In this document: positions 1 through 59,715 of the stretch, piece by piece
Layout: each line of letters opens with the position of its first letter
Position numbering within the stretch: position 1 is the stretch's first letter
DNA from: an uncultured Candidatus Saccharibacteria bacterium
Lineage (GTDB): Bacteria > Patescibacteriota > Minisyncoccia > Minisyncoccales > PWPS01
Assembly: GCA_964507105.1 (NCBI GenBank)
Contig: CAZDOR010000002.1
Location: forward strand, 22,871-82,585
Length of the DNA stretch: 59,715 bases
Reading direction: 5' to 3'
The notes under the pieces: generated by a model
What the model was told of the DNA's origin: nothing
The model's input: the letters and a program-made list of their open reading frames with translations, nothing else
Databases searched by the model: none
Position numbers and translations under genes: made by a program

Positions 1-273
1 CTCGGGCCCCCAATCCAGCCCCTCTTCGGCTTCTTCGGAGTCTACTCTTTTTATGCAGCTGGGAAAATTACCCGCATGCTGAGGATCGGCGGCAAAAGCC
101 ATTACCGCGTTGCTAATGGAATTTATGTGCTGTCTTCTCGTCGAGTTTCTGGCTTGGGCGAATTGCTCACCCGGGTTGATGGTTACCACAACCGCACCGG
201 CCAAAATGGCGATGATGGCGATTACGATAAGAAGCTCAACCAATGTAAAACCTTTTTCAGTTATGTTTTTCAT
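1..273 (-). CDS. Type IV major-type pilin (3' end runs off the window start; not in ORF track)
   Basis: Manual translation: MKNITEKG|FTLVELLIVIAIIAILAGAVVVTINPGEQFAQARNSTRRQHINSISNAVMAFAADPQHAGNFPSCIKRVDSEEAEEGLDWGPE...; class III signal G|F with E5; no stop codon within the window. Confidence 0.92.
   Translation of the reverse strand, partial: MKNITEKGFTLVELLIVIAIIAILAGAVVVTINPGEQFAQARNSTRRQHINSISNAVMAFAADPQHAGNFPSCIKRVDSEEAEEGLDWGPE
137..273. repeat. 137-bp exact direct repeat, copy 1 (pilin codons 1-46)
   Basis: Identical to 724..860 (offset 587); flanking bases differ on both sides. Confidence 0.95.
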
Positions 274-312
274 ACGAATTTAAAAGAATTTCAATTCGAC
301 TTCGCTTAACTT

Positions 313-341
313 ATTCTATATAACTTTTAAAAATTTTGCAA
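313..341 (-). promoter_or_regulatory. Putative sigma70 promoter of the pilin at 1..273
   Basis: TTGCAA-17 bp-TAGAAT directly downstream of a terminator. Confidence 0.55.
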
Positions 342-343
342 AT

Positions 344-371
344 AAAAAAACGGCCCCCGGAAAGGAGGCCG
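344..371 (-). terminator. Intrinsic terminator after the pilin at 393..860
   Basis: CGGCCTCC-TTTCC-GGGGGCCG followed by T7 on the minus strand. Confidence 0.8.
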
Positions 372-392
372 CTTAAAGCACTTCTAAATAAT

Positions 393-860
393 TTAGTCTT
401 CTTCGTCTCTGTCGAGCCATTCATCGGAAGTGCTCCAAATGACTATGTTGTTGGCATCCTCGGTGGCAAAAGCCACTCTATATTCTTCATCTTCCTGTTG
501 GGGTTCGGGCATGTCGGTAATGTATTCCGGAGTCAAAGACTCACAATCTTCAACATCTACACCCTCCTGCTCTTCATCGAAGCCTTCATCTCCCGGCTCA
601 ACGTCGTCGGGATCCAAGGAATAAGGATCGTTGTCGTTGTCATACAAACAATCGGGGAAATTCCCTTGATTTCCGGCCGTATAGCTTAGAATACCGCTGG
701 AAATGGTTTGGATGTGTTGGTCCCTCGTCGAGTTTCTGGCTTGGGCGAATTGCTCACCCGGGTTGATGGTTACCACAACCGCACCGGCCAAAATGGCGAT
801 GATGGCGATTACGATAAGAAGCTCAACCAATGTAAAACCTTTTTCAGTTATGTTTTTCAT
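393..860 (-). CDS. Type IV major-type pilin with a very acidic globular domain
   Basis: KG|FTLVELLIVIAIIAIL class III signal; Cys pair (FPDC...EDC); P-x-D/E-P pilin motif. Confidence 0.95.
   Translation of the reverse strand: MKNITEKGFTLVELLIVIAIIAILAGAVVVTINPGEQFAQARNSTRDQHIQTISSGILSYTAGNQGNFPDCLYDNDNDPYSLDPDDVEPGDEGFDEEQEGVDVEDCESLTPEYITDMPEPQQEDEEYRVAFATEDANNIVIWSTSDEWLDRDEED
724..860. repeat. 137-bp exact direct repeat, copy 2
   Basis: Identical to 137..273. Confidence 0.95.
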
Positions 861-943
861 CTTTTCACAGATAAATTAACTTAATCGACCTTTTTTATTA
901 CTTATTGAAGTCTAAAACAAAAAACCGCTTCTTTCAAGTTCGA

Positions 944-1372
944 TTATTGCAAAATACGAAGGTCGGTAATGTCGTCGGTAATGTCTTCACACTCTTCCAG
1001 AAACGATCGAACGGTAACCCTCTCGTCGGCAAGCATTATTCCGTAGCAAGACCTTCCCTCTTCTCCCTGTGGATCGGAAGGAATTTCACTCACGTAACCT
1101 CCGCCTACCAACTCTTCTTCACACTCTGAAGCGTCAATGAACTCTCCCTCGTTTTCCGCGATACAATCGGGAAACTCTCCACCTTCCTCTATTACCCGGG
1201 TGTAGATTCCATTTACCAAAATATTCATATCGGACCAGCGCTGAGCATTTCTGTAGGTTTCCAATTGTTCTCTGGGATTGAGAGCCAAAACCACAACACC
1301 GGCCAAAATGGCGATTATACCGATAACGATCAGCAACTCTATCAAAGTAAACCCGTTTTTCTTATTTTTCAT
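944..1372 (-). CDS. Type IV major-type pilin
   Basis: NG|FTLIELLIVIGIIAIL; FPDC..., IPSDP motif; shares 19 identical bp (1297..1315) with the other two pilins. Confidence 0.95.
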   Translation of the reverse strand: MKNKKNGFTLIELLIVIGIIAILAGVVVLALNPREQLETYRNAQRWSDMNILVNGIYTRVIEEGGEFPDCIAENEGEFIDASECEEELVGGGYVSEIPSDPQGEEGRSCYGIMLADERVTVRSFLEECEDITDDITDLRILQ

Positions 1373-1412
1373 AAATATTCATTTTATTTTAAGTTCGACC
1401 TTTAGCTTTTTA

Positions 1413-1442
1413 ATTATACTAAAGACGGTTTCGTCAAGTCAA
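1413..1442 (-). promoter_or_regulatory. Putative sigma70 promoter of the pilins at 944..1372 and 393..860
   Basis: TTGACT-18 bp-TATAAT. Confidence 0.55.
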
Positions 1443-1843
1443 TCCCCGTGGATCGTTCTGGTCTTTTCTTTCCTTATCCAACCGGATTTTCCATCACGCA
1501 TCGACTCGATAAAAAGCCAGTCGTCTATCTTGTTTTTTACCAGATAGAAATCATCCACGGAAGCTTCTTTTTGAATATCGGCCTCGTCTCCGGGTCCCTC
1601 CAGAAGTGGATATTTTTCTTTTTCCACTTCCAAAATAACCACTATCGGTTCGACGGAAAGGCCTTCCCTCAACTGAAAAACGACTCCCGTTCGGGTGACC
1701 ACCTCTTCGGGGATGGGGAAAAAAGCAACATAATAGACCGTGAAAGCAAAAAAAAGCAGCCCGATAATCGCTATTAAAAGAGAAGCGAAATAAAATCCGG
1801 GATTCGGTCCGGTATCGTCTTCATAGTAAAAAGTAGTCGTCAT
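1439..1843 (-). CDS. Single-pass membrane protein with a C-terminal bacterial SH3-like domain
   Basis: TM helix at aa 17-42; LLEGPG...DW...GKSGWIRK resembles the SH3b pattern (R/ExGPs...W...G..GWv). Confidence 0.6.
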   Translation of the reverse strand: MTTTFYYEDDTGPNPGFYFASLLIAIIGLLFFAFTVYYVAFFPIPEEVVTRTGVVFQLREGLSVEPIVVILEVEKEKYPLLEGPGDEADIQKEASVDDFYLVKNKIDDWLFIESMRDGKSGWIRKEKTRTIHGD

Positions 1844-1855
1844 CGATCAAACAAA

Positions 1856-4800
1856 TTAATCTTCATCATTTTCATCTTCTTCGCCTTCATCCCCTTCTTC
1901 GGAAAGTTGTCCCTCTTCGGCTTCTATCAGGAGCTCTCGCATCCGGTTGGTCAAATCGACCAATTTTTGCTCAAAAGCGTAACTGTCAATCTCGCCTTGT
2001 TGATACAGGCCGTCATAGTCGGCGAACTCCTCCTCCAATTGTAAATAAAGCTCTTCGAAATACTCTTCTTCTTCCAATTCTTCTTCATTCATCAGGGTGT
2101 GTGCTCGGGAAAATTCATCGCGAAGTGTATCGGTTAAACCGGGAACCCTGTCTATATCTATGAGATCTCTTTCCGGAAGTTCTTGAAATTGAACTTGACC
2201 GGCCATGTTTCTGAAATTAAAGAGGGCGGCACCCAGCAAAAAAAGACCGGAAAAAAGTATGAAAACCGAAATTATGAAAAGCGGCTTATCATCTTCAATT
2301 TCATCTTTTCTTTCTTGCTTTTTAACTTCTTCGGGAAGCAAATTTACTCCCACGTCTATCGGGTCTTTGCGGAGTCCGCGCAAAGCTAAACCGACCACGT
2401 TGGAATAAAGCACCGACTCCTTCTCCTCCAAAAAGTCGGGGGCATCTATCTTCTTTAGCGGACTCCCCGTCTTGAAATTCAAATCTTCGAATTGACCTTC
2501 AAAAAAGTCGGTTATCCCGGGAAGCAGGGCGGTTCCTCCGGTAAGAAGAACCTCTTCTACCTGCGAGCTGAATTCCCGCTGATAATAATCGCGGGCCTCC
2601 TCTATTTCATCAACGATCTTGTGTCCGTGTTTTTCCATTATTTCATAAATATCTCCTTCCTTTTTGAATCCATTTTCCCGCTTTATTCTCTCTGCGTCGA
2701 CAGTCGTCTCTCCCAAATTTTTAGCTATTTCCCGAGTAAAATAATTTCCACCATAAGGAAGTGGAACGGAAACCACTAAGGACCCTCGCTTGTCATACAT
2801 GTTCAAAGTGCTGGTTTTGGCTCCCATGTCCAAAACCATCCTATCCTTTCCGTCGGCCATAACCAACTTCTCAGTGCCGTCCTCCCGCTTTATTTTTTTA
2901 ATTGGCAAAAGGGATCTACCTACGGAAAAGCCCTCTATCTCAAAAGCGGCTAAATCCAGTTTCGTCGACTTGAAAAAGAACGTATAGCTGTCAACTATCT
3001 CCTTCTGGGCGGCAACACAAATTATCTTCACCTCTTCCCCTACGGTGGGCACTTCTCTCGTGTCCCAATAGAGTTCATCCGGGTCGTGAGGTATAATCAT
3101 TTTTATTTTTTTCTTCACCTTTTCATTGAAGTTTTTTTTGTCGTTGAAAGTGAAAAGATGAACAAAAGTTCGAGACTCGGGCAAGCTAACCACTGCTTTA
3201 TACTTTTCTCGTTTCAAAACTATCGCTTTATCCTTGTCGTTGTCACTTATCCTGACCGGGAAAGGGTAAGCGTTTTCCAAGACCTCTTCTAATCTTTCGG
3301 ACAATTTTTTCTGATCGACAATTTCTCCGTCCTTGATTATCCCTTTACCCAATCTGGTTCTCCCATAAGTGAAAACCGACTTGTTTTCATTTAAAATAAG
3401 CATCTCTATCGAATAATCGCTGAGGTCGATTCCCATAAACCAGTGCTTGTCGGCAAAGAGTCTTTTCCATTGAATTCTCTTCAATTTTTTAATTTTATCC
3501 CGAACGAAAGGAGGTAAATTGTCATTATCATCAAATTCTTTCTGCCTGTCCTCCGGTCCGGAAGTTTCTATTCGGCCCGGATCTCGGTCTTCTTGTTTTT
3601 TTTCTTTTTTATTTTTCGAATCCAAAGAGGTGATTATCATCTCCACATCCTCTTCATCAATTTCTTCCTTTTTGGTTAATTCTTCCCGATCCATGTCACT
3701 CAAGTGGTTTAAATCCAGACCGGCATCGGCTAATTTCTTTTCCAAGTCGACCGAAAGCCCGGTAACACTTTCGGTTTTTGGTTTCGAACTTCCATCGCCT
3801 TTTTTCAGACGAAGGTTTATTTTCTCACGCATCTCTCTGACACGCCGAAAGAAGTCATCCCCAAGTGAAGAATCGTCTTCTTTTTGTAGTAGGCTTTCCA
3901 GTTTTTTTTCGGCCGATTCGAACTGTTCTTCTTCGAATAGTTTTTTAGCTTCCAAAAAAATTCTTTCCGCCTTTTTCTCTTCTTTTTTCTTCTTTTTTCT
4001 TCTTTTTTCTTCTTTCAATGTTTTTTTAAGTTTCGCTAATTCATCAACTTCTTTTCGATTCACACCGACCGCCTTGAGACGATCTTCCAAGCCGGAAACA
4101 AGCTGTCGAGCTCGCTTTAATCCACCCTTTTCGATTATCTCTTCTATTTCCGGTATCTCACTTTTGACCGCTTTTATTTCGGACTCCTTTTTTTGTCTTT
4201 CTTTTCGCGCTCGGGATAAAATTTCTTCGCCTTGGTCAATTAGGGATTCTACTTCTTCTATTTTTTTTCCGATTTCTTCGCCTTTTTTCTTTATTTTAGT
4301 CCACTTTTTTTCTTCTTCCTCTATCTTTTTTAAATTGGAACTCAACCATCTCTTTTTTTCTTTAATCCATTTACGCTGTTTTTTATTTTTATCTTTTTCT
4401 TCAAGATCCCGAATTACGGACAGCTTCTCCTCGAGCAACTTTTTTAGGCCATTTAACCTTTCCTTTTTTTCTTCAGCCGATTTGAGTTTTTCTTTTAATT
4501 TTTTCTCCTTTTGAATCAGCTTTTCGAGTAACTCCTTCCACTCGGAAACGGTTTCCTTTATTTTCGCAAGATCTTCATTTCCGCTCAATTTTTTCAGTTC
4601 CGAATTATCGAGGTCGGGAAGATCCTGGATGTCGATTTCGGGTATTCTGACTATTTTTTTATTGCCGAAAAACTTTTTTACAAAAGAAAATAGAGAGCCC
4701 TCTCCGCGATAGTCTTTCTCTTCTTTATCGACAATATTTTTTCTGAGCCGAGAAGATTTCTTCAAAAGATTACCCTTTTTACTAACCTTTTCGCTAACCT

Positions 4801-7066
4801 CCTTATCTGAATTTTTCAGATCATCAATTAACGAATCTATCAAAAACAATGCCTTCAAGTACTCTTCTTTTTGAAAACGGTCCTCCACTTCTTCGTAACG
4901 AGAAAGGAGCTTTTTGATTTTTTTATTCAGTTCGGAATCGAGCCTCTTTTCTTCTCTTTTTTTCTCCAACTTTTCTTCTAATTTTTTTATTTTTTTCTCC
5001 GGAACTTCGAGAGATTCTTCTCTTTTCAATTCTTCCAGCTTATTTTTCAATTCTTCCGGTTTTCCTTCTTCGATTTGATTTTCAATTTGAGAGATTTTTT
5101 TCTTTAATTGATTCCTTTTCTTTTCTTTTTCCTTTTTTATCTCCTCGATTCTATCTTCTCCTTTCTCTATTTTTTCTTTAATTTTTTTCAAGAGTTGTCC
5201 TGCTTTTTTCTTTCTGTTTCTTGCCTCAGCTAATTTATTCTCTTCTTCCTCTATCTTTTTTAAATTGGAACTCAACCATCTCTTTTTTTCTTTAATCCAT
5301 TTACGCTGTTTTTTATTTTTATCTTTTTCTTCAAGATCCCGAATTACGGACAGCTTCTCCTCGAGCAACTTTTTTAGGCCATTTAACCTTTCCTTTTTTT
5401 CTCCGACTGATTCTAATTTTTCTTTTAGCTTTTTTTCTTTCCGAGTCAAGTTTTTAAGTGATTCATTCCATTCGGAAAGGACTTCTTTCACTTCTGCAAG
5501 ATCTTCTTTTCCCTTTAATTTTTTCGAGCTCGAATCATTGATCTCGGGAAGATCTTGGATGTCGATTTCGGGTATTCTGACTATTTTTCTGTTTTCGCTT
5601 ATAACCAGCTGACCATAGCCGGCCAATTCCTCGTCTTGAACTTTTTCTTTCAACGAAAAACACTCGCTCAAGAGTCCGGAAAAACTATCTTCTTCCTCCA
5701 GTTTTTGAATCAGCTCCAATAGAATAAAGATTGATTCTAAAAAGTTCGATTGTTCATAGAGTTTTTGTGCCTCTTCATAACGATTAAATAGTTTTTCCCT
5801 CTTTTTTTCTTGAATTAATTCCTCTTCCGCCTCTTTTAATTCGATTTCTATTTTTTTCAAAGTTTCATTAATTTTCTCTCTTCTTTCCTTTAAAGAGGAT
5901 ATTTTTTTAAGTTCCTCATCGGTAGAATCTTTTATTTTTTTGTAAAAATCATATTTTTTACTCAACCAGTCACCCATTATTAAGGTGGGCCTTGTTGATT
6001 TTATCTCATCGAGAGAATCGAGCTTTTTTTTCATAACTTTTTTCAAGGCAAGTAGCTTTTCTTTTCTCTCAGTTAGTTTTTCCAATTCGCTTTCCATTTC
6101 TTTCAGGTCGTGGGTTAACCGCTCGGAATCCTTCTCCATTTTTTTAATTAATTTCCGCAAAGCGGTCACGGAAATTTTGCCGGGATCCTCGTTATAACCG
6201 AATTCCTCGGGATCCGGAAACCGATCCATGTCGAGACTGGGAATCCGAAACCCCTTTCCGGTAACCTTGCCCAATCTTCCGCTCTTTAATTCTTCTTCTC
6301 GATAAAAAAGATTTTTCTTTTCGTATTCCTTTTTTTCTTCTTTTTTCGCTTTTTCTTTGAGTTTTTGTGCCTTTTCAATCAGTTTTTCCTGATTTTTAGG
6401 TTCCGCATTTCTAATCAGAAACTCGGTTAAAAATTGAACTTTTAAATATTCTCCGTTCTCAAAATAATCCGCGGCTTCTTGATATGGAATTTTCAGTTTA
6501 TTCTTTTCTTTCTCTTCTTTTTTCTTTGATTTCAGTTCCTCAATTTTTTCTTTTACCCGTTCGGCCGCAGTCTCTTTTTTTCTTAAAGTTTTCTCCAAAT
6601 GTGAGGCGGACTTTACTGCTCTCTGTTTTTTGTTTTCCATTCGAAACAATTCCTTCTCCAGGTAGGATTTTTCATCTTTTATTTCGCTCATTTGGCTTTC
6701 CTCCTCCCAAACTTTTTTTTCCAAATTACGAAGCTTATCTTCAAGCTCCCATCTCTTTCTGATCAGTTTTCGCCTTCGCTCCGGAGAATCCTCGGCAGCA
6801 ATGGACTTCTCGATTCTTTTTCTTTTTTCCTCAACTTTTCTCTGTATTCTTTTACTGATGGCCAGAGAATCTTCAATTTTCTCTTTTTCTTTTTGGAGAT
6901 CTCTTCTTTTTCTCTTAGACTTACTTTGATTTCGAATCAAGGATTCCATCTGCTCTTCGGCAGATTTTAACTCTCTTTTTAATTTTTCGATGCCCTCCTC
7001 GAATTGAGAGTACCTCTCTTCAAGTTCGGCGATCGTTTCAGGTTTTTGTTCCTCCTTATTGGTCAT
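1856..7066 (-). CDS. pilM: Giant PilM fusion (1736 aa): about 1200-aa repeated coiled-coil/helical region + HhH-like motif + PilM actin-like domain + PilN-like VNLLP/TM + acidic tail
   Basis: PilM motifs from aa ~1211: MGIDLSDYSIE, VVSLPES, VLDMGAKTS, GGNYFT, LLTGGTALLPG, VGLALRG; then VNLLP and one TM; located inside a pilus operon. Confidence 0.85.
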   Translation of the reverse strand: MTNKEEQKPETIAELEERYSQFEEGIEKLKRELKSAEEQMESLIRNQSKSKRKRRDLQKEKEKIEDSLAISKRIQRKVEEKRKRIEKSIAAEDSPERRRKLIRKRWELEDKLRNLEKKVWEEESQMSEIKDEKSYLEKELFRMENKKQRAVKSASHLEKTLRKKETAAERVKEKIEELKSKKKEEKEKNKLKIPYQEAADYFENGEYLKVQFLTEFLIRNAEPKNQEKLIEKAQKLKEKAKKEEKKEYEKKNLFYREEELKSGRLGKVTGKGFRIPSLDMDRFPDPEEFGYNEDPGKISVTALRKLIKKMEKDSERLTHDLKEMESELEKLTERKEKLLALKKVMKKKLDSLDEIKSTRPTLIMGDWLSKKYDFYKKIKDSTDEELKKISSLKERREKINETLKKIEIELKEAEEELIQEKKREKLFNRYEEAQKLYEQSNFLESIFILLELIQKLEEEDSFSGLLSECFSLKEKVQDEELAGYGQLVISENRKIVRIPEIDIQDLPEINDSSSKKLKGKEDLAEVKEVLSEWNESLKNLTRKEKKLKEKLESVGEKKERLNGLKKLLEEKLSVIRDLEEKDKNKKQRKWIKEKKRWLSSNLKKIEEEENKLAEARNRKKKAGQLLKKIKEKIEKGEDRIEEIKKEKEKKRNQLKKKISQIENQIEEGKPEELKNKLEELKREESLEVPEKKIKKLEEKLEKKREEKRLDSELNKKIKKLLSRYEEVEDRFQKEEYLKALFLIDSLIDDLKNSDKEVSEKVSKKGNLLKKSSRLRKNIVDKEEKDYRGEGSLFSFVKKFFGNKKIVRIPEIDIQDLPDLDNSELKKLSGNEDLAKIKETVSEWKELLEKLIQKEKKLKEKLKSAEEKKERLNGLKKLLEEKLSVIRDLEEKDKNKKQRKWIKEKKRWLSSNLKKIEEEEKKWTKIKKKGEEIGKKIEEVESLIDQGEEILSRARKERQKKESEIKAVKSEIPEIEEIIEKGGLKRARQLVSGLEDRLKAVGVNRKEVDELAKLKKTLKEEKRRKKKKKEEKKAERIFLEAKKLFEEEQFESAEKKLESLLQKEDDSSLGDDFFRRVREMREKINLRLKKGDGSSKPKTESVTGLSVDLEKKLADAGLDLNHLSDMDREELTKKEEIDEEDVEMIITSLDSKNKKEKKQEDRDPGRIETSGPEDRQKEFDDNDNLPPFVRDKIKKLKRIQWKRLFADKHWFMGIDLSDYSIEMLILNENKSVFTYGRTRLGKGIIKDGEIVDQKKLSERLEEVLENAYPFPVRISDNDKDKAIVLKREKYKAVVSLPESRTFVHLFTFNDKKNFNEKVKKKIKMIIPHDPDELYWDTREVPTVGEEVKIICVAAQKEIVDSYTFFFKSTKLDLAAFEIEGFSVGRSLLPIKKIKREDGTEKLVMADGKDRMVLDMGAKTSTLNMYDKRGSLVVSVPLPYGGNYFTREIAKNLGETTVDAERIKRENGFKKEGDIYEIMEKHGHKIVDEIEEARDYYQREFSSQVEEVLLTGGTALLPGITDFFEGQFEDLNFKTGSPLKKIDAPDFLEEKESVLYSNVVGLALRGLRKDPIDVGVNLLPEEVKKQERKDEIEDDKPLFIISVFILFSGLFLLGAALFNFRNMAGQVQFQELPERDLIDIDRVPGLTDTLRDEFSRAHTLMNEEELEEEEYFEELYLQLEEEFADYDGLYQQGEIDSYAFEQKLVDLTNRMRELLIEAEEGQLSEEGDEGEEDENDED
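4311..4472. repeat. 162-bp exact intragenic direct repeat, copy A
   Basis: Identical to 5241..5402 (offset 930 bp = 310 codons); encodes EKKERLNGLKKLLEEKLSVIRDLEEKDKNKKQRKWIKEKKRWLSSNLKKIEEEE. Confidence 0.93.
5241..5402. repeat. 162-bp exact intragenic direct repeat, copy B
   Basis: Identical to 4311..4472; part of a larger imperfect duplication starting at RIPEIDIQDLP. Confidence 0.93.
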
Positions 7067-7126
7067 CGATTAAAAAAATAATTGGAGTTTATTTATTCTA
7101 CCAATTTTTCGTGTCGTCAACAAACT

Positions 7127-7603
7127 TCAGCGACGTAGATTTTCAACCGTGGTAAAGCTTCTTTCAAAATCAAACTGAGGCATCTCTTCCGGGTTGTAAA
7201 AAGCAACATCAAAATCCATTCGTACGGCACCGTCTCCCGCTTTTTCAAAATTAAGTCTCCTTATTACCGACCTTTCCGTCGAAACACGATCCGGCTCCCG
7301 ATCTCCTCTTTTAATATAAAAATGACTTCCCTCCAGATAAATTTCAACCGGATCGGTGCTCTCGTATAACGAATTCAAAATTAATTTGTCTCCCTCAACC
7401 GATTCAATCTCCTCGGCTAATCTTATTTCTCGAGAAACCCGTTCGGAAATTACTCTCCCGTTCTGATTGACCACTTCCATGGACATATTTCTCATTCGGG
7501 CAGTGGAAATATTGGTACCTATCAAAACGACGGTACCGATGAGACCGGTTATTATCGCAAAATAAATTAAAAATTCTATCAGTGTAAATCCGCGTTTATT
7601 CAT
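7127..7603 (-). CDS. Minor pilin (PilW/PulJ-like)
   Basis: MNKRG|FTLIEFLIYFAII; start moved from the track's 7618 to the ATG at 7603. Confidence 0.85.
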   Translation of the reverse strand: MNKRGFTLIEFLIYFAIITGLIGTVVLIGTNISTARMRNMSMEVVNQNGRVISERVSREIRLAEEIESVEGDKLILNSLYESTDPVEIYLEGSHFYIKRGDREPDRVSTERSVIRRLNFEKAGDGAVRMDFDVAFYNPEEMPQFDFERSFTTVENLRR

Positions 7604-7604
7604 A

Positions 7605-8015
7605 TTAACGATTTTCAATTTTTACCGACTCCTCGTTTTCGGCACATTCTGCTTCCAAACTTATCCTACCTACCCCGACGGCTTGAACGAAATATCCCGT
7701 TTCGTATTCACAATCGTCTCCGAGTGGGTCTTTCGGAATTTCATCCATATAATCGGGAACCAGATCGCTCTCGCACTCACTTATATCGATCCGACTTTCT
7801 TCCACACATTCCGGATACTCCCCTTCTCGGGACCGATATTCGGTAAAAGAAAGTTGTAAATCTTCAAGATGAGCTCTCCTTCTGTCATTTCTGGATTGAC
7901 TAATCCTGTATCCGGGATTTATCGTTACGACGATGGCAACCGTCAGTATGGAAATGATACCGATAACCAAAAGTATCTCAACCAGGGTAAATCCTTTTTC
8001 GGTTATTTTTTTCAT
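7605..8015 (-). CDS. Type IV pilin (major/PulG-like)
   Basis: MKKITEKG|FTLVEILLVIGIISIL, TINPG, IPKDP; start moved to the ATG at 8015. Confidence 0.9.
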   Translation of the reverse strand: MKKITEKGFTLVEILLVIGIISILTVAIVVTINPGYRISQSRNDRRRAHLEDLQLSFTEYRSREGEYPECVEESRIDISECESDLVPDYMDEIPKDPLGDDCEYETGYFVQAVGVGRISLEAECAENEESVKIENR

Positions 8016-8016
8016 C

Positions 8017-8475
8017 TTAAAATTCAGTAAAATTATCGACTTCACGCCAATTTATAAGCTCCATCTCGAAGTGGCCTTCTACTTCTTCATGCTCTTCAAG
8101 ATGAACTTCCGCCTGAATATTTTTAATGCTATCCCTCTTTTCACCGACACCGGAAACGATGCGTATCGTTTCTCTGGATTCGACTTCTCTTATCCTACAA
8201 GTTTCTTCCCCGACGGAAATTTCCTCATCTCCCTCGTAATCGGAATCGAATTTAAGTCTGTTCAAGCCCTCTTCAACGCAACTATTGGCTAAATGAAGAG
8301 CAATCCGGGAGTCTACCAAATCGTCCGTTCTTCTCAAATCTTCGGCAGCGGAAAAAAACATCCCCAAAAAGAGAACCATAAAAAATCCGCTCATTATGAT
8401 AACCGAGGTGAGGGCCACCATTCCTCTTTCATCAACGGAAAATTGGGTTTTTTTATTTTTAGTATTGTTCTTCAT
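8017..8475 (-). CDS. Minor pilin, PilX-like (lacks E5)
   Basis: RG|MVALTSVIIM hydrophobic helix; A...A.SCVEEGL..L; C-terminal WREV; start moved to 8475. Confidence 0.75.
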   Translation of the reverse strand: MKNNTKNKKTQFSVDERGMVALTSVIIMSGFFMVLFLGMFFSAAEDLRRTDDLVDSRIALHLANSCVEEGLNRLKFDSDYEGDEEISVGEETCRIREVESRETIRIVSGVGEKRDSIKNIQAEVHLEEHEEVEGHFEMELINWREVDNFTEF

Positions 8476-9469
8476 CCAATATGCAGCGAACCGAATAATA
8501 ATTGTCTTTTCCGTAATATTCACGAGGAATACCCGAGGCTGAGCTCAGCTCTCTGGTCCAAGCGGTTCCTCCGAACTCTTCCGTTGCCGTCCACCACTGA
8601 CCCAAAGACCCCTTTCCGTAAAATTCAGTCGTATACCGACCTCCGTGGCGACCACTCCAGTCGGTTTCGTTGGTCCCGCCGTATTCCTGGTCGACCAAAT
8701 AGTCTCTGACCTGCCCGTCTCCTCGAACTTCTTCTTCGGAATCTCCATAAGGAAATTCATTTTCGCACCAAGTTTCCGATTGTCCGGTTTTTTGACAAAC
8801 GGCTCTTTCCATACGAGTGAAATCATCATCGGTGGCCGCTCTCCATCCTTCCGGACAAAGATCTTCTCCACCATCACTTATCGCATCCCAGTTGTAAAGT
8901 CTCCCATACGAGTCACAATTTTCCTCTTCATATTCATAGCAGAAACTGCCCCCTCCGTCGTGATCGGCATAATTGATATTCTCAGCGATCCAGCAATCAT
9001 CTCCTATCTTTACAGTCGAATAGTTTTGCCCGTCACGGGAATCGGTAATCTCTTTTCCGCACGGAAAGGGAGGAATCATCCAGGGAGTCATAACTTCTTG
9101 CAATTCGACTTCCTGAGTTTCCCCTTCGAGATCCCATTGAACGACGGAATCGACCAAACAAGCTCCGTTTTGACAATCGACACTCGTCTCTCTATCAAAT
9201 ACCGTATTCTCATCTTCCGGGGAAATCGTTTCTCCGGAAGTTCCGAAATCCCTGATTTGCTCGTAATCATCGTTTCTGAGAGCACGAATCTCTTCAATTC
9301 CCTCTCGAGCTATCATCAGGGCTTGTGATTTACCCGTACTGTAATTCATCGAAAGTTGAGCACGAATAGCCAGATGAGTAACGGAACCGACACCGACAAT
9401 AAAAACGGCAATAGCCAACATCAACTCCATCAAGCTGGCTCCCCGTTGCTTTTTTTTATCGAATATCAT
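8459..9469 (-). CDS. Minor pilin (PilV-like) fused to a FISUMP/Fib_succ_major domain
   Basis: RG|ASLMELMLAIAVF; CG..ITDSRDGQNYSTVKIGDDCWIAENINY, YGRLYNW, CPEGWR, WWTAT, YSVRCI. Confidence 0.88.
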   Translation of the reverse strand: MIFDKKKQRGASLMELMLAIAVFIVGVGSVTHLAIRAQLSMNYSTGKSQALMIAREGIEEIRALRNDDYEQIRDFGTSGETISPEDENTVFDRETSVDCQNGACLVDSVVQWDLEGETQEVELQEVMTPWMIPPFPCGKEITDSRDGQNYSTVKIGDDCWIAENINYADHDGGGSFCYEYEEENCDSYGRLYNWDAISDGGEDLCPEGWRAATDDDFTRMERAVCQKTGQSETWCENEFPYGDSEEEVRGDGQVRDYLVDQEYGGTNETDWSGRHGGRYTTEFYGKGSLGQWWTATEEFGGTAWTRELSSASGIPREYYGKDNYYSVRCILDEEQY

Positions 9470-9470
9470 T

Positions 9471-9935
9471 TTAATAAGCTTCTATTCTTCCACTTTCGGA
9501 CACTTTTATCGTTTTATTCATCCCTTCGTAACTGAAATTTATTTCACCGGAGCTTTTTCCGGCCCTGAAACCGACCGTATTTCCCGAGTGCCCCCCGGGC
9601 TCATCGACTATCGCCCGGTAATAATATTTACCTCCGAAAATCAATTTTTCAACCTCGGCATCGAAACCACTTTTTTCATTTACGGTAATCGCTTCGGTTT
9701 GTCTGTCGAGATCATCTTTGTCCCTGCCCCATAAGAAAGAAACCTGTGCCTCGTCCCGACCGTAACCGGCACTAAGGAGAGCTCCCCTGAAAGTAGCCAC
9801 ATGCTCTCCATCACGAAAAGATATTCCCGTCGGACGGTCGGTCCGAATCGTTGTTTCAGCCAAAACCATACCACCAAAAAGAAGAGTAAAAAAAACGATA
9901 CAAGTTATTAATAATAATTTTTTACTTTTTATCAT
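9471..9935 (-). CDS. Secreted small beta-sandwich (Fn3-like) protein in the pilus operon
   Basis: Signal peptide; AT.RG, F.WG, YYYRAIV resemble the Fn3-like module also present in 9948..11282. Confidence 0.55.
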   Translation of the reverse strand: MIKSKKLLLITCIVFFTLLFGGMVLAETTIRTDRPTGISFRDGEHVATFRGALLSAGYGRDEAQVSFLWGRDKDDLDRQTEAITVNEKSGFDAEVEKLIFGGKYYYRAIVDEPGGHSGNTVGFRAGKSSGEINFSYEGMNKTIKVSESGRIEAY

Positions 9936-9947
9936 GATTTAAATTTA

Positions 9948-11282
9948 TTATCCGTCGGGAATTTCATCCAGAGGAATTATACATCTACCCGCACCCGCAT
10001 CTCCCAACGTGTGTGGATGGCCGGGAACCCCGAGTCGCTCTCTTTTGACACCCGTCTCACCCTTTCTCAATCTCCTAACCCAAGCACTCATTCCTTGCAT
10101 GCTGGAAGTCCAGAAAATGGCCTCTTCTTCCATTTCTACAAAATCGGATACATCTTCATAATAAAATCCGGCCAGCCGACCCTCCCATCCGGACGCTCCT
10201 CCTTCTTTAAGCATCTCTCCAACCGGACCACCTCTCCATCCCTCTTTTTCCAAATCTTCATCACTCATCCCCAACTCTTCTTCCAGTTCTTTGTAATCTT
10301 CATCGGTGGGTAAGTCCCAAATTGTTGGACAAAGTTCGGTTCGTGCTGCGTTTTGGTTATAAAGAGCTCCATACTCCTTATAGTTATCTTCTTCCATCGC
10401 CTCCGAGACGTCGCTTCCTTCATATCCGTAGACATAATACCGCGGATTATTGTGATGCGAATCCCAGGGCGGATAAACTTCCGGAAGATATCGCATATTT
10501 TCCGCAACCCAACAGGTATCACCCACTTCCACGGTAGGGTATTCACTCCCGTCACGCGGATCGGTAAAATTCTGAGTTCCACATTCGGTAAAGAGTGTTC
10601 CCGTGTTAAAGCCGATAATTTCTCCGCAATCCGTTTCTCCGTCGGATTCACCGCAAGCTCTGAAATAATAACGGGTATTTATATCCAATCCTTCCAGCCG
10701 TGCGGAAAAAGACCCCACTCCACCTTCGCCGGCATCGACCTCTCCGCCTTCCAAATTTTCCGTCTCTCCATACTCGAAATATCTGTCCACTTCCTCGTCC
10801 CCGGCATCATTTTCGACATAACCGTCCACCTCGGCATAATGATCACCCACTTCGGAAAAGCCACGGGTAGCAACTCTCAACACTTCTTCTTCTTCAAGCG
10901 GAAGAATCAGTGGCTCTCCGCTGTTTTTTAAAAATACTACACACTTGCTTTCATCTATCTCTCCACCCGGAGGTAATTCGAAATCATAATGAATTTCTTG
11001 ATCCTCCATACAATCACTTCCACGAAACATCTTGTAGCCATCCCTCTCCTCATTTCGGGTAAACTGGACGCCCCAATCACTATCCAGTTTTCCACTGATC
11101 GCATAAGATTGAGCTCTCTTTAAAATATCGAGCATTGTTTCCACCTCTTCGTTAAAGACTCTCGATTCATAAAAACCCACGGTATAAGGAACCAAAACGA
11201 CACTTATAAGAATAACCAGCCCGATCACTATCATCGTTTCAAAGAGGGTGAACCCGCATTTTCCCTTTTCGACTTTTCCCAT
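9948..11282 (-). CDS. Minor pilin (FimT/FimU-like) + Fn3-like module + FISUMP domain
   Basis: CG|FTLFETMIVIG; AQSYAISG..DSDWGV; RYYFRACG; FTDPRDGSEYPTVEVGDTCWVAENMRY, YGALYN, CPTIWDLP, FWTSS. Confidence 0.88.
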   Translation of the reverse strand: MGKVEKGKCGFTLFETMIVIGLVILISVVLVPYTVGFYESRVFNEEVETMLDILKRAQSYAISGKLDSDWGVQFTRNEERDGYKMFRGSDCMEDQEIHYDFELPPGGEIDESKCVVFLKNSGEPLILPLEEEEVLRVATRGFSEVGDHYAEVDGYVENDAGDEEVDRYFEYGETENLEGGEVDAGEGGVGSFSARLEGLDINTRYYFRACGESDGETDCGEIIGFNTGTLFTECGTQNFTDPRDGSEYPTVEVGDTCWVAENMRYLPEVYPPWDSHHNNPRYYVYGYEGSDVSEAMEEDNYKEYGALYNQNAARTELCPTIWDLPTDEDYKELEEELGMSDEDLEKEGWRGGPVGEMLKEGGASGWEGRLAGFYYEDVSDFVEMEEEAIFWTSSMQGMSAWVRRLRKGETGVKRERLGVPGHPHTLGDAGAGRCIIPLDEIPDG

Positions 11283-11292
11283 TTTTTATTCT

Positions 11293-12339
11293 TTAAAACT
11301 CGTGAGTTACTTCGTAAACGGGGAGAATTATTGCAAAAGCAAGAAAAGCAACCATAACACCCAAAAAGATAAGTATTACCGGCTCCAAAACTACCGGAAG
11401 TTTCTCGGTTTTTCTGGAAACCCGGGTACTGAAAAAATCGGCCAAATAACTGAAGCCTTCTTCGTAAGATCCGGTCTCTTCACCGGTTAGCACCACGGAA
11501 ACGAAAACGCTGGGAAACAAATTGGGGTAATCGGAAAGCGCTTCTCCCAAGCTGACTCCCTTTTGAGTTCTTATTTTTATTTTTTCCATCGCCTCTCTGT
11601 ATCTGATGTTGGTCACCGACTGAGAAACAATTTCGAGAGAGTCGGTTATCGGTAATCCGCTGGCAAAAAGAGTGCTTATCAGCTGAGCGATGACGGTAAG
11701 TTGATATTCTTTTACAAGTCCCTTGGCTATCGGCATTCTCAGCTGAACAGAGTGCCAGAGCTTTTTTATCGGTTCAACTTTCAAAAGTAGCCAGACCGCC
11801 ACTCCGAAAGCGGCCAATCCTCCGAAAACAAAAAGTCCACTTTCCTGCATAGTTTCCGAAATTCCCAGAAGCATTCGAGTAGTGATGTGTAGCTCAACAT
11901 CCAAGCTGTTAAAAACGGAAACCAAATCGGGCAAAATAAAGATGGAGAGTCCGGCGGCCAATAAAACCGCAAAACCCAAAATTAATTTCGGGTAAAGAGT
12001 AGCCGAACTGATATCTTCTTTAAGTTTACTGCTTCTTTCCAACCAGCTGCCTAAATTTTCAAGATTTTCTTCCAGGGTTCCCGATTCTTCACCGGCTCGA
12101 ATAAAACTGACGAATATTCTTCCGAAGTAAGGATTCTCGTCAAATATTTCATAAAGTGAAGTTCCTTTTTCAACCTTTTCCTGGGCCTTCTCCAGGGTTT
12201 GGGTAAGAGCCGGAACTCTGGATTGCTCAGCTAAAAGCTCAAAAGACTCATTAATCGGCTTACCACTTTTAATCAGAAGAGATAGATTTTTAACCAAATC
12301 CACTTTCTCCTGAGTGTTTATTTTTTTGAATACGGCCAT
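11293..12339 (-). CDS. pilC: Type IV pilus platform protein PilC (GspF family)
   Basis: Two T2SSF repeats, GEESGTLEENL / GEETGSYEEG, YP, EP, final TM AIILPVY. Confidence 0.95.
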   Translation of the reverse strand: MAVFKKINTQEKVDLVKNLSLLIKSGKPINESFELLAEQSRVPALTQTLEKAQEKVEKGTSLYEIFDENPYFGRIFVSFIRAGEESGTLEENLENLGSWLERSSKLKEDISSATLYPKLILGFAVLLAAGLSIFILPDLVSVFNSLDVELHITTRMLLGISETMQESGLFVFGGLAAFGVAVWLLLKVEPIKKLWHSVQLRMPIAKGLVKEYQLTVIAQLISTLFASGLPITDSLEIVSQSVTNIRYREAMEKIKIRTQKGVSLGEALSDYPNLFPSVFVSVVLTGEETGSYEEGFSYLADFFSTRVSRKTEKLPVVLEPVILIFLGVMVAFLAFAIILPVYEVTHEF

Positions 12340-12343
12340 GGAG

Positions 12344-12724
12344 TTAAGCGATTATTTTGTCTTCTACCCCCAAAAGCTCTCTCATCTTTTCGACCACTTG
12401 GGAAAAAGAATCCTCTTCTTTTACAAAATAGCCCTCAGCAACCCGGTTGCCTTCTTTTCTGTCCACTTCTTGATTGAGGGTAGTCAGAATTATAAAAGGA
12501 ATTCCGGAAAGTTCTTTGATTTTTTTGGTTTCTTTTATCAATTTAAAACCGTCCTTGAAGGGGATCAGAATTTCGGTAACCACCAAGTCCGGCTTTTCCT
12601 CTTTTATCTTTTTGAAGGCTTCTTCACCGTCTCTGGCAGAAATAAACTCTATCTTCTCTCCGAGCTTTTTTTTATACAATTTTATGTAAAAATCGTCCTT
12701 GTCTACGAATAATATTTTTTTCAT
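12344..12724 (-). CDS. Single-domain response regulator, atypical receiver (phospho-Asp replaced by Glu)
   Basis: ILFVDKD, ARDGEEA, KPDLVVTEILIP (E at the D position), IILTT, YFVK. Confidence 0.85.
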   Translation of the reverse strand: MKKILFVDKDDFYIKLYKKKLGEKIEFISARDGEEAFKKIKEEKPDLVVTEILIPFKDGFKLIKETKKIKELSGIPFIILTTLNQEVDRKEGNRVAEGYFVKEEDSFSQVVEKMRELLGVEDKIIA

Positions 12725-12734
12725 AATTTTTTGA

Positions 12735-14435
12735 TTAAGCTTTTGCCGCCTTACTTATCTCCTCCAAGGTAGTTTCTCCCATCAGGGCTTTCATTACTCC
12801 GTCTTGAACCATGGTCGTCATACCTTCTTTCATCGCCTGCTTTTTAATCAAGTCCGAAGTTTTTTTATTACTAACCAAGGATTTTATTTTTTCCGATATT
12901 TCCAAAACCTCAAAAATAGCCGTACGACCGGAATATCCGCTTCCTTCACAAACTTTACAGCCATTACCTTTGTAAAATCTTATCTTCGACAAGTCCTCTT
13001 CACCGGAAATCTTTTTTACGGTTTCCGGAAGCCCCTCTACTTCGGAAAGCAATTCCAGCTCTTCATCGGATAAGAAATGACTTCGCTTACACTTATTGCA
13101 GATCGTTCTAACCAACCTCTGGGCAATAATCACATTTACGGAAGAAGAAACAAGAAAAGGTTCGGCATTCATCTCCAAAAATCTGGGGAAAGTGGTGGCC
13201 GCATCGTTGGCATGCATGGTAGTTAAAACCAGATGACCGGTCATGGCTGAATTTAAGGCCATATCAACCGTTTCTTCATCCCTTATCTCACCGACCATAA
13301 TTACATCCGGATCCTGGCGAACTATCGCCCTAAGACCTTCCAGAAAGGTCACCCCCTTTTCCGGATTGACTTGGGTTTGTTGAACACCTTCCACATTATA
13401 TTCGGTCGGATCCTCGACCGTCATTATATTAACTTCGGGATTGGATAACATCTGTAATACGGAATAGAGAGTGGTACTCTTACCCGACCCGGTCGGACCG
13501 ACCACCACTATCATGCCATACGGTTTTCTCGCCGCCTTTTTCACCCTTTTCAGGTCTTTATCCAACAAGCCGAGCTCATCTATTGAAAAGCGGTTACCTT
13601 CTTGCATTAAGAGTCTCATAACTATATTTTCCCCCTCGGTGGTCGGCATTACCGAGACCCTCATATCTATTTTCCCTCCATTGGTTAATTCGAACTCAAA
13701 ACGTCCATCTTGAGTGGCTTCTTTCTCATCAGTTCTCAACCGAGCCATTATTTTTAATCTGGATGTAATTCGATCATGTAGTTTTTTCGGATACTCGGCA
13801 ACCTTGTGTAAAATACCATCAACCCGAAATCGTATTATTCCCGAATCGGATTGGGGTTCTATGTGTATATCCGAAGCGGTATTACTTTCCGCATAATCAA
13901 CTATGGAATTAACGAACTGAACCACACTTTCCTCAGCCCCTTCACCTTTTTTCTTTCTCATCTTTTCTATCAATTCAGTAAGTCTGGTGGAAAGATTTCC
14001 CTTGTATTTTTTCAGAGCCTGCTCCATATCAAAAGGAGTGGCATAATGGACATTGACTTTCTTGCTCGCCTTCTGCTCCAAGGTTTTTAAAAAAGTATAA
14101 TTTCCCGGATCGGAAGTAGCCACTTTTATCTCTTCGGAATTTTCATCGAAAACTATCGCTTTTTGGCTTTGAGCTACAACTTCCGGAATGTAATTAAGCA
14201 TTTTACCGCTTATCTCATCTATATTCTGTTTTTTAAGATTAATATAATCATACCCGGATTCATCGGCTATTATTCTCCCCAAGTTTTCATCCTTTATCAA
14301 CCCCTTTTTAACCAGCGCCTCCTCTATGGTGGATTCGTCCAATCGGGAAATTCTCAAGGCCTCTTCGAATCCTTCCGCGGAAACGTGCCTCGGCTCAACC
14401 AATATTCTTTTTAATTTTTCTTCTGATAAAAACAT
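12735..14435 (-). CDS. pilB: Type IV pilus assembly ATPase PilB (GspE family)
   Basis: ASDIHIEP, Walker A GPTGSGKST, TVEDPTEY, RQDPDVIMVGEIRD, GHLVLTTMH, Zn tetracysteine. Confidence 0.96.
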   Translation of the reverse strand: MFLSEEKLKRILVEPRHVSAEGFEEALRISRLDESTIEEALVKKGLIKDENLGRIIADESGYDYINLKKQNIDEISGKMLNYIPEVVAQSQKAIVFDENSEEIKVATSDPGNYTFLKTLEQKASKKVNVHYATPFDMEQALKKYKGNLSTRLTELIEKMRKKKGEGAEESVVQFVNSIVDYAESNTASDIHIEPQSDSGIIRFRVDGILHKVAEYPKKLHDRITSRLKIMARLRTDEKEATQDGRFEFELTNGGKIDMRVSVMPTTEGENIVMRLLMQEGNRFSIDELGLLDKDLKRVKKAARKPYGMIVVVGPTGSGKSTTLYSVLQMLSNPEVNIMTVEDPTEYNVEGVQQTQVNPEKGVTFLEGLRAIVRQDPDVIMVGEIRDEETVDMALNSAMTGHLVLTTMHANDAATTFPRFLEMNAEPFLVSSSVNVIIAQRLVRTICNKCKRSHFLSDEELELLSEVEGLPETVKKISGEEDLSKIRFYKGNGCKVCEGSGYSGRTAIFEVLEISEKIKSLVSNKKTSDLIKKQAMKEGMTTMVQDGVMKALMGETTLEEISKAAKA

Positions 14436-14448
14436 CTATTTATAAAAA

Positions 14449-15096
14449 TTATCCACCGACCGTCCTCAAGCTTTCCATCTCCATATCTTTTTTTATGAGT
14501 GATATCTTTCTGTAACTACGAACCGTAGCGACTACCGTAATCGGTAAGGTGGCAATCAACCCCAAAATTATAAATAAAGCAGAAACGTTAAATCCGATCA
14601 AAATCAAATATAAAATCAAGAGATCGAAGAAAAAACCTCCCGTAACTTTCCAGCTTTTCAATAAGGACTCCAGGGCCGGACCGTCACCTTGAAGTATATA
14701 AAATAAACTGTAAGAAAATCTTACAGCAAGAAAAATCCCCGGTATTACAAAAAGAAGCAGGCCCACCGACACTAAAACCGAATAAAACAGAAATCCTATC
14801 AAAAAATCGGGTAACCGATAATATCCGGAAAAAAGATGGGAAAAACTAATCGAATTTCCATCGTGTAAGTCTATCCCCATCCTCAAATAACCCATAAGAA
14901 CCAAAAACCCGACCAAAAGGACGGGAATGACGAACATAGTACCCAAAAACTCATTAACTCTCATTATTCGAGAAGTCAAATAAAGTGGAAGAACCCAAAC
15001 CAAAACGGCAACGGCGCTAACCGCCATTAATCCAACAGGATTTTCACCGAATTTCTTAAAGCCGTATTTTATTACATCTGCTTTGGAAAACTCCAT
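14449..15096 (-). CDS. Integral membrane protein (DUF975-like)
   Basis: 4-5 TMs; LFSGY, LLLFVIPGI...YS, AL..SWK.T.G pattern. Confidence 0.65.
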   Translation of the reverse strand: MEFSKADVIKYGFKKFGENPVGLMAVSAVAVLVWVLPLYLTSRIMRVNEFLGTMFVIPVLLVGFLVLMGYLRMGIDLHDGNSISFSHLFSGYYRLPDFLIGFLFYSVLVSVGLLLFVIPGIFLAVRFSYSLFYILQGDGPALESLLKSWKVTGGFFFDLLILYLILIGFNVSALFIILGLIATLPITVVATVRSYRKISLIKKDMEMESLRTVGG

Positions 15097-15101
15097 GTTG
15101 A

Positions 15102-15227
15102 CTAATTGTCATCTTCTTCCAACTTCATCGGTTCTCCACAGCAGATTAATTCACCATAGCTCCCCTCCACAACTTCAACCACGTTTCCACAAATTTCGCA
15201 TTTGTATTTTTCTCCTTTTTCGGGCAT
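15102..15227 (-). CDS. Stand-alone desulforedoxin-like [Fe(Cys)4] protein, 41 aa (not in ORF track)
   Basis: [41 protein letters not shown]; CxxC...CC motif; fits the gap between neighbouring genes. Confidence 0.9.
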
Positions 15228-15230
15228 ATT

Positions 15231-15626
15231 TTATTTTTTTAAATTTATAATTTTCTTTTCGACTCTTTTTATTTCTTCTGAAATTTGATTTATTTGTTCT
15301 TTTAATTCCTCCTTTGTCTTTTTTTCTCCAAAATACTTATCTTCGATCCTGAAAAATCGGTTCTCTATTTCCGCATACTCCTCAAAAAGCTCTTCTTTTT
15401 TGGAGGAATCGACATCTTCAATTTCGATTAGTCTGTCTCCGAAAGTGACCACTCTTCTCGCCTTGCCAAGCTCGGATTCCAAGCTAATTTCTTCTTTTTT
15501 TTCCGGCTCAAGATCTTTTTTGTTTGCTTTCCGATTAAAAAGAAAAACTAAAGATATTCCGATAATTATCAAAAGAGCAATAATGGTTAGCGTTTTTTTG
15601 TCTATTTTCTTATTGAATAATATCAC
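15231..15626 (-). CDS. Membrane-anchored helical hypothetical protein
   Basis: N-terminal TM then K/E-rich helices. Confidence 0.7.
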   Translation of the reverse strand: MILFNKKIDKKTLTIIALLIIIGISLVFLFNRKANKKDLEPEKKEEISLESELGKARRVVTFGDRLIEIEDVDSSKKEELFEEYAEIENRFFRIEDKYFGEKKTKEELKEQINQISEEIKRVEKKIINLKK

Positions 15627-15645
15627 TTCAAAAGCTAAAAATCAA

Positions 15646-16539
15646 TTAAATTTTTAAATACTTTCCGACGGACAACAAAGAAGAAAGCAAGCTCAACCCG
15701 ACTGCGGTTGAAAATTGCAAATAGAAAATAAGACTCATGTTTTCAATAATGTGATGTTCCAAATCAATACCGAAAACATTGTATCCTTGTGACATTACTC
15801 CCGCCAAACCTAATAAAACAATAAGGGAAAGTAAACCGGCAAAAAGCCCCATTATAAATCCCTGAATCAGGAAGGAGGACCTTATAAATCCGTTGGAAGC
15901 CCCTACCAATTTCATAATTCTTATCTCTTGACTCAAACTGTAAATGGATAGTTTTATAACTCCGAAAACTATAAATACGGAAACCAGGGCAAGCACCCCA
16001 CCGGCAACAAAAAGAGATCTCCTTATTCGATCAGTTATGGCGAATATCGACTCTATCGCCCCCTTTCTTCTGTAAAAATCTATTTCATCAATACTTTCGG
16101 AATAATTACCTCTCAAATAATCAGCTATTTGCCGATAATGATCAACCCCGTCGGCACTGATTCGTAGAGATGAAAAAAACGGATTACCGACCTCGTCCAA
16201 AGCTTCCATCAAGGTCTCATCATCACCGAAGTTTTCTCTGAAATTTTCCAACGCTTCCGTCCGAGAAATATAAGAGGTCGACAGCTCGAACTCTTCTTCC
16301 AACTCTTCTCTTATGGACATAATCTCTCCTTCCGAAACGGGAGGGTTAAAATAAACACTGATATCCGCTCTCTTCTCCGCTTCCGTAACCATTTCTTCCG
16401 AAATTTCACCGGCCAAAAAAAGTGAAGTGGACAAAAAGGAAGTAGCCATTAGGACGATAACTGCAACGAAGGAAAGCCCACTTGATCTTTTAAAATTTTT
16501 CAGGCCGAGCACTATTGATCTTTTTATTGAGATAAACAT
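15646..16539 (-). CDS. ftsX: Cell division permease FtsX
   Basis: 4 TMs, EI.IMKLVGASN.FI, adjacent to ftsE; start moved to MFISIK. Confidence 0.92.
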   Translation of the reverse strand: MFISIKRSIVLGLKNFKRSSGLSFVAVIVLMATSFLSTSLFLAGEISEEMVTEAEKRADISVYFNPPVSEGEIMSIREELEEEFELSTSYISRTEALENFRENFGDDETLMEALDEVGNPFFSSLRISADGVDHYRQIADYLRGNYSESIDEIDFYRRKGAIESIFAITDRIRRSLFVAGGVLALVSVFIVFGVIKLSIYSLSQEIRIMKLVGASNGFIRSSFLIQGFIMGLFAGLLSLIVLLGLAGVMSQGYNVFGIDLEHHIIENMSLIFYLQFSTAVGLSLLSSLLSVGKYLKI

Positions 16540-16546
16540 ATTTTTA

Positions 16547-17242
16547 TTACAATCTAAAACCACCTTCTTTTTTATCGCTTATTATCTCTTTATCCCGTAG
16601 AGTAAGTACTCTTTCTCGTAAGTAATCAACGATATCCTTGTCGTGAGTAGCTAAAAGAACGGTGGTTCCCGTTTCATTTATCTTTTTTAATAAATCCACT
16701 ATTTTTCGAGAATGATAGGGATCCAAGTCACCGGTGGGCTCATCAGCCAAAATAACGTCGGGATCGTGAATCAGAGCTCTGGCAATAGCTGCTCTCTGTT
16801 TTTCACCGCCGGACAACTGGTCGGGAAATTGTTCCGCCTGCTGAGAAAGCCCCACCACCTCCAAAAGTTCCGGCACGTCCCGCTTAATTTCCTCCGCGGG
16901 AGCCCCGATTACTTTTAAGCCGTAAGAAACATTTTCATAAACGGTCCTCGAGGTGAGAAGTTTGTAATCCTGAAAGATAACCCCCATTCTTCTCCTTATT
17001 TTATAAAATTTTCTTTTCGGAATGTCGGACAAGGAAGTTCCGTCAAAAATTATATCCCCTTCGGTAACACCCTCTTCACCAAGTAAAAGCTTGATCAGAG
17101 TTGTTTTGCCCGCACCGGAAGCTCCGACAACGGAGACGAGCTCTCCTTTTTTCACCTGAAAAGAAACCTCATCCAAAACCACGGTTTCCGTTTTGTTTTT
17201 ATATGCCGGATAAATTTTGGTAACTTGATCGAATGTTATCAT
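16547..17242 (-). CDS. ftsE: Cell division ATP-binding protein FtsE
   Basis: GASGAGKTT, IFQDYKLL, LSGGEKQR, LADEPTG. Confidence 0.95.
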   Translation of the reverse strand: MITFDQVTKIYPAYKNKTETVVLDEVSFQVKKGELVSVVGASGAGKTTLIKLLLGEEGVTEGDIIFDGTSLSDIPKRKFYKIRRRMGVIFQDYKLLTSRTVYENVSYGLKVIGAPAEEIKRDVPELLEVVGLSQQAEQFPDQLSGGEKQRAAIARALIHDPDVILADEPTGDLDPYHSRKIVDLLKKINETGTTVLLATHDKDIVDYLRERVLTLRDKEIISDKKEGGFRL

Positions 17243-17259
17243 TTAATTTAACGACTTAT

Positions 17260-18361
17260 TTAGTCATCTTCGGAATTCAATTTTATTTGCGCCCGGATGA
17301 ATTCATTCAATTCCCCCTCCAGAACGGAATCGATATTACTCGTTTCGATTCCGGTCCTCGTATCTTTAACCAGTTTATAGGGGTGTAAAACGTAATTCCT
17401 GATTTGATTCCCCCAGCTGGCGGAAGATTCATCTCGAACGTTTTCGAGTCTTTTTTTTCTTTGTTTTTCCTTTAATTCAAAGAGCTTCGATTTCAATATT
17501 CCCAGTGCCTCCATCTTGTTTTTTCCTTGACTTCTTTCCGACTGGCAGGAAACGGTTATTTCCGTGGGTAAGTGTGTTATTCTAACCGCCGTCTCTCTCC
17601 TGTTTACGTGTTGCCCTCCGGGTCCGCTGGCTCTGTATGTATCTATCCTCAAATCTTCGTCTTTTAATTCGATATCGGAACCTTCACTACCCAAATCGGG
17701 TAAAACGTCGACCTTGGCGAAAGAGGTGTGTCTGACATCCTTATCGGAAAAGGGAGAGATCCTGACGAGTCTGTGGACTCCCGATTCTTTTTTCAAAAGA
17801 CCGAACGCATATTCTCCGGAAACTTTGAAATTAATATGCTTCATGCCCACCCTTCCGTCCGGACCACCGGCTTCTCCGTAAGAAACATCCGTTCGCTTTA
17901 AATCAAAATCTTTTTTCTCACAATATTTTCCATACATTCTATAGAGCATTGCCACCCAATCCTCGGCATCCCGACCACCGGCTCCGGAATGTATTTCGAT
18001 CAAGGCATCTTTTTTGTCCCATTTTCCGGACAGATAAATCATTGTCTCCCTTTCTCGAACCCGGAACTCCAAATCATCCATATCTTCTTCCAACTCTCTC
18101 TTCATTTTCTCGTCCGGATTCAACTCGGATAATTCCTCGATCTCCTCGAGCTTATTTTTAAATGATTCTATCACACTAATTTTCTCCTTTAAAGCAGAGA
18201 TTCTTTTTTTTATGGCTACCGCCTCTTCCCGGTTGTCCCACAGATTGGGATCCTGAGCTTTTTTCTCCAGCTTTTTCAATTCCTTTTTCTTACTTTTCGG
18301 GTCAAAGACAGTCCTCCAAATGGAGGATTTTATCTTTTAATTCTTCTAATTTTTCTCGCAT
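17260..18361 (-). CDS. prfB: Peptide chain release factor 2 with a programmed +1 frameshift (about 366 aa)
   Basis: ATG at 18361, 19 codons to CTT TGA C (18307..18301) with upstream GGAGG; SPF and GGQ motifs in the downstream frame. Confidence 0.95.
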
Positions 18362-18383
18362 AAAATTGGTTTATTTTATCCTG

Positions 18384-18455
18384 AGCCGGAGGCGGGACTC
18401 GAACCCGCGACCTACTCTTTACGAGAGAGTCGCTCTTCCTCTGAGCTACTCCGGC
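18384..18455 (-). tRNA. tRNA-Thr(CGT), CCA not encoded
   Basis: GCCGGAG/CTCCGGC acceptor stem, ACTCT-CTCGTAA-AGAGT anticodon arm, GGTTCGAGTCC T-loop. Confidence 0.96.
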
Positions 18456-18457
18456 AA

Positions 18458-18826
18458 TCAATCGAAGGGGAAATAACTCCTGATTCTTTCCCAGCGCCCC
18501 TTTTCCTCTTTTTCTTCCTCTTTTTCTTCTTCTTCGTCTTCGGTGAGTATGATCACCTTTTCTTCTCCCGGTTTTTTCATCAAAAAATCTTCTCGGAGAA
18601 TTCTTTCTATATACTCGTCATCATCAACTTGTTCCAGGTTGGCCTTTAAACTTTCTCTTCTTTCTTCGAAGGCTTTCAATTCGGTCTCCAATTCGCTAAT
18701 CTTTTGTTTATTTCCTTCCCTCTCCTTGATTATCCTATAATTAAAGGAGGTGAATAAAAAAATCAAAACAATTACCAGGGCGAAAACCAGGTAATGGGGA
18801 AAATCATTTTTTCTTTTCCGAGCCAT
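18458..18826 (-). CDS. ftsB: Septum formation initiator (FtsB/DivIC family)
   Basis: TM + coiled coil + YIERILREDF.MKKPGE.V. Confidence 0.85.
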   Translation of the reverse strand: MARKRKNDFPHYLVFALVIVLIFLFTSFNYRIIKEREGNKQKISELETELKAFEERRESLKANLEQVDDDEYIERILREDFLMKKPGEEKVIILTEDEEEEKEEEKEEKGRWERIRSYFPFD

Positions 18827-18835
18827 AACTAATTA

Positions 18836-18864
18836 ATTATAACTTTAAAAGAAAAATCCATCAA
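18836..18864 (-). promoter_or_regulatory. Putative sigma70 promoter for ftsB/tRNA-Thr
   Basis: TTGATG-17 bp-TATAAT. Confidence 0.5.
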
Positions 18865-20633
18865 TCGTTATCCTTAAAAACTTTGAAAAATACCTCCTGC
18901 GGAACGTCAACGGAGCCCTCTTTTCTCATTCTCTTTTTACCTTCTTTTTGCTTTTCCAGCAACTTATCTTTTCTGGTTCTGTCACCTCCGTAGAGATCAC
19001 CGGTCACGTCTTTTCTCATCGCTTTTATCGTTTCTCGAGCAACTATCCTTCCATCCACCTTGGCCTGTATGGGAACGGGAAACTGTTGCTGAGGAAGAAG
19101 GTCTTTTAGTTTTTCGGTCATTTTTCTCCCTTCCCCCTCCGCTTCATCCCTGGAAACTATTTTGGAGAAAGCTTCTTCGACCTCTTTATTTAAAAGTATC
19201 TCCATTTTTGTCAAATCACCTTCTCTATACTCAACAACCTCATATCCGAAAGAAGCATACCCTCTGGTTGCACTTTTTAAGTTATCATAAAATCCGGTAA
19301 TCACTTTTCTGAACGGTGCCTCGTAATTAATTACCATACGCTTGGAAGAAGCAAAAAAATCGGTGTCCAGAAAATTACCTTTGAGCCGACTTAAAACTTC
19401 ATTAACTCCCCCGATGTATTCTTGGGGAGTTACTATTTCCAAAAGAGCCCAGGGTTCGAACACCTTTTCAATTTGATTTCTATCCGGAAAATCAGATGCG
19501 GTCTTGACTTCGATTCTCTGTCCGTCCGTTTTCTCCACCTCGTAAGATACGGAAGGAGTCGATATTATCAGATCCAGATCATGCTCCTTTTTTAGTCTCT
19601 GTGATATTATCTCCACATGTAGAGAACCCAAAAATCCACATCGAAATCCTCTCCCGAAAACCTGTTTGAATTCAGGGGTGAAAGTAAATGCCGGATCGGA
19701 AAGCCTAACCTCTTCGAGCGCCTTTTTGAACTCCGGAAACTGACGGGAATTCTTGGGATAAAAAGATGTAAAAACGACCGGCTTGGGTTCCCTGTATCCG
19801 GGAAGTCCCTCTACTCGAGTTCCCGCTTTTTTGATAGTGTCTCCAACTCTGACTTTATCCACATTTTTAATTCCGGTAGCCACATATCCTATTTCGCCGG
19901 CAGATAACTTTTCGGTCGGTTGAAGGCGAGGATTGAAGAAGCCGACCTCTTTGACTTCCCCGTCCTCATCCACGGCCACCAATTTGATATTCTCACCCTT
20001 CTCTATTGAACCTCGAAAAACTCTGATGAAAGCTATTACCCCTTTGTACGGATCCCGCTCGAAGTCAAAAATAAGAGATTTGAATTCACCTTCTTCTTTT
20101 CCGGGAGACGGTATTTTTTCGACTATCCGATCCAATAACTTCTCCACGTTGGTTCCTTCTTTAGCCGAAATCTTTAATATTTCGCCCCTTTCCACATCGG
20201 TTATGGACATTATTTCCTCGGCCGTTTCTTCTATTCTGGCACTGGAAAGATCAATTTTATTCACTACGGGAATTATCTTCAAATCATGCTTTTTCGCCAT
20301 ATCCAAAGTGGTGATGGTTTGAGCTTGAACTCCCTTCGTGGCATCGACCAAAAGAATCACCCCTTCGACCGCCTTCAGGGATCGGGAAACTTCATAGGAA
20401 AAATCGATGTGGCCGGGAGTATCTATCATATTTAAAATAGAGTCCTCCCATTTCATCCTGGCCGGTTGCAATTTAATGGTTATTCCTCTTTCTTTTTCCA
20501 ATTCCATATTATCCAAAAATCTATCCTCCATATCTCTTCCCGATACGGTTTCCGTAAGTTCCAAAAACCGATCGGCCAACGTCGATTTTCCGTGATCAAT
20601 ATGTGATATTATTGAAAAATTCCTAATTTTCAT
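18861..20633 (-). CDS. lepA: Elongation factor 4 LepA
   Basis: HIDHGKSTLADR, DTPGH, NKID, C-terminal GGD.TRK.KLLEKQK.GKKRM. Confidence 0.97.
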   Translation of the reverse strand: MKIRNFSIISHIDHGKSTLADRFLELTETVSGRDMEDRFLDNMELEKERGITIKLQPARMKWEDSILNMIDTPGHIDFSYEVSRSLKAVEGVILLVDATKGVQAQTITTLDMAKKHDLKIIPVVNKIDLSSARIEETAEEIMSITDVERGEILKISAKEGTNVEKLLDRIVEKIPSPGKEEGEFKSLIFDFERDPYKGVIAFIRVFRGSIEKGENIKLVAVDEDGEVKEVGFFNPRLQPTEKLSAGEIGYVATGIKNVDKVRVGDTIKKAGTRVEGLPGYREPKPVVFTSFYPKNSRQFPEFKKALEEVRLSDPAFTFTPEFKQVFGRGFRCGFLGSLHVEIISQRLKKEHDLDLIISTPSVSYEVEKTDGQRIEVKTASDFPDRNQIEKVFEPWALLEIVTPQEYIGGVNEVLSRLKGNFLDTDFFASSKRMVINYEAPFRKVITGFYDNLKSATRGYASFGYEVVEYREGDLTKMEILLNKEVEEAFSKIVSRDEAEGEGRKMTEKLKDLLPQQQFPVPIQAKVDGRIVARETIKAMRKDVTGDLYGGDRTRKDKLLEKQKEGKKRMRKEGSVDVPQEVFFKVFKDND

Positions 20634-22251
20634 AAAACCTGTTAACTATTGCTTTCAATTCCGGAGACCCGAAAATGTAAGCCGCTAAAAGATAAATCGC
20701 TCCGCTGATGGCGGTAACCACCGTCGCCTGAAAAAAAACTCCGAAAAAAGTATCCAAGGGAATATACGAAACCACAATCCGTAAAGTCAAAAAAGCTGTC
20801 ACTGCCATTATTGTCGAAGCCCCCAAAATTCTTATTACGGAATCAAAAATTTCTTTCCCTTTCAATCCCCCTATTCTGTTTTTTAAAATCCAATACAGGG
20901 CCACCAACTGACCGACTATTGAAAAGAAGAAAGCTAACGGAAAAGCAAGGACTTCTATCGTTTCCAGGCTTTCCAGACGCAAAAAATAAACCAGCCCGCT
21001 ACGGACCGAACTCGGACTGCGAAGTAAAAACACGAAACTTATTACTAATATCACATTCAGTAAAACACCCCCTATCGATACATAGACCGGCGTTTTGGTG
21101 TCTTGAAATGCAAAATAAGCCCTTATCAAAAGGTGGGTTAAAGCATTTGCAAAAAGTGAAAATGCAAAAATACCTAAAGAAGCTGCAGTAAGTCTTGTAT
21201 CGGTCCAATCGAACCTACCGGTTCCCAATACCAACCTCACCACTTGACCCCTCAATATGAAGGTCAAAAAGCTTATCGGAATTATGGCAAAAAGTATTTT
21301 TCTCGTCGAATTAGAAAAATTATCCAAAAATTCAACCTTTTCTCCATTCGCCAAGTTCTTTGAAAATCTGGGGAAGGCCGCTACGGCAAAAGACACTCCG
21401 ATGACTCTGACGGGAAAAGCTTGCAGGTGATCAGCAAAATTGAATATTGAAAGACTGCCGGCGGCCAAAGTCGATGCAATAGCAGTAATTATAACCATAT
21501 TTATCTGAGTCGAGGCTTGACCGATCATGCGAGGAATAATCAATTTAGCTATTCTTCTCAGTTTTTCGCTGGATAAGTTTAAAGTCAGTTCGTAATTGAA
21601 GCCCGTCATTCCGATAGCCGGAACCTGAATCAACATATGAGCCAAAGCTCCCAAAACGACACCGAAAGCCAGTCCGAAAAGATCAAAAATCGGAACTAAA
21701 AAAACTATACCGAAAATAATTCCCAAATTATACAGAACCGGCGCAAGTGCATAGGTTAAAAAACGATCAAAATATTTCAAAACGCCGGAAAAAAGACTTG
21801 AAACTCCCAAAAATATAGGGCTAAAAAGCATCACCCTGGTCAACATTACGGTCCACTCCTTCTGAGTGCTACCGAAGCCGGGCGCTATCATTCGGACGAC
21901 AACCGGCGCAAGTAAAAAAAGTAAAAGTGATAAAAGAGAAAGAGCGATCAATAAAAAGTTAAGTAAATTATTAACCAACTCCCATCCTTCATCTTCTTCA
22001 TCTTCAAAAGTTTCCGAAAAGACGGGTAAAAAGGCGGCTACCAGGCCGCCCGTAATGAGAACTCCGTAGATAAAATTAGGAATACGAAAAGCGGCAAAAT
22101 AAATATCCAACTCCGATCCGGCACCGAAAGTTCCGGCCAAAAGTCTGTCCCTAACAAGTCCCAAAAGAGCACTCGCGGTGCTGGAAACCGCCAATATGAC
22201 CGCTGAAAAAGTAATGGTTTTCGATTTCGCTCCGAAAATAAAACTGAACAT
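20623..22251 (-). CDS. murJ: Lipid II flippase MurJ
   Basis: LGLVRDRLLAGTFGAG..LD.YFAAFRIPN; YFAFQDTKTP; multiple TMs. Confidence 0.95.
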   Translation of the reverse strand: MFSFIFGAKSKTITFSAVILAVSSTASALLGLVRDRLLAGTFGAGSELDIYFAAFRIPNFIYGVLITGGLVAAFLPVFSETFEDEEDEGWELVNNLLNFLLIALSLLSLLLFLLAPVVVRMIAPGFGSTQKEWTVMLTRVMLFSPIFLGVSSLFSGVLKYFDRFLTYALAPVLYNLGIIFGIVFLVPIFDLFGLAFGVVLGALAHMLIQVPAIGMTGFNYELTLNLSSEKLRRIAKLIIPRMIGQASTQINMVIITAIASTLAAGSLSIFNFADHLQAFPVRVIGVSFAVAAFPRFSKNLANGEKVEFLDNFSNSTRKILFAIIPISFLTFILRGQVVRLVLGTGRFDWTDTRLTAASLGIFAFSLFANALTHLLIRAYFAFQDTKTPVYVSIGGVLLNVILVISFVFLLRSPSSVRSGLVYFLRLESLETIEVLAFPLAFFFSIVGQLVALYWILKNRIGGLKGKEIFDSVIRILGASTIMAVTAFLTLRIVVSYIPLDTFFGVFFQATVVTAISGAIYLLAAYIFGSPELKAIVNRFYEN

Positions 22252-22274
22252 GTCCTTTGTTTGGAAATAAAAAA

Positions 22275-22583
22275 CCCAAGCAGGAAATAAGCCGAGTTCT
22301 GTCTAAGGGCAATCATTTATCTGGGCTTCGAGTTACCCCGAAGCTCGAGCGGGCTACCAAAGTTTGCCCTTTCATTCAGGTAGGGATTTAGCCGTTTCAT
22401 GCTCACCTTTCGATGAGCTTAATCCCTAAGGATTTCTCAAACCTTTCGGCTGAGACGTTTCTGTTCGCACCCCGCGCCTTGCGACGGATGGGTATTACCC
22501 ACTACCCTTGTCCCGAAACTCGAGACGGAAAATGCTCGGACTTTCCTCTCCGTAAAACGGAGCGATCACCTATCCTGCTTGGG
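22275..22583 (-). ncRNA. rnpB: RNase P RNA (about 309 nt)
   Basis: GAGGAAAGTCCGAGC...ACAGAACTCGGCTTA P4 motifs with a compensatory change; 11-bp P1 CCCAAGCAGGA/TCCTGCTTGGG. Confidence 0.96.
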
Positions 22584-22641
22584 TCTACCCATAATGGTAC
22601 AAAAAAACACCTTTTTTGTCAACTAAAATGAACTTGGGAAT

Positions 22642-22670
22642 TTGACAAAATTAACGAAATGGATTATTAT
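22642..22670 (+). promoter_or_regulatory. Near-consensus sigma70 promoter divergent from rnpB
   Basis: TTGACA-17 bp-TATTAT. Confidence 0.7.
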
Positions 22671-22695
22671 GGCTACCGCAAAGGGGGTGATCGAT

Positions 22696-22800
22696 TTGAC
22701 AAAGAGGATTATTGAAAGAAGAAAAGAAAAACAAAGAAAAACCGTAGCACCCGGAAAATATACGATAATCATCAAGAAAAAAGAACTGAAAAACAAGTAA
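22696..22800 (+). CDS. Putative 34-aa basic microprotein (or a short non-coding transcript)
   Basis: SD AAGGGGGTGA, TTG start; MTKRIIERRKEKQRKTVAPGKYTIIIKKKELKNK; bracketed by a promoter and a terminator. Confidence 0.55.
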   Translation: MTKRIIERRKEKQRKTVAPGKYTIIIKKKELKNK

Positions 22801-22808
22801 AACAACCG

Positions 22809-22834
22809 CGCAGCCGAAACCGGCTGCGTTTTTT
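22809..22834 (+). terminator. Intrinsic terminator (plus strand; also faces the convergent gene at 22841)
   Basis: CGCAGCCG-AAAC-CGGCTGCG-T6. Confidence 0.85.
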
Positions 22835-22840
22835 ATTTTA

Positions 22841-23155
22841 TCAACTGACAGATAATCCGTTCTCAACTTCGTCATCCACGGTAACCAGCCGAGCTCGTTT
22901 TCCGGCCGCCAAAACCATTCCCTCCGATTTCTTTCCGAACATCTCCTTGGGCTCCAAATTAGCTACTAAGATCACTTTTTCTCCTTTCAGTTCCTCTTTT
23001 TCATAAAAATCTTTCAAACCGGCTAAGACTTGTCTTTTTTCACTTCCCAAATCGACAATTAGCTCATATAAATTGTCCGCTCCGTCTAAATCACTTACTT
23101 TTTTAATTTCCCCCACTCTTAAATCGATTTTTTTAAAGTCTTGAAAACTTATCAT
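22841..23155 (-). CDS. Stand-alone tRNA-binding OB-fold protein (MetRS C-terminal/Trbp111/CsaA family)
   Basis: DF.KIDLRVGEI, ADNLY.L.VDLG, VANLEP, SEGMVLAA. Confidence 0.9.
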   Translation of the reverse strand: MISFQDFKKIDLRVGEIKKVSDLDGADNLYELIVDLGSEKRQVLAGLKDFYEKEELKGEKVILVANLEPKEMFGKKSEGMVLAAGKRARLVTVDDEVENGLSVS

Positions 23156-23168
23156 GAATATTAAAAAA

Positions 23169-23357
23169 TTAATGGGTTTCTATAAATCGTTCGATTGATC
23201 TATCATAACTTTTTTCAACTTCTTCAGAAAAATAACAAGCGGGAAGCTCCCCTTTTTTTCTGTGATGAGTTATACAATCACAGCAAACACCTTTTCTGGG
23301 ACACCCCGAATAAGTACAATTACACTCTTTTGAATTTTTTTCTTTTTTACACTTCAT
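23169..23357 (-). CDS. Small Cys-rich conserved protein (DUF6485-like)
   Basis: [25 protein letters not shown]...E.SYDRS. Confidence 0.75.
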
Positions 23358-24085
23358 TTTGACTTCTTTATTTTATAAAAGCCCACCGAATCATAATCCG
23401 AAGTTTGCAAATAGTTTAAAAAATCTTCTCGATAAACCTTCCCCCGGTTCGGGGAGGCATGAACCAACTCTTTTTTATCGAGAACGAATCCTTCGTGGTT
23501 TATATCCAAACCGATTTCTTCATTTTCATCCCTCATAAACATAACCCCGACTACCTCGGGCAAGCTGTCAACGACTTCCGGTACATTTTCAGTCCTAACT
23601 TCGTCAATCGTCAAATTTTCTTTCCAGTCGATATCTATAATCCTATCCTTATTTAAGGATACTTCTTTTTGATTTAGATAATTACCGGCCACGTCGGCAG
23701 TAATATCCGTGAAATAATCGTTGACTTTGTTTCTGTAAGTTGAGAAATGCAATCTGGTTTCGTAACTCACCTTTCCGGGCGGGTCATAATTGATATCCTT
23801 AATTTTCTCCTCCGGATTTTCACTATGCAAATTGGCAACAGCCACAAGAACAAAAGTTGTGCAATCAAAAACATCTTCCCTATAGATATTCTCTTCTTCG
23901 TCCAGGGGCCCCAACTCGTAAGGCTTACCGGTGAAATCATCGATTATATTCCTCAATTTATCATTACTTTCAGGATGAGTTTGCTTCTCTTCTACAACCG
24001 GTGGATCCCCGGCGTCTTCCCGAAAAATGAAAAACCCGGCAAATAAGACAAGAAGAAAAACCGAGACAATTATTTTTTTACTCAT
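23354..24085 (-). CDS. DUF1460 / NlpC-P60-like N-acetylmuramoyl-L-alanine amidase, catalytic residues intact
   Basis: N-terminal anchor; FDCTTFV (Cys), RLHF, INHEG (His), LVHAS. Confidence 0.82.
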
Positions 24086-24875
24086 TTATTTTAAAGAAAT
24101 TAACCGCATCGTAATCTTGATCTTCAAGAAAATCCAAAATACTTTCTTCTATAACTTCACCTTCCGAGGAGGACGAACGGATAAGCCTGTCGCCGTCTAT
24201 AAGCAACCCTTCCCCTCTTACATCCAAACCGATATCTTCATCGCCGTCCACAATAAAGGTGATTCCGGCAACTTCGGGAAGTTCCGGAATAACTTCGGTC
24301 AAATCATTCAGGTCAACATAATGTAGCTCAATCTCTTCTTCCCAATCGATATCCAGAAGCCTTCCATCCTCACCATCCTTGTTGAGCGTAATCATCTTTG
24401 ACTGAGCTAAATCTTCTGCCACTTCCAAGGTTATGTCAGTAAAATACTCACTAATCCTATTTCTATAAGTTGAAAAGTGTAATCTGGTTTCGTAACTAAC
24501 TTCGCCCGGCGGATAATAGTGAATTTCTTCCATTCCCTTCTCCGGGTCGTCGGGAAAATGATAATCCGCGGCAGAAATCAATACCAGAGTTGTAGAATTG
24601 AAGGCCTCGTTGTTATAAACATTTTCATCGTCGTCCAAGGGGTCACTGTCATGAGGCGATCCGATATAATCCGAGACAATTTCTCTGAGCACGGGGTCGA
24701 CTTCTTCGTCTTCCTCCTCATCTTCTTCTTCCGGGTCGCCATTTACCTCCTCAATCACGTCATTTCCATTAGAATCGTCGATTACCATTTCCGACCCGGG
24801 ACCGACGAATATGTAGCCCAAAACGAAGATGACAACTGCGACTAATATGGCAATTATTATATCTTTGGTTTCCAT
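24078..24875 (-). CDS. DUF1460 paralog, predicted catalytically inactive
   Basis: Aligns with 23354..24085 ([20 protein letters not shown]) but has FNSTTLV, VRGEG, LIRSS. Confidence 0.8.
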   Translation of the reverse strand: METKDIIIAILVAVVIFVLGYIFVGPGSEMVIDDSNGNDVIEEVNGDPEEEDEEEDEEVDPVLREIVSDYIGSPHDSDPLDDDENVYNNEAFNSTTLVLISAADYHFPDDPEKGMEEIHYYPPGEVSYETRLHFSTYRNRISEYFTDITLEVAEDLAQSKMITLNKDGEDGRLLDIDWEEEIELHYVDLNDLTEVIPELPEVAGITFIVDGDEDIGLDVRGEGLLIDGDRLIRSSSSEGEVIEESILDFLEDQDYDAVNFFKINE

Positions 24876-24917
24876 ATTTTGACTTTTTATTAAAAAAAAT
24901 GAATAATTGGAAAGAGA

Positions 24918-25160
24918 TTAACTCCCCGGAGAAGAAACTATAAGTAGATAACTTTCTCCACCGAACGGGTCCACCTCTTCCAGTAATGGATCAATAAGTT
25001 TCGATAGTCGAGCACAATCATCAACATCAACCGAATCCTCCTTGTCCACGATTACTTCTATCGCTTTTTTTCCGTCCATTCTTTTCAAGCGAACGGAGTC
25101 GAAAATTAAACCTTCTTTTTCAACTATCGGTGAAATTATTTTTTCTAATTCCTTTTTCAT
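24918..25160 (-). CDS. rimP: RimP-like protein, N-terminal domain only (80 aa)
   Basis: IEVIVDK...V.VDDCA.LSK.I..LL...DP....Y.L.VSSPG then stop. Confidence 0.75.
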   Translation of the reverse strand: MKKELEKIISPIVEKEGLIFDSVRLKRMDGKKAIEVIVDKEDSVDVDDCARLSKLIDPLLEEVDPFGGESYLLIVSSPGS

Positions 25161-25175
25161 CTCTTTAATTCTAAC

Positions 25176-25889
25176 ATGTTTCAAAAAATTATAAAAAAAA
25201 TAGGAAAGATTGGAACTGCTATCTTTAGAGTTGTTAAAAAAATATATCTTCTCGCCAAGCCGGCAATCAAAAATATGGACGAGGAAGAAAAAATTATTTT
25301 GGGAACATCAATAGGTGTCCTCTTTTTGGGTTTTTTAATATACACTACATGGCAAATGAGGCTGCCGGACGAAGAAAGCGGTCCTACTACGAACGAACAG
25401 GTCGAAGAAGAAATCGACGAAGAAGAAAGTGAAGATGAAGAAGAATCCTTCGTCAATGAAATTCACGGTTATGAAATTATCGGCTTATCGGACGATGTCG
25501 ATGAACCGGAAGAAGTGACTTTATTCGGATTTCGAAAAAATTCGGATTTCAGTTTTGAGTACAAAAATGTCGTCCACTCGGTTTTCGATAATCCGGAACA
25601 CTTGAATGCCGAAGAATGGGTAATCTCACAAATAAACAACTTCGGACCGAGTGATTACCCTCTGGAAGAACAAAAAACTTTTCTGGGAATAAACTCCTTT
25701 CGAGAAAAAGAAACCCCAATCGGAGCTGCTGTGGAAATAATCACAGCTAACGAAAAAGAGTCCAGTGAGTTGATAGTCGACAAAGAAGAATACGTTCTAT
25801 CTTTTCGTTTCGACTATGAAACATCTCGAGAATTGAGGGAAAGAGAAGAGATCAGAGATGAGTTGGTCGAAAATTTAAAAGTAAGATAA
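25176..25889 (+). CDS. Membrane-anchored acidic hypothetical protein
   Basis: One TM at aa ~40-58, acidic linker, beta-rich exported domain; followed by a terminator; start could be the later MDEEEK. Confidence 0.75.
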   Translation: MFQKIIKKIGKIGTAIFRVVKKIYLLAKPAIKNMDEEEKIILGTSIGVLFLGFLIYTTWQMRLPDEESGPTTNEQVEEEIDEEESEDEEESFVNEIHGYEIIGLSDDVDEPEEVTLFGFRKNSDFSFEYKNVVHSVFDNPEHLNAEEWVISQINNFGPSDYPLEEQKTFLGINSFREKETPIGAAVEIITANEKESSELIVDKEEYVLSFRFDYETSRELREREEIRDELVENLKVR

Positions 25890-25910
25890 TTCTCAAAATA
25901 CATAAAATAA

Positions 25911-25937
25911 GGAGAGGTTTTCACCTCTCCTCTTTTT
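25911..25937. terminator. Bidirectional terminator between convergent genes
   Basis: GGAGAGGT-TTTC-ACCTCTCC with A-rich and T-rich flanks. Confidence 0.8.
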
Positions 25938-25957
25938 ATGTGTCACCGCTTACTGCG

Positions 25958-26422
25958 TCAATTAATTATATCTAAAATTTCTACTGAATAAGTTCGTCCG
26001 TTAACCCGATAGTCAACCTTTTCTCCCGGTCCCCTACCTTTGATGCTCCTTCCGAGAGGAGTGTTTTCGGAAATGACATTATGTTCCGGATCATTGACCC
26101 CCAACAAATATTCGACCTCTTGTTTTTCTTCAGGAAAATAAAGTAAAACCCGAGAACCGACAACTACTTTATCTTCGGGCAACCCCTCTTTGTCGATAAT
26201 TGTCGCATTTTCCAAATCGGATTCGATTTTTTTAATTTCCCTGTCGATTTCATTCATTCTTCTTATTAAATGCCTCAATCCGTTATTACAACTGTCCGTT
26301 TTCATTCGCTCCTTTCCGGCCTTTCGAGAGAGCTTCTTTTTCTTCTTTTTCAACCTTGTCAATTTTTTCCGACACTTCTTTTCCCCCCATCGAGTAAGAT
26401 AACATCCGTCACCTGATTTCAA
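25958..26422 (-). CDS. GreA/GreB-family protein with a degenerate acidic tip
   Basis: YLT..G...coiled coil; C-domain V.VGS.V, LL.V...., IS..TPLGRSI.G...GE.V; tip KTDSCNNGL instead of GDLSENAEY; SD AAGGAGG, TTG start. Confidence 0.8.
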   Translation of the reverse strand: MKSGDGCYLTRWGEKKCRKKLTRLKKKKKKLSRKAGKERMKTDSCNNGLRHLIRRMNEIDREIKKIESDLENATIIDKEGLPEDKVVVGSRVLLYFPEEKQEVEYLLGVNDPEHNVISENTPLGRSIKGRGPGEKVDYRVNGRTYSVEILDIIN

Positions 26423-26460
26423 ATTAATCCCTCCTTAAAATTATTAGTAAGCGGTTTTTA

Positions 26461-26488
26461 ATTATAGCCTAAAATAATAAAAAGTCAA
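26461..26488 (-). promoter_or_regulatory. Putative sigma70 promoter of the Gre-like gene
   Basis: TTGACT-16 bp-TATAAT. Confidence 0.55.
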
Positions 26489-26928
26489 TCGGAAGAATCT
26501 TTCCCTTCTTTCTGATCCAACTCTCGATTAACCAACTTATCTGCATCCTTGTTATAATTTCTTCCCACATGCCTTAATTTGACCTTCTTAAAATCCAAAG
26601 TTAAATTTCTAAGCTCTACGAATAATTTTTGAAGCTTCTCGTTTTTTATTTTATACTCTCCAATGAATTGTTTATAAAGAAGCTCGGAGTCGGTTCTTAT
26701 TTCCACCTCCGTTTTTTTTGCCAGCTTGTTTCCGAAGCGGGATTTGAATTTCTTCAGCCCTAAAATTGCCGCCTTGTACTCTGCTACATTATTGGTTATA
26801 TTGTCTCCGAGGTATTCCGAATGCTGCTCTATAATCTTCTTTTTTCCGTTACAAAAAACAATCCCCGCAGCAGCCGGACCCGGATTTCCCCTGGCCCCCC
26901 CGTCGGTATATATTACTATTTTTTTCAT
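26485..26928 (-). CDS. rnhA: Ribonuclease HI (archaeal/RNase HI-like type)
   Basis: YTDGGARGNPG, TNNVAEY, TDSEL, HV.R..N..AD. Confidence 0.9.
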   Translation of the reverse strand: MKKIVIYTDGGARGNPGPAAAGIVFCNGKKKIIEQHSEYLGDNITNNVAEYKAAILGLKKFKSRFGNKLAKKTEVEIRTDSELLYKQFIGEYKIKNEKLQKLFVELRNLTLDFKKVKLRHVGRNYNKDADKLVNRELDQKEGKDSSD

Positions 26929-28010
26929 ATTTTTCTAAAGTAATCGGTTAAATTCTTTTTGAACTGATCGAGTTTTTCGGTTTTAATGGTGAATCCGGCA
27001 GCCGGCGGGTGTCCTCCGTAATTGCTCAAAATTTCTTCCGAAGCGGACATTGCTTTCACGGCATCATATCCGGAAGGAACACGAACTGTTCCTTGAGATT
27101 CTTCTCCCTTTATCTTGTATATGAAAACCGGCTTATTAAGGTCTCTAACCAGCCTGGAAGCAACTTTTCCCAGTAAAAATGATTCGTAATCGGGGCTGCC
27201 GTGGAAAATAATCGGGCTTCCTTTGTAATTCGCTTCGGCCCTTTTTTTTATTTCTTCCACTCTTTTATTCCTTTCTTCGTACTCACGAACAAATTTTTTA
27301 ATCATTCGTTCCGCCTCCTTGCGATCATCTTTTAAAAAGTATAAGAAGGATTCCGGTGTACCGGAAACCATCGAAGTTATATTTAAATAAGAAGAGGCTT
27401 TTTGAAAAAGCTGAAGAGGGTCGTCGATATTCAACTGCTCACTGAGAACATCCATCCCGATAGTTGACGGAAAATTCTTTTCAGCTTCCCGTAAAACTTT
27501 CGCATTTTCATTTTTATGGGGCATCATGTCCGCAAATATAGCCAAGGCCGTATATTCAACAAAGTCTTTTCGCCTTTGATTGAGTAGTAGTTCGGATAAT
27601 TTTAAAATTATGCCCGCATTGGGATATTCCTTGAATCCGCCACGAGTCATTTTCGGACAAACGATTAAATCCGCTTCCGGAGTCCTTTCGTGCGGTTTAT
27701 GGTGATCCAGCACGAGAACATCGAAACCGGTTTTTTTCGCCTTTTTAATACCTTCAAAATTACTTATTCCGCAATCCATTACCACCAAAAGAGCGGGAGC
27801 TTCAGCTTTAAAAATGTCAACGGAACCCGAGCTGAGCCCGTACCCCCTCTTTTCTTTGTTTGTAAAATAACAAGAGGCGTCAAAACCGACTTCTTTTAAA
27901 GTTTTCTTCATAATTAAAGCGGAAGTAACCCCGTCAAGATCCGCGTCAGTATAAAGAACTATTTTTTCAGCTTTTTTTATTTTTTGAGTCGCCTCTTTCA
28001 GGTTTTTCAT
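26925..28010 (-). CDS. RecJ-like DHH/DHHA1 phosphoesterase, short form (361 aa)
   Basis: DADLDG, YGL, MDCG, LDHH, ADMMP, GTVR, GGHPPAAGF. Confidence 0.85.
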   Translation of the reverse strand: MKNLKEATQKIKKAEKIVLYTDADLDGVTSALIMKKTLKEVGFDASCYFTNKEKRGYGLSSGSVDIFKAEAPALLVVMDCGISNFEGIKKAKKTGFDVLVLDHHKPHERTPEADLIVCPKMTRGGFKEYPNAGIILKLSELLLNQRRKDFVEYTALAIFADMMPHKNENAKVLREAEKNFPSTIGMDVLSEQLNIDDPLQLFQKASSYLNITSMVSGTPESFLYFLKDDRKEAERMIKKFVREYEERNKRVEEIKKRAEANYKGSPIIFHGSPDYESFLLGKVASRLVRDLNKPVFIYKIKGEESQGTVRVPSGYDAVKAMSASEEILSNYGGHPPAAGFTIKTEKLDQFKKNLTDYFRKI

Positions 28011-29182
28011 TTTTTTAAAATATCAAGGCCGGGCATACTTCCATCGGAAAGAAAGTTAAGCATGGCACCTCCACCCAAGGAGACATGGTCGATGGAATTT
28101 CTCAAGTCGAATTTCTTCATAGCATAAGCGGTATCGCCACCGCCTATGACAGTTAGAGCTTTGTCGTTTTTAGCCACCTCCTTTCCGATTTGTCGCGTTC
28201 CTTCTTCGAATCTTTCGTTTTCAAAATATCCCAAGGGACCTCCCCAAACTATAGTTCCCGCTTTTTTTAAAATAGTAGAATACTTGTCAACTGTTTTCAA
28301 CCCTATGTCGAAAGCCTTCCACCCTTCCGGTAAAGCGGATACCGGAACAACCTCGGATCGGTCTTGTGGGTTTTCGGCAGATACTACATCAACCGGTAAT
28401 TCAATCTTTTTTGAGTCGAGATTAATATTTTTCACTTTTTCCTTCGTATCTTTTGGAATTTTCATATTCATAACACCTTTCAAGGCAAGGGCGGTATTGG
28501 CCGTCTTTCCTCCCAAAAGTATTTTATCCGCTTTATCGATAAAATACTCTATGGTTTTCACTTTGGAACTTATTTTTGCCCCTCCGACCAAAACGACAAA
28601 AGGCCTTTCGGCTTCGGTTTTTAAGTTCGATAAAACTCCAACTTCTCTCTCGAAAAGAAGTCCGGGGTAAGCGGGTAATATTTTAGGGACACCCCATATT
28701 GAAGCATGTTTTCTATGAGATGCAGAAAAAGCATTGTTAACATAAACATCACCCAATTCAGCCAATGCGGAAGAAAAATCAGGGGTGCACTCCTCTTCAT
28801 CGCGATAATGTCTCAAATTTTCCAAAAGTAAAATTTCCCCTTCTCTCATTTCTTCCGCTTTATTTTTTACTTGCTTTCCTACACAATCTTCAACAAAAGA
28901 GACATCTTCAAAATGCTTCTCAAGTTCGTGATAGACGGGTCGAAGTGAAAATTGAACATCTCGTTCTTTCCCCTTATTTTTAAGTGATTTTTGGTTTTCC
29001 GGACGACCCATATGACTCATCAAAATAATTTTCGCTCCGGAGTCGATTAAATACCGAATAGTCGGTATGGATTCGGTAATTCTGAAGTCGTCGATAACTT
29101 TTCCTTTTTTTACGGAAACATTGTAGTCGCACCTTACCAAGACGGTTTTTTCGGACAAGTCTATATTACTTATGTTTTTCAT
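28007..29182 (-). CDS. pgk: Phosphoglycerate kinase
   Basis: VRCDYNV, SHMGRP, LLENLR, GGAKISSK, GGGDT, VSLGGGA. Confidence 0.97.
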   Translation of the reverse strand: MKNISNIDLSEKTVLVRCDYNVSVKKGKVIDDFRITESIPTIRYLIDSGAKIILMSHMGRPENQKSLKNKGKERDVQFSLRPVYHELEKHFEDVSFVEDCVGKQVKNKAEEMREGEILLLENLRHYRDEEECTPDFSSALAELGDVYVNNAFSASHRKHASIWGVPKILPAYPGLLFEREVGVLSNLKTEAERPFVVLVGGAKISSKVKTIEYFIDKADKILLGGKTANTALALKGVMNMKIPKDTKEKVKNINLDSKKIELPVDVVSAENPQDRSEVVPVSALPEGWKAFDIGLKTVDKYSTILKKAGTIVWGGPLGYFENERFEEGTRQIGKEVAKNDKALTVIGGGDTAYAMKKFDLRNSIDHVSLGGGAMLNFLSDGSMPGLDILKK

Positions 29183-30782
29183 TTGTTTTTTTATTTAAAG
29201 CTTCTTTGAGGGCGTTTTTTAAATCAGACTTTTCGTCTTCACCTTTTTCTTCTTCCAAAGCTTCCCGAAGAGACGTGCTCTTTTTGCCCTCTTCTTTTTT
29301 CTTGTCTTTTTTCTTTTTATCTTTTTTCTTTTTCTTGCTTTCAATTTCATCCATTTTTTTTCTGCATGTCCTGCAGTACGTCGGCCTGGAACCATCGGGA
29401 ATAAAGGGTACTTTGGTTTTTTTGCCACAATTCGAACATTTGGCATCGTAAAGATCAACCTTGGTTCCCGCCGTTTCCTCGAAGTCACCCAACCATCTAT
29501 TCAGTTTTTCTTCTATGACTTCTCTTTCGACTGCATAACGCTCTTTTGAAACCCGGATAATCTTATCCCTTTGCGATTCTTTCCTGGGTTCCGGCGGCGG
29601 AAGAGTTTCAGCCGAGAAAGGCTTGGCGGAAACACCGTCTATCATCAGCTTTACATACACATTGTATTTAGGTAAGTTAATAAAATCTTCAGGATATATG
29701 TCGGGAGTGAACTCTTTCTCCAGAACCTCCGCATCTTCAGCGCCGACTCGAAAAGAGACTATGGTTCCCACATTCCCGAAAACGGCATTCCGCATGGAGT
29801 GACCGACTTTCTCGTCTTCTTCCAGCTGAGAAATGTATTGATGAGCCAAAATCAGCCCCAAACGGTATTTTCTCGCCTCGGATAAAATGGTTACGAATGA
29901 TTTGGTGGCAAAATTTTGAAATTCGTCTATGTAAAGAAAGAAATCTCTTCTCTCTTTTTCCGGAATATCAACCCTGCTCATGGCTGCAAGTTGTAATTTC
30001 GTAACCAAAAGACCACCCAGCAATTTAGCATTGTCTTCCCCTATTTTCCCCTTTGATAAATTTAAAATTAAAATCTTCCCCGAATCCATAACCTCCCGCA
30101 TGTCTATAGTCGACTTCACCTGACCCACTATATTTCTTATCAAGGGAGCGGAGATGAATTGACCGACTTTGTTTTGTATGGCCGCAGTCGCTTCCACGGC
30201 GAATTGCTCAGAGTACCTTCCGAATTCGTTTTTCCAAAAGGACTTGACCATCGGATCGGAAACTTTTCTAATCACGTCCCGGCGGTAATTCTTATCGGCC
30301 ATCATTCTGTTTATTCCCAACATCGTCGAATTGGGATATTCCAACAAGGCCAGTACGGTATTATTCAAAATATATTCCATACGAGCGGACCATACGTCGG
30401 GCCAAATCTTTTTAAATATTCCCATCAAGCCGGAAGCGACCAAGTGCCGCTGATCTTTACCAACTTTTTCCAAGACATTAAAACCTATCGCATGTGAGAC
30501 ATCAGCCGGATTGAAGTAAACAACATCGTTTACTCGTTCCGGTGGAATAAAATCAAGTAATTCCTCCGCCGCCTCTCCATGTGGATCAACAAACCCGAAC
30601 CCTTCTCCGTTTTCAATATCCTGAACCATCATATTCTGAAGCAGTGCCGTCTTCCCCATTCCGGTTTTACCGATTATATAGAAATGCCTTCTTCTGTCAT
30701 CTCTTTTTATACCGAACTTCTTTTTTTGGTTTCTGAAGGTGGTCTTTCCAAAATATGTTATTTTTTCGCTTGGATTTTCCAT
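29166..30782 (-). CDS. VirD4/TraG/HerA-like P-loop ATPase with a C-terminal CxxC-x17-CxxC domain
   Basis: DRRRHFYIIGKTGMGKT, DPHG, YIDEFQNF, EARKYRL, GNVGT...FRVG.EDA; CSNC...CRTC. Confidence 0.88.
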   Translation of the reverse strand: MENPSEKITYFGKTTFRNQKKKFGIKRDDRRRHFYIIGKTGMGKTALLQNMMVQDIENGEGFGFVDPHGEAAEELLDFIPPERVNDVVYFNPADVSHAIGFNVLEKVGKDQRHLVASGLMGIFKKIWPDVWSARMEYILNNTVLALLEYPNSTMLGINRMMADKNYRRDVIRKVSDPMVKSFWKNEFGRYSEQFAVEATAAIQNKVGQFISAPLIRNIVGQVKSTIDMREVMDSGKILILNLSKGKIGEDNAKLLGGLLVTKLQLAAMSRVDIPEKERRDFFLYIDEFQNFATKSFVTILSEARKYRLGLILAHQYISQLEEDEKVGHSMRNAVFGNVGTIVSFRVGAEDAEVLEKEFTPDIYPEDFINLPKYNVYVKLMIDGVSAKPFSAETLPPPEPRKESQRDKIIRVSKERYAVEREVIEEKLNRWLGDFEETAGTKVDLYDAKCSNCGKKTKVPFIPDGSRPTYCRTCRKKMDEIESKKKKKDKKKKDKKKEEGKKSTSLREALEEEKGEDEKSDLKNALKEALNKKTNEKHK

Positions 30783-30785
30783 GAA

Positions 30786-32138
30786 TTATTCTGTAGGTAA
30801 ACCCCAGGGAGCTTCCGCTTTTTTGGAAGAAACTCTTTCCAAAATGGAAGGTGGCGCAGCCACTTTCGAAGGAAAGTGGAAAAGGGTGGCTAATTCTTCG
30901 GTGTTCAAAATAAAAGTTGCATCGGGCAAAGTCCGGGGGTAAAACATCGGCGTTCGCCGAACATAATTCCTTAAAAATTTTCTTTTCAATAAGTACCTTC
31001 TCCGTTCCGGAAACAGAAACCAATTCCACCAATTCTGATCATGTTTAGTTATTGTATCTCCGTAGGGAATTAACGAATTCGTATTGTTGTCGCTGAAATT
31101 ATTAAAGTAACTCATCGGCATTTTGAATTTGGGTAAATCAAGAACATCCTGCCTTCCCAAATAAATGTGATGAATATGGCATTTGAAATATTTTTTTGAT
31201 ATCTTCATCTCCAACCCTTCCAATTTCTTTCGTTCACCGGGAGAAAGTCTCATTTCGGGAGCTATTCCGGTGTCATCCTCGTCTCCCGGATCGTACTCCG
31301 ATATCTGCCAAGTAGTTAAAAACTCAATAAGCATTTCCAAGATACTTCTGGCCTTATTCACTTCCCCAATCCTCTGCAACATCTTATCCTTTTCGGCTTT
31401 TGCTCGATCCAAAAAACCCCCATCATTATCATCTGCTACCGGTTTGGCCTTAATCTGAATCCAAATTTGCTCACCTTCTTTAAGCTTGGCTATCTGCTCC
31501 ATGAGAGAGGCAATCGGATCGACCTTTTCTTCATCATCTTCCATCTCGGTTTCAAACTCACGATAAGTCCTGATCGGATAACAATCGGGATTGGTCATTT
31601 TATAGCTGGAACCCATGAAATCCCACCTTTCATTGGGTATGTTCATCGGAACCTTTTTTACGTAATCTTCAACTTCTCTTATTTCCGCTTCGGCATACTG
31701 AGAATAGATGTGACTTTCAAAAAGTTCTCTGTGAGGTTTTGGACATCTTACTAAAAAATGGGGAACTCCGTTTACTCCCGCAAACTCCAAAGAAAAAGAG
31801 AGGTCTTGTTCACCCAATATCCATTTCTGATACCAATTCGGTGGACCGTATATTTGCCAAAAACCGTGCAAAACGGACTCCATCGCTCTTATCGGCTTTT
31901 TTATATCACTGGGAGGTCGAATTTCAAGCAATATCGATTCCGGGCGCTCATATACGTCCCATAAGTGCTGTCTCCACTCCAAATAGTAGTGGACGAAAAC
32001 GGGCCATAAAATAAAAGGAAGCGGTAACCACCACCAGGTAGCTACAAACTCCAGCAAACCCTCCAAAAAAGGGGTGGTGGCGAGTTCTCCGAACAAGTCA
32101 GTCACTTCCCCCATTGTCTTTGGTAGTATATTTTCCAT
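30786..32138 (-). CDS. Conserved CPR-type membrane-anchored partner of the VirD4-like ATPase
   Basis: WWWLP TM, LLEIRPP, FSLE, Y.EAEI.EVEDY, YPIRTY.EF, ILNTEELATLFHFP. Confidence 0.75.
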   Translation of the reverse strand: MENILPKTMGEVTDLFGELATTPFLEGLLEFVATWWWLPLPFILWPVFVHYYLEWRQHLWDVYERPESILLEIRPPSDIKKPIRAMESVLHGFWQIYGPPNWYQKWILGEQDLSFSLEFAGVNGVPHFLVRCPKPHRELFESHIYSQYAEAEIREVEDYVKKVPMNIPNERWDFMGSSYKMTNPDCYPIRTYREFETEMEDDEEKVDPIASLMEQIAKLKEGEQIWIQIKAKPVADDNDGGFLDRAKAEKDKMLQRIGEVNKARSILEMLIEFLTTWQISEYDPGDEDDTGIAPEMRLSPGERKKLEGLEMKISKKYFKCHIHHIYLGRQDVLDLPKFKMPMSYFNNFSDNNTNSLIPYGDTITKHDQNWWNWFLFPERRRYLLKRKFLRNYVRRTPMFYPRTLPDATFILNTEELATLFHFPSKVAAPPSILERVSSKKAEAPWGLPTE

Positions 32139-33093
32139 CCGAGGTTCTCTTGAAGTATTTTTTATTGCTCAAATTTTGAATAACCGTATTCTTCTTCACC
32201 ATTCGCTTTTTCAGAACCTTGTTTACTATTTCGTCTTTGGAAAGTGGTCTATCGGCTTTTTCTATTATTCTTTTTATAACGTCTTTTACTTCTCCTTCTT
32301 TATAACCCCATTCTTTCAAGGCGTATATCCCTCTACCGACCAAGACGAATCTGTCATCTTTTATCAGTTCATTATGAACGGTTTGCGGATTAGTATCTTC
32401 TCCTATCAATTTAGCTACCTTCTTAAAGTGTAACGGTTTTCCTTTTTTCTTCAAAGCAATGTAAGCCATATCCTTCACGCCCCTGGGGCTTACTTCCGGC
32501 CAGTTTTTAAGACCGAAAAGTCCTTGAGGGCCTTGTTTCACATCTTTAGAAATCTCAAGATAGGATATGAATTTATGAGTCGGATAATCGGGAGAAGACT
32601 TTAATTTCTCCAAAGGAACCGGTTTTTTAATTGATTTTAATTTATCGTAAGAATTTTGAATTATATCTTCAGCGATGCTCAATGAGCTCTTGTCTGTAAG
32701 CCAGTGGGGGTGAAGCTCATCAGTTTCTCTGTTTTTGTCGAAAGAGTCTCCCAAACTCAATAAAAAACTAACATAATTGGCGTCGTGATAACTTCTATCA
32801 CCCAAAATAAAAAGTAATCTGTCTTCTCTCTTTAGTCCACCGAAAAGATCTATCTTTTCATTGAAAGTATTAAAAACATTTTCGTAATTATTTATTTTTT
32901 TACTTAATTTTTTCAACCCTTCTTTTTCGATTTGCCTGACTCTTTCTCTGGTAATTTGATAACTGTCTCCTATGGACTCCAGGGTTTCCGGTTGTCCGCT
33001 CTCCTGCAATCCGAATCTTCGCAAAATAACATCCTTGGTTCTTCCCGGCAAATCGTCCAATAAATCAGAACAAACTTTTGGATAATCGTACAT
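32098..33093 (-). CDS. Sigma70 region-4 HTH + HARE-HTH (RNAP delta-like) protein
   Basis: RRFGL...TLESIG..Y.ITRERVRQIE; KPLHF..VA; HNELIKD.RFVLVGRG.YAL.EWG. Confidence 0.85.
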   Translation of the reverse strand: MYDYPKVCSDLLDDLPGRTKDVILRRFGLQESGQPETLESIGDSYQITRERVRQIEKEGLKKLSKKINNYENVFNTFNEKIDLFGGLKREDRLLFILGDRSYHDANYVSFLLSLGDSFDKNRETDELHPHWLTDKSSLSIAEDIIQNSYDKLKSIKKPVPLEKLKSSPDYPTHKFISYLEISKDVKQGPQGLFGLKNWPEVSPRGVKDMAYIALKKKGKPLHFKKVAKLIGEDTNPQTVHNELIKDDRFVLVGRGIYALKEWGYKEGEVKDVIKRIIEKADRPLSKDEIVNKVLKKRMVKKNTVIQNLSNKKYFKRTSDGKYTTKDNGGSD

Positions 33094-33169
33094 TTGTTTA
33101 ACCGAAGATTTTTTCTCTCCGGTGATTACTTTCGAATATTATTTATTTTACCATTTTTAATTCAGGATA

Positions 33170-34072
33170 TCAAGCTCTTTCCCGCCATTTCAAAAGGAGA
33201 GAGCTGGCCAAAAATATGGAAGAATAGGTACCCAGTGCCACTCCCAAAATCAAAGCTAATATGAAATAAAAAAGTGTGTTCGCTCCGAAAAACAGTATGG
33301 CGAACAAAACGAGCAAGGTAGTAAGTGAGGTGTTTATCGATCTCGAAAGAGTTTCATTCAAACTTTTGTTTACTATTTCCTCGAATTTTCCGGAAGCCCT
33401 TTCCAGATTTTCTCTAACCCGATCGAAAATAACCACTGTGTCATTCAAGGAGTATCCCAAAGTGGTAAGCAGGGCCACCGCAATAGGGATCGTAAACTGA
33501 ACTCCGTAAAAATAGCCCAGGACGGAAAAGAAGCCGACTATAATCAAAACATCATGAAAAAAAGCTACCAATGTGGCCGTAGCACCGTATTGCCAAGAAG
33601 ATACCGGTCCGGTGGCTCCGGAAAAGGCAAAAGCTATATAAACTATAACCATAAGGGAGGCAACTATTATTGCCGCTATCGTTGTATTTCTCAACTCTCG
33701 TCCTACGGCCGGGCCAATCGACTCCGACTCCCTTATTTCCGCCCCCTCCAAAACACCCATAATTTCGTAAAAAACATCTTCGTCGGTTTCGGTCGTTCTA
33801 ATTATAAATCCGTCGAATTGATCTTGTTCTTCCCGGCTTTCCATTTCTTGAATCTGAAAATCATCCAACCCCAAACCATCTATCTTTTCTCTAACCTCTT
33901 CTATGGGAGGTCTTTGTTCATGCTCGTAAGCCACCTCCAGAACACTTCCGCCCGCAAGCTCTATTCCAAAGTTAAATCCGAAGATAATTATAGCCAAAAC
34001 GGAAACCAGCACCAAAATACCGGAAAAAATTAAGTATTTTTCTTTATGTTTCGTAAAATTAATCATATCCAA
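33170..34072 (-). CDS. secF: Protein translocase subunit SecF
   Basis: FGIELAGG, IGPAVG.EL, GYSLNDTVVIFDRVRE, RSINTS. Confidence 0.96.
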   Translation of the reverse strand: MDMINFTKHKEKYLIFSGILVLVSVLAIIIFGFNFGIELAGGSVLEVAYEHEQRPPIEEVREKIDGLGLDDFQIQEMESREEQDQFDGFIIRTTETDEDVFYEIMGVLEGAEIRESESIGPAVGRELRNTTIAAIIVASLMVIVYIAFAFSGATGPVSSWQYGATATLVAFFHDVLIIVGFFSVLGYFYGVQFTIPIAVALLTTLGYSLNDTVVIFDRVRENLERASGKFEEIVNKSLNETLSRSINTSLTTLLVLFAILFFGANTLFYFILALILGVALGTYSSIFLASSLLLKWRERA

Positions 34073-35526
34073 ATATTCTTTATTTCCGTTAATTTAGTTC
34101 CGGAAAAGGAAAATATAAAGCTCCTCGTAATTACCATAGCTGTAAAAAGGCTGATTAGAATACCGATTATCAAAACGGTGGCAAAACCCTGAACAAAGCT
34201 GGTGGAAACGAAAAAGAGAATTAATGCTACCACTATCGTAGTTAAGTTTCCGTCCCGTATCGACGGCCAAGCCCGGGAGAATCCGTCCTCGACAGCTCTA
34301 TCAAAAGACTTTCCATTGTCGATTTCTTCTCGTATTCTGGAAAAAATTAAAATGTTTGCATCTATCGCCATTCCAATCGAAAGTACGAATCCGGCTATAC
34401 CGGAAAGAGTAAGTGTTACTCCCAAAATTTTAAACGCGAAAAGAACAAAAGCAACGTAAATAAGCAAGGACAAGGAAGCTAAAAAGCCGAGCAGCTTATA
34501 ATAAAAAATCATAAAAACCAATACCGCAACAAGACCTATCGCCCCCGCCCTGACCGAAGACTCCAAGGCTCCGCGACCGAGATCGGGTCCTATCGTTCTC
34601 TGGGATATCACTTCTATGGGAACCGGAAGAGCTCCTATTTGCAGATCCCGAGATATTTCACGAGCTTCTTCGGCTGTTAAATTACCACTTATTTGAGCTT
34701 CTCCGCGAGGTATTTCGGTCTGTATCGTTGCTTGTTGAATTTGTCTCCCATCAAGATAAGTAGCCAACAGCTCTCCCTTGTTTTCCGCAGTTACTTTTCT
34801 CAACACCTCCGCTCCTTCGGAGTCGAACCTTAAAGTGACCGCGGGCCGACCACTCGTTTCATCAAATCTAACATCAGCATCCTGTAAAAATCTACCCGTC
34901 AACTCCGGATCGGTCGGTCCGAATACGCTTTCGAAAGCCAGTTCCCAATCTTCAATCTCTTTTTCCAAATCCTCAATCTCTTCTTCGGGAAGGTCTTCGA
35001 TTAAAATCTTTTCAAAATTTTCTTCGTAATCATTCCTGAACCAATTTCCCAAATATTGACGGACTTCGAGTCGTTTATTTTCTATCTCTTCAATTTTTTC
35101 CTCATCATCTATCCTTACCCTGAATTCTAAAAAGGGAGTTTCTCCGATTTGCTTTATTGCTTCCTCCTGATCTCTGACCCCCGGTAGTTCAACTGCCAAA
35201 CGATCCCCTCTCACCTGAACCAGCGGTTCGCCGATTCCGAAGTGGTCCACTCTTCTTTCAACCAAATCCCTCAATGCCCGCATTCTATCCGGTTGTTCCC
35301 CATCCGGAACCCCTTCCAAATCCGCCTGATACAAAAGAGAAGCACCCCCTTGTAAGTCCAGGCCGAGTTCAAATTCCGTTTCTCTAAACCTCCTTTCTAT
35401 TTCGAAAGGAGAAAAATCATTAAACTCCTCTATCTTTCGATTAAAAAATTGCGGACTGATATAAGCGGTAGCGAAAAAGGTCACCACCAAAACAATTATT
35501 GTAGTTATTATCGACTTTTTTCTCAT
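34063..35526 (-). CDS. secD: Protein translocase subunit SecD
   Basis: LGLDLQGG, LQIGALPVP, IGPDLG, GMAIDANILIF.RIRE; start moved to MRKKS. Confidence 0.96.
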   Translation of the reverse strand: MRKKSIITTIIVLVVTFFATAYISPQFFNRKIEEFNDFSPFEIERRFRETEFELGLDLQGGASLLYQADLEGVPDGEQPDRMRALRDLVERRVDHFGIGEPLVQVRGDRLAVELPGVRDQEEAIKQIGETPFLEFRVRIDDEEKIEEIENKRLEVRQYLGNWFRNDYEENFEKILIEDLPEEEIEDLEKEIEDWELAFESVFGPTDPELTGRFLQDADVRFDETSGRPAVTLRFDSEGAEVLRKVTAENKGELLATYLDGRQIQQATIQTEIPRGEAQISGNLTAEEAREISRDLQIGALPVPIEVISQRTIGPDLGRGALESSVRAGAIGLVAVLVFMIFYYKLLGFLASLSLLIYVAFVLFAFKILGVTLTLSGIAGFVLSIGMAIDANILIFSRIREEIDNGKSFDRAVEDGFSRAWPSIRDGNLTTIVVALILFFVSTSFVQGFATVLIIGILISLFTAMVITRSFIFSFSGTKLTEIKNIWI

Positions 35527-35537
35527 AATTCTTGATG

Positions 35538-35566
35538 AGTATGACAAAATTATTGATTACTGTCAA
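35538..35566 (-). promoter_or_regulatory. Putative sigma70 promoter of secDF
   Basis: TTGACA-17 bp-(TGn)CATACT. Confidence 0.55.
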
Positions 35567-35591
35567 AAAAAAAGGGGCTCTTGAGAGCCCC
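35565..35591 (-). terminator. Intrinsic terminator
   Basis: GGGGCTC-TCAA-GAGCCCC-T9. Confidence 0.85.
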
Positions 35592-35595
35592 CCGT

Positions 35596-35805
35596 TTACG
35601 ATTTGGATCGGTCTATAACTTTCCTCAAAAAGCTCTCGATGATAAGAAAACTATCTCTGATCGGGCCCTCCAGCCCTTCTTCTATTATATCTTCGGCCTT
35701 TGCGAGGTCCAGCTTTTCATCCTCCTCGGCTTTTTTTCTCAAATCATCCAAAATTCGAAGCTGAGCAGCAATTTGACCCCATTTTTCTTTCCAATCGGAA
35801 CTCAT
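35596..35805 (-). CDS. Orphan helical protein, 69 aa
   Basis: SD AAAGGAGG; followed by a terminator. Confidence 0.75.
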   Translation of the reverse strand: MSSDWKEKWGQIAAQLRILDDLRKKAEEDEKLDLAKAEDIIEEGLEGPIRDSFLIIESFLRKVIDRSKS

Positions 35806-35882
35806 TTTTTTTCCTCCTTTCGGATATAACTCAAGCTCCTCACTGATTTTTTATGAAAGCAAAAATAATTAATCTTGTCAAG

Positions 35883-35906
35883 AAAAAACTCCGCGCTTAG
35901 CGGAGT
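35883..35906 (-). terminator. Intrinsic terminator
   Basis: ACTCCGC-TAAGC-GCGGAGT followed by a T run. Confidence 0.8.
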
Positions 35907-36697
35907 TAAGTTTGGCAATAAAAATCAGCCACGGGGGTATTAATTAAAAGCTCTTCCAATTCCCGAAATTCATTCTTCAATTCCAGGGGTTTTACTTTTT
36001 TGGGATTAATATCCATAATTCGGTCCGAGAAGAGGGTGAAGCCTTCAAAAGGATCCCTGAAGGGATTAACCCAATAAACTTTTGAAATGGAAAACTTCAA
36101 TTTAGCCATTCTTCTACTGACCCTATCGAACATAAGCAGTCCGACTTCTTTTTTCGCTTCGGAAACACAGGTGTCCAATTCCCATTTGGTGAATTGTACT
36201 TTTTTAATCAGTTCTTGAATCATTTTCTCATTCGCTTCCCTGATCTTCGTCACTTTTTCCATTTGAACGAAAAAAAATAAAAAGGCGGTTCTGATTTGAG
36301 CAACTTTCCTGGCTTTTCTTCTATTTTGTGGATGATGATGAAGTCTTATTTTTTCTAATTTTTTAAGAGCTTCAAAAAATAAGTCTCTGCTTTCGAAGAG
36401 GCTTTTTTCAAGCTGATTTCTCGTAAAATATTTTTTAAGTTCGCTAAGAACAATCAGAAAAGAATCGAGTTTTTTCTGCGGTTCGTTGAATATGTCTCTG
36501 AAAAGAACATTCGCCTCGGTAATTAAATAATTTATTCTCTCTTCCGAGTAATCAAAAACCTCCCATAAATTTTCAAAGAGCAAAAATCCTTCTGAGAAAT
36601 CAACAAAAATTTGCCCTTCCGGATCGATAAAAATAGATTCGGAGTCTTTTTTTCCTCTTTTTTTTAACTCCTCTTCGTAATAAATCCTTTTGGGCAC
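35906..36697 (-). CDS. Orphan helical protein, 263 aa
   Basis: GTG start with SD GAGGAGGTG; no recognised motif. Confidence 0.75.
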   Translation of the reverse strand: MPKRIYYEEELKKRGKKDSESIFIDPEGQIFVDFSEGFLLFENLWEVFDYSEERINYLITEANVLFRDIFNEPQKKLDSFLIVLSELKKYFTRNQLEKSLFESRDLFFEALKKLEKIRLHHHPQNRRKARKVAQIRTAFLFFFVQMEKVTKIREANEKMIQELIKKVQFTKWELDTCVSEAKKEVGLLMFDRVSRRMAKLKFSISKVYWVNPFRDPFEGFTLFSDRIMDINPKKVKPLELKNEFRELEELLINTPVADFYCQT

Positions 36698-36770
36698 TTA
36701 AACCACCTCCTCTCCCCCGTTTCTTGAGGTTATCATTAAAATTATCAATTTTCAACCTGATACCGGGTGA

Positions 36771-39299
36771 TTATTTGCCGTGACATTTTTTATATTTTAT
36801 AACTTTTCCCGTATTGGGGTCTATTTTTCCGCAAGGACAGGGATCGTTTCTACCTACGTCTTCAAATTTTTTAGACTTCGCCGATTTTTTCTCCCTGCTC
36901 GGATCTTCGGTTCTTTTCTTTTTTAAAGTTATTTTGCCCTTACCGGGAAGTTTTATCTTCGCTGTGCTTACTTTCATTAATCTTTTGACCGTTTTTTTCT
37001 TTATATCCTCCATCATCCTTTTAAAGGCCGTGTGGCCTTCCTTTTTATATTCGACCAACGGGTCTTGTTGTCCGTAAGCACGTAGTTTTACGGAATCTTT
37101 TATTTGTTCCATATCTTCCAGGTGTCTGGTCCAATGCAGGTCCATCGTTCGCAAAGCTATAACTCTTTCCACTTTTCTCATTTTTTCCCCGAGCTCTTCT
37201 TCTTTTTCTTCGTAGGCTTCCTTGCCTTTTCCGTACTCGATAAAAAGATTCAGAACATAAGACCTCAAACCTTCTTCTTTTAGAGACTTTTCCAATATAT
37301 CGTCTCTCAAATCATAAAACTTTTCCCTTTGCTTGCTTAAAACGTTATCGTATTTTAAAACGTGCTTTCTGGCATCAAAGTGCATTCCTTCAACTTTTTT
37401 TTGGGCCGACTCGATGACTCCGGAGACCATTTTGTGTTCTATGGGCTGATCTTCCGGAATGTTCAACGTTTCCATCAAGTTTTCAATTTTTTCCGACCCG
37501 AAGACCCTCAAAAGCTTGTCTTCGAGCGAAACGAAAAACTGACTTTGTCCGGGATCACCTTGTCTTCCGCACCTGCCTCTCAATTGATTATCGATTCTTC
37601 TCGCCTCGTGTCGCTCAGTTCCCAAAACATAAAGTCCACCCAGCTCTTTTACTTTTTCGGCTTCTTCCTCGTCGGGAGGATTTCCTCCCAAAACTATGTC
37701 AACTCCCCTACCGGCCATGTTCGTAGCTACCGTCACCGCCCCGAGACGACCGGCTTGAGCGATTATCTCACCTTCCTTTTCATGATTCTTGGCATTCAAT
37801 ATTTCATGATCTATGCCCGCTCTTTTGAACATTTTTCCGAGCAACTCATTTTTTTCGATCGAAACCGTACCCACTAAAACGGGCTGTCCTTTTTCTTGTC
37901 TTTTTTTGACTTCTCTGACTACGGCTTTGAATTTCCCTTTTTCCGTTCTGAAAACCTTGTCTTCCAGCGCTTCTCGGACAAGCGGTTTATTGGTCGGAAT
38001 TGCAACTACTCTTAAGTCATAAACCTTATTGAATTCTTCTTCCGAGGTTTTCGCCGTACCGGTCATTCCGGATAATTTGTCATACATTCTGAAAAGATTC
38101 TGAAAAGTTATCCTGGCCATCGTTTTCGATTCCGCCTTTATCGGTAACCCTTCCTTGGCTTCTATCGCTTGGTGAAGTCCGCCCGACCAGCGCCTACCGG
38201 GCATCAGTCTCCCCGTAAATTCATCAACTATGACCACATCGTCATCCTTTATCACGTAATGGGTATCTTTTTCGAAAAGCGGCTTGCCGGTCTCCCGGGA
38301 TTTTGCTTGTGCTCTCAATCCCTGCTCTACATTGTGGATGTAATCCAATCCTTTATCTTCATACAAATTACTTACACCCAATATATTTTCAACTTTCTCA
38401 ACCCCTTCCGCCGTCATTGTCACAGTCCTTTCTTTTTCATGGACTTCATAATGTTTTCCCGGTTCGAGTTGAGGAACAACTCTGTCAGCTATCTCCTGGT
38501 ACCGTTTCGGATCTTTTTTGTCCGGCTGAGAGATAATCAAGGGTGTTCGCGCCTCATCTATGAGCACCGAGTCAATTTCATCGATTATGCAATAATTAAA
38601 ACCTCTTTGAACCTTCTTTTCCAGGCTGGTGGCCATATTGTCTCTCAGGTAGTCGAATCCGAACTGGTTATTTGTTCCGTAAGTTATGTCCGCCTCGTAA
38701 GCTTTTTTCCTGTTTACCGGTCGTAAAAAATCTTCTTCCACTTTAAAGCTTCCCAATTCGTCCCGATTTTTATCTTTTTCTTCACTCGCCTCTGCTTCGT
38801 ATTCGGAATCGTATACGAACGCCTCCCTATCTCCTATACAACCAGTAGTAAGACCCAGATAATCGTAAATCTGACCCATCCAAACCGTATCTCTTTTTGC
38901 CAAATAATCATTTACTGTTACCAAGTGCGCTCCTTCACCCTTTAAAGCGTTCAGATACAAGGGCATGGTAGCGGTAAGGGTTTTACCCTCACCGGTTTTC
39001 ATCTCAGCTACATCACCTTCGTGAAGCGTAATAGCTCCCATTACTTGAACGTCGTAATGCCTCTGATCCAAGGTTCTCTTCGCCGCCTCCCTGACCAAAG
39101 CATAAGCTTCCGGCAATATGTCACCCAAACTCTCTCCGTCGGAAAGCCTCTCCTTGAACTCTTCCGTTTTTTTCTTCATCTCCTCTTCGGTGAGCTGTTC
39201 CATCTGTTTTTCCAGAGAATTTATCTTCTTTACCGTGGGCTTTATCTTCTTTAAGTACTTGTCATCAGGATCTCCGAATATTTTCGTCAAAATGGACAT
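36771..39299 (-). CDS. secA: Protein translocase ATPase SecA
   Basis: MKTGEGKT, IDEIDS.LIDEA, GMTGTA, ATNMAGRGVDI, QLRGR.GRQGDPG; SEC-C motif with insert (CPCGKIDPNTGKVIKYKKCHG). Confidence 0.98.
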   Translation of the reverse strand: MSILTKIFGDPDDKYLKKIKPTVKKINSLEKQMEQLTEEEMKKKTEEFKERLSDGESLGDILPEAYALVREAAKRTLDQRHYDVQVMGAITLHEGDVAEMKTGEGKTLTATMPLYLNALKGEGAHLVTVNDYLAKRDTVWMGQIYDYLGLTTGCIGDREAFVYDSEYEAEASEEKDKNRDELGSFKVEEDFLRPVNRKKAYEADITYGTNNQFGFDYLRDNMATSLEKKVQRGFNYCIIDEIDSVLIDEARTPLIISQPDKKDPKRYQEIADRVVPQLEPGKHYEVHEKERTVTMTAEGVEKVENILGVSNLYEDKGLDYIHNVEQGLRAQAKSRETGKPLFEKDTHYVIKDDDVVIVDEFTGRLMPGRRWSGGLHQAIEAKEGLPIKAESKTMARITFQNLFRMYDKLSGMTGTAKTSEEEFNKVYDLRVVAIPTNKPLVREALEDKVFRTEKGKFKAVVREVKKRQEKGQPVLVGTVSIEKNELLGKMFKRAGIDHEILNAKNHEKEGEIIAQAGRLGAVTVATNMAGRGVDIVLGGNPPDEEEAEKVKELGGLYVLGTERHEARRIDNQLRGRCGRQGDPGQSQFFVSLEDKLLRVFGSEKIENLMETLNIPEDQPIEHKMVSGVIESAQKKVEGMHFDARKHVLKYDNVLSKQREKFYDLRDDILEKSLKEEGLRSYVLNLFIEYGKGKEAYEEKEEELGEKMRKVERVIALRTMDLHWTRHLEDMEQIKDSVKLRAYGQQDPLVEYKKEGHTAFKRMMEDIKKKTVKRLMKVSTAKIKLPGKGKITLKKKRTEDPSREKKSAKSKKFEDVGRNDPCPCGKIDPNTGKVIKYKKCHGK

Positions 39300-39346
39300 A
39301 GCGATATGAATTGTCAGTTGTTAACTTTAAATTCTTTATTATAGTT

Positions 39347-39799
39347 TTATTCCGTTGAGTATTTTTTGTCTTCTTTACTCTCCTCTTTCGGAGAGGCTCC
39401 TTTCTTTTCCCTAATCTTTTTGGCTTTTCTTTCACCTTTCCTCTGGAGAGTGGATTGTTTCTCTTTGTATTCTTTCACCTGTCTTTGTAATTCATAGCTC
39501 ACCTCCGAAACGGCCTCTTTCGGTGAAGTCGAGACATCCTCCGCTCTGAGCGACGTTCCGGGTAAAAACATTTGTGCTTCAACCCTATAAACGTCTCCCT
39601 TGTTTTGGCCCTTAGTTATTTTTTCAATATCTACTTCCAAATTCACTCTCGCCTTGGGAGCGTCTACCTTTTCTTCGTCTTCATTCTGTTTTTCCAAAAG
39701 TCGAGGAAGAAACTTTTCTACCTTGGTTAATTTTTTTTCTATATATTCATTAAGATGATCGGTCAGTTCTAAATTTTTAGTTCTTTTCCTGATATCCAT
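39347..39799 (-). CDS. hpf: Ribosome hibernation promoting factor (HPF/RaiA)
   Basis: KNLELT..L.EYIEKKL.K, VE, LRAE, EL.RQ..EYKEK. Confidence 0.85.
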   Translation of the reverse strand: MDIRKRTKNLELTDHLNEYIEKKLTKVEKFLPRLLEKQNEDEEKVDAPKARVNLEVDIEKITKGQNKGDVYRVEAQMFLPGTSLRAEDVSTSPKEAVSEVSYELQRQVKEYKEKQSTLQRKGERKAKKIREKKGASPKEESKEDKKYSTE

Positions 39800-39828
39800 A
39801 TTTTTATTAATTAAATTTATAAATGGAT

Positions 39829-40755
39829 TTATTCCAAAAACCTGACTTCTCTCTTCAAAATAACACCGAATTTTTCTTCGACTCTCTTTTGTATCTTCGA
39901 TATCAAGCTCTTTACATCTTCGGAACGAGCCTCATTATCTTTGTTGATTATGAAATTGGCGTGTTTTTCCGAAACTTTGGCTGCACCCACGGAAAATCCC
40001 TTCATTTCGGCTTTTTCTATCAAAAAACCGGCTGAAAGAACGCCCTTTTCATTAAAGTGCTCCAATTGAGGATACTCCTCAAGTATCTTATCGTCGGTTA
40101 CGGTAGTTTCCGGATTTTTGAAGACGCTTCCCGCACAAGAAGCTTCCATGGGATGATTCTCATTCCTGTAACTCAAATATTGATCCGTTTTTCTCTTAAT
40201 TTCTTTTTTGTCGCCGTTTTTAAGTCTTAAGGATGCGGAAAGAATAGTCAAACCCTCCTTTTTGAAAGTGCTTGACCTGTATGAAAAATCTATTTCATCC
40301 GCAGAAATCACTTCTCTTTTTCGGCTCTTCAAAACCTCTACTTCTTCGACTACATCCGAGATGCTGTCGCCGAAAGCTCCCGCATTTCCGTAAATCGCCC
40401 CACCGAGGGTTCCGGGGACCCCCATAGCCCATTCCAATCCTCGGAAAGATTCTTCAAAAGCGAATCTGGAAAGGCGGGGCAAGGATACTCCGGCCCCGAC
40501 CCTCAACAAGTTTTTTCCCAAAAAATTAATATTTCCGCCCCTGAGTTTAACAACCAGTCCATTTATTCCCTCGGAAGGGATAATTACGTTACTTCCACCT
40601 CCGATAATCGTGACCGGAACTTCCATCTTTTCAGCCTGAATTATTGCATCCGTCAATTCATGACGGCAGTCCACAGAAATAAAAAATTCGGCCGGCCCAC
40701 CCACCTTGAAAGTCGTTTCATCAGCAAGCGGATAATTTTTCTTGATCTTGCTCAT
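39829..40755 (-). CDS. murB: UDP-N-acetylmuramate dehydrogenase MurB
   Basis: TFKVGGPA, IGGGSNV, GVPGTLGGAIYGNAGA, F.YRSS, AGSVFKNP, HANFIIN. Confidence 0.96.
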   Translation of the reverse strand: MSKIKKNYPLADETTFKVGGPAEFFISVDCRHELTDAIIQAEKMEVPVTIIGGGSNVIIPSEGINGLVVKLRGGNINFLGKNLLRVGAGVSLPRLSRFAFEESFRGLEWAMGVPGTLGGAIYGNAGAFGDSISDVVEEVEVLKSRKREVISADEIDFSYRSSTFKKEGLTILSASLRLKNGDKKEIKRKTDQYLSYRNENHPMEASCAGSVFKNPETTVTDDKILEEYPQLEHFNEKGVLSAGFLIEKAEMKGFSVGAAKVSEKHANFIINKDNEARSEDVKSLISKIQKRVEEKFGVILKREVRFLE

Positions 40756-40758
40756 ACT

Positions 40759-41967
40759 TTAATCTTGTGTAGGATCAACCAGTTGTCCAATAAATAAAAT
40801 TGTTTTCGTTTCCGGCTCCTCTATAACGAAAAGAAAAGGTCTGTTAAACTCCAGTCGCATCGGTGCCGATTCCAATTCCATTTCCACGGCCGTGGCAGCA
40901 GCAGCCTCCGTTCCTTCCTCATTGACTTCTATAAATGAGGCGTGAAGAACATCAGAAATAAAGACATTGAGTCCCAAACCCTCCAAGTCAACCATTTTTG
41001 AAAAATTAGCATCACCCATGTCGAAAGCTTTTTCCATTCCCAAGGCTTCGAGAGTATCAATCATTCCCAGCTCGTCTTCAAGAGTGAATTTCGGCATCCT
41101 TAAAACGATTTCACTTTTATTTGTCGGTTTTATGTCTTGAAAGTAATCAGGATCGAACTCTTCATAAAATTCTTCGAGATTTTTTTCAATCGGCATAAAT
41201 ACATGGAAAAGAAAGTCTCCGTCTTCATATTCTATCGTAGCCGACTTGAGATCCTCGCTTATACCGTATTTGTATTCAGCTTCGTTCTCCATCATTTCCA
41301 CCTCAACCTCTCCATCCGGTGTTTGAAAGCTATCCGGCCGGGTCTTATCTTCATCAAATTCCTCGGCCCAGTTTCCTTGAAAGTATATCGCATTTACCAG
41401 ATAAGCGATTATATTGTCATCAATCGGGCCGTTATCGATTATCTCTTCTATTTTCTCCCCTGTTTTCTCATAAACCCAGTCATTTATCGGCTCACCGGTT
41501 TCCGGAAGCTCGCTCATTTCAGCTTCAAAATATTTTTCACCGTCACTCTTATAGCTCTCAAGAAATGGAATTCCTTCTCTTAAAAAAAACGTATTAGCTA
41601 TCGATAATTCATTTTTATCCGAAAATTCCAAATAATTTTTGAGACCCAAAGAATCTTTCAAAACCCTTTCCATTTCCATTTCGGTAAGACCCAAAACTTC
41701 CGCCATCTCCGCTGCCGTATCTCCATCAGCTCCTCGATAAGCCATGGTCAAAGCCGTATGCATGCTGTAAGGAGAAATAAAAACATTTTCTCCCTCCTTG
41801 GCCACTTCAAAAAAAGCATTAAAAGAAAAGTCGGTCATCGCAAAAGATAACTCCGTCAACTCTTCCGGTTCACGCAAATCAACCTTCTCTTCCGAGCGCT
41901 CCTGCAGAAGGTAGAAAGTCGAAAATCCGGCAACAATAATTACCAATACGATTATTATTTTTTTCAT
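40759..41967 (-). CDS. Membrane-anchored/secreted serpin
   Basis: NVFISPYS, NAIYFQG.W, MPKF, EEGTEAAAAT hinge, NRPFLF.I. Confidence 0.93.
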   Translation of the reverse strand: MKKIIIVLVIIVAGFSTFYLLQERSEEKVDLREPEELTELSFAMTDFSFNAFFEVAKEGENVFISPYSMHTALTMAYRGADGDTAAEMAEVLGLTEMEMERVLKDSLGLKNYLEFSDKNELSIANTFFLREGIPFLESYKSDGEKYFEAEMSELPETGEPINDWVYEKTGEKIEEIIDNGPIDDNIIAYLVNAIYFQGNWAEEFDEDKTRPDSFQTPDGEVEVEMMENEAEYKYGISEDLKSATIEYEDGDFLFHVFMPIEKNLEEFYEEFDPDYFQDIKPTNKSEIVLRMPKFTLEDELGMIDTLEALGMEKAFDMGDANFSKMVDLEGLGLNVFISDVLHASFIEVNEEGTEAAAATAVEMELESAPMRLEFNRPFLFVIEEPETKTILFIGQLVDPTQD

Positions 41968-42020
41968 ATTTTTTACCTTACTTTATAAGGGCTATCATTA
42001 TAGCATTCGGTAAATAAAAT

Positions 42021-42048
42021 AAAAAGACCCGCAAAAGCGGGCCTTTTT
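42021..42048. terminator. Intrinsic terminator
   Basis: AGGCCCGC-TTTT-GCGGGTCT with T runs on both strands. Confidence 0.8.
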
Positions 42049-42060
42049 CGTTGGTTTTGC

Positions 42061-43101
42061 TTAAATATCCATTTCCCCCATTTCTTCAAACTGCATATCC
42101 ATATCGGGCATCGGAAAAATTCTCAACTCATCCATTAATTCCTCAAGAGTTATATGTTCTTCCGGAGCTTTTATTTCGAATTCTTGATTAAAATTGGAAT
42201 AGTTCATTACCATTTTTACCGTAACCGATTCGGGCATATCCTCCAAGTCATCAACGTCGGGAAGTTCGTCTTCCAGTTCGGTCACCGTAACGGTTTCCAT
42301 TCTCACCAGGTAACCGTCTTGAACCCAGGCATAAGTCTCCACATTCTCGTATGCATCTTCCAGTTCGGCCCTGATTTCGGCAAACATTTCTTCCCTCATC
42401 TCTTCATCCAATTCATCGAAAAAGCCTTTATCTTCCATTCTCTCAACTAAATCAATTACAAAATCAGTCATTTTTTCACCATCGAACTTTAAGTGATATT
42501 TTGTAGCCGCTTCCCCGTCAAGTTCATCTTCTTCAACTTTGGAAACGGTGATTGCACCGTCTTCCCACATCTTCTCGGAAAATTCTTCAGATTTTGCGAT
42601 GATATCTTCCAAAGTCATAGCCTCCATCTCAAGCTCGGCAAAGAAGGCATTCAAAAATAAATCTATATTTTGTTTTACATCTTCAAAAAGAAGAATCTCA
42701 TTTTCGGTTACAAGCTCTACCTGGTCTCTCCCGAGTGGTAAAGCGATATATGGAAAGGTTGTAACCCTGCCATAGAGATTATCATCGACATAGGTTATAC
42801 CGGCTCCAAAATTAGCAACGAAACCCTCTATGGCTACATCAAATTGGCCCTCACCATCAAAAGCCTGATTTATGCGATCATAATCACCACTTCCGAAAAA
42901 AGAAATTTCCGGAGTCTCTTCCAACCCGTCAACTTCTACATCGATATCTACACTTACGGTATAAGAGTCGGCCTCAGCCGTTCTTCTTTCTGCTTGCATA
43001 ACTTCCTCTTCTGGAGTTTTCCTGACCCTGGAAAAGGCGTAAACGCCCCCAACAACCAAGAGAACGATTAAAACTAATAATCCTATTTTTTTGTTTTTCA
43101 T
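42061..43101 (-). CDS. Exported acidic protein, possibly LolA/LppX-like fold
   Basis: Signal anchor; beta-rich; E.LDG...T.Y, W..DGYLVR, YSNFNQ...I.APE C-terminal pattern. Confidence 0.55.
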   Translation of the reverse strand: MKNKKIGLLVLIVLLVVGGVYAFSRVRKTPEEEVMQAERRTAEADSYTVSVDIDVEVDGLEETPEISFFGSGDYDRINQAFDGEGQFDVAIEGFVANFGAGITYVDDNLYGRVTTFPYIALPLGRDQVELVTENEILLFEDVKQNIDLFLNAFFAELEMEAMTLEDIIAKSEEFSEKMWEDGAITVSKVEEDELDGEAATKYHLKFDGEKMTDFVIDLVERMEDKGFFDELDEEMREEMFAEIRAELEDAYENVETYAWVQDGYLVRMETVTVTELEDELPDVDDLEDMPESVTVKMVMNYSNFNQEFEIKAPEEHITLEELMDELRIFPMPDMDMQFEEMGEMDI

Positions 43102-43119
43102 TATTTATTTTCTTTATTT

Positions 43120-44148
43120 TTAATCACTTTTGATTATTTTATCAATAAAACTAAAAGTTTTCAACTGAAAAAGAATTAACAACGCCCTAATCCCAAGAAA
43201 AATACCGAAAAGACAAACTGTTAAATCCGCAGCTCTTCTTGTCATCCCGTAAGCAACACCTTCCTTGAATCCGAGCTCCAGAGCTCCGAACCCGAACCCG
43301 GTCGCCGTTTCCAACCCCCCGAGGCCGGCGGGAAAAGGAAAAAACATGGAAAGATAAGCCAAGCCCTCCACCGCAAGAGCTCTGGCGGGATGAAAAGCTC
43401 CAACCAAAAATAAAACCAAAAATACGGCCCTTATATAGCTAATTAGATGAGCAAGAAAAGAAATGAACGCCCCCTTCCAGAAAAAAGCCTTTCGGGGACT
43501 GAAAAACCTCAAAATATTACCTTCCGTATTAAAGATAAACTCCCCGTTTTTTGTTGATTTCAAGTGAGTTTTCTCCAAACCCAAAATATTAAGCACGAAC
43601 AAGGTTATGCTTCTTTTTCCCATTGCTCGATAATAAAAAAAGATCAACCCTCCAACGGATAAAAGAAGAAACAGAGCTATAACCCAAAAAAGCCAAACCT
43701 CGGAAAAATATCCGAAACGTAAAAAGAACAGAAGGCCTAAAATTACCAAGACGGCATGAAATGTTGTATCCAAAATTTTATCGATAATAACAGAAGAAAC
43801 TGACTTCTCCCAATTTATGTCGGTAAGTTTATTCAATAAATAAGCTTTCAAAGCCTCTCCTCCGAAAAGAGAAATCGGTGTTAAATAGCTCACCGTGTAT
43901 CCTATAATCCAGATACTCGAAATTTCAAAAAAACTCTTATCTTCTCCCTGACAACTTAAAATAAACTTTAAATTAAAGGATCTCACGATAGCCAGCAATA
44001 AAGTTAAAAGAACAAGGGAAATACCTTGCCAACTAAAAAAAAGAGAAAAAGTTAACTCGAACGTTTCCGGACCGGCCTGACGAATCACCAGATAAAAAAT
44101 AATTACCCCCAAAACCAATCCACTCAAAAATTTAAGTGATTTTTTCAT
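43120..44148 (-). CDS. Lysylphosphatidylglycerol synthase TM / flippase-like protein (UPF0104)
   Basis: TP....GGE..KAY, IIDK..D, P.PAGLG..E, multiple TMs. Confidence 0.85.
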   Translation of the reverse strand: MKKSLKFLSGLVLGVIIFYLVIRQAGPETFELTFSLFFSWQGISLVLLTLLLAIVRSFNLKFILSCQGEDKSFFEISSIWIIGYTVSYLTPISLFGGEALKAYLLNKLTDINWEKSVSSVIIDKILDTTFHAVLVILGLLFFLRFGYFSEVWLFWVIALFLLLSVGGLIFFYYRAMGKRSITLFVLNILGLEKTHLKSTKNGEFIFNTEGNILRFFSPRKAFFWKGAFISFLAHLISYIRAVFLVLFLVGAFHPARALAVEGLAYLSMFFPFPAGLGGLETATGFGFGALELGFKEGVAYGMTRRAADLTVCLFGIFLGIRALLILFQLKTFSFIDKIIKSD

Positions 44149-44154
44149 TTTTTA

Positions 44155-45810
44155 TTATCGAAGATCGTTAATTTTGGAAACGGTCGCTTCTCCGACGTAT
44201 CCGGTCCCTTTTTCGAGATTCAAGGGTGTCAATATTTCTTCGGAATATTTTTCTTGGAATCTGATAACTGCTTTTTCAGTCGATTGACCGAAATTACCGG
44301 TTATCTTTCCTTCGGGATAAATTTCCGGTTTCCGGGACAGGAAAGTCTGCAGACAAGTAACCGACCTCTTGTCGGAAACACCCTTGTATAAGGGCATGTC
44401 AATAACGCAATTTTCCCACTCGGAACGATCTTTCTCCTCTCGCCTCTCCCTTATTTCTCTCAGAAGATCCATGAGCTCTTTCAGTTTATTCAATTTTTCT
44501 TCTCTTCTCAGTTCCTCCGGATCTTCGTCAAGCGACTCAATCTCCCACTTGAAATAAAATGATTCCCCATTACCGTTAAAACCTTCCGTTTTTTCCTGAA
44601 TGCTCGGCATGATGGTTATCGATTGATAATTGTTTTCGCGTTCTTCGGTATTGAAAATCCCTTTCCCGTTTTCTATTTCCATATACCCGATTTCAAGTTC
44701 TCCGGTATCAATTTCAAGTAAATAGGGAACTTTCGCTTCTACATCCTCATCCAAACTGAAAATTAATTCCAGATCTCTATTTATACCGGTTATTTTATGC
44801 CAATTACCCGTCCAATTTTTAGTTTTTGATTCAACGGAAAGACTTTTCGCTTCATCGGATACATAATTTATTACCGGATAAATGCGCATTTCCCTTAAAT
44901 TTTCATTCTTGAAGCAGTACCTCTCTCCCAATTCGCAATCATTTACCAGTGAGGCTATCTTGAAATTATTAAACACTTGATGAAAATCTTTTTCATGACC
45001 GATTTCCTCCAATGCATAATTTATACTTTCAATGCCCGTTTTTTGGCTTTTGAGAGACACGGAAAGAATTTCTATACCGTAATGATCAACCAAGTATTGA
45101 GTGAAAATATTAACTACCCCGTAATCTTCCTTTTTCTCATTCCATTCGGTAAGCGAAGTGTTCGGAGCCCGAAGAAAAGTATCTTTTCTTCTTGACAGAA
45201 TCCCGGTATCCGAATTATCATATCCCAGCCACGTGGGCATGAATTCCGCCCTGGCTTCATTGAGCCAGATCTCTTCTCGTACACCCCGCATTCTTTCTTT
45301 TTGATTGAATACCAAACTGTGCATAAATTCGTGCGCCAAAAAGCCGGCAACGTCATCGCGGTCCAAAACATCGGTGTTCAGATAAAGAAGGTTCTTTTCA
45401 TTGGAGCGAGGAATTTGATGTCTTGAATGCTGGTCCCCGGAATTGAAGTAGCCCCCCGCATTTTCGTGCATGGAATGAAAAAGAATCGATATTCTTTCAT
45501 CTTCTTCTACGGGATGAATCGGGGGAGGGCCGAACTCCGAAGTCATCTCTTTTTTAATAGTCGACTCGAACTCTTGATCGAGATGATCGACGACCTTCAA
45601 ATAATCTTCTTTTCCATCCAATTCTTCGATCCAATTTTCTTCGAAATAGAATTTCAGATTATCCGTCTCTTCAACCAAAATTGCACCCAACCGCTCTCTT
45701 CCTTTGAGGTCGAAATTTTCTTCTACGAAAAAATTGCGAGCATCATCGGCAAAAAGAAAGCTCACCGGAAGAAAGAGAAGAAAAAAAGTTGCAAAGATTA
45801 TTTTTTTCAT
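44155..45810 (-). CDS. Secreted HExxH zinc metallopeptidase (M30/M6-like) with a C-terminal peptidoglycan-binding domain
   Basis: Signal peptide; GGYFNS.D, LAHEFMH, WLNEA.AE; LQ.FL...G.FG..T..AV.RFQ...GYVG..T..KIN. Confidence 0.8.
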   Translation of the reverse strand: MKKIIFATFFLLFLPVSFLFADDARNFFVEENFDLKGRERLGAILVEETDNLKFYFEENWIEELDGKEDYLKVVDHLDQEFESTIKKEMTSEFGPPPIHPVEEDERISILFHSMHENAGGYFNSGDQHSRHQIPRSNEKNLLYLNTDVLDRDDVAGFLAHEFMHSLVFNQKERMRGVREEIWLNEARAEFMPTWLGYDNSDTGILSRRKDTFLRAPNTSLTEWNEKKEDYGVVNIFTQYLVDHYGIEILSVSLKSQKTGIESINYALEEIGHEKDFHQVFNNFKIASLVNDCELGERYCFKNENLREMRIYPVINYVSDEAKSLSVESKTKNWTGNWHKITGINRDLELIFSLDEDVEAKVPYLLEIDTGELEIGYMEIENGKGIFNTEERENNYQSITIMPSIQEKTEGFNGNGESFYFKWEIESLDEDPEELRREEKLNKLKELMDLLREIRERREEKDRSEWENCVIDMPLYKGVSDKRSVTCLQTFLSRKPEIYPEGKITGNFGQSTEKAVIRFQEKYSEEILTPLNLEKGTGYVGEATVSKINDLR

Positions 45811-45868
45811 TTAATCGGTTAAAGAAATTATTTACTTCCTGAAATTATAACACAATCGATACAAATTC

Positions 45869-45898
45869 AAAAAGCCGCACCGGAGTGCGACTTTTTTG
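45869..45898 (-). terminator. Intrinsic terminator
   Basis: AGTCGCAC-TCCG-GTGCGGCT followed by a T run. Confidence 0.75.
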
Positions 45899-45899
45899 T

Positions 45900-46097
45900 C
45901 TATAATTCGAATTCTTCAATCTCTTTTTCCAAATCACGAATTTCCTTATTTATATCTTCACCCAAATTCTCTATATCCACTTCCAAATCTTTTGATTTGT
46001 TCTCATCTTTTCTTTCCTTTTCATGAATTTTGAAAGCTGAAAAAACTATAACGGCCAAAACAGCTGAAGAACCGATAACAATTAGAAAAGTGCTCAT
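45900..46097 (-). CDS. Small single-pass membrane protein, 65 aa
   Basis: N-terminal TM and charged coiled tail; own promoter, leader and terminator. Confidence 0.75.
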   Translation of the reverse strand: MSTFLIVIGSSAVLAVIVFSAFKIHEKERKDENKSKDLEVDIENLGEDINKEIRDLEKEIEEFEL

Positions 46098-46103
46098 TTC
46101 TCT

Positions 46104-46166
46104 GGCAACCCCCTATGCGGCTGCAAAATATTACCTTTTTGCGAATCTTTCCTTCGGAGGGCTACC
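46104..46166 (-). ncRNA. Candidate cis-regulatory RNA (three-way-junction leader)
   Basis: P1 GGTAGCCC/GGGTTGCC, P2 TCC-GAA-GGA, P3 GCAAAA/TTTTGC; overlaps the AGGGGG SD. Confidence 0.4.
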
Positions 46167-46180
46167 GATTATCTGTTTTA

Positions 46181-46208
46181 ATTATACTTTTCTGAGCTAA
46201 TTAGTCAA
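46181..46208 (-). promoter_or_regulatory. Putative sigma70 promoter upstream of the structured leader
   Basis: TTGACT-16 bp-TATAAT. Confidence 0.55.
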
Positions 46209-46920
46209 TCCAGTCGAGAACTTGATAATAAGCTATTCCAAAATATTCGTAAAATGCCAAATCGGACTTTCTCAGGTTGAAACCACGAGGTATCAAGCCC
46301 TCCAATCCATAATCATATTCAGCCTTTCTAAAATCAGTGGGGGCGGGAATCGGATTTGCTCCCACCCTCTCAAACTCTCGAACTGCTCTTTCCATATGGT
46401 AGGCGGAAGTAACCAAAAAGAAAGGGGTTTCTCCTATTTTTTCAAAGGTTCTTTCCGCATTCTCTCTGGTGTTTATAGATCGGTCCTCTATTTTTATTTT
46501 TTCGGCCGGAACACCCCTGTCTACGAAGAAGGATCCAATCGCCGTTTCGGACTCCTCCCTCTTTCGTATCGACTCGGTTCCGGAAATTATTACTTCCATA
46601 TCGTCTTTTCTCAAATTAAAAATTCTGAAAACCTCGGATCTTCTTATGGTATCCGCCTTTTTCCCTCCCGACAAAACAACTATCTTATCCGCCTCGTGAA
46701 TTTCTTGCTCAGAAACCGGAAAATAGCCATCTTCCAGGGGGCCGATAACCAAATTGGAACCGGGAAAAGTAGAAAACAAAAAATAAACGGCTATACCCAA
46801 TCCGATTAAAAATTTTCCCCACTCTTTCTTTTTTAGAAAATAAACTAAAACCCCGGTAAAAAGAAATATCAACACCAGAGAACTGGGCAAAAAAATATAC
46901 TTAATTGCTGAAATATCCAT
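46201..46920 (-). CDS. YdcF/ElyC (DUF218) family envelope protein
   Basis: IVVLSGG, R, IISG, E..S.NT.ENA, LVTSAYHM.RA, PAPTDF, YE..G. Confidence 0.92.
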   Translation of the reverse strand: MDISAIKYIFLPSSLVLIFLFTGVLVYFLKKKEWGKFLIGLGIAVYFLFSTFPGSNLVIGPLEDGYFPVSEQEIHEADKIVVLSGGKKADTIRRSEVFRIFNLRKDDMEVIISGTESIRKREESETAIGSFFVDRGVPAEKIKIEDRSINTRENAERTFEKIGETPFFLVTSAYHMERAVREFERVGANPIPAPTDFRKAEYDYGLEGLIPRGFNLRKSDLAFYEYFGIAYYQVLDWID

Positions 46921-46932
46921 GTAGAATAATAG

Positions 46933-47013
46933 CTAAAAAGCCATCAGCGTATAACTCAAGGCCATAGCTATTACGATAATGAAAACTATTATCTTTTTTA
47001 CTTTATCACTCAT
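46933..47013 (-). CDS. Putative 26-aa membrane microprotein (Prli42/DUF4044-like pattern; not in ORF track)
   Basis: MSDKVKKIIVFIIVIAMALSYTLMAF; basic N-terminus plus one TM; fills the gap upstream of ydcF. Confidence 0.6.
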   Translation of the reverse strand: MSDKVKKIIVFIIVIAMALSYTLMAF

Positions 47014-47065
47014 GTTGGTTAATTTTAACCTTTTTTTAGTTTTTTGTTAAGTTAATGTATTAAAT

Positions 47066-47092
47066 AAAAAGAAAAACCGGGCTTAAACCCGG
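47066..47092 (-). terminator. Intrinsic terminator
   Basis: CCGGG-TTTAAG-CCCGG-TTTTTCTTTTT. Confidence 0.7.
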
Positions 47093-47595
47093 CGTATAAT
47101 TTTTCCCTCCTTTATTAATTTTTCAACTCTCTTTTGTAGAAAATAATGTGTTAAAATCTTCCGTTTATTAATGACCAAAAAGAAAATATACTCCAAAAAA
47201 TCAATAATTTCTTGATTATATAAATTTAAAAATAGCATATGCCATGCTTGGTGAAATCGTTCCGGGATAGTTACGACCTGATCTTTTTTCTTCTCCGAAA
47301 TTCGGTGATCACGACTGCGAGGTTTTACGTGATGAGAGTCATATGAACAAGATCGTGTTACATCCAAATAACCATTACTTCTCAACATGATGATTTCTTT
47401 CCTTTCAATTTTACCTCCTCCCTTTTTCCAATTCATTAGATTATTCAAATTTTCCAAAAAAACAAAAAGTTTCTTTCTGGAGGAAATATCGCCGAAAACA
47501 ACGGAAAAAGCGGCATAAAAAGAGTCGGGAAACCTACTGGATCCTATCTCGTCCAACAACGGAGCGGTTTCATTTCTTTTTCTTTTCCAATTCAT
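47083..47595 (-). CDS. Orphan with an HNH-like His-rich motif
   Basis: SD AAAGGAGG before the ATG at 47595; SHHVKPRSR...VTIPERFHQAWHMLF. Confidence 0.6.
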   Translation of the reverse strand: MNWKRKRNETAPLLDEIGSSRFPDSFYAAFSVVFGDISSRKKLFVFLENLNNLMNWKKGGGKIERKEIIMLRSNGYLDVTRSCSYDSHHVKPRSRDHRISEKKKDQVVTIPERFHQAWHMLFLNLYNQEIIDFLEYIFFLVINKRKILTHYFLQKRVEKLIKEGKIIRRV

Positions 47596-47648
47596 AATGG
47601 CCTCCTTTCGAAAGTCGAGAGCCAAAAAAATGTTAAAGAGCTTGCCAC

Positions 47649-47676
47649 ATTATACAATTATTTTTTTTATTTGCAA
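47649..47676 (-). promoter_or_regulatory. Putative sigma70 promoter of the HNH-like gene
   Basis: TTGCAA-16 bp-TATAAT. Confidence 0.5.
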
Positions 47677-47692
47677 GGAAAATCAGCTGTAA

Positions 47693-47835
47693 AGTTTTCC
47701 ACAGTTTTTAAATATTTATATTTCGACCTTAATTTAATAGGACATAAATTTATTTCCTAACAATTTCCTAACAATTTCCTAACTAAATGCTAATAAAAAA
47801 ACCCCGAAAGTTAATTTTAAAGGCTGTGGAAAACT
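47693..47835. promoter_or_regulatory. 12-bp inverted repeat containing DnaA-box consensus sites, flanking an AT-rich spacer
   Basis: AGTTTTCCACAG (47693-47704) and CTGTGGAAAACT (47824-47835); TTTTCCACA matches TTWTNCACA. Confidence 0.5.
47752..47783. repeat. Three tandem 11-bp direct repeats
   Basis: ATTTCCTAACA ATTTCCTAACA ATTTCCTAAC. Confidence 0.9.
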
Positions 47836-47907
47836 ACACAGATTCAAGACCGGAATTCGAAATAAAATAGTCCGATCCTTTTTTATTTAAATTGTATAAA
47901 GAGAAAC

Positions 47908-47936
47908 AAAAAGAAAACCCCTCTCTTTAAGAGGGG
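47908..47936 (-). terminator. Intrinsic terminator
   Basis: CCCCTCT-TAAAG-AGAGGGG-TTTTCTTTTT. Confidence 0.8.
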
Positions 47937-47955
47937 GAATTGAGATGCACAGCGC

Positions 47956-48108
47956 TTATGAACAGTTAATGCATCTACCTCCCAAATCGAGATAGGCACC
48001 GCAAGTACATCTTTTTTGCTTGCCCGAAAATCCTTTCGGAGCACATTTCGGGCAATACCTGCCATAATAAACGTGTCCTTCTTTACATTCTCTTTCTCTA
48101 CGTGCCAT
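47956..48108 (-). CDS. 50-aa Cys/His-rich double zinc-ribbon-like microprotein (not in ORF track)
   Basis: SD GGAGGTGA; MARRERECKEGHVYYGRYCPKCAPKGFSGKQKRCTCGAYLDLGGRCINCS; followed by a terminator. Confidence 0.8.
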   Translation of the reverse strand: MARRERECKEGHVYYGRYCPKCAPKGFSGKQKRCTCGAYLDLGGRCINCS

Positions 48109-48120
48109 TTCAGTCACCTC

Positions 48121-48594
48121 CTATTGAATTTGATGAATTAATCCTCTATTTTTACACTCTTCAGGGTTCAACAATACTGATTCGGATATTAAATTTTTAA
48201 CCTCCGAGATAGTCATCCGTGACTCTTTAGCTATAAAATTCAAGTACCAATCGGTAAGATTTTCCTTTTTTTTCGCTTCTTCTTGCTCATGAAACTCCAA
48301 AGGGTGGAAAAGAATATGGGCATCTCTACTCATCACTCTCTTTTTTCCTAACAGAACCAAGGGTATCGCCGCACTGTCCGCGCGCCCCATCACTACCGTA
48401 TTTATCGGGATTTTTCGCATTCGGATTTCCTCACAAAAGCTGTGCGCCAACGGCAATATTCCTCCCTCACTATTTATCATCAAAGTAATAGGGAGGTTGT
48501 TTCTTTTTAATCTTCTCTCGATTTCTTTTATTGCCGCATCATACTCCAGATATTCCACTGCCCCGAACCAACGAACTACATTTTCAAATTCCAT
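48121..48594 (-). CDS. Minimal ClpP-like protease subunit (157 aa)
   Basis: INSEGG, VMGRADSAA (Ser), KR, ILFHP (His), LNPEEC...GLI. Confidence 0.85.
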   Translation of the reverse strand: MEFENVVRWFGAVEYLEYDAAIKEIERRLKRNNLPITLMINSEGGILPLAHSFCEEIRMRKIPINTVVMGRADSAAIPLVLLGKKRVMSRDAHILFHPLEFHEQEEAKKKENLTDWYLNFIAKESRMTISEVKNLISESVLLNPEECKNRGLIHQIQ

Positions 48595-48634
48595 TTTTAA
48601 TCCCTCCCTTTTCCTTTCAGTTCAACGTGATTAT

Positions 48635-48663
48635 ACTATATAATATTAATATAGATATGTCAA
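48635..48663 (-). promoter_or_regulatory. Putative sigma70 promoter of the clpP-like/Zn-protein unit
   Basis: TTGACA-17 bp-TATAGT. Confidence 0.6.
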
Positions 48664-48668
48664 ATAAA

Positions 48669-48941
48669 CTATGCGGTGAGACTTTTAATCCCTTTGACAG
48701 TCATTAAAATCGAACCTAAAACGAATAAAAACAAGGGGGGAGAAAAAAATAAACCAAAAAGGATAACTACGGCTACGAAGATATCGGTCAAACCGCCCGG
48801 ATCAAAAAGAGCAATCGAAGCTTTAACCGGTAAAAGGATTAAGGTCGCCAAAATCAGACCGACGGGCAAATGAAAATCCAAAATAAAAGAGATCAGAACC
48901 AAAGCAGAAAATATATCCAAAAGACCCAGCAATTTAATCAT
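48669..48941 (-). CDS. Small hydrophobic membrane protein
   Basis: KLLGLLD... three or four TMs, KG..S. Confidence 0.7.
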   Translation of the reverse strand: MIKLLGLLDIFSALVLISFILDFHLPVGLILATLILLPVKASIALFDPGGLTDIFVAVVILFGLFFSPPLFLFVLGSILMTVKGIKSLTA

Positions 48942-48950
48942 GGTATCGAA

Positions 48951-50120
48951 TTAACTTATTACCGACTGAAGCTTTTCCACTTTGTTGGTCTTCTCCCAGC
49001 TGAACTCACCTCTTCCGAAGTGTCCGTAAGCCGAAGTTTTTTCGTAAATCGGCTTGAGTAGATTGAGATTTCTAATTATCATTCCCGCCCTGAAGTCGAA
49101 ACTGTTTCTCACCGCTTTTTTTATTTTTGCTTCCGTCAAGCCGGGAAATTCATCCTTGTTCACCGTACCGAAGCAGTTGATATTTATCGAGACCGGATCC
49201 GGGACCCCTATGGCGTAAGCAACTTGTATTTCACATCTTTCAGCCAAACCGGCCTCAACTACATTCTTAGCTGCATACCTCGTCATGTAGGCACCGGACC
49301 TGTCTACCTTTGTGGGATCTTTTCCGGAAAAGCAGCCCCCTCCGACATGCGCCATACCGCCATAAGTGTCAACAACTATCTTTCTTCCCGTCAAACCACA
49401 ATCGGCTGCCGGCCCTCCTTTTACGAATCTTCCGGTACTGTTTATATGGAATTTGGTTTGTTCTGTTAAATATTCACCACATACCGGCCTTATTACTTCT
49501 TCTATTATTGCCTCTTTCAGTTTTTTCTCTTCAATTCCCGGATCGTGTTGAGCGGCAACTACGACCGAAGGAACGGAAACCGGCTTAAAGCCCCGATATT
49601 TGACACTGACTTGGCTTTTTCCATCCGGTCTGAGAAAAGGCAATTTCTCACGTCTTTTCTCGGCCATCCTTTTGGTTATTTTGTGAGCCAAAACAATCGG
49701 AAGCGGCATCGCTTCCTCGGTTTCGCTGCATGCGAACCCGGTCATCATTCCCTGATCGCCCGCCCCTTGCCTCTCAGAGCCGGTTTTTCGCACTCCGCGA
49801 GCAATATCCTTCGATTGTGAATTTAAAGCGTCAAAAACGGCAATACTCTTGAAATCAAACCCGTATTCCGAATCTTTATACCCTATCCTTTTTATCTTTT
49901 CTCTGGCTATTTCAGTTATATCCGGATCGGCTTTGCTGGTTATTTCACCCCCTACTAAAACATAACCATTTCCGGTCATTGTTTCACAGGCCACCCGTGA
50001 ATTCTTGTCTTCTTTCAAAACAGCATCCAAAACCGAATCCGAAATACCGTCCGCAATCTTATCCGGATGACCTTCGGTCACCGATTCTGAAGTAAAAACA
50101 TAATCTTTATTTTTTCTCAT
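48951..50120 (-). CDS. metK: S-adenosylmethionine synthetase
   Basis: FTSESVTEGHPDK, GAGDQG, GLTGRKIVVDTYGG, GKDPTKVDRS. Confidence 0.98.
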   Translation of the reverse strand: MRKNKDYVFTSESVTEGHPDKIADGISDSVLDAVLKEDKNSRVACETMTGNGYVLVGGEITSKADPDITEIAREKIKRIGYKDSEYGFDFKSIAVFDALNSQSKDIARGVRKTGSERQGAGDQGMMTGFACSETEEAMPLPIVLAHKITKRMAEKRREKLPFLRPDGKSQVSVKYRGFKPVSVPSVVVAAQHDPGIEEKKLKEAIIEEVIRPVCGEYLTEQTKFHINSTGRFVKGGPAADCGLTGRKIVVDTYGGMAHVGGGCFSGKDPTKVDRSGAYMTRYAAKNVVEAGLAERCEIQVAYAIGVPDPVSININCFGTVNKDEFPGLTEAKIKKAVRNSFDFRAGMIIRNLNLLKPIYEKTSAYGHFGRGEFSWEKTNKVEKLQSVIS

Positions 50121-50298
50121 AGGAAGCTATTATATCTTTATTAACGATTAAAAATATTATGTATGCTTAAAAAAACAAAAAATTTCGAAAGTCCAATCAA
50201 ATGAAAATATCCCATTTTGTTTTTTAGGTTTGTTTTTCTTATTAATAAAACAAACAAAAACCGGTCAAAAAAAATAACTCGACTGTAAGTCCTTTAAA

Positions 50299-51351
50299 TT
50301 ACAGTGAGAAGAGAAGGTCTTCAATATGCAAATCCAATCCCAAAATATCAAACTCCGAAACCTCCAACCCGTAAACCTCAATTATGAGGAATAAATCCTG
50401 AATATGTGCTAAAAATATGATACTCAAGACGGTAATTATTCCCAAGCAAAAGAAAAAGGTGAACTTCTTTTTTAGTTTTTTTCTATTCAAAACCCCACCG
50501 GTTCTTCCCTCATAGAAATAAACTATGGATAAAATGACCGTCGGGGCGGCAACCAACGGAGCCACCAATTTCAACAAAAAATTATAACGGCTTATTCGAA
50601 GGGCGGAAAAAAGAAAATAAAAGGGAGAACCGAAAACACCGGCTGCTACGGTTATTACGAAAAGCAGTAGTAGGAGAAGAAAAATCGAAAGATCTCCGCT
50701 AAGATCATAACTCATTTTCATAGCGGAGAAAGGTCCGAACCCGGCATCAACTATAAAAACATCGGCCAAAAAGAATCGCAAAAAGAGATGTAAGCTGACA
50801 GCAAGTCCCAAAAAGAGAATGAAAACCGCAACGCTCGGAGCCGCTTCTCCGACTAAACCGTAGAGCCGCTCGTAGGGCTCCTCAATAAAAAACACGGTAG
50901 AGACCAAAATGGGAGATGCTATAACTAAAATCCTAACGAGAACGCTAATCAACATCCTCCAAAACATGTTTATACGCTCGGCAATACTTCTGAGATGAAA
51001 CTCTTTTCCTCTGCAAATTCTAAGAGAGATATTAATCATTCCGATATACATCACAACAAAACTGGCAAAAAAAGCTATTAGTGAGCCGAGCTTTCCGACC
51101 GCTCCTTCGAATTCGAATAAAATTATTTGAGCAATTGATATGGGAAAAAATACGAGGATTCCGGAAAGGCCGAGCAAGGGGAAAAAATTCTTCAAAAAAT
51201 GTCTTATGCCGTAAAAAACCGATTCCAGCACCCCGGGAGGAGCTTCTTCTGTCTTTTCACCGTTGGCAATCTCCTGAATTCTTTGCGCAGCCGTTCTCCC
51301 TTGATCTTCTCTTTCGATCCAATTTTTGAATATTCTTTTAAACATATGCAT
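50299..51351 (-). CDS. Polytopic membrane protein (DUF975-like)
   Basis: Multiple TMs; LRFFLA.VFIVD.G.GPF.AMK.S motif shared with 14449 and 52560. Confidence 0.6.
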   Translation of the reverse strand: MHMFKRIFKNWIEREDQGRTAAQRIQEIANGEKTEEAPPGVLESVFYGIRHFLKNFFPLLGLSGILVFFPISIAQIILFEFEGAVGKLGSLIAFFASFVVMYIGMINISLRICRGKEFHLRSIAERINMFWRMLISVLVRILVIASPILVSTVFFIEEPYERLYGLVGEAAPSVAVFILFLGLAVSLHLFLRFFLADVFIVDAGFGPFSAMKMSYDLSGDLSIFLLLLLLFVITVAAGVFGSPFYFLFSALRISRYNFLLKLVAPLVAAPTVILSIVYFYEGRTGGVLNRKKLKKKFTFFFCLGIITVLSIIFLAHIQDLFLIIEVYGLEVSEFDILGLDLHIEDLLFSL

Positions 51352-51649
51352 ATTTAATTTTCATTCGACAAACACTCCGTAACTTCAATTATCTTTTCCG
51401 GATTATCCATATATCCGTATAATTCACCTCCCGAAATCAAAAAAATAAATAATATTCTAATATTTTTCCTGAAAAAAAGACTTTTCATTAATTTTTGCCT
51501 GCGAAAAAGTAACTCTTGTATCATAATAGCAAATTAAAAAATAGATACAACTTTTTAGTTTCGAAAGTGGCTAAGATAAAATTAAGTATTTTGACAAAAA
51601 TTTTTTTTATGATAATAAATTGTTAAGACATAAAAGGAGGGTTTTACTA

Positions 51650-52084
51650 ATGGAAATCAAAAGAGTTTACGAAAGAGCGAAAGAAATTTACTGTGAAGAC
51701 TGCGTTGAAAAAAGGCAACTCGAAGAAAAGAAAAGATGTATTCAGATCGAATTGGGTCAATGTCGGGATTGCGGTTACGAAAGAAATAAACGGGTAATCG
51801 TTCAGGAGGAGATCAACCGCCTAAACTCGGAAAAGGAAGAAATGGAAAGAGTGATATCCGGACTAAAAAATACGGACAGGTCGATAAAAATTTCCAGCCT
51901 GGCATTCGAAAGAACCGAAGATCTCGGAAATCGAATGAGAGAGATAAACAATCCGAAAACGATAATCAGAAGACTCCAACACTCCGTAAATATAGAAAAA
52001 GAAGAGCTAACGACAATTATCCGAAATCACATAGAAGCAATAGAAAGCCACAAAGAGGAGCTGAAAAAAGAGATCCCGGTCTAA
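51650..52084 (+). CDS. Orphan with two CxxC motifs and a coiled coil
   Basis: SD AAAAGGAGGG before the ATG at 51650; CEDC...CRDC; terminator follows. Confidence 0.75.
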   Translation: MEIKRVYERAKEIYCEDCVEKRQLEEKKRCIQIELGQCRDCGYERNKRVIVQEEINRLNSEKEEMERVISGLKNTDRSIKISSLAFERTEDLGNRMREINNPKTIIRRLQHSVNIEKEELTTIIRNHIEAIESHKEELKKEIPV

Positions 52085-52098
52085 AACCGGGATTTTTA
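52073..52098 (+). terminator. Intrinsic terminator between convergent genes
   Basis: ATCCCGGT-CTAAA-ACCGGGAT followed by a T run. Confidence 0.7.
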
Positions 52099-52105
52099 TT
52101 TAAAA

Positions 52106-52474
52106 TCAATATTCTCCTATTTCCAAATTATCAAGACTGTCTTCCGTTAAATTGTCTTCCATTACCTTTATCGCTTTATCTCTCAAGCCTTTTGGGATCC
52201 CGACTATAAGATATCCTTCCGAAGTAAATAGTTTGTATTTTGTTATCGCATCCTCCGAATCAATATCTTCTTCCGTTTTAACTTCTCCGCGTATTACCAC
52301 TTTGTTACGATAAAGACCCTCAACATGGGGTCTTTTATCTTCACCATCTCCCACTGAATCATTTTTAACCGGCTCGGTTCTTCCGCCTTGGCCATCAACT
52401 ACGACTTCATAGCCTATATTTTGCATAGCTTGGGCTATCTCCCTTTTTATTTTTTCTCGGTCGGTATCATTCAT
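52106..52474 (-). CDS. Hypothetical protein, restriction-endonuclease-like (PD-(D/E)xK) fold suspected
   Basis: GYEV...RPHVEG....VIRGEVKT..D; PD appears as PH. Confidence 0.55.
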   Translation of the reverse strand: MNDTDREKIKREIAQAMQNIGYEVVVDGQGGRTEPVKNDSVGDGEDKRPHVEGLYRNKVVIRGEVKTEEDIDSEDAITKYKLFTSEGYLIVGIPKGLRDKAIKVMEDNLTEDSLDNLEIGEY

Positions 52475-52559
52475 TTTTTATTTTTATAATTAATTAAGGA
52501 GTCCGACCAACCTTCCTTGTTCGCCTTATAGCAGAAAAATAATTATTTTGCAAATTTAA

Positions 52560-53576
52560 TTATTGAATATCAATAAAGTCTTCAATCTCACCCTCCCACT
52601 CTTCCATTCTTTCTTCCAGGTCTTGAATTTCTTCTTCAGTAAATTCTTCTTCTCCGACCGTTTCCTCCAGATAGGAAAAAAAAGTCAAGCCCATCATACC
52701 GAAAAGAAAAAGCAGTAAACCGATTAATATTTTGCCTTCCACAGCCTCATCGAGCTCTTTTTCACCGTTCATAAATTGATAAAGACAACCCCCGGAAATA
52801 AACGAAACCGGAACGGACAGCAGCGATACGAGAACGGGGAGTAAAACACTCACCAGCCCGGGTTCGATTCCGATCATATAAAGGGGAGCCCCCAAAAGAT
52901 AAAAGGCCATGCTTATAAATCCCAAGAAGATGAGGTAAGTGAAAACCGGGCAATTCGCAGTATCTTCAAAACTCTTCTTCAAAGAAGTCAGTGGAGAAAG
53001 TCTTTGATCAACAAGAAAGAAATCGTAAAAATAAAGCCTGATAAAAAAATAAGTTCCCAAAATAATTCCCGCAATGAAAACTAAAAACCCGAAAATAATT
53101 CCCGTTGTTCCCCAAAAATAGGAAGCGGAAATGGATGCTCCGATTGATCCTGCAAAAATTAAAAACAAAAACAGATATTTTAAGACATGAGCCAGAAACA
53201 AACCGGAAACCAATGAATAATCTTTGTAAAAAGAAGATAGAGCATCCGCTTCATTTCTGAGTACGGCCAAAGAAACATTAATCATTCCGATTGTCGGAAC
53301 AGTTATTACCAATAAATAAGTCAGCAGTCCGGCCAAGCCGAATAAAATAACGGAAGTCAAGCTAAAAAGATCTTTCAGATAAGAAACAACCAAAAATTCA
53401 ATTAAATCCTGACCCAAAAAAGAAAGTAAAGAAACGATGAAGACGAAAATAAAGGAAGCTAAAAAGAGGGTGGATATATTCTTCTTGATTACCTTCATCG
53501 AACGGATAAAAACTCCGATGACGGAAGGCTTGCCACCCGTCTTATTTTTTTTTGAATTATTCGATTCTTTATTCAT
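52560..53576 (-). CDS. Polytopic membrane protein (DUF975-like) with an acidic tail
   Basis: IRLYFYDFFLVDQRLSPL.SLKKS motif; 7-8 TMs. Confidence 0.6.
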   Translation of the reverse strand: MNKESNNSKKNKTGGKPSVIGVFIRSMKVIKKNISTLFLASFIFVFIVSLLSFLGQDLIEFLVVSYLKDLFSLTSVILFGLAGLLTYLLVITVPTIGMINVSLAVLRNEADALSSFYKDYSLVSGLFLAHVLKYLFLFLIFAGSIGASISASYFWGTTGIIFGFLVFIAGIILGTYFFIRLYFYDFFLVDQRLSPLTSLKKSFEDTANCPVFTYLIFLGFISMAFYLLGAPLYMIGIEPGLVSVLLPVLVSLLSVPVSFISGGCLYQFMNGEKELDEAVEGKILIGLLLFLFGMMGLTFFSYLEETVGEEEFTEEEIQDLEERMEEWEGEIEDFIDIQ

Positions 53577-53600
53577 AAATAACTTTCAACTAATTTAAGA

Positions 53601-54623
53601 TCAATTATTTTTAACTCTTTCTATCATGAATTTCACGGCTTCGTTGGTATTTATGTATTCCAAATTCATGTTGGGATTTCTGTTTTGGAATACCCTGAAT
53701 ATTTCATCAGCAAAAGCCTGACCTATTCCGGAAATATCTTTAAAATCAAAAATTACTTTTTTAAATTTCTCAAGCCCGACCAAAACCCTTCTGGCTTGAG
53801 AACGAGAAACGTAATCTACATCGGACTGATACAAATTAACCACTATCTCCGTCTTATCAAACCCGTACTCGGTCTCTACGGACTGATAATTTTTAAAGAC
53901 TTCTTCCAGTTTTTTTTCCGAATCACTGTCAATTCTAAAAATTACCCTGGTTCCTTTTACCGAATTATCTTTTTTAGCCACAAAAACATCGTCTATCATA
54001 TTATCAACCTGTAGTCTATAATCAAAACTCTCCAAAATGAATATATCAGCAATTTTAGAGGTAAAAAAGATTCCTTCACCGGAATGAGCTTCGGGCATGG
54101 TAGTGGTTTTTCCTTTCAACAAATCTTGAATAGCTTCCATCTCGGAATTAAGCCCCTTGTTTTGCATAATATTTTCAAAAACTCCTATTCCGAAGTCCCT
54201 AACCACGAAAGTCAAAAAATTCTCTTCTTTTCCGGCTTCAACCTTTATTTTCTTCGATTCCGAATGATCGATAGCATTATTTATCATTTCCGAAAAGGAA
54301 TAATCAAAAATGGACTCGACATTTCCGGGTAATTTTTTTAAAAAAGGAGTTTGCAATTTAGCGGAAGAAACTATTCTGTCCTCTTTCAAGTTTTCATTTT
54401 CAAATTCCTTTTCATATTTAAAATCCGAAAATTTGTTATTTTCCGGAACTATATACTTGGTTTTCGGTCCACTACCTACCCTGATTAACTTCCCTTCACC
54501 CTTCAATTCTCCTATTACTTTACTGGCTTGCTGTCTGCTTACCGAGGCCTTTTCAGAGAGCTCTCGGGGGGAAATTTCACCTTTTTTTTCAATTATCTTA
54601 AGCGCTTTTTGTTTAGTTGTCAT
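53601..54623 (-). CDS. wHTH + GHKL (anti-sigma-kinase-like) ATPase + STAS-like DUF4325 protein
   Basis: SRQQAS.VI..L..EG.L HTH; SEMINNAIDHS, RDFGIG, HSGEGIF, GT; SRSQARR, FDF..I..IGQAFADEIF; start moved to MTTKQK. Confidence 0.85.
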   Translation of the reverse strand: MTTKQKALKIIEKKGEISPRELSEKASVSRQQASKVIGELKGEGKLIRVGSGPKTKYIVPENNKFSDFKYEKEFENENLKEDRIVSSAKLQTPFLKKLPGNVESIFDYSFSEMINNAIDHSESKKIKVEAGKEENFLTFVVRDFGIGVFENIMQNKGLNSEMEAIQDLLKGKTTTMPEAHSGEGIFFTSKIADIFILESFDYRLQVDNMIDDVFVAKKDNSVKGTRVIFRIDSDSEKKLEEVFKNYQSVETEYGFDKTEIVVNLYQSDVDYVSRSQARRVLVGLEKFKKVIFDFKDISGIGQAFADEIFRVFQNRNPNMNLEYINTNEAVKFMIERVKNN

Positions 54624-54668
54624 AACGTAATCACTATCGTAAACTATTAATTTACCTACCGTCAATTA

Positions 54669-54698
54669 ATAATACATTCAAAACTTTTTGATTGTCAA
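54669..54698 (-). promoter_or_regulatory. Putative sigma70 promoter
   Basis: TTGACA-18 bp-TATTAT. Confidence 0.55.
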
Positions 54699-54802
54699 GA
54701 AATTATCGGTTCCGACCTCCCGTTGAGTCGTAACTCGCAAACAGAAAAGACGGTCGGGATATCTTTTGTTAACTTTAACATAGAAAATTTTTTTTAGAAA
54801 TA

Positions 54803-54831
54803 AAAACACCCCCGAAAACCGGGGGTGTTTT
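54803..54831. terminator. Bidirectional intrinsic terminator
   Basis: AAAACACCCCCG-AAAAC-CGGGGGTGTTTT, a perfect 12-bp stem. Confidence 0.88.
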
Positions 54832-54850
54832 ACACACCGAAACGACCCGA

Positions 54851-57800
54851 TCATCTTTTAAATACTTTAAAAACTCTTTTCTCTTTGGCAAGAACGAATC
54901 CTCTATATCCAAAATACAATAATAATCCGAAAAGCCCGAAACTCATCACTATAAAAGGTATGGATCCCGAAAAGCCGCCATCGACAGTGGCCGGCAAAGA
55001 AGCTAACGGATCAGTATCTTCATCTTCTTTTTCATCTTCTCCAACCGGATCATCTTCAGCTGAATCTTTATCGGCTTCATCCGAATCGTCAGGATCAACA
55101 AAAAAATCACTCCAATCGATTATATCTTCCTCATCACGAATTTCCGGCTCGCTGTAATAAGTCGAGAGATCAGGCATCTTCAATCCGAGCTCCGGACACA
55201 TTATCATATTTATCCATCTTCTTGTGGTTTCAAAAACATAACCGGTGGGAATATCTTCACTACTGTGAATTCCGGCCTCGACCCACGGACTCAAAATCTC
55301 CTCCTTGTATTCCAGTTGAAAGCGCTCAACCGCCTCAAAAGTTTCTATGCCGAAATATCCGTCCACCCACAAATCTTCTCCCATGTGCTCGTTGAGAAAA
55401 ATTTGAAGCTTTTTAACCTCTTCGGGATTATTTTCATCTCCGTATCTTAAAAAGTCATTCAAATATATTCCACAAACCTTTTCGGAAGGTTCTTCGGGAA
55501 AAACAATGTCCAGCTCTTCACCGGCGATTGTTTCTTGCTCATCCGTTTTTTTATCTTCCTCTTCCTCAGTTTTTTCTTCTTCAACCGGCTCCTCTTCGGT
55601 GGTACTACTTAAAACACCGGCCCGAGAAGATCCTCTTCTTGAAATTGGAGGAGTCAGAGGCAAGTCGTTATCACCTGTGTTATTTCCGTTATCACCTCCG
55701 TTCTCTATCCTTTCTTCATAACTGTTAAAAGCTACACAGATATATTCCATTCCCGGATTCATTTCATCGACGTACTCGTAATTGTCGTAATTATAGCCAT
55801 CCGTGTGACAAATAAACTCCGCACTTTCCGAAACACCCTCATCTCCGGACTGGTCGCTAAACGGGAGATAGCCGCCTTGTAGAATTTCCCTGACCCAAAC
55901 TTTGTCGCCGTCTTCCAGATTAACGGTAGCGAGAGCGGGAGTTGTTCCTATCGCTTGCCTGTGAAATTCTTGCCAACTTTCTCCGTCGGCCCGACCGATG
56001 TGATCACCGTCTTCTCTTTCCACCTCGCCGTCGTAGCCCCACTCGAAGCTCCATTCTTCTTCAGTAAACTCACATCCGTCCGTTTCACTTACGTAAGCAA
56101 TTATCTCTTTTTCGGTAAGCGGTTCTTCCACTGAAGGGTAATCTCTGTTCTTTACCCAATTGGGCATTCCGTTTTCACAAATCACTTTGTGGGCTCTTAT
56201 TGTTGCCGTATCCATGTCCGGATCGGGTTCTTCCGCGCAATGGAGTTGCACATCATCTATCAAACCGCCATAGGTGTTAACCGGACCATCATGAGAAAAA
56301 CGTATGGTGGTTTTTGAGTCGTCAGCAGTAAATCCGTAAGTCTTATACTGCCAATGGATATCGCCATAACCCGTTTCAATTGTATCAGTAAGAATTGTGC
56401 CGCCATTCGACTCAGCGGTTAAAACCGCTTTGCTGTCAGTCGCATCCTCATCCGGTCTTGGAGACCAAGCGAATGTCAATTCGTAGTATTGTCCCGGAAT
56501 AGTGCTAACTTCTTGCTCTATAGCACTTGCGGGGTCATCACCGTCACTGTCAAGTTCCAAGTGCTGGTCACCGTCGGCCGACTCAAAAACATATCTTTGC
56601 AATTCTATATAATCACCTTCCACAAGAGTCCATCCGGAAATCGACTCGTAAAGTTGCCAATCACCATCATTATCCCCTACTACAGGCTCTTCAAAGCTGC
56701 CATTTTCAATTAGATTGACTTCCGGATCGCAAACCGGATCACAATCATCGATATTAAACCGTCTTGTATAACGTTCACCGTCATCGGGGTTAAAAACAAA
56801 GCAGTACTCACCTTCATACCATCCGGAAGTACCTAATTCTGCTATAAAAATTCCATCTGTCCAATCAAAGGGGTCATCATATTCGTCAACATTTCCTGCA
56901 ACCGCACCCTCTCCTTTCTCGCAAGTATCATAACGAACTGCCCATTGAACATCTCCTTCGGAGGCCTCAATGTCCTTCGCTTCCAAATTTAGAGCTTCAC
57001 CCTTACAGATATCTGCTCCCTCTTCGGGTAAAATAATACCGGGATCACAAACCAACTCTTCCTCTTCAGAAACATTGAATGCTGCGCAATAATAATCCTC
57101 CCCGAAAACCGTATTCTCCAACCACTCGTAATTGTCATAATTATATCCGTCCGTGTGGCAAATTAGTTCCGCGCTCTTCGAATAATCCCCACCATCGTCA
57201 TCACTAAAAGACAAGTAACCCTCTTGCAAAACTTCTCTGATTGAAATTGCACCTTCAAAATCAAACTGCTTTATAGCTATTCCATTTTCGTTTGTCGGAC
57301 CGAAAGTATTCCAGTCATCACCTCCGTAACCTATATGATCTCCACCGGGATCGGAAACCGTTTTTTCCGCCCATTCAAACTCCCAGCCGGGCTCAAACCA
57401 ACAAGCCCCCTCGGAATCTTCAACATAATCCATAATTAACTCTTCGGTAAGCATCGAAGGGTAATTGGCGTCTTTCACCCATTCCGGAAAGTCGGTTTCA
57501 CTTTCACACATTACTTTGTAAGCGTGCAAATTAACCATCGGTTCGGGCTCTTCATAGGTGTTTAAAACAACCAATCTTCTGTGCGGCCTGCTTTCAGATA
57601 AAACTATGTGCCCGTCGGCATCCTTGTTTCTGTCTTCATCTTCATCGTTTTCAAACAATTCCGGACTGTATTCGTAGAAATAATCTAAACTTTCAACGGT
57701 AGTTTCAAATTCATCATTATAGAGAGGTTCCAACCAATAATCTCCCTCTATGTGTTCTTCACTGTAGTAAAGATCTCCCAACTCCCAATTAATTGTCTTA

Positions 57801-58846
57801 CACTCCCCATTTTCCTCATCACCGAATATGGTTGTGTTCGGCGAAAAATCAGTAGCGGAAAACTCAACGATTTCCGGATCCGTAAAGTCTTTTGAAGTTG
57901 AAAGTTTTATCTCAAAATCTCCCTCGGGAAGATCTTCATTATCGGTCTTCACCATTCCTTCATCATCAACAATCATCTTACATACCGTTATCGAAGCTTC
58001 CGGCTCCGGATCATCAACCGGGCATCTTGCCCTCGGATCGTCACTTGCAGTAGCCGTTCTGGTGCCTCCGTCCGGTGCTGTTAAAGTCCATACTAAATCT
58101 GAACCGTCAAAATCTACTGAGAAAAGGTTATCCGGATAAAATCCGGTTCTTCCCATTCTGTCCGCACTCGGATAATCGGGTGCCGGATACTCAAAAACCG
58201 TTGGTTGACCTTGGTCGTAATCGGACGTGCCACCTCCCGTAAACTTATTACTTTCACCTATCGGAACGGTTACATCAACATTATTGTGAGTTTCGTATGA
58301 GAAATGAGCTCTATAACTCTCGTTTACCTCTTCGACACACTCAAGTATCGGTGATATTTTTTGATCATCTATGACATCATTGTCGGGAATTTTACAATCA
58401 TTTTCCCATATCGCTTTGCCCTCCGGCCAATTTTGAGAATATCCATCTCCGTCATACTCAAAAGGCGAAATTATATCTCCCCAATCCGCCTCAGGCCAGA
58501 GCGGCCCGACATTTACCGCAGGGCCGGGAAATCCTCTTTGAGGATGGACTATTGAAGATATATCTCGTGGTGTTTTTGAGTACGGATTTTTAAAGCTGCC
58601 TGTAGCGTTGCACATATGCTCTACTACAACCATTGTCTCCATTTTCACATCCTCATCACTCATTTTTTCGCTCTCTTCATTTTTTTCTTCCGAATTAGTG
58701 TCTTCCAATTGGTCAATATTTTCTTCATCATGCTCGTTATCTCCATTCTCCACTATCGAAAAAACGGGTACCGAATAAGAAAAAAGTAAAATGAAAGCCA
58801 AAAGAATCGGAAAGGTCTTTTTTGTCCTTTTTTTTATCTTTTTCAT
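54851..58846 (-). CDS. Large acidic cell-surface protein (1331 aa): signal peptide, Cys-containing beta domains, DUF642-like carbohydrate-binding domain between two repeated ~155-aa domains, PG-binding domain, C-terminal TM
   Basis: NLIENGSFEEP...ELD (galactose-binding-like); duplicated A[YH]KV.CE...CHTDGYNYDNYE...C.AFN; LQIFLN...DG.FG.ET..AV.RFQ; C-terminal TM plus basic tail. Confidence 0.85.
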   Translation of the reverse strand: MKKIKKRTKKTFPILLAFILLFSYSVPVFSIVENGDNEHDEENIDQLEDTNSEEKNEESEKMSDEDVKMETMVVVEHMCNATGSFKNPYSKTPRDISSIVHPQRGFPGPAVNVGPLWPEADWGDIISPFEYDGDGYSQNWPEGKAIWENDCKIPDNDVIDDQKISPILECVEEVNESYRAHFSYETHNNVDVTVPIGESNKFTGGGTSDYDQGQPTVFEYPAPDYPSADRMGRTGFYPDNLFSVDFDGSDLVWTLTAPDGGTRTATASDDPRARCPVDDPEPEASITVCKMIVDDEGMVKTDNEDLPEGDFEIKLSTSKDFTDPEIVEFSATDFSPNTTIFGDEENGECKTINWELGDLYYSEEHIEGDYWLEPLYNDEFETTVESLDYFYEYSPELFENDEDEDRNKDADGHIVLSESRPHRRLVVLNTYEEPEPMVNLHAYKVMCESETDFPEWVKDANYPSMLTEELIMDYVEDSEGACWFEPGWEFEWAEKTVSDPGGDHIGYGGDDWNTFGPTNENGIAIKQFDFEGAISIREVLQEGYLSFSDDDGGDYSKSAELICHTDGYNYDNYEWLENTVFGEDYYCAAFNVSEEEELVCDPGIILPEEGADICKGEALNLEAKDIEASEGDVQWAVRYDTCEKGEGAVAGNVDEYDDPFDWTDGIFIAELGTSGWYEGEYCFVFNPDDGERYTRRFNIDDCDPVCDPEVNLIENGSFEEPVVGDNDGDWQLYESISGWTLVEGDYIELQRYVFESADGDQHLELDSDGDDPASAIEQEVSTIPGQYYELTFAWSPRPDEDATDSKAVLTAESNGGTILTDTIETGYGDIHWQYKTYGFTADDSKTTIRFSHDGPVNTYGGLIDDVQLHCAEEPDPDMDTATIRAHKVICENGMPNWVKNRDYPSVEEPLTEKEIIAYVSETDGCEFTEEEWSFEWGYDGEVEREDGDHIGRADGESWQEFHRQAIGTTPALATVNLEDGDKVWVREILQGGYLPFSDQSGDEGVSESAEFICHTDGYNYDNYEYVDEMNPGMEYICVAFNSYEERIENGGDNGNNTGDNDLPLTPPISRRGSSRAGVLSSTTEEEPVEEEKTEEEEDKKTDEQETIAGEELDIVFPEEPSEKVCGIYLNDFLRYGDENNPEEVKKLQIFLNEHMGEDLWVDGYFGIETFEAVERFQLEYKEEILSPWVEAGIHSSEDIPTGYVFETTRRWINMIMCPELGLKMPDLSTYYSEPEIRDEEDIIDWSDFFVDPDDSDEADKDSAEDDPVGEDEKEDEDTDPLASLPATVDGGFSGSIPFIVMSFGLFGLLLYFGYRGFVLAKEKRVFKVFKR

Positions 58847-59071
58847 CTTTTTAATTTTGGATTAATAATTCCTTTTGTTTCGAAAAAACAAAAGGCTCGA
58901 CCTTTTTGCCGAGTCCTCATTTGTGATGATTTAAACAAAGCAAAACGCACAAGCTTAGTAGCTTGTTTTTCCGTCACATAATCTTGTTGAGGATCCGATT
59001 GATCCTGATAATCTTTCCTATAAGCTGAAACTTATTCCTGAAAGAAAATTTCAGCACAAAGAAAGAACTCT
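58847..59071 (-). promoter_or_regulatory. Long (~225 nt) structured 5' leader of the surface-protein gene
   Basis: Hairpins CTGAAA/TTTCAG, AGGATC/GATCCT, ACAAGCT/AGCTTGT, CCTTTTGTTT/AAACAAAAGG between the promoter and the ATG. Confidence 0.45.
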
Positions 59072-59077
59072 GATTTA

Positions 59078-59106
59078 CTTATACACCCCCCCTTAAAAAA
59101 AGTCAA
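59078..59106 (-). promoter_or_regulatory. Putative sigma70 promoter with homopolymer tracts in the spacer
   Basis: TTGACT-17 bp (T run + G7)-TATAAG. Confidence 0.6.
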
Positions 59107-59168
59107 TAGCGGAAACCAAACCGTAAATTAAAAAAGCAATAACGTAAACAAAAAAAGAACTCCGGAAT

Positions 59169-59513
59169 TTATCCCGGAGTTTTCGTACTCTTTTTTTTAT
59201 TCCTTTTTGTCCGCACCAAGTTTTCGAGACACAAGGCCAATATAAAGGCAAGTCCCAGTCCCGAAAAACTTAAAATTGCTCCTAAGTAGCCCGGCATAAG
59301 AGCGGAAAGCCAATAAATACCGGAGACGGGCATTGAAAGTTTCAACCACCGTTCGGATGGAGAAGTATAGAGAATAAACACAAGTGAAAAAACAACAAAG
59401 ATCATTTCCGGAAGAGCAACTTGAATCGGTGACAGGAAAAGAAAAAAAGACAGAAAAGTTAAAAATCCCAAAAAAAGAATCCACGTTCTAAAAAGGTGCT
59501 TTGTCTTTTCCAT
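59169..59513 (-). CDS. Small four-TM membrane protein
   Basis: SD AAGGAGGG before the ATG at 59513; hairpin over the stop codon. Confidence 0.75.
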   Translation of the reverse strand: MEKTKHLFRTWILFLGFLTFLSFFLFLSPIQVALPEMIFVVFSLVFILYTSPSERWLKLSMPVSGIYWLSALMPGYLGAILSFSGLGLAFILALCLENLVRTKRNKKKSTKTPG

Positions 59514-59535
59514 CGATATCCCTCCTTGTATTTTT

Positions 59536-59564
59536 ATTATATATATTTTTATTATTTTTGTCAA
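59536..59564 (-). promoter_or_regulatory. Perfect-consensus sigma70 promoter
   Basis: TTGACA-17 bp-TATAAT. Confidence 0.8.
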
Positions 59565-59567
59565 TAG

Positions 59568-59593
59568 AAAAAGCCGCCTTCGCCCGGGCGGCT
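59568..59593 (-). terminator. Intrinsic terminator
   Basis: AGCCGCC stem / GGCGGCT followed by a T run. Confidence 0.7.
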
Positions 59594-59623
59594 CTTCCGC
59601 TTGTTCTTTAATTTAAAGTTAAC

Positions 59624-59715
59624 TTAAAGATTATATTCCTCATCCATTTCATATGGGTCCATTGGATCTTCATCTTCATACGGATCCATGCCTTCGTATG
59701 GATCCATGGGATCTT
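59624..59715 (-). CDS. 3' end of a CDS entering from the right edge; acidic MDPYE-repeat tail
   Basis: ...DPMDPYEGMDPYEDEDPMDPYEMDEEYNL*. Confidence 0.7.
   Translation of the reverse strand, partial: DPMDPYEGMDPYEDEDPMDPYEMDEEYNL

What the first reader, a model, noticed from the sequence alone, without database searches (positions are those of the whole stretch)
1..860. Tandem pilins with an identical 137-bp constant 5' block and divergent variable 3' halves: possible pilin cassette switching
Seen: 137-273 and 724-860 are identical from the ATG to codon 46 (the whole alpha-1 helix). Identity stops abruptly at the start codon and at the start of the globular domain, where the proteins diverge strongly. 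Between the genes lie a terminator and a separate promoter. A third pilin shares 19 identical bp of the same block. Known: Neisseria pilin variation relies on conserved 5' segments for gene conversion. Inference: recombination between the repeats (587 bp apart) would fuse pilin-2's upstream region to pilin-1's variable head, or shuffle heads among an array that may continue left of the window, changing host-attachment specificity.
Basis: partly seen in the sequence, partly recalled or inferred. Interest (0 to 1): 0.72.

Follow-up and report, generated by a model that had tools for sequence, protein, structure and literature searches.

The report
Tandem pilins with homogenised 5' ends
Two neighbouring pilus-subunit genes of an uncultured soda-lake bacterium begin with the same 137 bases, most likely because recombination copied that part from one gene to the other; their outer parts are very different, and this looks like an ordinary multi-pilin locus, not a switching cassette system.

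Summary
Window 137-273 and 724-860 are identical, on the minus strand, from the ATG to the second base of codon 46. Both flanks are unrelated. Chance and protein constraint cannot explain this (about 1e-20).

The locus is the far end of a type IV pilus operon: pilB, response regulator, pilC, minor pilins, a pilM fusion, then three complete major-type pilin genes. Each has a promoter-like site.

Two longer public contigs show ftsZ directly after pilin1, so the array does not continue. I found no silent cassettes, G4 motif or recombinase. Three assemblies share the same arrangement.

Outside the block, pilin1 and pilin2 are old paralogues: synonymous sites are saturated and the heads are 35% identical. 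The block is therefore a gene-conversion tract.

Two sister species show the same pattern independently, with exact 5' runs of 74 and 47 nt between their tandem pilins. Between species the longest run is 20 nt or less. This is concerted evolution of the assembly module, not diversification.

Real diversity lies elsewhere. The Cys71-Cys106 loop of pilin2 differs about 100 times more between strains than the surrounding DNA.

Tandem major pilins with identical N-termini are known, for example in Streptococcus sanguinis. Verdict: real, explained, moderately interesting, and a new member of a known kind.

The parts
1..273 (-). pilin1, first 91 codons. The gene runs off the left end of the window. 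The full protein is 158 aa (P0001).
   Evidence: Translation. The full-length identical protein was found on two ENA contigs, with ftsZ downstream. The N_methyl motif GFTLVE is visible in the sequence.
137..273 (-). Constant block, copy 1. It covers the ATG, the 7-residue leader plus Gly(-1), the prepilin cleavage site G|FTLVE, the transmembrane alpha-1N and the first 14 residues of alpha-1C.
   Evidence: 137/137 identical to 724-860. The helix limits come from the AlphaFold model.
313..341 (-). Promoter-like hexamers (TTGCAA-17-TAGAAT) upstream of pilin1.
   Evidence: Consensus scan, 9 of 12 matches. Not shown to be functional.
348..374 (-). Intrinsic-terminator-like hairpin (11 pairs, 7 of them G-C) followed by a T run, just after the pilin2 stop codon.
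393..860 (-). pilin2, 155 aa, a complete type IV prepilin.
   Evidence: ORF. Pfam N_methyl, E = 3e-8. AlphaFold model with pLDDT 85 showing a long N-terminal helix plus a small head. The family profile matches solved T4a major pilins.
724..860 (-). Constant block, copy 2.
500..645 (-). Hypervariable segment of pilin2 (codons about 72-121, mostly the Cys71-Cys106 loop). It shows in-frame indels at (GACAAC)n and (AACAGG)n and a replaced segment of about 50 nt.
   Evidence: About 70 of the 88 internal differing alignment columns among three assemblies over 10.3 kb fall here. Differences run at 11.3 per 100 nt against about 0.1 in the background. Several low-depth variant unitigs coexist in run X2. 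Allele alignment.
909..937 (-). Promoter-like hexamers (TTGAAA-17-TAGACT) upstream of pilin2.
   Evidence: consensus only.
944..1372 (-). pilin3, 142 aa, a complete type IV prepilin of the 'a-type' (orthologous to the first pilin of the sister species). It is not homogenised with pilin1 and pilin2.
   Evidence: Pfam N_methyl, E = 2e-9. Block 66-73% identical with a 19-nt exact run. Head 39-46% identical to B_a and C_a.
1413..1442 (-). Strong promoter-like site (TTGACT-18-TATAAT, 11 of 12) upstream of pilin3.
1439..1843 (-). 134-aa membrane protein between the pilM fusion and the pilins. No Pfam family.
   Evidence: The same position holds a similar-sized gene in sister species C.
1856..7066 (-). 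1736-aa protein: a long Lys/Glu-rich repetitive N-terminal part plus a C-terminal PilM/FtsA-like ATPase domain and a transmembrane tail.
   Evidence: Pfam PilM_2 1.8e-21 and FtsA 5e-10. Internal repeats of about 350 nt at 86-87% identity.
7127..9469 (-). Minor-pilin-like genes (7127-7618, 7605-8045, 8017-8523, 8459-9469). The last one carries a Fib_succ_major domain.
   Evidence: Pfam N_methyl and Fib_succ_major. The N-terminus of the 7605-8015 gene is 67% identical in protein to the block.
11293..14435 (-). PilC (T2SSF), a response-regulator receiver and PilB (T2SSE plus MshEN): the assembly platform and ATPase that the pilins feed.
   Evidence: Pfam T2SSF 6e-51, Response_reg 8e-11, T2SSE 3.5e-124.

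Best explanation
This is the far end of a type IV pilus operon of an uncultured soda-lake bacterium, probably of the Patescibacteria/CPR type. It ends in three complete major-type pilin genes on the same strand, each with its own promoter-like site, followed by ftsZ.

pilin1 and pilin2 are old paralogues. Their first 137 nt have recently been overwritten, one by the other, through non-reciprocal homologous recombination (gene conversion) between the tandem copies.

The converted segment encodes the leader peptide, the prepilin-peptidase site, the membrane-embedded alpha-1N helix and the start of alpha-1C. This is the part that the shared peptidase, platform and filament core must recognise.

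Conversion is tolerated or favoured there. It stops where homology stops: at the ATG on one side, and at the end of the family-wide conserved ARNSTR motif on the other.

The exposed, very acidic heads stay different, so the cell has pilins with one assembly module and different surfaces. The pilin2 Cys-Cys loop is in addition highly polymorphic between co-occurring strains.

Shown: the repeat, the operon, the end of the array, the break in synonymous divergence, the independent homogenisation in sister species, and the strain-level head variation.

Inferred: gene conversion as the mechanism, co-assembly as the selective reason, and surface or partner recognition as the role of the heads.
For: Repeat and statistics.

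Operon annotation.

End of the array at ftsZ.

Nei-Gojobori comparison of pilin1 and pilin2:
- Block: pS 0.03, pN 0.
- Rest of the genes: pS 0.75 (saturated), pN 0.45.

Head identities: pilin1 versus pilin2 is 35%. pilin1 versus the pilin of species D is 43%. The duplication is therefore at least as deep as the species split.

Sister species, found through conserved synteny with ftsZ, compared:
- Species C paralogues share a 74-nt exact run and 29 of 36 same codons.
- Species B paralogues share a 47-nt exact run.
- Orthologues between species share at most 20 nt and about 33-60% same codons.
- The heads group by orthologue type (a-type: A_p3, B_a, C_a), while the 5' blocks group by genome.

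The family profile matches solved T4a major pilins along alpha-1. The model shows alpha-1 at residues 11-63.

Literature:
- S. sanguinis has 2-3 major pilin genes, and PilA1 and PilA3 are identical over residues 1-53 (PMC11121087).
- H. volcanii PilA1-6 share an almost fully conserved H-domain that is needed for assembly (PMC4371748).
Against: No conversion event was observed directly. One recent event in species A cannot be told apart from an ongoing process, because the three strains differ by only about 0.1-0.4% and the block is invariant in all of them.

No expression or pilus-composition data exist; no RNA runs were found. Co-assembly is therefore unproven.

In species B the excess of same codons is modest (21 of 35) outside the 47-nt run.

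pilin3 has escaped homogenisation, so the process does not cover the whole array.

Only contigs and unitigs were available, not raw reads. Rare recombinants cannot be excluded.
Confidence: 0.68

Rival explanations
1. Cassette switching. The identical blocks are substrates for frequent recombination that fuses the pilin2 upstream region to the pilin1 head, or shuffles heads within a larger array, so changing attachment specificity.
For: The repeats are direct, exact and 137 nt long, well above the roughly 25-nt minimum for RecA-type recombination (my own knowledge). Copy number differs between species: three pilins in A and two in B and C. This fits occasional unequal crossing-over over evolutionary time.
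Against: The array ends at ftsZ. No silent cassettes were found. Only two head types carry this N-terminus in 5.8 billion proteins. The arrangement is the same in three assemblies.

In run X1 the unitig depth of the inter-repeat segment (47.3) equals the flank (47.7). The repeat node has only the two expected contexts on each side. There is no G4 motif and no recombinase family in the Pfam results.

A deletion would be irreversible and would not change the pilin1 protein.
Confidence: 0.08
2. A one-off mosaic. A single recent recombination or horizontal-transfer event grafted a divergent head behind a duplicated 5' block, or the reverse. There is no recurrent homogenising process and no selective meaning.
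For: Within species A only one tract with sharp ends is visible, and it is invariant among strains. That is what a single event would give.
Against: Independent tracts of different extent occur in sister species C (74 nt) and B (47 nt), with partial decay around them: 88% identity over 142 nt and 83% over 116 nt. This points to repeated events in the clade. Unrelated metagenomic loci also show adjacent pilins that are similar at the 5' end. Both heads belong to the same clade-specific 'b-type', so neither is foreign.
Confidence: 0.14
3. A simple recent tandem duplication, followed by very fast divergence of the heads under positive selection.
For: Pilin heads do evolve fast here. The pilin2 loop differs about 100 times more than the background between strains.
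Against: Synonymous sites of the heads are saturated (pS 0.75) while the block has pS 0.03. The step between them falls within one codon. Positive selection does not saturate synonymous sites. The pilin1 head is closer to the pilin of another species than to pilin2.
Confidence: 0.03
4. Selection at the nucleotide level keeps the two 5' ends identical without recombination. The cause could be an mRNA structure, a shared regulatory RNA target, or codon-specific membrane-targeting kinetics.
For: The identity begins exactly at the ATG. The 5' coding region is where translation-initiation and signal-recognition effects act.
Against: Sister species encode nearly the same peptide with different codons: about 33-60% same codons and runs of 20 nt or less. 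pilin3 in the same cell also uses different codons (13 of 26 the same). No particular nucleotide sequence is therefore required.
Confidence: 0.03
5. Assembly artefact, for example a collapsed or chimeric repeat.
For: Short-read metagenome assemblies can misjoin at repeats. Several related contigs break at or inside the pilin 5' block.
Against: Three independent assemblies give the same order. The contig names (k141_) imply a final k-mer of 141, longer than the 137-nt repeat. The Logan unitig of the repeat has about twice the depth (73 against 43, 32, 47 and 48) and exactly two in-contexts and two out-contexts.
Confidence: 0.01

Closest known systems
Streptococcus sanguinis type IV pilus locus with two or three major pilin genes (pilE1/pilE2; pilA1-pilA3)
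   Same: Several complete major-pilin genes lie inside one pil locus of a bacterium that (to my knowledge) has a single membrane. The alpha-1 region is identical between paralogues: PilA1 and PilA3 are identical over residues 1-53. Paralogues are more alike within a strain than homologues between strains, and pilin genes are the least conserved pil genes between strains (PMC11121087). From my own knowledge, PilE1 and PilE2 co-assemble into one heteropolymeric filament.
   Different: In S. sanguinis the similar paralogues are similar along their whole length (94%), which looks like a recent duplication. Here identity is confined to a 137-nt tract in genes that are otherwise saturated. This is a clear segmental conversion, and it recurs in sister species. 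Co-assembly is untested here.
Haloferax volcanii adhesion pilins PilA1-PilA6
   Same: Six pilins share an almost completely conserved hydrophobic N-terminal domain but have different heads. Each can act as a major pilin with one machine, and replacing the H-domain abolishes assembly (PMC4371748). The logic is the same: one assembly module and several surfaces.
   Different: It is an archaeon. From my own knowledge, the genes are not all adjacent. I did not check whether the identity extends to the DNA level.
Neisseria pilE/pilS antigenic variation
   Same: Type IV pilin; gene conversion; a hypervariable disulfide-bounded loop in the head.
   Different: From my own knowledge, Neisseria has one expressed gene plus many promoterless silent copies that lack the 5' constant region. 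Transfer goes into the variable part, and it needs a G4 element upstream of pilE. Here all copies are complete, the converted part is the constant one, and no silent copies or G4 motif exist.
Moraxella bovis/lacunata Q/I pilin inversion (Piv)
   Same: Two pilin heads share one constant N-terminal coding segment, and recombination occurs within that segment.
   Different: From my own knowledge, that system uses inverted repeats and a dedicated recombinase to flip a 2-kb segment. Here the repeats are direct and no recombinase family appeared in the Pfam results.
Concerted evolution of tandem bacterial paralogues by gene conversion (for example duplicated tuf genes or rRNA operons; Staphylococcus aureus lpl tandem cluster, PMC2568036)
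   Same: Similarity within a genome exceeds similarity between species, in a defined segment of tandem or duplicated genes.
   Different: Here the tract is limited to a functional module of a secreted filament subunit, next to a hypervariable module. I saw PMC2568036 only as a title and abstract.
Saccharibacteria (TM7x) type IV pili
   Same: The likely relatives are Patescibacteria. T4P are nearly universal in that group, and major pilins and tip pilins mediate host binding and motility (PMC11623550). This supports the idea that the heads matter for partner attachment.
   Different: TM7x has two separate systems with one major pilin each. No tandem major pilins with identical 5' ends are described there.

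Membership tests
Type IV pilin (class III signal peptide; T4a-like major pilin) | Short basic leader ending in Gly(-1), Phe(+1), Glu(+5) and a hydrophobic stretch of about 20 residues (N-methylation motif) | tested here: met
   The sequence reads MKNITEKG|FTLVELLIVIAIIAILAGAVV. Pfam N_methyl E = 3e-8 (pilin2) and 2e-9 (pilin3), both above the gathering score.
Type IV pilin (class III signal peptide; T4a-like major pilin) | Long N-terminal alpha-1 helix carrying a small globular head | tested here: met
   AlphaFold model with pLDDT 85: helix at residues 11-63 with a kink at Pro34, plus two short strands. The Foldseek search of the head found nothing significant. The family profile matches solved T4a pilins over alpha-1: Geobacter PilA 1.7e-13, Thermus PilA4 1e-9, S. 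sanguinis PilE1 6e-9.
Type IV pilin (class III signal peptide; T4a-like major pilin) | Encoded with a T4P assembly machine (PilB, PilC, PilM) | tested here: met
   No prepilin peptidase or PilT appeared in the Pfam scans of the window's ORFs of 120 aa or more.
Multi-major-pilin T4P locus (S. sanguinis type) | Two or more complete major-type pilin genes in tandem within the pil locus, with identical alpha-1N | tested here: met
Multi-major-pilin T4P locus (S. sanguinis type) | The paralogues are all expressed and co-assembled into one filament | not testable with these tools
   No RNA runs hold the locus. There are no proteomic or structural data.
Concerted evolution by gene conversion | A sharp break in synonymous divergence within the gene pair | tested here: met
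   pS 0.03 in the block against 0.75 in the rest.
Concerted evolution by gene conversion | Converted segments group by genome while unconverted segments group by orthologue, in more than one lineage | tested here: met
   Within-genome exact runs of 137, 74 and 47 nt against 20 nt or less between species. The heads group as a-type and b-type. Only three species have both genes on one contig.
Neisseria-type pilin antigenic variation (pilE/pilS) | Promoterless, 5'-truncated silent cassettes that donate variable sequence | tested here: not met
   tblastn of all heads against the window plus two 20-kb loci finds only the three complete genes and the minor pilins. The rest of the genome was not available.
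Neisseria-type pilin antigenic variation (pilE/pilS) | G-quadruplex-forming sequence upstream of the expressed pilin | tested here: not met
   No G3+N1-7 x4 motif in window 1-3000 or L003 8000-11000, on either strand.
Invertible pilin segment (Moraxella Piv type) | Inverted repeats in the pilin constant region plus an adjacent recombinase | tested here: not met
   The repeats are direct. No recombinase or integrase family appeared in the Pfam scans of the window or in the precomputed Pfam listings for L002 and L003.
Diversity-generating retroelement acting on the pilin2 loop | Reverse transcriptase, a template repeat, and adenine-specific substitutions without indels | tested here: not met
   No RT family appeared in the Pfam scans of the window. 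The RVT_3/RNase_H hit at 26485-26928 is a 147-aa protein that matches RNase H over nearly its full length. The alleles differ by in-frame indels and by changes at all four bases.

The most novel reading that the evidence does not exclude
The constant 5' block, together with the nearly invariant flanks, may serve as a homology arm for exchanging pilin heads at the population level. Exchange could occur by unequal crossing-over within the array (two or three copies) and by uptake of DNA from neighbouring strains, possibly through the pilus itself. The locus would then behave as a slow, population-wide cassette system. The pilin2 head would be the exchanged cassette, kept diverse by frequency-dependent selection from hosts, phages or grazers.
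Probability: 0.15. Interest if true: 0.6.

Novelty: new member of a known kind. Interest (0 to 1): 0.38.

Why it matters
Type IV pili are the main candidates for how ultrasmall, host-dependent bacteria attach to partner cells and take up DNA. This locus suggests a simple design: one assembly module kept uniform by recombination, and several different, fast-changing surfaces.

It also gives a clean natural example of segmental concerted evolution in a filament subunit, repeated in three sister species.

There is a practical point. The repeat and the variable head break short-read assemblies at exactly this spot, so pilin repertoires of such genomes are probably under-counted.

It does not reveal a new variation mechanism.

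Tried and rejected
- The GTDB representative genomes gave only a Bradyrhizobium N-terminal match when scanned with pilin2. The window's genome is not in that collection.
- The first JGI metagenome scan with pilin2 found nothing.
- Exact look-up of the window's pilin2 allele, also listed as P0003, found no contig. pilin1 (P0001) did.
- The more distant pilin relatives P0009, P0012 and P0023 sit in loci with a single major-type pilin. They cannot test concerted evolution.
- No RNA runs were found.
- A Foldseek search of the pilin2 model against the PDB gave no significant match. The head is small and unlike solved pilin heads.
- The cluster look-up gave no organism names. The Patescibacteria assignment rests only on source names of weak homologues and on gene content.
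- Three further ftsZ-synteny look-ups gave contigs that end at or inside the pilin gene, or lack pilins altogether, so they added no further paralogue pairs.
- I considered a DGR, a G4-dependent system and an invertase. Each was rejected (see the membership tests).
- I looked for a donor of the divergent L003 pilin2 segment in the window, L002 and L003, and found none.
Full report

Yes. Window 137-273 and 724-860 match at 137 of 137 positions, 587 nt apart. Both belong to genes on the minus strand.

- pilin1 starts at 273 and runs off the left end of the window.
- pilin2 is 393-860 (155 aa).
- A third pilin, pilin3, is 944-1372 (142 aa).

The identity starts at the A of the ATG and ends after the second base of codon 46. 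The third base of codon 46 is a synonymous difference, and codon 47 is Arg versus Asp. Upstream of the ATG the sequences are unrelated. The window holds only these two copies, and none is expected by chance.

Protein constraint cannot explain the identity. Under the window's codon usage, the chance that 45 codons for the same residues all coincide is about 1e-20. Other pilins of the family use the same codon at only 13/26, 13/33 and 11/31 of the sites where the residue is the same.

- pilin3 shares an exact 19-nt run.
- A terminator-like hairpin (374..348) and promoter-like hexamers (341..313) lie between pilin2 and pilin1. Promoter-like sites also precede pilin2 (937..909) and pilin3 (1442..1413, 11 of 12). 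These are consensus matches only.

One correction is needed. In an AlphaFold model of pilin2 (pLDDT 85) the alpha-1 helix spans residues 11-63. The block ends at residue 46, so it covers the following parts and ends inside the helix, not at the start of the head:
- the leader;
- the cleavage site;
- alpha-1N;
- the first part of alpha-1C.

**2. Is it an artefact?**

No.
- Public runs from soda-lake metagenomes hold the sequence.
- In their k=31 unitigs the repeat is a separate 137-nt node. Its depth is 73, against 43, 32, 47 and 48 for its four neighbours in run X1, and 68 in run X2. It has exactly two contexts on each side.
- Two ENA contigs, L002 (47.8 kb) and L003 (73.6 kb), carry the same three-pilin order at 99.4-99.8% identity. 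Their names (k141_) imply a final k-mer longer than the repeat.

**3. What is the locus?**

Reading along the minus strand:

| Feature | Window coordinates |
|---|---|
| PilB | 12735-14435 |
| Response-regulator receiver | 12344-12724 |
| PilC | 11293-12339 |
| Fib_succ_major-domain proteins and minor pilins | 7127-11282 |
| 1736-aa protein with a C-terminal PilM/FtsA domain | 1856-7066 |
| 134-aa membrane protein | 1439-1843 |
| pilin3, pilin2, pilin1 | 944-1372, 393-860, 1-273 |

All three pilins have the class III signal peptide, for example MKNITEKG|FTLVELL.

A profile of the family matches solved T4a major pilins along alpha-1:
- Geobacter PilA;
- Thermus PilA4;
- S. sanguinis PilE1;
- Neisseria PilE.

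The rest of the window is housekeeping:
- SecA, SecDF, MurJ, MurB, PGK and LepA;
- a release factor and FtsEX;
- RNase P RNA and one tRNA.

Nearly every long ORF that matched a family lies on one strand.

Names attached to weak homologues (Patescibacteria group, Colwellbacteria, Jorgensenbacteria, Nealsonbacteria) and the gene content suggest a CPR/Patescibacteria bacterium. This is not proven.

**4. Does the array continue, and are there cassettes?**

No. On L002 and L003 pilin1 (158 aa, P0001) is followed by these genes:
- ftsZ;
- a carbohydrate kinase;
- a pyridine-nucleotide disulfide oxidoreductase (Pyr_redox_2);
- enolase;
- further glycolytic genes.

A tblastn search of all heads against the window and both loci finds only the three genes, the minor pilins, and one 365-aa pilin-like gene further downstream.

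In a collection of 5.8 billion proteins, only pilin1 and alleles of pilin2 carry this N-terminus. There is no G4 motif. No recombinase or reverse-transcriptase family appeared in the Pfam scans of the window or in the precomputed Pfam listings for L002 and L003.

In run X1 the depth of the segment between the repeats equals that of the flanks (47.3 versus 47.7), so a 587-bp deletion is not common there. The depths in X2 are less clean. Rare variants cannot be judged from contigs.

**5. What made the block?**

Outside the block the two genes are old paralogues.
- Synonymous differences are saturated (pS 0.75) and pN is 0.45. In the block pS is 0.03 and pN is 0.
- The heads are 35% identical. 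The pilin1 head is closer (43%) to the single recovered pilin of another species (D) than to pilin2.

A simple recent duplication is therefore excluded. The block is a recombination tract laid over old genes.

I recovered sister species through conserved synteny with ftsZ.
- Species B (FtsZ 84% identical over the aligned part) has two pilins before ftsZ.
- Species C (77%) has the pilM fusion, a small gene, two pilins and then ftsZ.

Their pilins encode nearly the same N-terminal peptide as the window's, but with different codons. Between species about 33-60% of codons are the same, and the longest exact run is 20 nt or less.

Within each genome the two paralogues share exact runs of 74 nt (C) and 47 nt (B), surrounded by 88% and 83% identity. 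The heads group by orthologue: pilin3 groups with B_a and C_a at 39-46%. The 5' blocks group by genome.

This is the signature of concerted evolution by gene conversion, arising independently in three lineages with tracts of different extent. pilin3 in the window shares only 19 nt with the others. From my own knowledge that is about the lower limit for RecA-type exchange, which may explain why it has drifted apart.

**6. How ordinary is this?**

I ran a second metagenome scan with a family alignment, then a script over the 103 loci fetched plus the first 20 kb of the window. Unrelated adjacent pilin or pseudopilin pairs also share similar 5' ends:
- L086: 47-nt exact run.
- L040: 38 nt.
- L098: 28 nt.
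- L042: 23 nt, with 89% identity over 129 nt and divergent heads.

The window is the extreme case in this set, but it is not a different kind of thing.

In the literature, S. sanguinis carries two or three major pilin genes. PilA1 and PilA3 are identical over residues 1-53, and paralogues are more alike within strains than homologues between strains (PMC11121087). H. volcanii PilA1-6 share an almost fully conserved hydrophobic domain that is required for assembly (PMC4371748).

**7. Where is the real diversity?**

Among the window, L002 and L003, about 70 of the 88 internal differing alignment columns over 10.3 kb fall in window 500-645. This is pilin2 codons about 72-121, mostly the loop between Cys71 and Cys106.

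| Species | Pilin gene | Differences per 100 nt | Background per 100 nt |
|---|---|---|---|
| A (L002 vs L003) | pilin2 | 11.3 | about 0.1 |
| B | pilin_a | 4.9 | 0.5 |
| C | pilin_b | 1.3 | 0.05 |

pilin1 and pilin3 of species A are almost invariant.

The pilin2 alleles (155, 156 and 152 aa) differ in two ways:
- in-frame indels at short hexanucleotide repeats, (GACAAC)n and (AACAGG)n;
- a replaced segment of about 50 nt.

In run X2, several low-depth variant unitigs coexist between two shared flanks. The heads are very acidic, with 25-32% Asp plus Glu and a pI near 4. I read that as typical of exposed proteins in saline, alkaline water, which is my own inference.

**8. Mechanism and verdict**

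Most likely (0.68), the cell keeps several pilins that share one assembly module.
- Gene conversion between the tandem copies keeps that module uniform. It includes the peptidase site, the membrane anchor and the filament-core helix.
- Conversion ends where homology ends.
- The exposed heads diverge, and in pilin2 they are polymorphic in the population.

The cassette-switching reading keeps a small probability (0.08), because raw reads were not available.

This is a real, well-explained feature and a new member of a known kind. It is of moderate interest, mainly as a clean case of segmental concerted evolution in pilins of host-dependent ultrasmall bacteria.

Noticed in passing
window 500-645 (minus strand, pilin2 codons about 72-121): The Cys71-Cys106 loop of pilin2 is a strain-level hotspot. 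It differs about 100 times more than the surrounding 10 kb. The differences include in-frame indels at (GACAAC)n and (AACAGG)n and a replaced segment of about 50 nt. Several alleles coexist in one metagenome. No donor sequence was found.
   Followed up: yes
window 1856-7066 (minus strand): A 1736-aa protein has a PilM/FtsA-like domain only at its C-terminus. That domain is preceded by about 1200 residues of Lys/Glu-rich repetitive sequence, including two copies of about 350 nt at 86-87% identity (about 4305-4660 and 5235-5590). The homologue in sister species C (1372 aa) carries SH3-like hits and holds most of the strain differences outside the pilins.
   Followed up: partly
window 8459-9469 and 9948-11282 (minus strand): Two proteins inside the pilus operon carry a Fib_succ_major domain. 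The first also has a weak prepilin N-terminus (below Pfam's cut-off). They could be tip or adhesin pilins.
   Followed up: no
window 7605-8015 (minus strand): This pilin, at a minor-pilin position, has an N-terminus (MKKITEKGFTLVE...) 67% identical in protein to the constant block. Its head is 43% identical to part of the pilin3 head. It looks like a fourth member of the major-pilin family, with no DNA-level homogenisation.
   Followed up: partly
L003:15143-16240 (beyond the left end of the window): A 365-aa gene with a prepilin-like N-terminus (59% identical in protein to the block) sits between the genes for enolase and phosphoglycerate mutase. It has no Pfam domain.
   Followed up: no
L018, L019, L022, L023 (ftsZ-synteny contigs of related species): Several independent contigs end just upstream of the pilin next to ftsZ, or inside its conserved 5' block. 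This suggests that the repeated block or the variable heads regularly break short-read assemblies at this locus.
   Followed up: partly
window 29166-30782 (minus strand): A protein resembling a type IV secretion coupling protein (TrwB/TraG-like), with a treble-clef zinc finger, lies among housekeeping genes.
   Followed up: no
window 40759-41967 (minus strand): A full-length serpin (Pfam E = 1e-93), which I believe is unusual for a small-genome bacterium.
   Followed up: no
window 54851-58846 (minus strand): A 1331-aa protein whose only Pfam hit is a DUF642 domain. It is probably a large surface protein.
   Followed up: no
window 22273-22581 and 18384-18455 (minus strand): Bacterial class A RNase P RNA (128 bits) and one tRNA. 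Nearly every long ORF of the window that matched a protein family lies on the minus strand.
   Followed up: no

What the first reader, a model, noticed from the sequence alone, without database searches (positions are those of the whole stretch)
1856..7066. Giant PilM with a ~1200-aa modular coiled-coil extension: a possible pilus-linked cytoplasmic strut or tether
Seen: the PilM domain starts only at aa ~1211. The N-terminal part is built from repeating units: a TPR-like cap (YQEAADYF ~195, RYEEAQKLY ~428, RYEEVEDRF ~724, IFLEAKKLF ~1035), a RIP.xD..D.P linker (~274, ~496, ~806) and long K/E heptad coils. Known: canonical PilM is a ~350-aa soluble actin-like protein of the PilMNOP alignment complex. 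Inference: the extension lies on the cytoplasmic side of the single C-terminal TM and could form a very long rod. In an ultrasmall CPR cell it might link the pilus motor to the opposite membrane, the nucleoid or incoming DNA, or space motors apart. I do not know of this architecture being described.
Basis: partly seen in the sequence, partly recalled or inferred. Interest (0 to 1): 0.88.

Follow-up and report, generated by a model that had tools for sequence, protein, structure and literature searches.

The report
PilM fused to giant coiled-coil scaffold
A real 1,736-residue gene of a tiny CPR bacterium joins the pilus-base protein PilM to a 1,200-residue helical scaffold that sister lineages encode as a separate gene directly upstream of pilM, pointing to a conserved cytoplasmic partner of the type IV pilus machine that I could not find described.

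Summary
ORF 1856-7066 (-) is one open 1,736-aa frame inside a type IV pilus operon. PilM starts at aa 1212, followed by a PilN-type NLLP motif, one TM helix and an acidic tail.

The N-terminal 1,200 aa are modular. A 180-aa antiparallel helical hairpin (AF2 pLDDT 94-97) is followed by three paralogous units of TPR-like cap, disordered RIP-motif linker and hairpin, then a fourth cap.

- **Not unique:** seven to eight other CPR PilMs, most labelled Ca. Nealsonbacteria, carry 250-1,100-aa extensions.
- **Split form:** in the ten closest loci with upstream sequence, the same part is a separate 321-1,967-aa gene immediately upstream of pilM.
- **Shared features:** that gene has the same head motif (RW-x13-W at residue 103-119) and the same caps. 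It ends in a conserved DLSDLDF tail, and its partner PilM begins with a small duplicated domain.

The window protein is therefore a gene fusion of a pilus accessory scaffold with PilM-PilN.

The models argue against one long rod. They show hairpin fingers on flexible linkers, with conservation concentrated at the hairpin tips. Most likely this is a PilM-anchored cytoplasmic recruitment scaffold.

The partner is unknown, and no literature describing it was found. Assembly could not be checked with reads, and a 162-nt exact internal repeat is a caution.

The parts
1856..7066 (-). Whole gene: 1,736-aa fusion of coiled-coil/TPR scaffold, PilM, PilN-like anchor and acidic tail
6497..7033 (-). Head: antiparallel coiled-coil hairpin, aa 12-190 (helices 12-91 and 95-190, turn at S-P-E 92-94)
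   Evidence: AF2 on aa 1-260: mean pLDDT 86.6, aa 11-185 at 94-97. Foldseek aligns about 163-200 columns to two-helix hairpins such as YscO 4mh6 (TMt 0.85, rmsd 2.5), none significant.
6698..6787 (-). Family head motif at the hairpin tip, aa 94-123 (SPERRRKLIRKRWELEDKLRNLEKKVWEEE); first W at residue 106
   Evidence: The same motif has its first W at residue 103-119 in the 16 other relatives with a complete N-terminus, fused or stand-alone. blastp with composition correction gives E 2e-7 to 3e-3. The HMM hits only pilM-fused or pilM-upstream ORFs among 2,814 ORF segments.
6296..6496 (-). Cap A, aa 191-257: three short helices, TPR-like
   Evidence: 6.3 bits, above the 99th percentile of shuffles
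6170..6295 (-). Linker A, aa 258-299, low-confidence or disordered, with FRIPSLDMDRFPDP (aa 273-286)
5807..6169 (-). Hairpin 2, aa 300-420 (H300-353 and H362-437)
   Evidence: paralogy with units B and C
5651..5806 (-). Cap B, aa 421-472
   Evidence: 16.7 bits, above every one of 500 shuffles
5501..5650 (-). Linker B, aa 473-522, with VRIPEIDIQDLPEIN (aa 496-510)
4925..5500 (-). Hairpin 3, aa 523-714 (H523-581, turn DKN 582-584, H585-666, plus further helices)
4814..4924 (-). Cap C, aa 715-751
   Evidence: blastp to the cap of L013up gives E 0.01. The HMM scores only 1.2 bits.
4580..4813 (-). Linker C, aa 752-829, with VRIPEIDIQDLPDLD (aa 806-820)
3977..4579 (-). Hairpin 4, aa 830-1030 (H830-891, turn DKN 892-894, H895-979, plus further helices)
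3806..3976 (-). Cap D, aa 1031-1087
   Evidence: 5.7 bits, above the 99th percentile
3434..3805 (-). Junction, aa 1088-1211: low-confidence acidic linker plus a short basic helix (aa 1186-1194) directly before PilM. It contains no remnant of the stand-alone tail or of the PilM N-domain in any frame.
2375..3433 (-). PilM actin-like domain, aa 1212-1564
2327..2350 (-). GVNLLPEE, aa 1573-1580: PilN-type N-terminal motif, here in cis
   Evidence: Nearly invariant in the alignment of relatives (consensus GINLLPEE). That this is the motif by which PilN binds PilM rests on established knowledge; PDB 5eou is a PilM-PilN chimera.
2213..2284 (-). Single transmembrane helix, aa 1595-1618
   Evidence: Kyte-Doolittle scan finds only this segment above 1.6
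1859..2206 (-). Extracytoplasmic acidic tail, aa 1621-1736. It stands where relatives carry SH3 domains.
4311..4472 (.). Exact 162-nt repeat, copy 1 (aa 865-919, tip of hairpin 4)
5241..5402 (.). Exact 162-nt repeat, copy 2 (aa 555-609, tip of hairpin 3)
1439..1843 (-). Downstream 134-aa TM + SH3-like protein. It is a paralogue of the TM-SH3 C-terminus of relatives' PilM and a likely PilO-like partner.
   Evidence: SH3_4 E 0.03; E 2e-13 and 3e-12
11293..14435 (-). Same operon: PilB ATPase (12735-14435), stand-alone receiver domain (12344-12724), PilC (11293-12339)
7127..11282 (-). Same operon: five pilin-like genes plus one 154-aa ORF (9471-9935) that has no pilin-family hit. Two of the pilins carry FISUMP domains.

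Best explanation
The gene is genuine. It is an in-frame fusion of two neighbouring type IV pilus genes.

One is a PilM-PilN-like protein, made of an actin-like PilM domain, a cis NLLP motif, a TM helix and an outside tail. The other is a large cytoplasmic coiled-coil/TPR accessory protein that sister lineages encode as a separate gene immediately upstream of pilM.

**Shown**
- The fused and split forms share synteny, a positionally fixed head motif and cap motifs.
- The extension is a string of four antiparallel helical hairpins (about 8-12 nm each), four small TPR-like caps and four flexible linkers.
- Sequence conservation is concentrated at the hairpin tips.

**Inferred**
- The scaffold hangs below the PilM ring at the cytoplasmic face of the pilus machine.
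- In split systems it is held there by its C-terminal [AV]-D-[LI]-S-D-[LI]-D-F tail docking onto the duplicated small domain at the N-terminus of PilM. In the window, covalent fusion has replaced that contact.
- The conserved hairpin tips, and perhaps the repeated RIPxxDxxDLP linker motifs, are binding sites that capture and hold clients at the machine base. The most plausible clients are the PilB/PilT ATPases or a regulator such as the operon's receiver protein. This would resemble what the unrelated TPR and coiled-coil proteins SgmX and FrzS do for PilB in Myxococcus.
- Unit number, and so valency, changes quickly by internal duplication.
For: **Identity and context**
- PilM domain, NLLP motif, TM helix and operon context are established.

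**Fused relatives, from independent assemblies**
- P0020 is on 4 contigs in at least 3 samples; P0017 is in 2 JGI metagenomes.
- L015 and L017 have extensions of 761 and 797 aa. L021 has 1,111 aa. L018 has at least 543 aa. L010/P0012 has 250 aa. L011 is also fused.

**Split relatives**
- A 321-1,967-aa highly charged gene (charged fraction 0.54-0.62 where measured) lies 6-38 nt upstream of pilM on the same strand in the eight loci where I measured the gap. The ten loci are L006, L007, L013, L014, L046, L072, L074, L076, L077 and L078.

**Head motif**
- Its first W lies at residue 103-119 in the window and the 16 relatives with a complete N-terminus.
- The HMM hits nothing else among 2,814 ORF segments in 1.03 Mb of held CPR DNA, and it recovers four proteins that were not used to build it.

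**Caps**
- The HMM from relatives lands on all four window caps, and three of the four exceed the 99th percentile of shuffles.
- Relatives L007up and L014up give true Pfam TPR hits.

**Tail and N-domain**
- The tail is present in 8 of 8 complete stand-alone proteins.
- The PilM N-domain is visible at the N-terminus of 17 of the 18 close PilMs examined. It is kept in fused L011 (44 bits) and absent from the window and from the other seven fused proteins tested.

**Structure**
- AF2 results are; Foldseek gives hairpin-only matches.

**Selection on the duplicated units**
- dN/dS is 0.35-0.38 at dS 0.44-0.60.

**Tolerance of N-terminal additions**
- An N-terminal mCherry-PilM fusion is fully active in M. 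xanthus (PMC11580455).
Against: - No binding partner is identified, so the recruitment function rests on analogy.
- Homology of the extension to the stand-alone proteins rests on short motifs. A full phmmer search of aa 1-1200 against 1.84 billion representatives returned only the protein itself. Word-seeded searches with module B and with the head motif found nothing.
- All relatives were found through PilM, so exclusive association of the head motif with pilM is only partly controlled. The independent metagenome scan failed.
- The AF2 models are single-sequence. Caps and linkers are low-confidence (pLDDT below 50 for aa 426-538 and 720-829), and the oligomeric state is unknown.
- The window lacks both tail and N-domain, so the docking pair is inferred from co-occurrence only.
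- One cap (aa 724-746) is not significant by HMM.
Confidence: 0.6

Rival explanations
1. Self-assembling cytoskeletal or organiser element. The hairpins of neighbouring PilM subunits, or of neighbouring machines, bundle with each other. This would stabilise the PilM ring in an envelope without a secretin, or cluster several pilus machines at the host-contact site, as the DivIVA or FrzS coiled coils do at poles.
For: - The multivalent repeated hairpins have hydrophobic heptad seams.
- Conserved tips could be homotypic contacts.
- PilM is itself oligomeric; the 3jc8 machine model holds 24 PilM chains over 2 entries.
- The FrzS coiled coil alone is sufficient for polar localisation (PMC11580455).
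Against: - Nothing here tests self-association.
- A dedicated tail-to-PilM docking pair and a positionally fixed distal head motif fit an adaptor with a heterologous client at least as well.
- This rival is not exclusive of the main explanation.
Confidence: 0.15
2. One reading: a very long rigid strut or ruler that spans the cell to reach the opposite membrane, the nucleoid or incoming DNA, or that spaces motors apart.
For: - The extension is large (1,200 aa), cytoplasmic and mildly basic (net +5 to +8 per 100 aa over most of aa 1-1100).
- Its length varies widely between relatives (250-1,967 aa), as a spacer's might.
Against: - AF2 gives hairpins that fold back on themselves plus four disordered linkers, not a continuous rod.
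- The sequence is not a single-alpha-helix type; the E-to-K i+4 score is only 0.03-0.21.
- No DNA-binding family was detected.
- The conserved elements are hairpin tips and short motifs, not overall length.
Confidence: 0.08
3. Low-constraint K/E-rich expansion. The region would be a tolerated, fast-evolving, low-complexity appendage with little specific function.
For: - No HMMER-detectable homologue exists in 1.84 billion proteins.
- Composition is extreme (43-59% charged).
- There is recent internal duplication and a gene-conversion tract.
- Length differs strongly between relatives.
Against: - A 3.6-kb frame is kept open in the small genome expected of such an organism.
- dN/dS between the duplicated units is 0.35-0.38.
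- The head motif sits at a fixed position in lineages whose PilM domains are only about 32-47% identical.
- The gene is present, fused or split, in every informative locus of the clade.
- The head hairpin model is very confident.
Confidence: 0.07
4. Assembly or sequencing artefact. Two separate genes would have been joined, or the unit number mis-estimated, by a mis-assembly across the internal repeats.
For: - A 162-nt exact repeat lies 930 nt apart inside the gene.
- The closest relatives have two genes rather than one.
- The exact protein has no gene on record in the contig look-up.
Against: - The junction shows no trace of the stand-alone tail, an intergenic gap or the PilM N-domain in any frame.
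- The flanks of the two repeat copies are diverged on both sides with many synonymous changes, so both copies exist.
- Fusions occur in independent assemblies of other lineages.
- The head motif sits at the expected distance from the start.
Confidence: 0.04

Closest known systems
Canonical PilM of the T4aP PilMNOP alignment complex (Pfam PF11104; PDB 3jc8, 5eox)
   Same: - Actin-like domain with the GIDxSxxSx start.
- Sits in a PilB/PilC/pilin operon.
- Followed by the NLLP motif by which PilN binds PilM.
   Different: - Canonical PilM is a soluble protein of about 350 aa with about 10 residues before the domain, as in most of the 66 CPR loci scanned.
- The window protein has 1,211 residues before the domain, and the PilN-like anchor is fused in cis.
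GspL of type II secretion (from established knowledge)
   Same: One polypeptide carries a PilM-like cytoplasmic domain, a TM helix and an outside domain, i.e. the PilM-PilN fusion topology.
   Different: GspL has no coiled-coil/TPR extension. The outside part here is an acidic tail (SH3 domains in relatives), not a PilN/PilO-type fold. No sequence relationship was tested.
SgmX (14 TPRs) and FrzS (receiver + long coiled coil) of Myxococcus xanthus (PMC11580455, PMC7668184)
   Same: These are cytoplasmic TPR and coiled-coil proteins dedicated to type IV pili. They bring the PilB ATPase to the machine base, so this is the functional model I favour.
   Different: - No homology to them was detected here.
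- They are not encoded beside pilM and are not fused to it.
- They act through the MglA polarity GTPase, and direct binding to PilM has not been detected.
Stand-alone coiled-coil/TPR proteins encoded upstream of pilM in Ca. Nealsonbacteria and related CPR MAGs (unnamed; L006up, L007up, L013up, L072up, L074up, L076up, L077up, L078up and others)
   Same: - Same head motif at the same distance from the N-terminus.
- Same cap motif and same composition.
- Same position in the operon, after the upstream pilin or PilC genes and directly before pilM.
   Different: They are separate polypeptides of 321-1,967 aa that end in a DLSDLDF-type tail. Their PilM partner has an extra N-terminal duplicated domain and C-terminal SH3 domains. 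All of these are missing from the window fusion.
Long antiparallel coiled-coil hairpins: YscO/FliJ (4mh6), HP0958, chemoreceptor cytoplasmic hairpins, the Smc arm
   Same: They share the shape of the head (TMt up to 0.85 to YscO). As in chemoreceptors, conservation is concentrated at the hairpin tip.
   Different: Foldseek E-values are all 0.012 or worse and identity is 10-20%. This is a generic fold, not evidence of relationship.
ArlX (FlaX) of the archaellum (from established knowledge)
   Same: A coiled-coil protein that forms a cytoplasmic scaffold around the ATPase of a type IV filament machine.
   Different: It is archaeal and anchored by its own N-terminal TM helix. It is not linked to a PilM-like protein. 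It was not compared here.

Membership tests
PilM (Pfam PF11104 PilM_2) | Match to the family profile above the curated threshold | tested here: met
   76.9 bits against a cut-off of 27, aa 1212-1526. PDB PilM 3jc8 matches at E 3.9e-10.
PilM (NCBIfam TIGR01175) | Score above the curated cut-off of 133 bits | tested here: not met
   71.9 bits over nearly the full model (5-347 of 348). This is a divergent CPR PilM, like its relatives.
PilM | Encoded with PilB, PilC and pilins | tested here: met
PilM | Partnered with the PilN N-terminal NLLP-type peptide | tested here: met
   GVNLLPEE at aa 1573-1580 lies in cis before the TM helix and is nearly invariant in relatives. Binding itself was not tested.
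PilM | Soluble single-domain protein of about 350 aa | tested here: not met
   The protein is 1,736 aa, with 1,211 aa before the domain and a TM helix plus 118 aa after it.
Amuc_1101-family PilM-like protein (NF045709) | Score above the cut-off of 650 bits | tested here: not met
   65 bits
Unnamed pilM-upstream coiled-coil/TPR scaffold family (defined here) | Head motif P-x-[KR]-x-x-I-E-[KR]-x-R-W-x2-E-x-[KE]-R-x3-E-x3-W with its first W about 103-119 residues from the N-terminus | tested here: met
   W106 in the window. HMM score 63.7 bits, E 1.6e-18 among 2,814 ORF segments.
Unnamed pilM-upstream coiled-coil/TPR scaffold family | Repeated cap motif (L-x3-Y-x-E-A-x3-[FY]-x3-[DE]-[FY]-x2-[AS]...) | tested here: met
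   The four best HMM hits fall on the four caps, and three exceed the 99th percentile of shuffles.
Unnamed pilM-upstream coiled-coil/TPR scaffold family | C-terminal [AV]-D-[LI]-S-D-[LI]-D-F-x-[LIV] tail | tested here: not met
   Absent at the junction in all frames. This is expected if fusion replaces the docking contact.
Unnamed pilM-upstream coiled-coil/TPR scaffold family | Adjacent to, or fused with, pilM in a pilus cluster | tested here: met
   There is ascertainment bias, because all were found through PilM.
TPR repeats (Pfam clan) | Profile match of the caps | tested here: inconclusive
   The window caps give no Pfam TPR hit even at E up to 5. Homologous caps in L007up (TPR_2 E 3e-27) and L014up (E 7e-5, below gathering) do.
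Single alpha-helix (ER/K) domain | Dense i to i+4 E-to-K/R pairs with few hydrophobic residues | tested here: not met
   The i+4 score is 0.03-0.21 and core hydrophobics are 17-40% across the extension.
SgmX / FrzS | Sequence homology, and MglA or receiver-domain partners | not tested
   Their sequences were not compared here. The resemblance is functional and compositional only.

The most novel reading that the evidence does not exclude
A subclade of Parcubacteria-type CPR bacteria builds a large, previously unseen cytoplasmic basket under its type IV pilus machine.

- The basket would be made from a dedicated coiled-coil/TPR protein of up to about 2,000 residues.
- That protein is either fused to PilM or clipped onto a special PilM N-domain by a C-terminal DLSDLDF peptide. 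This is a peptide-to-actin-fold contact reminiscent of the FtsZ tail binding FtsA.
- The conserved hairpin tips would hold the ATPases, or couple the pilus base to another cellular system such as DNA uptake or the nucleoid.
- The number of hairpin units would tune valency.

If so, this would be a new structural layer of a type IV filament machine, specific to episymbiotic ultrasmall bacteria.
Probability: 0.3. Interest if true: 0.8.

Novelty: new variant of a known kind. Interest (0 to 1): 0.62.

Why it matters
- Type IV pili are the best-supported means by which CPR/Patescibacteria find and hold their hosts, yet their machines are known almost only by homology.
- This locus shows that one CPR clade adds a very large cytoplasmic component to the conserved core. 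For an organism expected to have a genome of about one megabase, that is a costly investment.
- The component comes in fused and split forms. The fusion names its partner, PilM. The split forms expose a candidate peptide-domain docking pair that can be tested directly with peptides, two-hybrid assays or structure prediction.
- It gives cryo-ET a concrete prediction: extra density beneath the PilM ring.
- It offers a natural system for asking how ATPases are retained at a pilus base that has no outer-membrane complex.

Tried and rejected
- **Module B search:** a word-seeded search with aa 421-668 gave no hit among 8,000 candidates.
- **Full phmmer search:** aa 1-1200 against 1.84 billion representatives returned only the protein itself.
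- **Head-motif search:** an alignment search of 5.8 billion proteins found nothing at E up to 0.01.
- **Cap HMM from distant fused PilMs:** built from P0017, P0020, L015, L017, L018 and L021, it did not score the window caps (best 3.6 bits). An HMM from the nearest relatives did.
- **Junction idea:** I thought the junction might keep a degenerate PilM N-domain. This is rejected, at 0.3 bits and no better than shuffles, in any frame.
- **Single-alpha-helix reading:** rejected.
- **Pfam on six pieces of the protein:** only sub-threshold coiled-coil noise. The PilM N-domain of relatives also has no Pfam match.
- **Foldseek:** only generic hairpins, none at E 0.001 or better.
- **Internal start for a short PilM isoform:** there is no Shine-Dalgarno sequence before M1211.
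- **Promoter and terminator scan:** not above chance.
- **Second PilM in the window:** none.
- **Source names for relatives:** none given.
- **Literature:** no paper combines PilM with a coiled-coil N-terminal extension or with CPR coiled coils. The CPR pilus and cryo-ET papers I read say nothing about it.
Full report
**1. Observation**

The window holds one uninterrupted reading frame at 1856-7066 on the minus strand. It starts with ATG and encodes 1,736 aa.

- Pfam PilM_2 matches aa 1212-1526 (E 1.8e-21) and TIGR01175 matches aa 1210-1564.
- The best solved relatives are M. xanthus and P. aeruginosa PilM.
- GVNLLPEE follows the domain at aa 1573-1580. This is the PilN-type motif, nearly invariant in relatives.
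- The only hydrophobic helix of the protein lies at aa 1595-1618. After it come 118 very acidic residues.
- The protein is therefore a PilM-PilN-like fusion with 1,211 extra residues in front.
- It sits in a pilus operon, all on the minus strand. The order is PilB, a stand-alone receiver, PilC, two FISUMP-domain pilins with a small unassigned ORF between them, three small pilin-like genes, the giant gene, a 134-aa TM + SH3-like gene, and two more pilins.
- The window holds no second PilM.

**2. The extension is modular**

- Self-comparison finds three paralogous units at aa 190-349, 421-668 and 715-981.
- Units B and C are 80% identical over their core (E 1e-44). Unit A is 28-33% identical to both.
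- Composition is 43-59% charged, but with 20-30% core hydrophobics and good heptad a/d occupancy. The pattern is not that of a single alpha-helix.

**3. Structure**

AF2 on aa 1-1200 without an alignment gave a mean pLDDT of 59. It predicts four pairs of long helices, each pair broken by a 3-8-residue turn:
- H12-91 / H95-185
- H300-353 / H362-437
- H523-581 / H585-666
- H830-891 / H895-979

Each pair is followed by short helices (the caps) and by low-confidence stretches at aa 259-302, 473-522, 752-829 and 1088-1185.

Run alone, aa 1-260 gave a mean pLDDT of 86.6, with aa 11-185 at 94-97.

Foldseek aligns this head only to two-helix antiparallel coiled coils. Examples are YscO (TMt 0.85, rmsd 2.5 Å over 163 columns), HP0958, an Smc arm fragment, SteB/RipA and chemoreceptor hairpins. 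None is significant.

The extension is therefore best pictured as four hairpin 'fingers' of about 8-12 nm on flexible linkers, not as one long rod. A hairpin enters and leaves at the same end, so it adds little reach.

**4. Relatives**

- A search with the PilM part found 36 proteins. The closest (44-48% identity) are 690-880 aa.
- A scan of one genome per GTDB species found 66 loci, nearly all CPR. The best are labelled Ca. Nealsonbacteria.
- Most CPR PilMs have about 10 residues before the domain. A subclade has long extensions:

| Protein | Extension |
|---|---|
| L010/P0012 | 250 aa |
| P0017 | about 520 aa |
| P0020 | about 585 aa |
| L018 | at least 543 aa |
| L015 | 761 aa |
| L017 | 797 aa |
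| L021 | 1,111 aa |

- P0020 and P0017 recur in several independent samples, inside pilus clusters.
- L021 is frameshifted inside its PilM domain.

**5. The key result: fused and split forms**

In the closest relatives the extension is a separate gene.

- In L006, L007, L013, L014, L046, L072, L074, L076, L077 and L078, a highly charged 321-1,967-aa gene lies directly upstream of pilM on the same strand. The gap is 6-38 nt in the eight loci where I measured it.
- It gives no Pfam hit in eight of the ten loci; L007 and L014 carry TPR arrays.
- These proteins and the fused ones share a head motif: P-x-[KR]-x-x-I-E-[KR]-x-R-W-x2-E-x-[KE]-R-x3-E-x3-W.
- Its first W is at residue 103-119 in every relative with a complete N-terminus, and at 106 in the window.
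- Composition-corrected blastp of the window against them gives E 2e-7 to 3e-3 for exactly this region.
- An HMM of the motif hits only these pilM-fused or pilM-upstream ORFs among 2,814 ORF segments in 1.03 Mb of held CPR DNA. It recovers four proteins that were not used to build it.
- In the AF2 model the motif begins right after the hairpin turn, so it sits at the tip.
- Caps are shared too. In L007up and L014up they score as true TPRs.

The window gene is therefore a Rosetta-stone fusion of two adjacent pilus genes. Synteny agrees: the scaffold gene directly precedes pilM, which is followed by a small TM protein.

**6. A candidate docking pair**

- All eight complete stand-alone proteins end in [AV]-D-[LI]-S-D-[LI]-D-F-x-[LIV].
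- Their PilM partners begin with a duplicated motif of about 25 aa, 'IKKAR.RGA.D..IL.KII..NPEK'. It is visible in 17 of 18 close PilMs and has no Pfam match.
- Neither element is present in the window, in any frame at the junction, nor in the other seven fused proteins tested. The exception is L011, which keeps the N-domain.
- Co-occurrence in split systems and joint loss on fusion suggest that the tail docks on the PilM N-domain. This is an inference and was not tested.
- From memory, it recalls the FtsZ C-terminal peptide binding FtsA, which is PilM's closest relative.

**7. Evolution inside the gene**

- Units B and C differ with dS 0.44-0.60 and dN/dS 0.35-0.38, which indicates moderate purifying selection on both copies.
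- They contain a 162-nt tract of perfect identity, 4311-4472 and 5241-5402. It is centred on the hairpin turn.
- This looks like gene conversion at the tips. It is also a place where short-read assemblers can err.
- The diverged flanks show that both copies exist.

**8. Mechanism**

I favour a PilM-anchored cytoplasmic scaffold whose conserved hairpin tips and linker motifs hold clients at the machine base.

- The most likely clients are the PilB/PilT ATPases or a regulator.
- The model is Myxococcus SgmX (TPR) and FrzS (coiled coil), which are needed to place PilB at the machine (PMC11580455).
- N-terminal additions to PilM are tolerated. mCherry-PilM is fully active in M. xanthus.
- Confidence is high (about 0.85) that this is a true fusion of a conserved pilus accessory protein. 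It is much lower for the client.

Rivals considered:
- self-association into a ring-stabilising or clustering lattice;
- a low-constraint expansion;
- an assembly artefact.

**9. Novelty**

- PilM, PilM-PilN-type fusions (GspL) and TPR or coiled-coil pilus regulators are all known kinds.
- I found no description of this accessory family, its fusion to PilM or its tail/N-domain pair.
- I file it as a new variant of a known kind.

**10. Caveats**

- No reads were available.
- Homology of the extension rests on short motifs. HMMER finds no full-length homologue.
- All relatives were ascertained through PilM.
- The structure models are single-sequence monomers.

Noticed in passing
window 1439-1843 (-): A 134-aa protein with one TM helix and an SH3-like domain lies directly downstream of the giant gene. 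It is homologous to the TM-SH3 C-terminus of relatives' PilM (E 2e-13) and to the small gene after pilM in L072 (E 3e-12). It looks like the PilO-type partner of a PilN-like anchor. The window PilM has lost its own SH3 part and carries an acidic tail instead.
   Followed up: partly
window 4311-4472 and 5241-5402: A perfect 162-nt repeat lies inside the giant gene, embedded in copies that are otherwise only about 70-90% identical. It is probably gene conversion centred on the hairpin tips, and it is also a risk for short-read assembly.
   Followed up: yes
window 9948-11282 (-) and 8459-9469 (-): Two large pilin-like proteins (444 and 336 aa) combine a prepilin-type N-terminus with a FISUMP (Fib_succ_major) domain. 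They may be adhesive pilus subunits.
   Followed up: no
window 12344-12724 (-): A stand-alone response-regulator receiver domain is encoded between PilB and PilC. It is a possible regulator or client of the scaffold.
   Followed up: no
L006, L007, L013, L072, L074, L076, L077, L078 (genes directly upstream of pilM): The stand-alone coiled-coil/TPR proteins all end in [AV]-D-[LI]-S-D-[LI]-D-F-x-[LIV]. Their PilM partners start with a duplicated 'RGA.D..IL.KII' mini-domain that has no Pfam match. This is a probable peptide-domain docking pair.
   Followed up: partly
L021 2852-7404: The Ca. Nealsonbacteria CSSed10_344R1 homologue has a 1,111-aa extension fused to PilM. Its PilM domain is split by a frameshift (ORF 2852-6469, then 6427-7404 in another frame). 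This is either a pseudogene or a sequencing error.
   Followed up: partly
L007 1686-7589: The largest stand-alone homologue is 1,967 aa and carries true TPR arrays (TPR_2 E 3e-27). Together with its 686-aa PilM, the pair totals 2,653 residues.
   Followed up: partly
window 3519-4514 (+): A 331-aa 'ORF' lies antisense to the K/E-rich part of the giant gene. It is most likely a by-product of the purine-rich coding strand, which leaves few stop codons opposite, and not a gene.
   Followed up: no
window 40759-41967 (-): A full-length serpin (Pfam Serpin, E 1e-93) is present in what looks like a CPR genome.
   Followed up: no
window 29166-30782 (-): A TrwB/VirD4-type coupling-protein ATPase with a treble-clef zinc finger, next to housekeeping genes.
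   Followed up: no
window 54851-58846 (-) and 53601-54665 (-): A 1,331-aa protein whose only recognised domain is DUF642, and next to it a protein with HATPase_c plus a STAS-like DUF4325 domain.
   Followed up: no

Follow-up and report, generated by a model that had tools for sequence, protein, structure and literature searches.

The locus described here raises the question of what a folded 5′ leader does ahead of a small membrane protein gene in an ultrasmall bacterium. Hardly any natural cis-regulatory RNA has been described from CPR bacteria; a literature search on CPR/Patescibacteria gave only the suggestion that synthetic riboswitches could serve as tools in these organisms (PMC11665869). 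The leader lies in a 59,715-nucleotide stretch of contig CAZDOR010000002.1 (the window), from a genome assembly of 680 kb in 26 contigs that is 100% complete (GCA_964507105.1). A first-pass annotation of the window had drawn the leader as a three-way junction sequestering a Shine–Dalgarno (SD) sequence, and had proposed a variant or novel translational riboswitch or an RNA thermometer. As set out below, a conserved, structured leader over the region upstream of the start codon is indeed present, while neither the riboswitch nor the thermometer is borne out. The leader is one of few comparatively supported cases in CPR, and offers a concrete instance of probable post-transcriptional control in an ultrasmall bacterium, outside Rfam and in front of a genus-wide envelope micro-protein.

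A small membrane protein gene with its own promoter and terminator

The leader is encoded on the minus strand, downstream of a gene for a DUF218 protein of 239 aa (46201–46920, minus strand; Pfam E = 2.5e-21) and upstream of a 65-aa ORF (45900..46097, minus strand) that encodes an N-terminal TM helix, then a basic stretch and finally an acidic helix with EIEEFEL at its end. The promoter was correctly recognized in the first-pass annotation: a −35 box TTGACT (46203..46208, minus strand) and a −10 box TATAAT (46181..46186, minus strand), separated by a spacer of 16 nt, together match 11 of 12 consensus positions. The arrangement is kept in 12 of 13 ortholog leaders as TTGACT-16/17-TATAAT or TATACT, with the −35 box overlapping the DUF218 stop codon. 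The DUF218 gene ends in TTT GAC TAA, so that the last two codons of this neighbour, plus its stop codon, supply the small gene with its −35 box (46201–46208, minus strand), an overlap that recurs in 12 of the 13 orthologs.

Judging by where the −10 box lies, transcription probably starts at about 46173–46175, giving a leader of approximately 78 nt in the window genome. An intrinsic terminator with a 12-bp stem, a UCCG loop and a U-tract follows the ORF (45869..45896, minus strand), and a hairpin with a T-run was present after the small-gene stop codon in all ortholog sequences examined for it. The next gene downstream, PG_binding_1 (44155–45810), has its own TATAAT-like box right behind the terminator, so the small gene looks monocistronic from its sequence context. 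The box in question is an extended −10-like element, TGTGTTATAAT, serving the PG-binding/HExxH gene (45830–45868, minus strand); orthologs have TATACT or TATAAT at this place.

Predicted fold of the leader

The minimum free energy (MFE) fold of the window leader has a predicted energy of −21.2 kcal/mol (RNAfold), only modestly better than dinucleotide-shuffled sequences (z = −1.9). Its dominant feature is the closing helix P1. The pairing GGUAGCCC/GGGUUGCC, as originally drawn, has partition-function probabilities of 0.99–1.0 over its outer eight pairs and is formed in approximately 99% of the predicted ensemble. Two further inward pairs (p ~ 0.6) extend P1 to 10 bp, joining 46166–46157 with 46113–46104. 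The 5′ arm, GGUAGCCCUC (46157..46166, minus strand), consists of an outer part that covaries among orthologs and a C-rich, anti-SD-like CCYC core, and the 3′ arm, GGGGGUUGCC (46104..46113, minus strand), combines a G-rich, SD-like tract with the covarying outer partner. As had also been noted, P1 ends 6 nt ahead of the ATG and a GGGGG run lies inside its 3′ arm. The 5′ side of P1 is preceded by a single-stranded, A-rich tail (46167..46174, minus strand) that is unpaired in MFE folds and whose outer limit is the putative transcript boundary; on the 3′ side, an unpaired purine- and A-rich spacer, AGAGAA (46098..46103, minus strand), separates P1 from the ATG and measures 6–13 nt in orthologs.

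Inside P1, the folds and the ortholog comparison place an internal loop with CGAA as its 5′ strand (46153..46156, minus strand) and GCAUA as its 3′ strand (46114..46118, minus strand), the latter being variable and 3–5 nt long in orthologs. The loop is followed by a short helix, P1b, pairing GG (46151..46152, minus strand; within a conserved AAGGA word, the pairing being that of the MFE fold) with CC (46119..46120, minus strand; UCC in most orthologs). The GG:CC pairs are invariant across orthologs and are thus uninformative on pairing. What remains is a variable interior (46121..46150, minus strand) that holds the hairpin GCAAAA (46142–46137)/UUUUGC (46128–46123). This hairpin, the P3 of the first-pass annotation, is predicted to form in the window sequence (p ~ 0.93); it is confined to this genome and not conserved in orthologs. 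The proposed P2 (UCC-GAA-GGA) reaches only about 3% of the ensemble and is displaced in the models by the inward extension of P1 and the GG:CC pairs. The three-way junction as drawn comes out at −17.7 kcal/mol versus −21.2 kcal/mol for the MFE fold, 3.5 kcal/mol worse, and has no conserved counterpart among orthologs. P1 and P3 are thus the parts of the original drawing that are predicted for the window sequence.

Conservation and covariation of the closing helix

We collected 13 distinct ortholog leaders, from seven species representatives, one metagenome contig and five contigs found via protein identity; the set leaves out the contigs carrying homologs P0009, P0014 and P0015. All 13 come from one genus and are not independent. 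In a BLAST-type search of 60 relatives, conservation at the DNA level was confined to the coding part and did not extend to the leader. A P1-type closing helix of 6–10 bp was nevertheless present in every one of the 13 MFE folds, with a 5′ arm of the form X-CCYC and a 3′ arm of the form GRGG-X′, preceded by an A-rich unpaired 5′ tail of about 8–11 nt. The arms span 40–95 nt in pairing, and the helix closes 60–110 nt. Its 3′ end lies 6–13 nt from the ATG in 13 of 13 leaders despite an interior that varies from 28 to 75 nt, is A-rich, shares no common hairpin and is conserved in neither length nor sequence. The close relatives L081 and L082 illustrate this pattern, having an identical P1 and diverged interiors.

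In 12 of the 13 leaders the 5′ strand of the internal loop reads GAA, CAA or AAA(A). A GGA:UCC helix of 2–3 bp lies inside the loop, and 12 of the 13 have an AAGGA-like word close to the 5′ end. The leader that lacks the loop motif, G003, has lost the 5′ motif together with the consensus promoter, and a new 5′ arm, AGAACUC, forms a 7-bp helix onto the equivalent 3′ site. Folding z-scores of the 13 leaders are all negative (−0.5 to −4.4, mean about −1.8), several of them weak (−0.5 to −1.2), and the predicted stability of P1 covers a wide range, from about −8 to −23 kcal/mol.

The outer arms of P1 exist in at least seven distinct complementary versions among the 13 leaders: GGUAG/UUGCC, GCU/AGC, AGAAC/GUUCU, AGU/ACU, CAAU/AUUG, GUAUUA/UAAUAC and AUCUU/AAGAU. 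The core covaries too, for example as CCUUC/GAAGG and CUUCCC/GGGAAG. Because loop lengths differ, the arms are out of register in the MAFFT alignments (A2, A3) and in the covariance-model-fitted alignment (A5), and we therefore relied on a pair table anchored on P1 and on an alignment-free duplex test. The anchored table, which is set on each sequence's own MFE helix and so leans toward pairing, shows exchanges among CG, UA, AU and GC at P1 positions 3–8. The duplex test pairs the first 40 nt past the −10 box with the last 30 nt ahead of the ATG. For the 13 leaders, cognate duplexes averaged −16.4 versus −11.7 kcal/mol for non-cognate ones, a difference that none of 20 000 permutations equalled; for nine clade representatives the values were −16.8 versus −11.2 kcal/mol (permutation p ≈ 2e-5). 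Covariation among homologous leaders, which had been put forward as a test of the annotation, is accordingly present in P1. Even in the mis-registered A5 alignment, the covariation score was 0.344 versus 0.224, above 500 of 500 shuffles and with a peak at slide 0, while 67% of cells were paired, an underestimate of pairing; RNAalifold run on the same alignment, with its arms out of register, predicted zero pairs. The helix goes beyond chance, since it recurs in 13 of 13 orthologs and covaries. We conclude from these comparisons that selection acts on P1 as a helix and not on the interior.

The start region and Shine–Dalgarno usage

P1 covers about −7 to −20 relative to the start codon, leaving the ATG and the preceding 6–13 nt unpaired. 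A conserved, covarying helix thus lies over the ribosome landing region in all 13 leaders, the defining feature of an RBS-occluding leader. In the window genome, the −20..−6 region of this leader falls in the lowest 11% for predicted accessibility among 1129 candidate starts, which is a moderate value.

Whether the occluded site is an SD sequence is a separate matter. GGRGG-like tracts occur in the leaders, and the anti-SD is intact in the 16S rRNA of a congener: the window genome's own 16S rRNA gene (G000:C2:186-1099) is truncated at a contig end and covers model positions 9–902 only, so the 3′ end was read from that congener, where it ends in ..GGAUCACCUCCU with a complete CCUCC (L094:620-672). 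Upstream of 537 long ORFs of the window genome, however, there was no SD signal; G was depleted and A enriched, and SD 4-mers were not enriched (29 at −4..−13 versus 32 further upstream). An A-rich −1..−10 is the typical start context in this genome. Among 631 ORFs of at least 120 aa, each taken from its first ATG, no more than about 15 have GGAGG, with a peak 6–8 nt from the ATG, and these approximately 15 genes may form a special class. The G-tract of the leaders sits 10–15 nt from the ATG, beyond that peak, and ‘SD masking’ is perhaps the wrong description for this reason. That P1 sequesters an SD, as first proposed, is possible but unproven.

Comparison with known RNA classes and regulators

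The first-pass annotation had pointed to short words shared with c-di-GMP-I (GEMM) aptamers. Searches against Rfam 15, one with the gathering threshold and one of 45850–46260 with a limit of E ≤ 10, gave no match to any family on the leader (46098–46175), RF01051 included; the scores in the region came from the terminator and from weak noise of sRNA models. The likeness to GEMM does not go beyond the short words; that riboswitch has two conserved docking hairpins, and the present leader is predicted to be a rod with a variable interior. A covariance model of the leader (R1) has one match in the window genome. Across 150 genomes of the order, R1 gave matches of up to 37 bits and no credible leader outside the genus, its E-values being unreliable because a shortened calibration overstates significance. 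The top matches inspected lie inside coding sequence (L24-like, DUF167-like) or are chance-like, and in no case does a small-gene homolog follow. Among them, false matches of 31–37 bits occur in L24-like (KOW motif) coding sequence in L095 and L099, which belong to other genera.

Two further classes of regulation were considered. Control by CsrA was set aside, as a search of the 100%-complete genome for PF02599 came back empty while control genomes were positive. Leader-peptide attenuation was likewise discarded: upstream ORFs differ in position, frame and sequence across orthologs, and G003 has none. The window leader itself contains a 10-codon upstream ORF with a TTG start and a UGA stop overlapping the main AUG (AUGA; 46098–46126, minus strand). 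The P0008 leader has a similar one of 14 codons with an AUG start. The upstream ORF of the window leader is probably incidental, since it is not conserved in other orthologs.

A probable translational throttle, and the alternatives

The reading we prefer, to which we give about an even chance on comparative sequence evidence, is that the leader represents a 5′ UTR element specific to this genus and conserved in its structure, which occludes −7 to −20 and acts as a translational throttle. In this model, a C-rich tract about 8–11 nt from the inferred 5′ end would pair over a long range with the G-rich tract near the ATG, closing the leader into a rod made up of P1, the internal loop, a GGA:UCC helix of 2–3 bp and the variable interior. 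P1 would thereby block the landing site of the 30S subunit, for SD-like GGRGG and for unstructured A-rich initiation alike. The position of P1 over this region makes a built-in throttle of a strongly transcribed small membrane protein gene its most likely role. The 30S subunit might open P1 after docking on the A-rich single strands at its flanks; alternatively, a trans-factor could open or lock the helix. P1 possibly also stabilises the short monocistronic mRNA.

Stabilisation could instead be the main function, with the 5′ structure, perhaps together with a 30S subunit on the AAGGA word in the manner of a STAB-SD, blocking RNase J or RNase Y and translation left unregulated. RNase J and RNase Y are encoded in the window genome, where RNase E/G was looked for and not found, and a contribution to stability is plausible for this reason. 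The near-consensus promoter, the strong terminator and the AAGGA-like word close to the 5′ end of 12 of 13 leaders point the same way, and in Bacillus 5′ structures and STAB-SD elements do stabilise mRNAs. The unpaired 5′ tail of about 8–11 nt inferred here, however, is longer than those that protect mRNAs in Bacillus. Stability as the sole function is also less likely because a local 5′ hairpin would suffice, yet the 3′ partner strand stays tied to the ATG despite the variable interior. Overall, we regard a role mainly in stability as unlikely.

A more elaborate version of start-site occlusion would make the leader a conditional switch. Here a strong SD-like tract, rare in this genome, would be kept closed by an anti-SD in cis until a small ligand or ion at the internal loop, a protein or an envelope-stress cue released it, and the switch would set the level of the envelope micro-protein. 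We consider this distinctly unlikely; if true, it would represent a new class of riboregulator native to CPR bacteria.

A translational riboswitch in the strict sense would require the rod of P1, internal loop and P1b to act as the aptamer, with the interior a dispensable insertion. The near-constant R/C-A-A loop strand beside the invariant GG:CC, and the placement of P1 over the ribosome landing region, would suit such a device. Within one genus, however, the 3′ loop strand varies in both length and sequence, and neither a junction nor a loop core is conserved. The element occurs in a single copy per genome, without a credible match outside the genus or any in Rfam, and the gene it precedes is neither metabolic nor a transporter gene. 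P1 covaries, but a covarying closing helix alone is insufficient to call a riboswitch. The leader thus probably works without a ligand and lacks a small-molecule aptamer, and we hold the riboswitch to be quite improbable.

A physical sensor, namely an RNA thermometer or a salt- or pH-responsive helix opening the start region under stress, is suggested by the G·U pairs in P1 and the adjoining internal loop; the related records presumably stem from soda-lake sediments, to judge from isolate names, which we counted in its favour. Partition functions computed in silico between 4 and 65 °C nevertheless predict P1 to be too stable to melt, remaining formed up to 55–65 °C in most orthologs (of the 12 leaders that could be evaluated, 8 have a probability of at least 0.8 at 55 °C), and its stability, at about −8 to −23 kcal/mol, is not tuned. 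Such a sensor is very improbable.

It is equally hard to credit a mechanism of the type I toxin or phage MS2 kind, with translation only from nascent or 5′-processed transcripts, timed either by a kinetic trap or by an antisense RNA. In its favour, long-range pairing of a 5′-proximal sequence to the start region closes the UTR, the gene encodes a small single-TM protein and has a promoter and a terminator of its own, and a local CCYC-loop-GGA hairpin could compete against P1. That hairpin, however, reaches approximately 3% probability here and is strong in one ortholog only. A consensus scan of 12 loci found no antisense promoter-like site at this locus, none conserved and none at all in 8 of the 12, and the conserved synteny in an envelope cluster and the strongly conserved acidic tail are unlike typical toxins.

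Relation to known leader structures

The leader is a genus-restricted example of known start-site-occluding leaders. Its closest counterparts are SD-masking UTR helices, such as riboswitch expression platforms, ROSE and fourU elements, in which an upstream C/U-rich tract pairs with a G-rich tract before the start; the G·U pairs and the adjoining internal loop also recall ROSE and fourU-type helices. Unlike the SD helices of riboswitches and thermometers, the leader has no aptamer-like core, closes over a long range (60–110 nt) and has a predicted stability too high for melting at physiological temperature, and unlike the SD-masking class in general, it occurs in a genome that barely uses SD sites.

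The maturation-gene leader of phage MS2 has long-distance 5′ pairing with the ribosome-binding region, and hok and tisB mRNAs have folded 5′ UTRs. As in MS2, the ribosome-binding region is paired to a 5′-proximal complement, with the rest of the UTR enclosed between the two, and as in hok and tisB, which are type I toxin mRNAs, a folded 5′ UTR precedes the gene of a small membrane protein. In contrast to these systems, a kinetic trap, processing or an antisense RNA finds no support here, and the gene is a syntenic member of an envelope cluster.

The Bacillus aprE leader stem-loop and the cryIIIA STAB-SD are 5′ mRNA stabilisers, and resemble the present leader in that the 5′ region is structured and an SD-like word lies close to the 5′ end; the host also resembles Bacillus in its set of RNases, with RNase J and RNase Y present and RNase E not found. 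The leader differs from both stabilisers in that the 3′ partner of its helix is tied to the start codon, and in its putative unpaired 5′ tail of about 8–11 nt.

The small membrane protein family

An alignment-based search of 5.8 billion proteins yielded just 16 members of the small protein family, all of 62–76 aa and all from one Nealsonbacteria-like genus. Homologs were found in six of the eight other species of the genus, and outside it there was one marginal relative. Pfam gave nothing above threshold for the protein; sub-threshold matches to LapA_dom, YxzE and PspB probably reflect its TM-plus-coiled-coil composition. Synteny around the gene is constant, running from a hypothetical protein of approximately 166 aa through DUF218 and the small gene to a PG-binding protein of approximately 550 aa and LPG_synthase_TM. 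The family, in which a TM helix and a basic stretch precede an acidic EIEEFEL helix, is unannotated. Its tail reads ..IEEFEL in 15 of the 16 homologs, the other one (P0013) ending in EIEEFEI, and the EIEEFEL tail is preserved via synonymous codon changes.

Follow-up and report, generated by a model that had tools for sequence, protein, structure and literature searches.

ClpP is the textbook gated protease, dependent on AAA+ unfoldases for access to its substrates. A 59,715-nt stretch of the genome of an uncultured, ultrasmall CPR (Patescibacteria) bacterium, Candidatus Saccharibacteria (this whole stretch is hereafter called the window), encodes a 157-aa ClpP-like protein that has lost much of what makes ClpP a gated machine, and a 50-aa Cys-rich ORF follows it on the same strand. 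What can such a reduced ClpP do, and why does the small ORF accompany it? A preliminary description, made from the nucleotide sequence alone, regarded the locus as an ATPase-independent or regulatory ClpP paralog with a dedicated zinc-finger adaptor, inhibitor or substrate. The analysis presented here partly supports this interpretation. The genome comprises 680 kb in 26 contigs, and the sequence is present in soda-lake metagenomes (three public DNA runs of one study). Neighbours in the window include metK, a DUF218 gene and genes for membrane proteins.

The elements of the putative operon all lie on the minus strand between positions 47908 and 48663 (Table 1). The promoter, the two Shine-Dalgarno sequences, both ORFs and the terminator of the preliminary description are each present. 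The two genes are 12 nt apart, and the first G of the downstream Shine-Dalgarno sequence GGAGGTGA belongs to the TAG stop codon of the ClpP-like gene (1-base overlap). An alternative in-frame start of the small gene, a GTG at 48117, would yield a 53-aa product. Scanning of the region by itself stays at chance level, with four promoter-like sites against 3.6 expected from shuffled sequences. The same architecture nevertheless recurs in the orthologous loci of related genomes. A promoter with 11-12 of 12 consensus matches is found 55-69 nt 5' of the orthologous start in 7/7 loci, and a G+C hairpin with a T run is found 3' of the small ORF in all six readable loci (two hairpins from the scan tool, four by eye). 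The orthologous ClpP-like starts are preceded by purine-rich GGAGG-like runs, and GGAGG-type sites occur inside the 12-37 nt gaps of orthologous pairs. It is because of this repetition, and not because of the region scan, that we regard the operon signals as being above chance.

Table 1. Features of the two-gene locus (positions refer to the window)
Feature	Position	Strand	Remark
Sigma-70-type promoter-like site TTGACA-17-TATAGT	48635..48663	-	11/12 consensus matches (scan)
Shine-Dalgarno GGGAGGG of the ClpP-like gene	48602..48608	-	7 nt 5' of ATG at 48594
Putative minimal ClpP-fold serine peptidase gene, 157 aa, Ser74 and His97	48121..48594	-	
Shine-Dalgarno GGAGGTGA of the small gene	48114..48121	-	5 nt 5' of ATG at 48108
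Predicted double zinc-ribbon protein gene, 50 aa, ligands C8/H12, C19/C22, C34/C36, C46/C49	47956..48108	-	
Intrinsic-terminator-like hairpin CCCCTCTTAAAGAGAGGGG (47936..47918) and T run	47908..47936	-	

The 157-aa protein is a genuine, very divergent member of the ClpP family (MEROPS S14). It matches the Pfam CLP_protease model (PF00574) with 46.8 bits (cut-off 20.2) over model positions 45-178 of 182, and reaches only 13.8 bits against the TIGR00493 equivalog model (cut-off 308.6). A profile built from eight orthologues aligns with the canonical ClpP of the same genome with a probability of 98, the alignment beginning at canonical residue 34. A word-based homologue search with the single ClpP-like protein returned only the protein itself. 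The top sequence matches in the PDB are ClpP chains, headed by Listeria ClpP1 (4jcr, 4jcq; 58 bits). The AF2 model (pLDDT 94.6) superimposes on ClpP chains with TM scores of 0.81-0.87 (Z 19.2-21.1, rmsd 1.8-2.1 over 151-154 residues). Weaker fold matches are observed with SppA (Z 16.4 and 14.2), NfeD (1510-N, Z 14.3) and crotonases (Z up to 14.6). A membrane protease of the SppA (S49)/NfeD type was also considered and rejected: these fold scores lie below those of ClpP, and the NfeD1b_N model gives 11.8 bits (cut-off 40).

To locate what is kept and what is lost, ten family sequences were mapped on E. coli ClpP (PDB 1tyf), in an alignment at about 20% identity. The fold is the same, and S74 and H97 of the window protein align with S97 and H122 of the E. 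coli enzyme. Both residues, together with G44, G45 and G70, are invariant in eight orthologues (35-51% identity), and the oxyanion-hole glycine columns are shared with canonical ClpP. The residues of the gate and of the IGF/LGF pocket (L48, F49, A52, F82, L23, Y60, Y62, I90, M92, F112, L114, L189) are those given in a preprint (bioRxiv 10.1101/820209). The gating loops, corresponding to mature residues 1-18, are absent: 0-1 residues precede the residue-19 column in 10/10 family sequences, against 18-29 residues in canonical CPR ClpPs. In the pocket, three columns have become polar or charged in 9-10 of the ten sequences: the L48 column contains E, K or V, the F49 column R, K, M, Q, E or D, and the L114 column S, E, D or G. 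The F112 column is variable. Canonical CPR ClpPs differ in retaining L48, L114, R170 and D171 in 9/9 cases.

The losses extend to the regions beyond the pocket. The handle strand, Arg170/Asp171 and the N-terminal residues mediate the contact between the two rings of ClpP. In the family, eight residues are deleted directly after the histidine, in the handle strand region, and the chains stop near residue 190, so that the C-terminal strand is missing. Arg170 and Asp171 are both replaced in all ten sequences. The Asp171 column reads S, E, G, K, K, E, E, E, E, E, the window protein having the serine of ISESVLL at this position. The mapping thus confirms that Ser and His are kept, that the N-terminal loops are absent, that the handle is shortened and that ISESVLL occupies the Asp region, as had been noticed initially.

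Because the gating loops are absent and the L48, F49 and L114 columns are polar or charged, the sequences argue against the docking of an unfoldase. They support the inference that classical docking of an IGF/LGF-loop unfoldase would be precluded, and that there would be no gate for it to open. It is to this extent that the proposed ATPase independence gains support. The Y62, I90 and M92 columns are still occupied by hydrophobic residues, and some form of docking may be possible. With S, E, G or K in the Asp column, the catalytic triad has no conserved third member, and the enzyme may have little or no activity.

A canonical ClpP is also encoded in the genome (276 bits against the Pfam model; 312.1 bits against TIGR00493, above cut-off). 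Since the genome possesses this canonical copy, the 157-aa protein is an extra paralog, as the preliminary description had assumed. The latter had also proposed looking for clpX; ClpX was not found in the window genome (best score 26 bits), nor did any protein exceed the ClpX cut-off in 31 genomes of the order, the control being positive in 10/14 known genomes. The sole Hsp100 protein seen is a 912-aa ClpB-like protein (1135 bits, cut-off 1232).

The coexistence of two ClpPs recalls Listeria, where ClpP1, a paralog whose triad has a residue other than Asp, depends on ClpP2. By analogy, the window protein might be a ClpR- or ClpP1-like accessory subunit, inactive by itself but entering mixed rings with the canonical ClpP and tuning the canonical protease. 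The rank of Listeria ClpP1 among the PDB matches and the variability of the Asp column are in keeping with such a role, as is the canonical ClpP itself. The features required for ring-ring contact are, however, precisely those that are lost (handle strand, Arg170/Asp171, N-terminal residues). The invariance of Ser and His would rather speak for a catalysis of its own, and the gene is dispensable in two of nine genomes of the genus. We consider an accessory subunit rather improbable.

How exceptional is this reduced ClpP? Searching 1.84 billion representatives with the family profile yielded 24,445 matches at E≤0.001, of which only five, forming a tight family, reach E≤1e-30. The tight clade scores 156-234 bits against the profile. 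Below it lies a continuum at 80-116 bits with a median length of 175 aa among the matches listed. We examined 145 of the best 150 representatives, leaving out P0002-P0004 (duplicate rows) and two proteins longer than 260 aa. Ser is kept in 143/145 and His in 144/145, as opposed to Asp in 24/145, with Glu in the Asp column in 54. A median of five residues precedes the canonical residue-34 column. The source names of the members checked read Clp protease subunit or are missing. The same truncated N-terminus with Ser and His kept is seen in the short ClpP-like proteins (P0007-P0151) and in solitary paralogs of other CPR genomes. The stripped-down anatomy is thus widespread in a large, unstudied set of short ClpP-like proteins about 165-180 aa long. 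It is real but not special to this locus, because short metagenome and phage ClpP-like proteins share the anatomy, the fold or the size. A FastTree phylogeny separates the window protein from this group: the seven sequences of the genus form a clade with P0005 and P0006 (support 100), and the G018 sequence, from a neighbouring genus, falls outside on a long branch.

Phage ClpP-like proteases are the presumed model of ATPase-independent action. They include the head maturation proteases (NF045542, phrog_94), which are of similar size and fold and have no gating loops. A second alternative is therefore a domesticated or relic phage-type protease, of the prohead-maturation type, with a hitch-hiking small ORF. 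The NCBIfam model of ClpP-related head maturation proteases (NF045542) scores on a par with the NCBIfam ClpP model (35.2 and 35.8 bits), but both scores are far below the respective cut-offs (120 and 228). Among the PHROGs, phrog_94 (head maturation protease) ranks first with an E-value of 4e-10, and phage proteins of 164-170 aa in BFVD superimpose with TM scores of 0.85-0.90 both ways. On the other hand, tblastn against 50,697 phage records retrieves only seven records, all with at most 28% identity. The genomic context does not resemble that of a phage gene either. No capsid, portal, terminase or integrase family exceeds its cut-off among the neighbours tested in the window and in relatives (Pfam, PHROGs), the gene has no capsid or scaffold neighbours of the kind that accompany head maturation proteases, and its chromosomal synteny is conserved across species. 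No defence-system model was matched by the six proteins tested with PADLOC. A phage-type origin with a passenger ORF accordingly has a low probability in our judgement, comparable to that of the accessory subunit.

The small ORF exhibits the pattern C8-x3-H12, C19-x2-C22, C34-x-C36, C46-x2-C49, from which its product is predicted to be a double zinc ribbon with four ligand pairs in two ribbons. The orthologues retain eight Cys columns. An alignment of seven small proteins (27-55% identity) shows C8, C19, P20, C22, C34, C36, G44, C46 and C49 to be invariant, seven of the Cys columns thus being occupied in 7/7 sequences. In the first knuckle of the window copy, the second Cys is missing and is replaced by a His at +4. 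The ligand-pair spacing is that of the two ribbons of DZR (PF12773), DZR_2 (PF18912) and Zn_ribbon_6 (PF07191). The small protein differs from these families in staying under every Pfam cut-off, in being free-standing at 50 aa and in being tied to a protease gene. The window protein gives no DZR match at E≤1 in Pfam. The homologue in G018 scores 21.6 bits with Zn_ribbon_6 and 18.2 bits with DZR_2, both under the cut-offs. Longer relatives repeat a C-x2-C...G-R-Y-C-P-x-C module and carry PF18912 and PF12773. The ClpX zinc-finger family is not listed for the small protein at E≤1 in Pfam, where domains as short as this are easily missed.

Structure prediction adds little for this protein. The AF2 model has a pLDDT of 58.1, and the best score in the ESM Atlas is 0.83, with generic zinc-ribbon or hypothetical clusters only, which is at best a lead. 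A complex prediction of the ClpP-like and small proteins gave a score of 0.00 with an uncertain partner fold, which counts neither for nor against a contact. The small ORFs are mostly uncalled (exact look-ups failed in 6/6 cases); the only one on record is of the G008 type, an NCBI hypothetical protein.

The preliminary description had suggested searching for co-occurrence of the pair. In 61 related genomes, orthologues of the 157-aa protein are found in six of eight other species of the genus (40-51% identity, E-values 2e-34 to 1e-51), and in a single genome from a neighbouring genus, G018, at 35% identity. Most of the other 24 matches (E-values 5e-7 to 9e-4) correspond to open frames some 200 aa long, as long as a canonical ClpP. 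The ClpP-like gene is thus present in 7/9 genomes of the genus. A small Cys-rich ORF lies immediately 3' of it on the same strand in 7/7 of these loci, counting the G003 copy, which is interrupted by a run of N. The two ORFs are 5-37 nt apart or overlap shortly. Neither gene was found in the two other genomes, G002 (100% complete) and G005 (85% complete). A profile of the small protein exceeds 60 bits in only three of 301 genomes of the order (G000, G008 and G018), all of which carry the ClpP-like gene. G003 scores 21 bits owing to its N run, and all the remaining genomes score at most 24.7 bits. In G018, a 58-aa homologue of the small protein is encoded two genes 3' of the ClpP-like gene, and between the pair lies a gene for a 116-aa protein with two zf-HC2 motifs.

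The surroundings help to delimit the unit. In the relatives, the terminator is followed by a gene for a 146-195-aa protein, then by a convergent gene for an HExxH-like (HEYNH) protein, then by a homologue of the window ORF 47083..47625. The sole full-length HEYNH protein (264 aa) comes from L060, a single metagenome locus of G004-type sequence with longer flanks, and exhibits by eye a hydrophobic, signal-peptide-like N-terminus. G000 lacks the two genes that otherwise trail the pair, and has kept the pair. The two-gene unit is therefore real and constitutes the conserved core; in all loci, the promoter and terminator enclose just these two genes. Taken together, these observations support a bicistronic unit that is conserved and co-inherited. 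Adjacency and co-loss in one genus represent few evolutionary events, not many independent ones.

The pairing is confined to this lineage. At 29 loci from the class that encode other ClpP or ClpP-like proteins, no Cys-rich small ORF is found nearby, so that the idea of a dedicated pair holds for the genus (7/7 adjacent, joint absence in two genomes) and does not extend to the other short paralogs (0/29). Only the pairing with a zinc ribbon is lineage-specific, the stripped-down form of the ClpP not being unique. As weak evidence, no fusion of ClpP with a zinc ribbon occurs among the best 150 representatives, and no fusion with a ClpP domain occurs among six longer relatives of the small protein. 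Full-text literature searches found nothing on a ClpP-like/zinc-ribbon pair or on ClpP paralogs of CPR/Patescibacteria.

Does co-inheritance reflect a physical link? The two genes may merely be co-transcribed, the zinc ribbon being an independent nucleic-acid-binding or regulatory protein, possibly the regulator of the operon. Its generic double zinc-ribbon nature, with relatives in the DZR families, would suit such a protein, and so would its basic N-terminus (MARRERE or MRRRK). The gene inserted between the two in G018 and the missing neighbour in the 29 other loci also agree with a looser association. Against it stand the strict adjacency throughout the genus, the joint absence of both genes from two genomes, and the restriction of the high-scoring small proteins to genomes with the ClpP-like gene. 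Mere co-transcription is in our view unlikely, though it deserves more weight than either the accessory subunit or the phage-type protease.

We tentatively favour another reading, to which we give somewhat less than even chances: the locus would be a self-contained bicistronic operon of a CPR bacterium, encoding an unfoldase-independent Ser-His peptidase and a co-inherited zinc-ribbon partner. The first gene would specify a minimal S14 peptidase, with Ser74 as the nucleophile, His97 as the general base and the oxyanion-hole glycines kept. The couplings to an AAA+ unfoldase and the ring-ring allostery would have been lost along with the gate, hydrophobic residues of the pocket, the handle, the C-terminal strand and Arg170/Asp171. 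From the loss of these couplings it would follow that the peptidase is most likely ungated and unfoldase-independent, with peptides or unfolded chains as its substrates, much like the phage ClpP-like proteases. The second gene would be coupled to the first through the 12-nt gap and its own strong Shine-Dalgarno sequence, and its product, a basic double zinc ribbon, would have been gained, kept and lost together with the peptidase. Judging from co-inheritance only, the peptidase most likely has the small protein as its direct partner, in the role of regulator, inhibitor or preferred substrate. The gene pairs staphopain/staphostatin and clpS-clpA combine in one operon a gene of a protease system with that of a small cytoplasmic inhibitor or adaptor. 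The operon logic is alike; the likeness is one of analogy only, a relation of sequence or fold not being expected.

A minimal ClpP with Ser and His but without gating, docking and ring-ring features would be a natural test case for the abilities of the bare ClpP head domain, and for how cells keep such an enzyme safe. For this control, the zinc-ribbon gene, missed by gene callers, is the candidate that first comes to mind. Should there be no interaction between the two proteins, the locus would be just another divergent ClpP paralog plus a small ORF.

A more specific form of partnership, which we regard as highly speculative, is that the pair acts as a self-contained proteolytic switch sensing zinc or the redox state. 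The minimal, ungated ClpP would cut unfolded chains only. The zinc-ribbon protein would be folded only while zinc-bound and reduced, and in this state it would be protected and could act on its target. Upon oxidation or zinc loss, the ribbon would unfold and be destroyed by its operon partner, with neither ATP nor an unfoldase being required. The zf-HC2 zinc protein encoded between the two genes in G018, which is of the anti-sigma type, would fit the theme of such a switch.

Besides the ClpP-like paralog of the pair (the ClpP-like gene and the 50-aa double zinc-ribbon gene), the genome containing the window encodes a canonical ClpP scoring above the TIGR00493 cut-off. A search of 31 genomes of the order, this one among them, gave no ClpX above cut-off. 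The only Hsp100 seen in the genome is a 912-aa ClpB-like protein, which scores slightly too low to pass the cut-off for ClpB. A G-L-G-F stretch occurs in the second of its AAA+ domains, at the presumed position of the ClpP-docking loop of ClpA. The canonical ClpP may in fact work with this ClpB-like protein.

In related genomes the pair is followed on its 3' side by two further genes, neither of which was found in the window's own genome. The first encodes a conserved protein of 146-195 aa belonging to no known family. The second is convergent and its product exhibits an HEYNH (HExxH-like) motif; the single full-length copy (264 aa), from a G004-type metagenome sequence with longer flanks (L060), has a signal-peptide-like N-terminus. 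In the neighbouring genus (G018), another gene separates the ClpP-like gene from a 58-aa zinc-ribbon gene; its product is cytoplasmic, 116 aa long, and contains two zinc motifs of the anti-sigma-type zf-HC2 kind. The 3 kb inspected showed no gene for a sigma factor.

In the window, the 180-aa ORF has no family match, and an HNH-like H-H...H-x3-H pattern was read in it by eye. L060 exhibits a 224-aa homologue at the equivalent relative position. The 551-aa protein, which may be a metalloprotease anchored in the cell wall, has a hydrophobic, signal-peptide-like N-terminus and, at its C-terminus, a PG_binding_1 domain (27.1 bits); it also shows an HEFMH motif and a weak SprT-like match. Two further window proteins, both without a known family, have look-alikes, judged by eye, at other loci: that of the 154-aa protein adjoins the pair in L010, and that of the 122-aa acidic protein lies in L060.

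Locations of the features discussed
Feature	Location	Strand	Remark
180-aa ORF	window 47083-47625	-	downstream of pair
224-aa homologue	L060:5320-5994		
551-aa protein	window 44155-45810	-	
154-aa protein	window 51620-52084	+	CxxC pairs, coiled-coil tail
its look-alike	L010:2097-2555		
122-aa acidic protein	window 52106-52474	-	
its look-alike	L060:1337-1708		
two further genes 3' of pair	L060:3733-5163; L008:2179-3313; L010:19-1185; L011:2278-2739; L012:2019-3067		
zf-HC2 gene	L013:2060-2410 / L063:1096-1446		G018
canonical ClpP	C4:42596-43132 (L001)		G000, window's genome
ClpB-like protein	C5:32020-34758 (L061)		G000
tandem ClpP-like paralogs	L034:1495-2854		G171
short ClpP-like gene	L033:1483-3394 (with the adjoining 419-aa ORF)		G252

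ClpP-like paralogs were also observed in other CPR genomes. G171 exhibits two in tandem (196 and 197 aa) beside an HExxH-type ORF, and in G252 a short ClpP-like gene adjoins a 419-aa ORF, serpin-like as read by eye.
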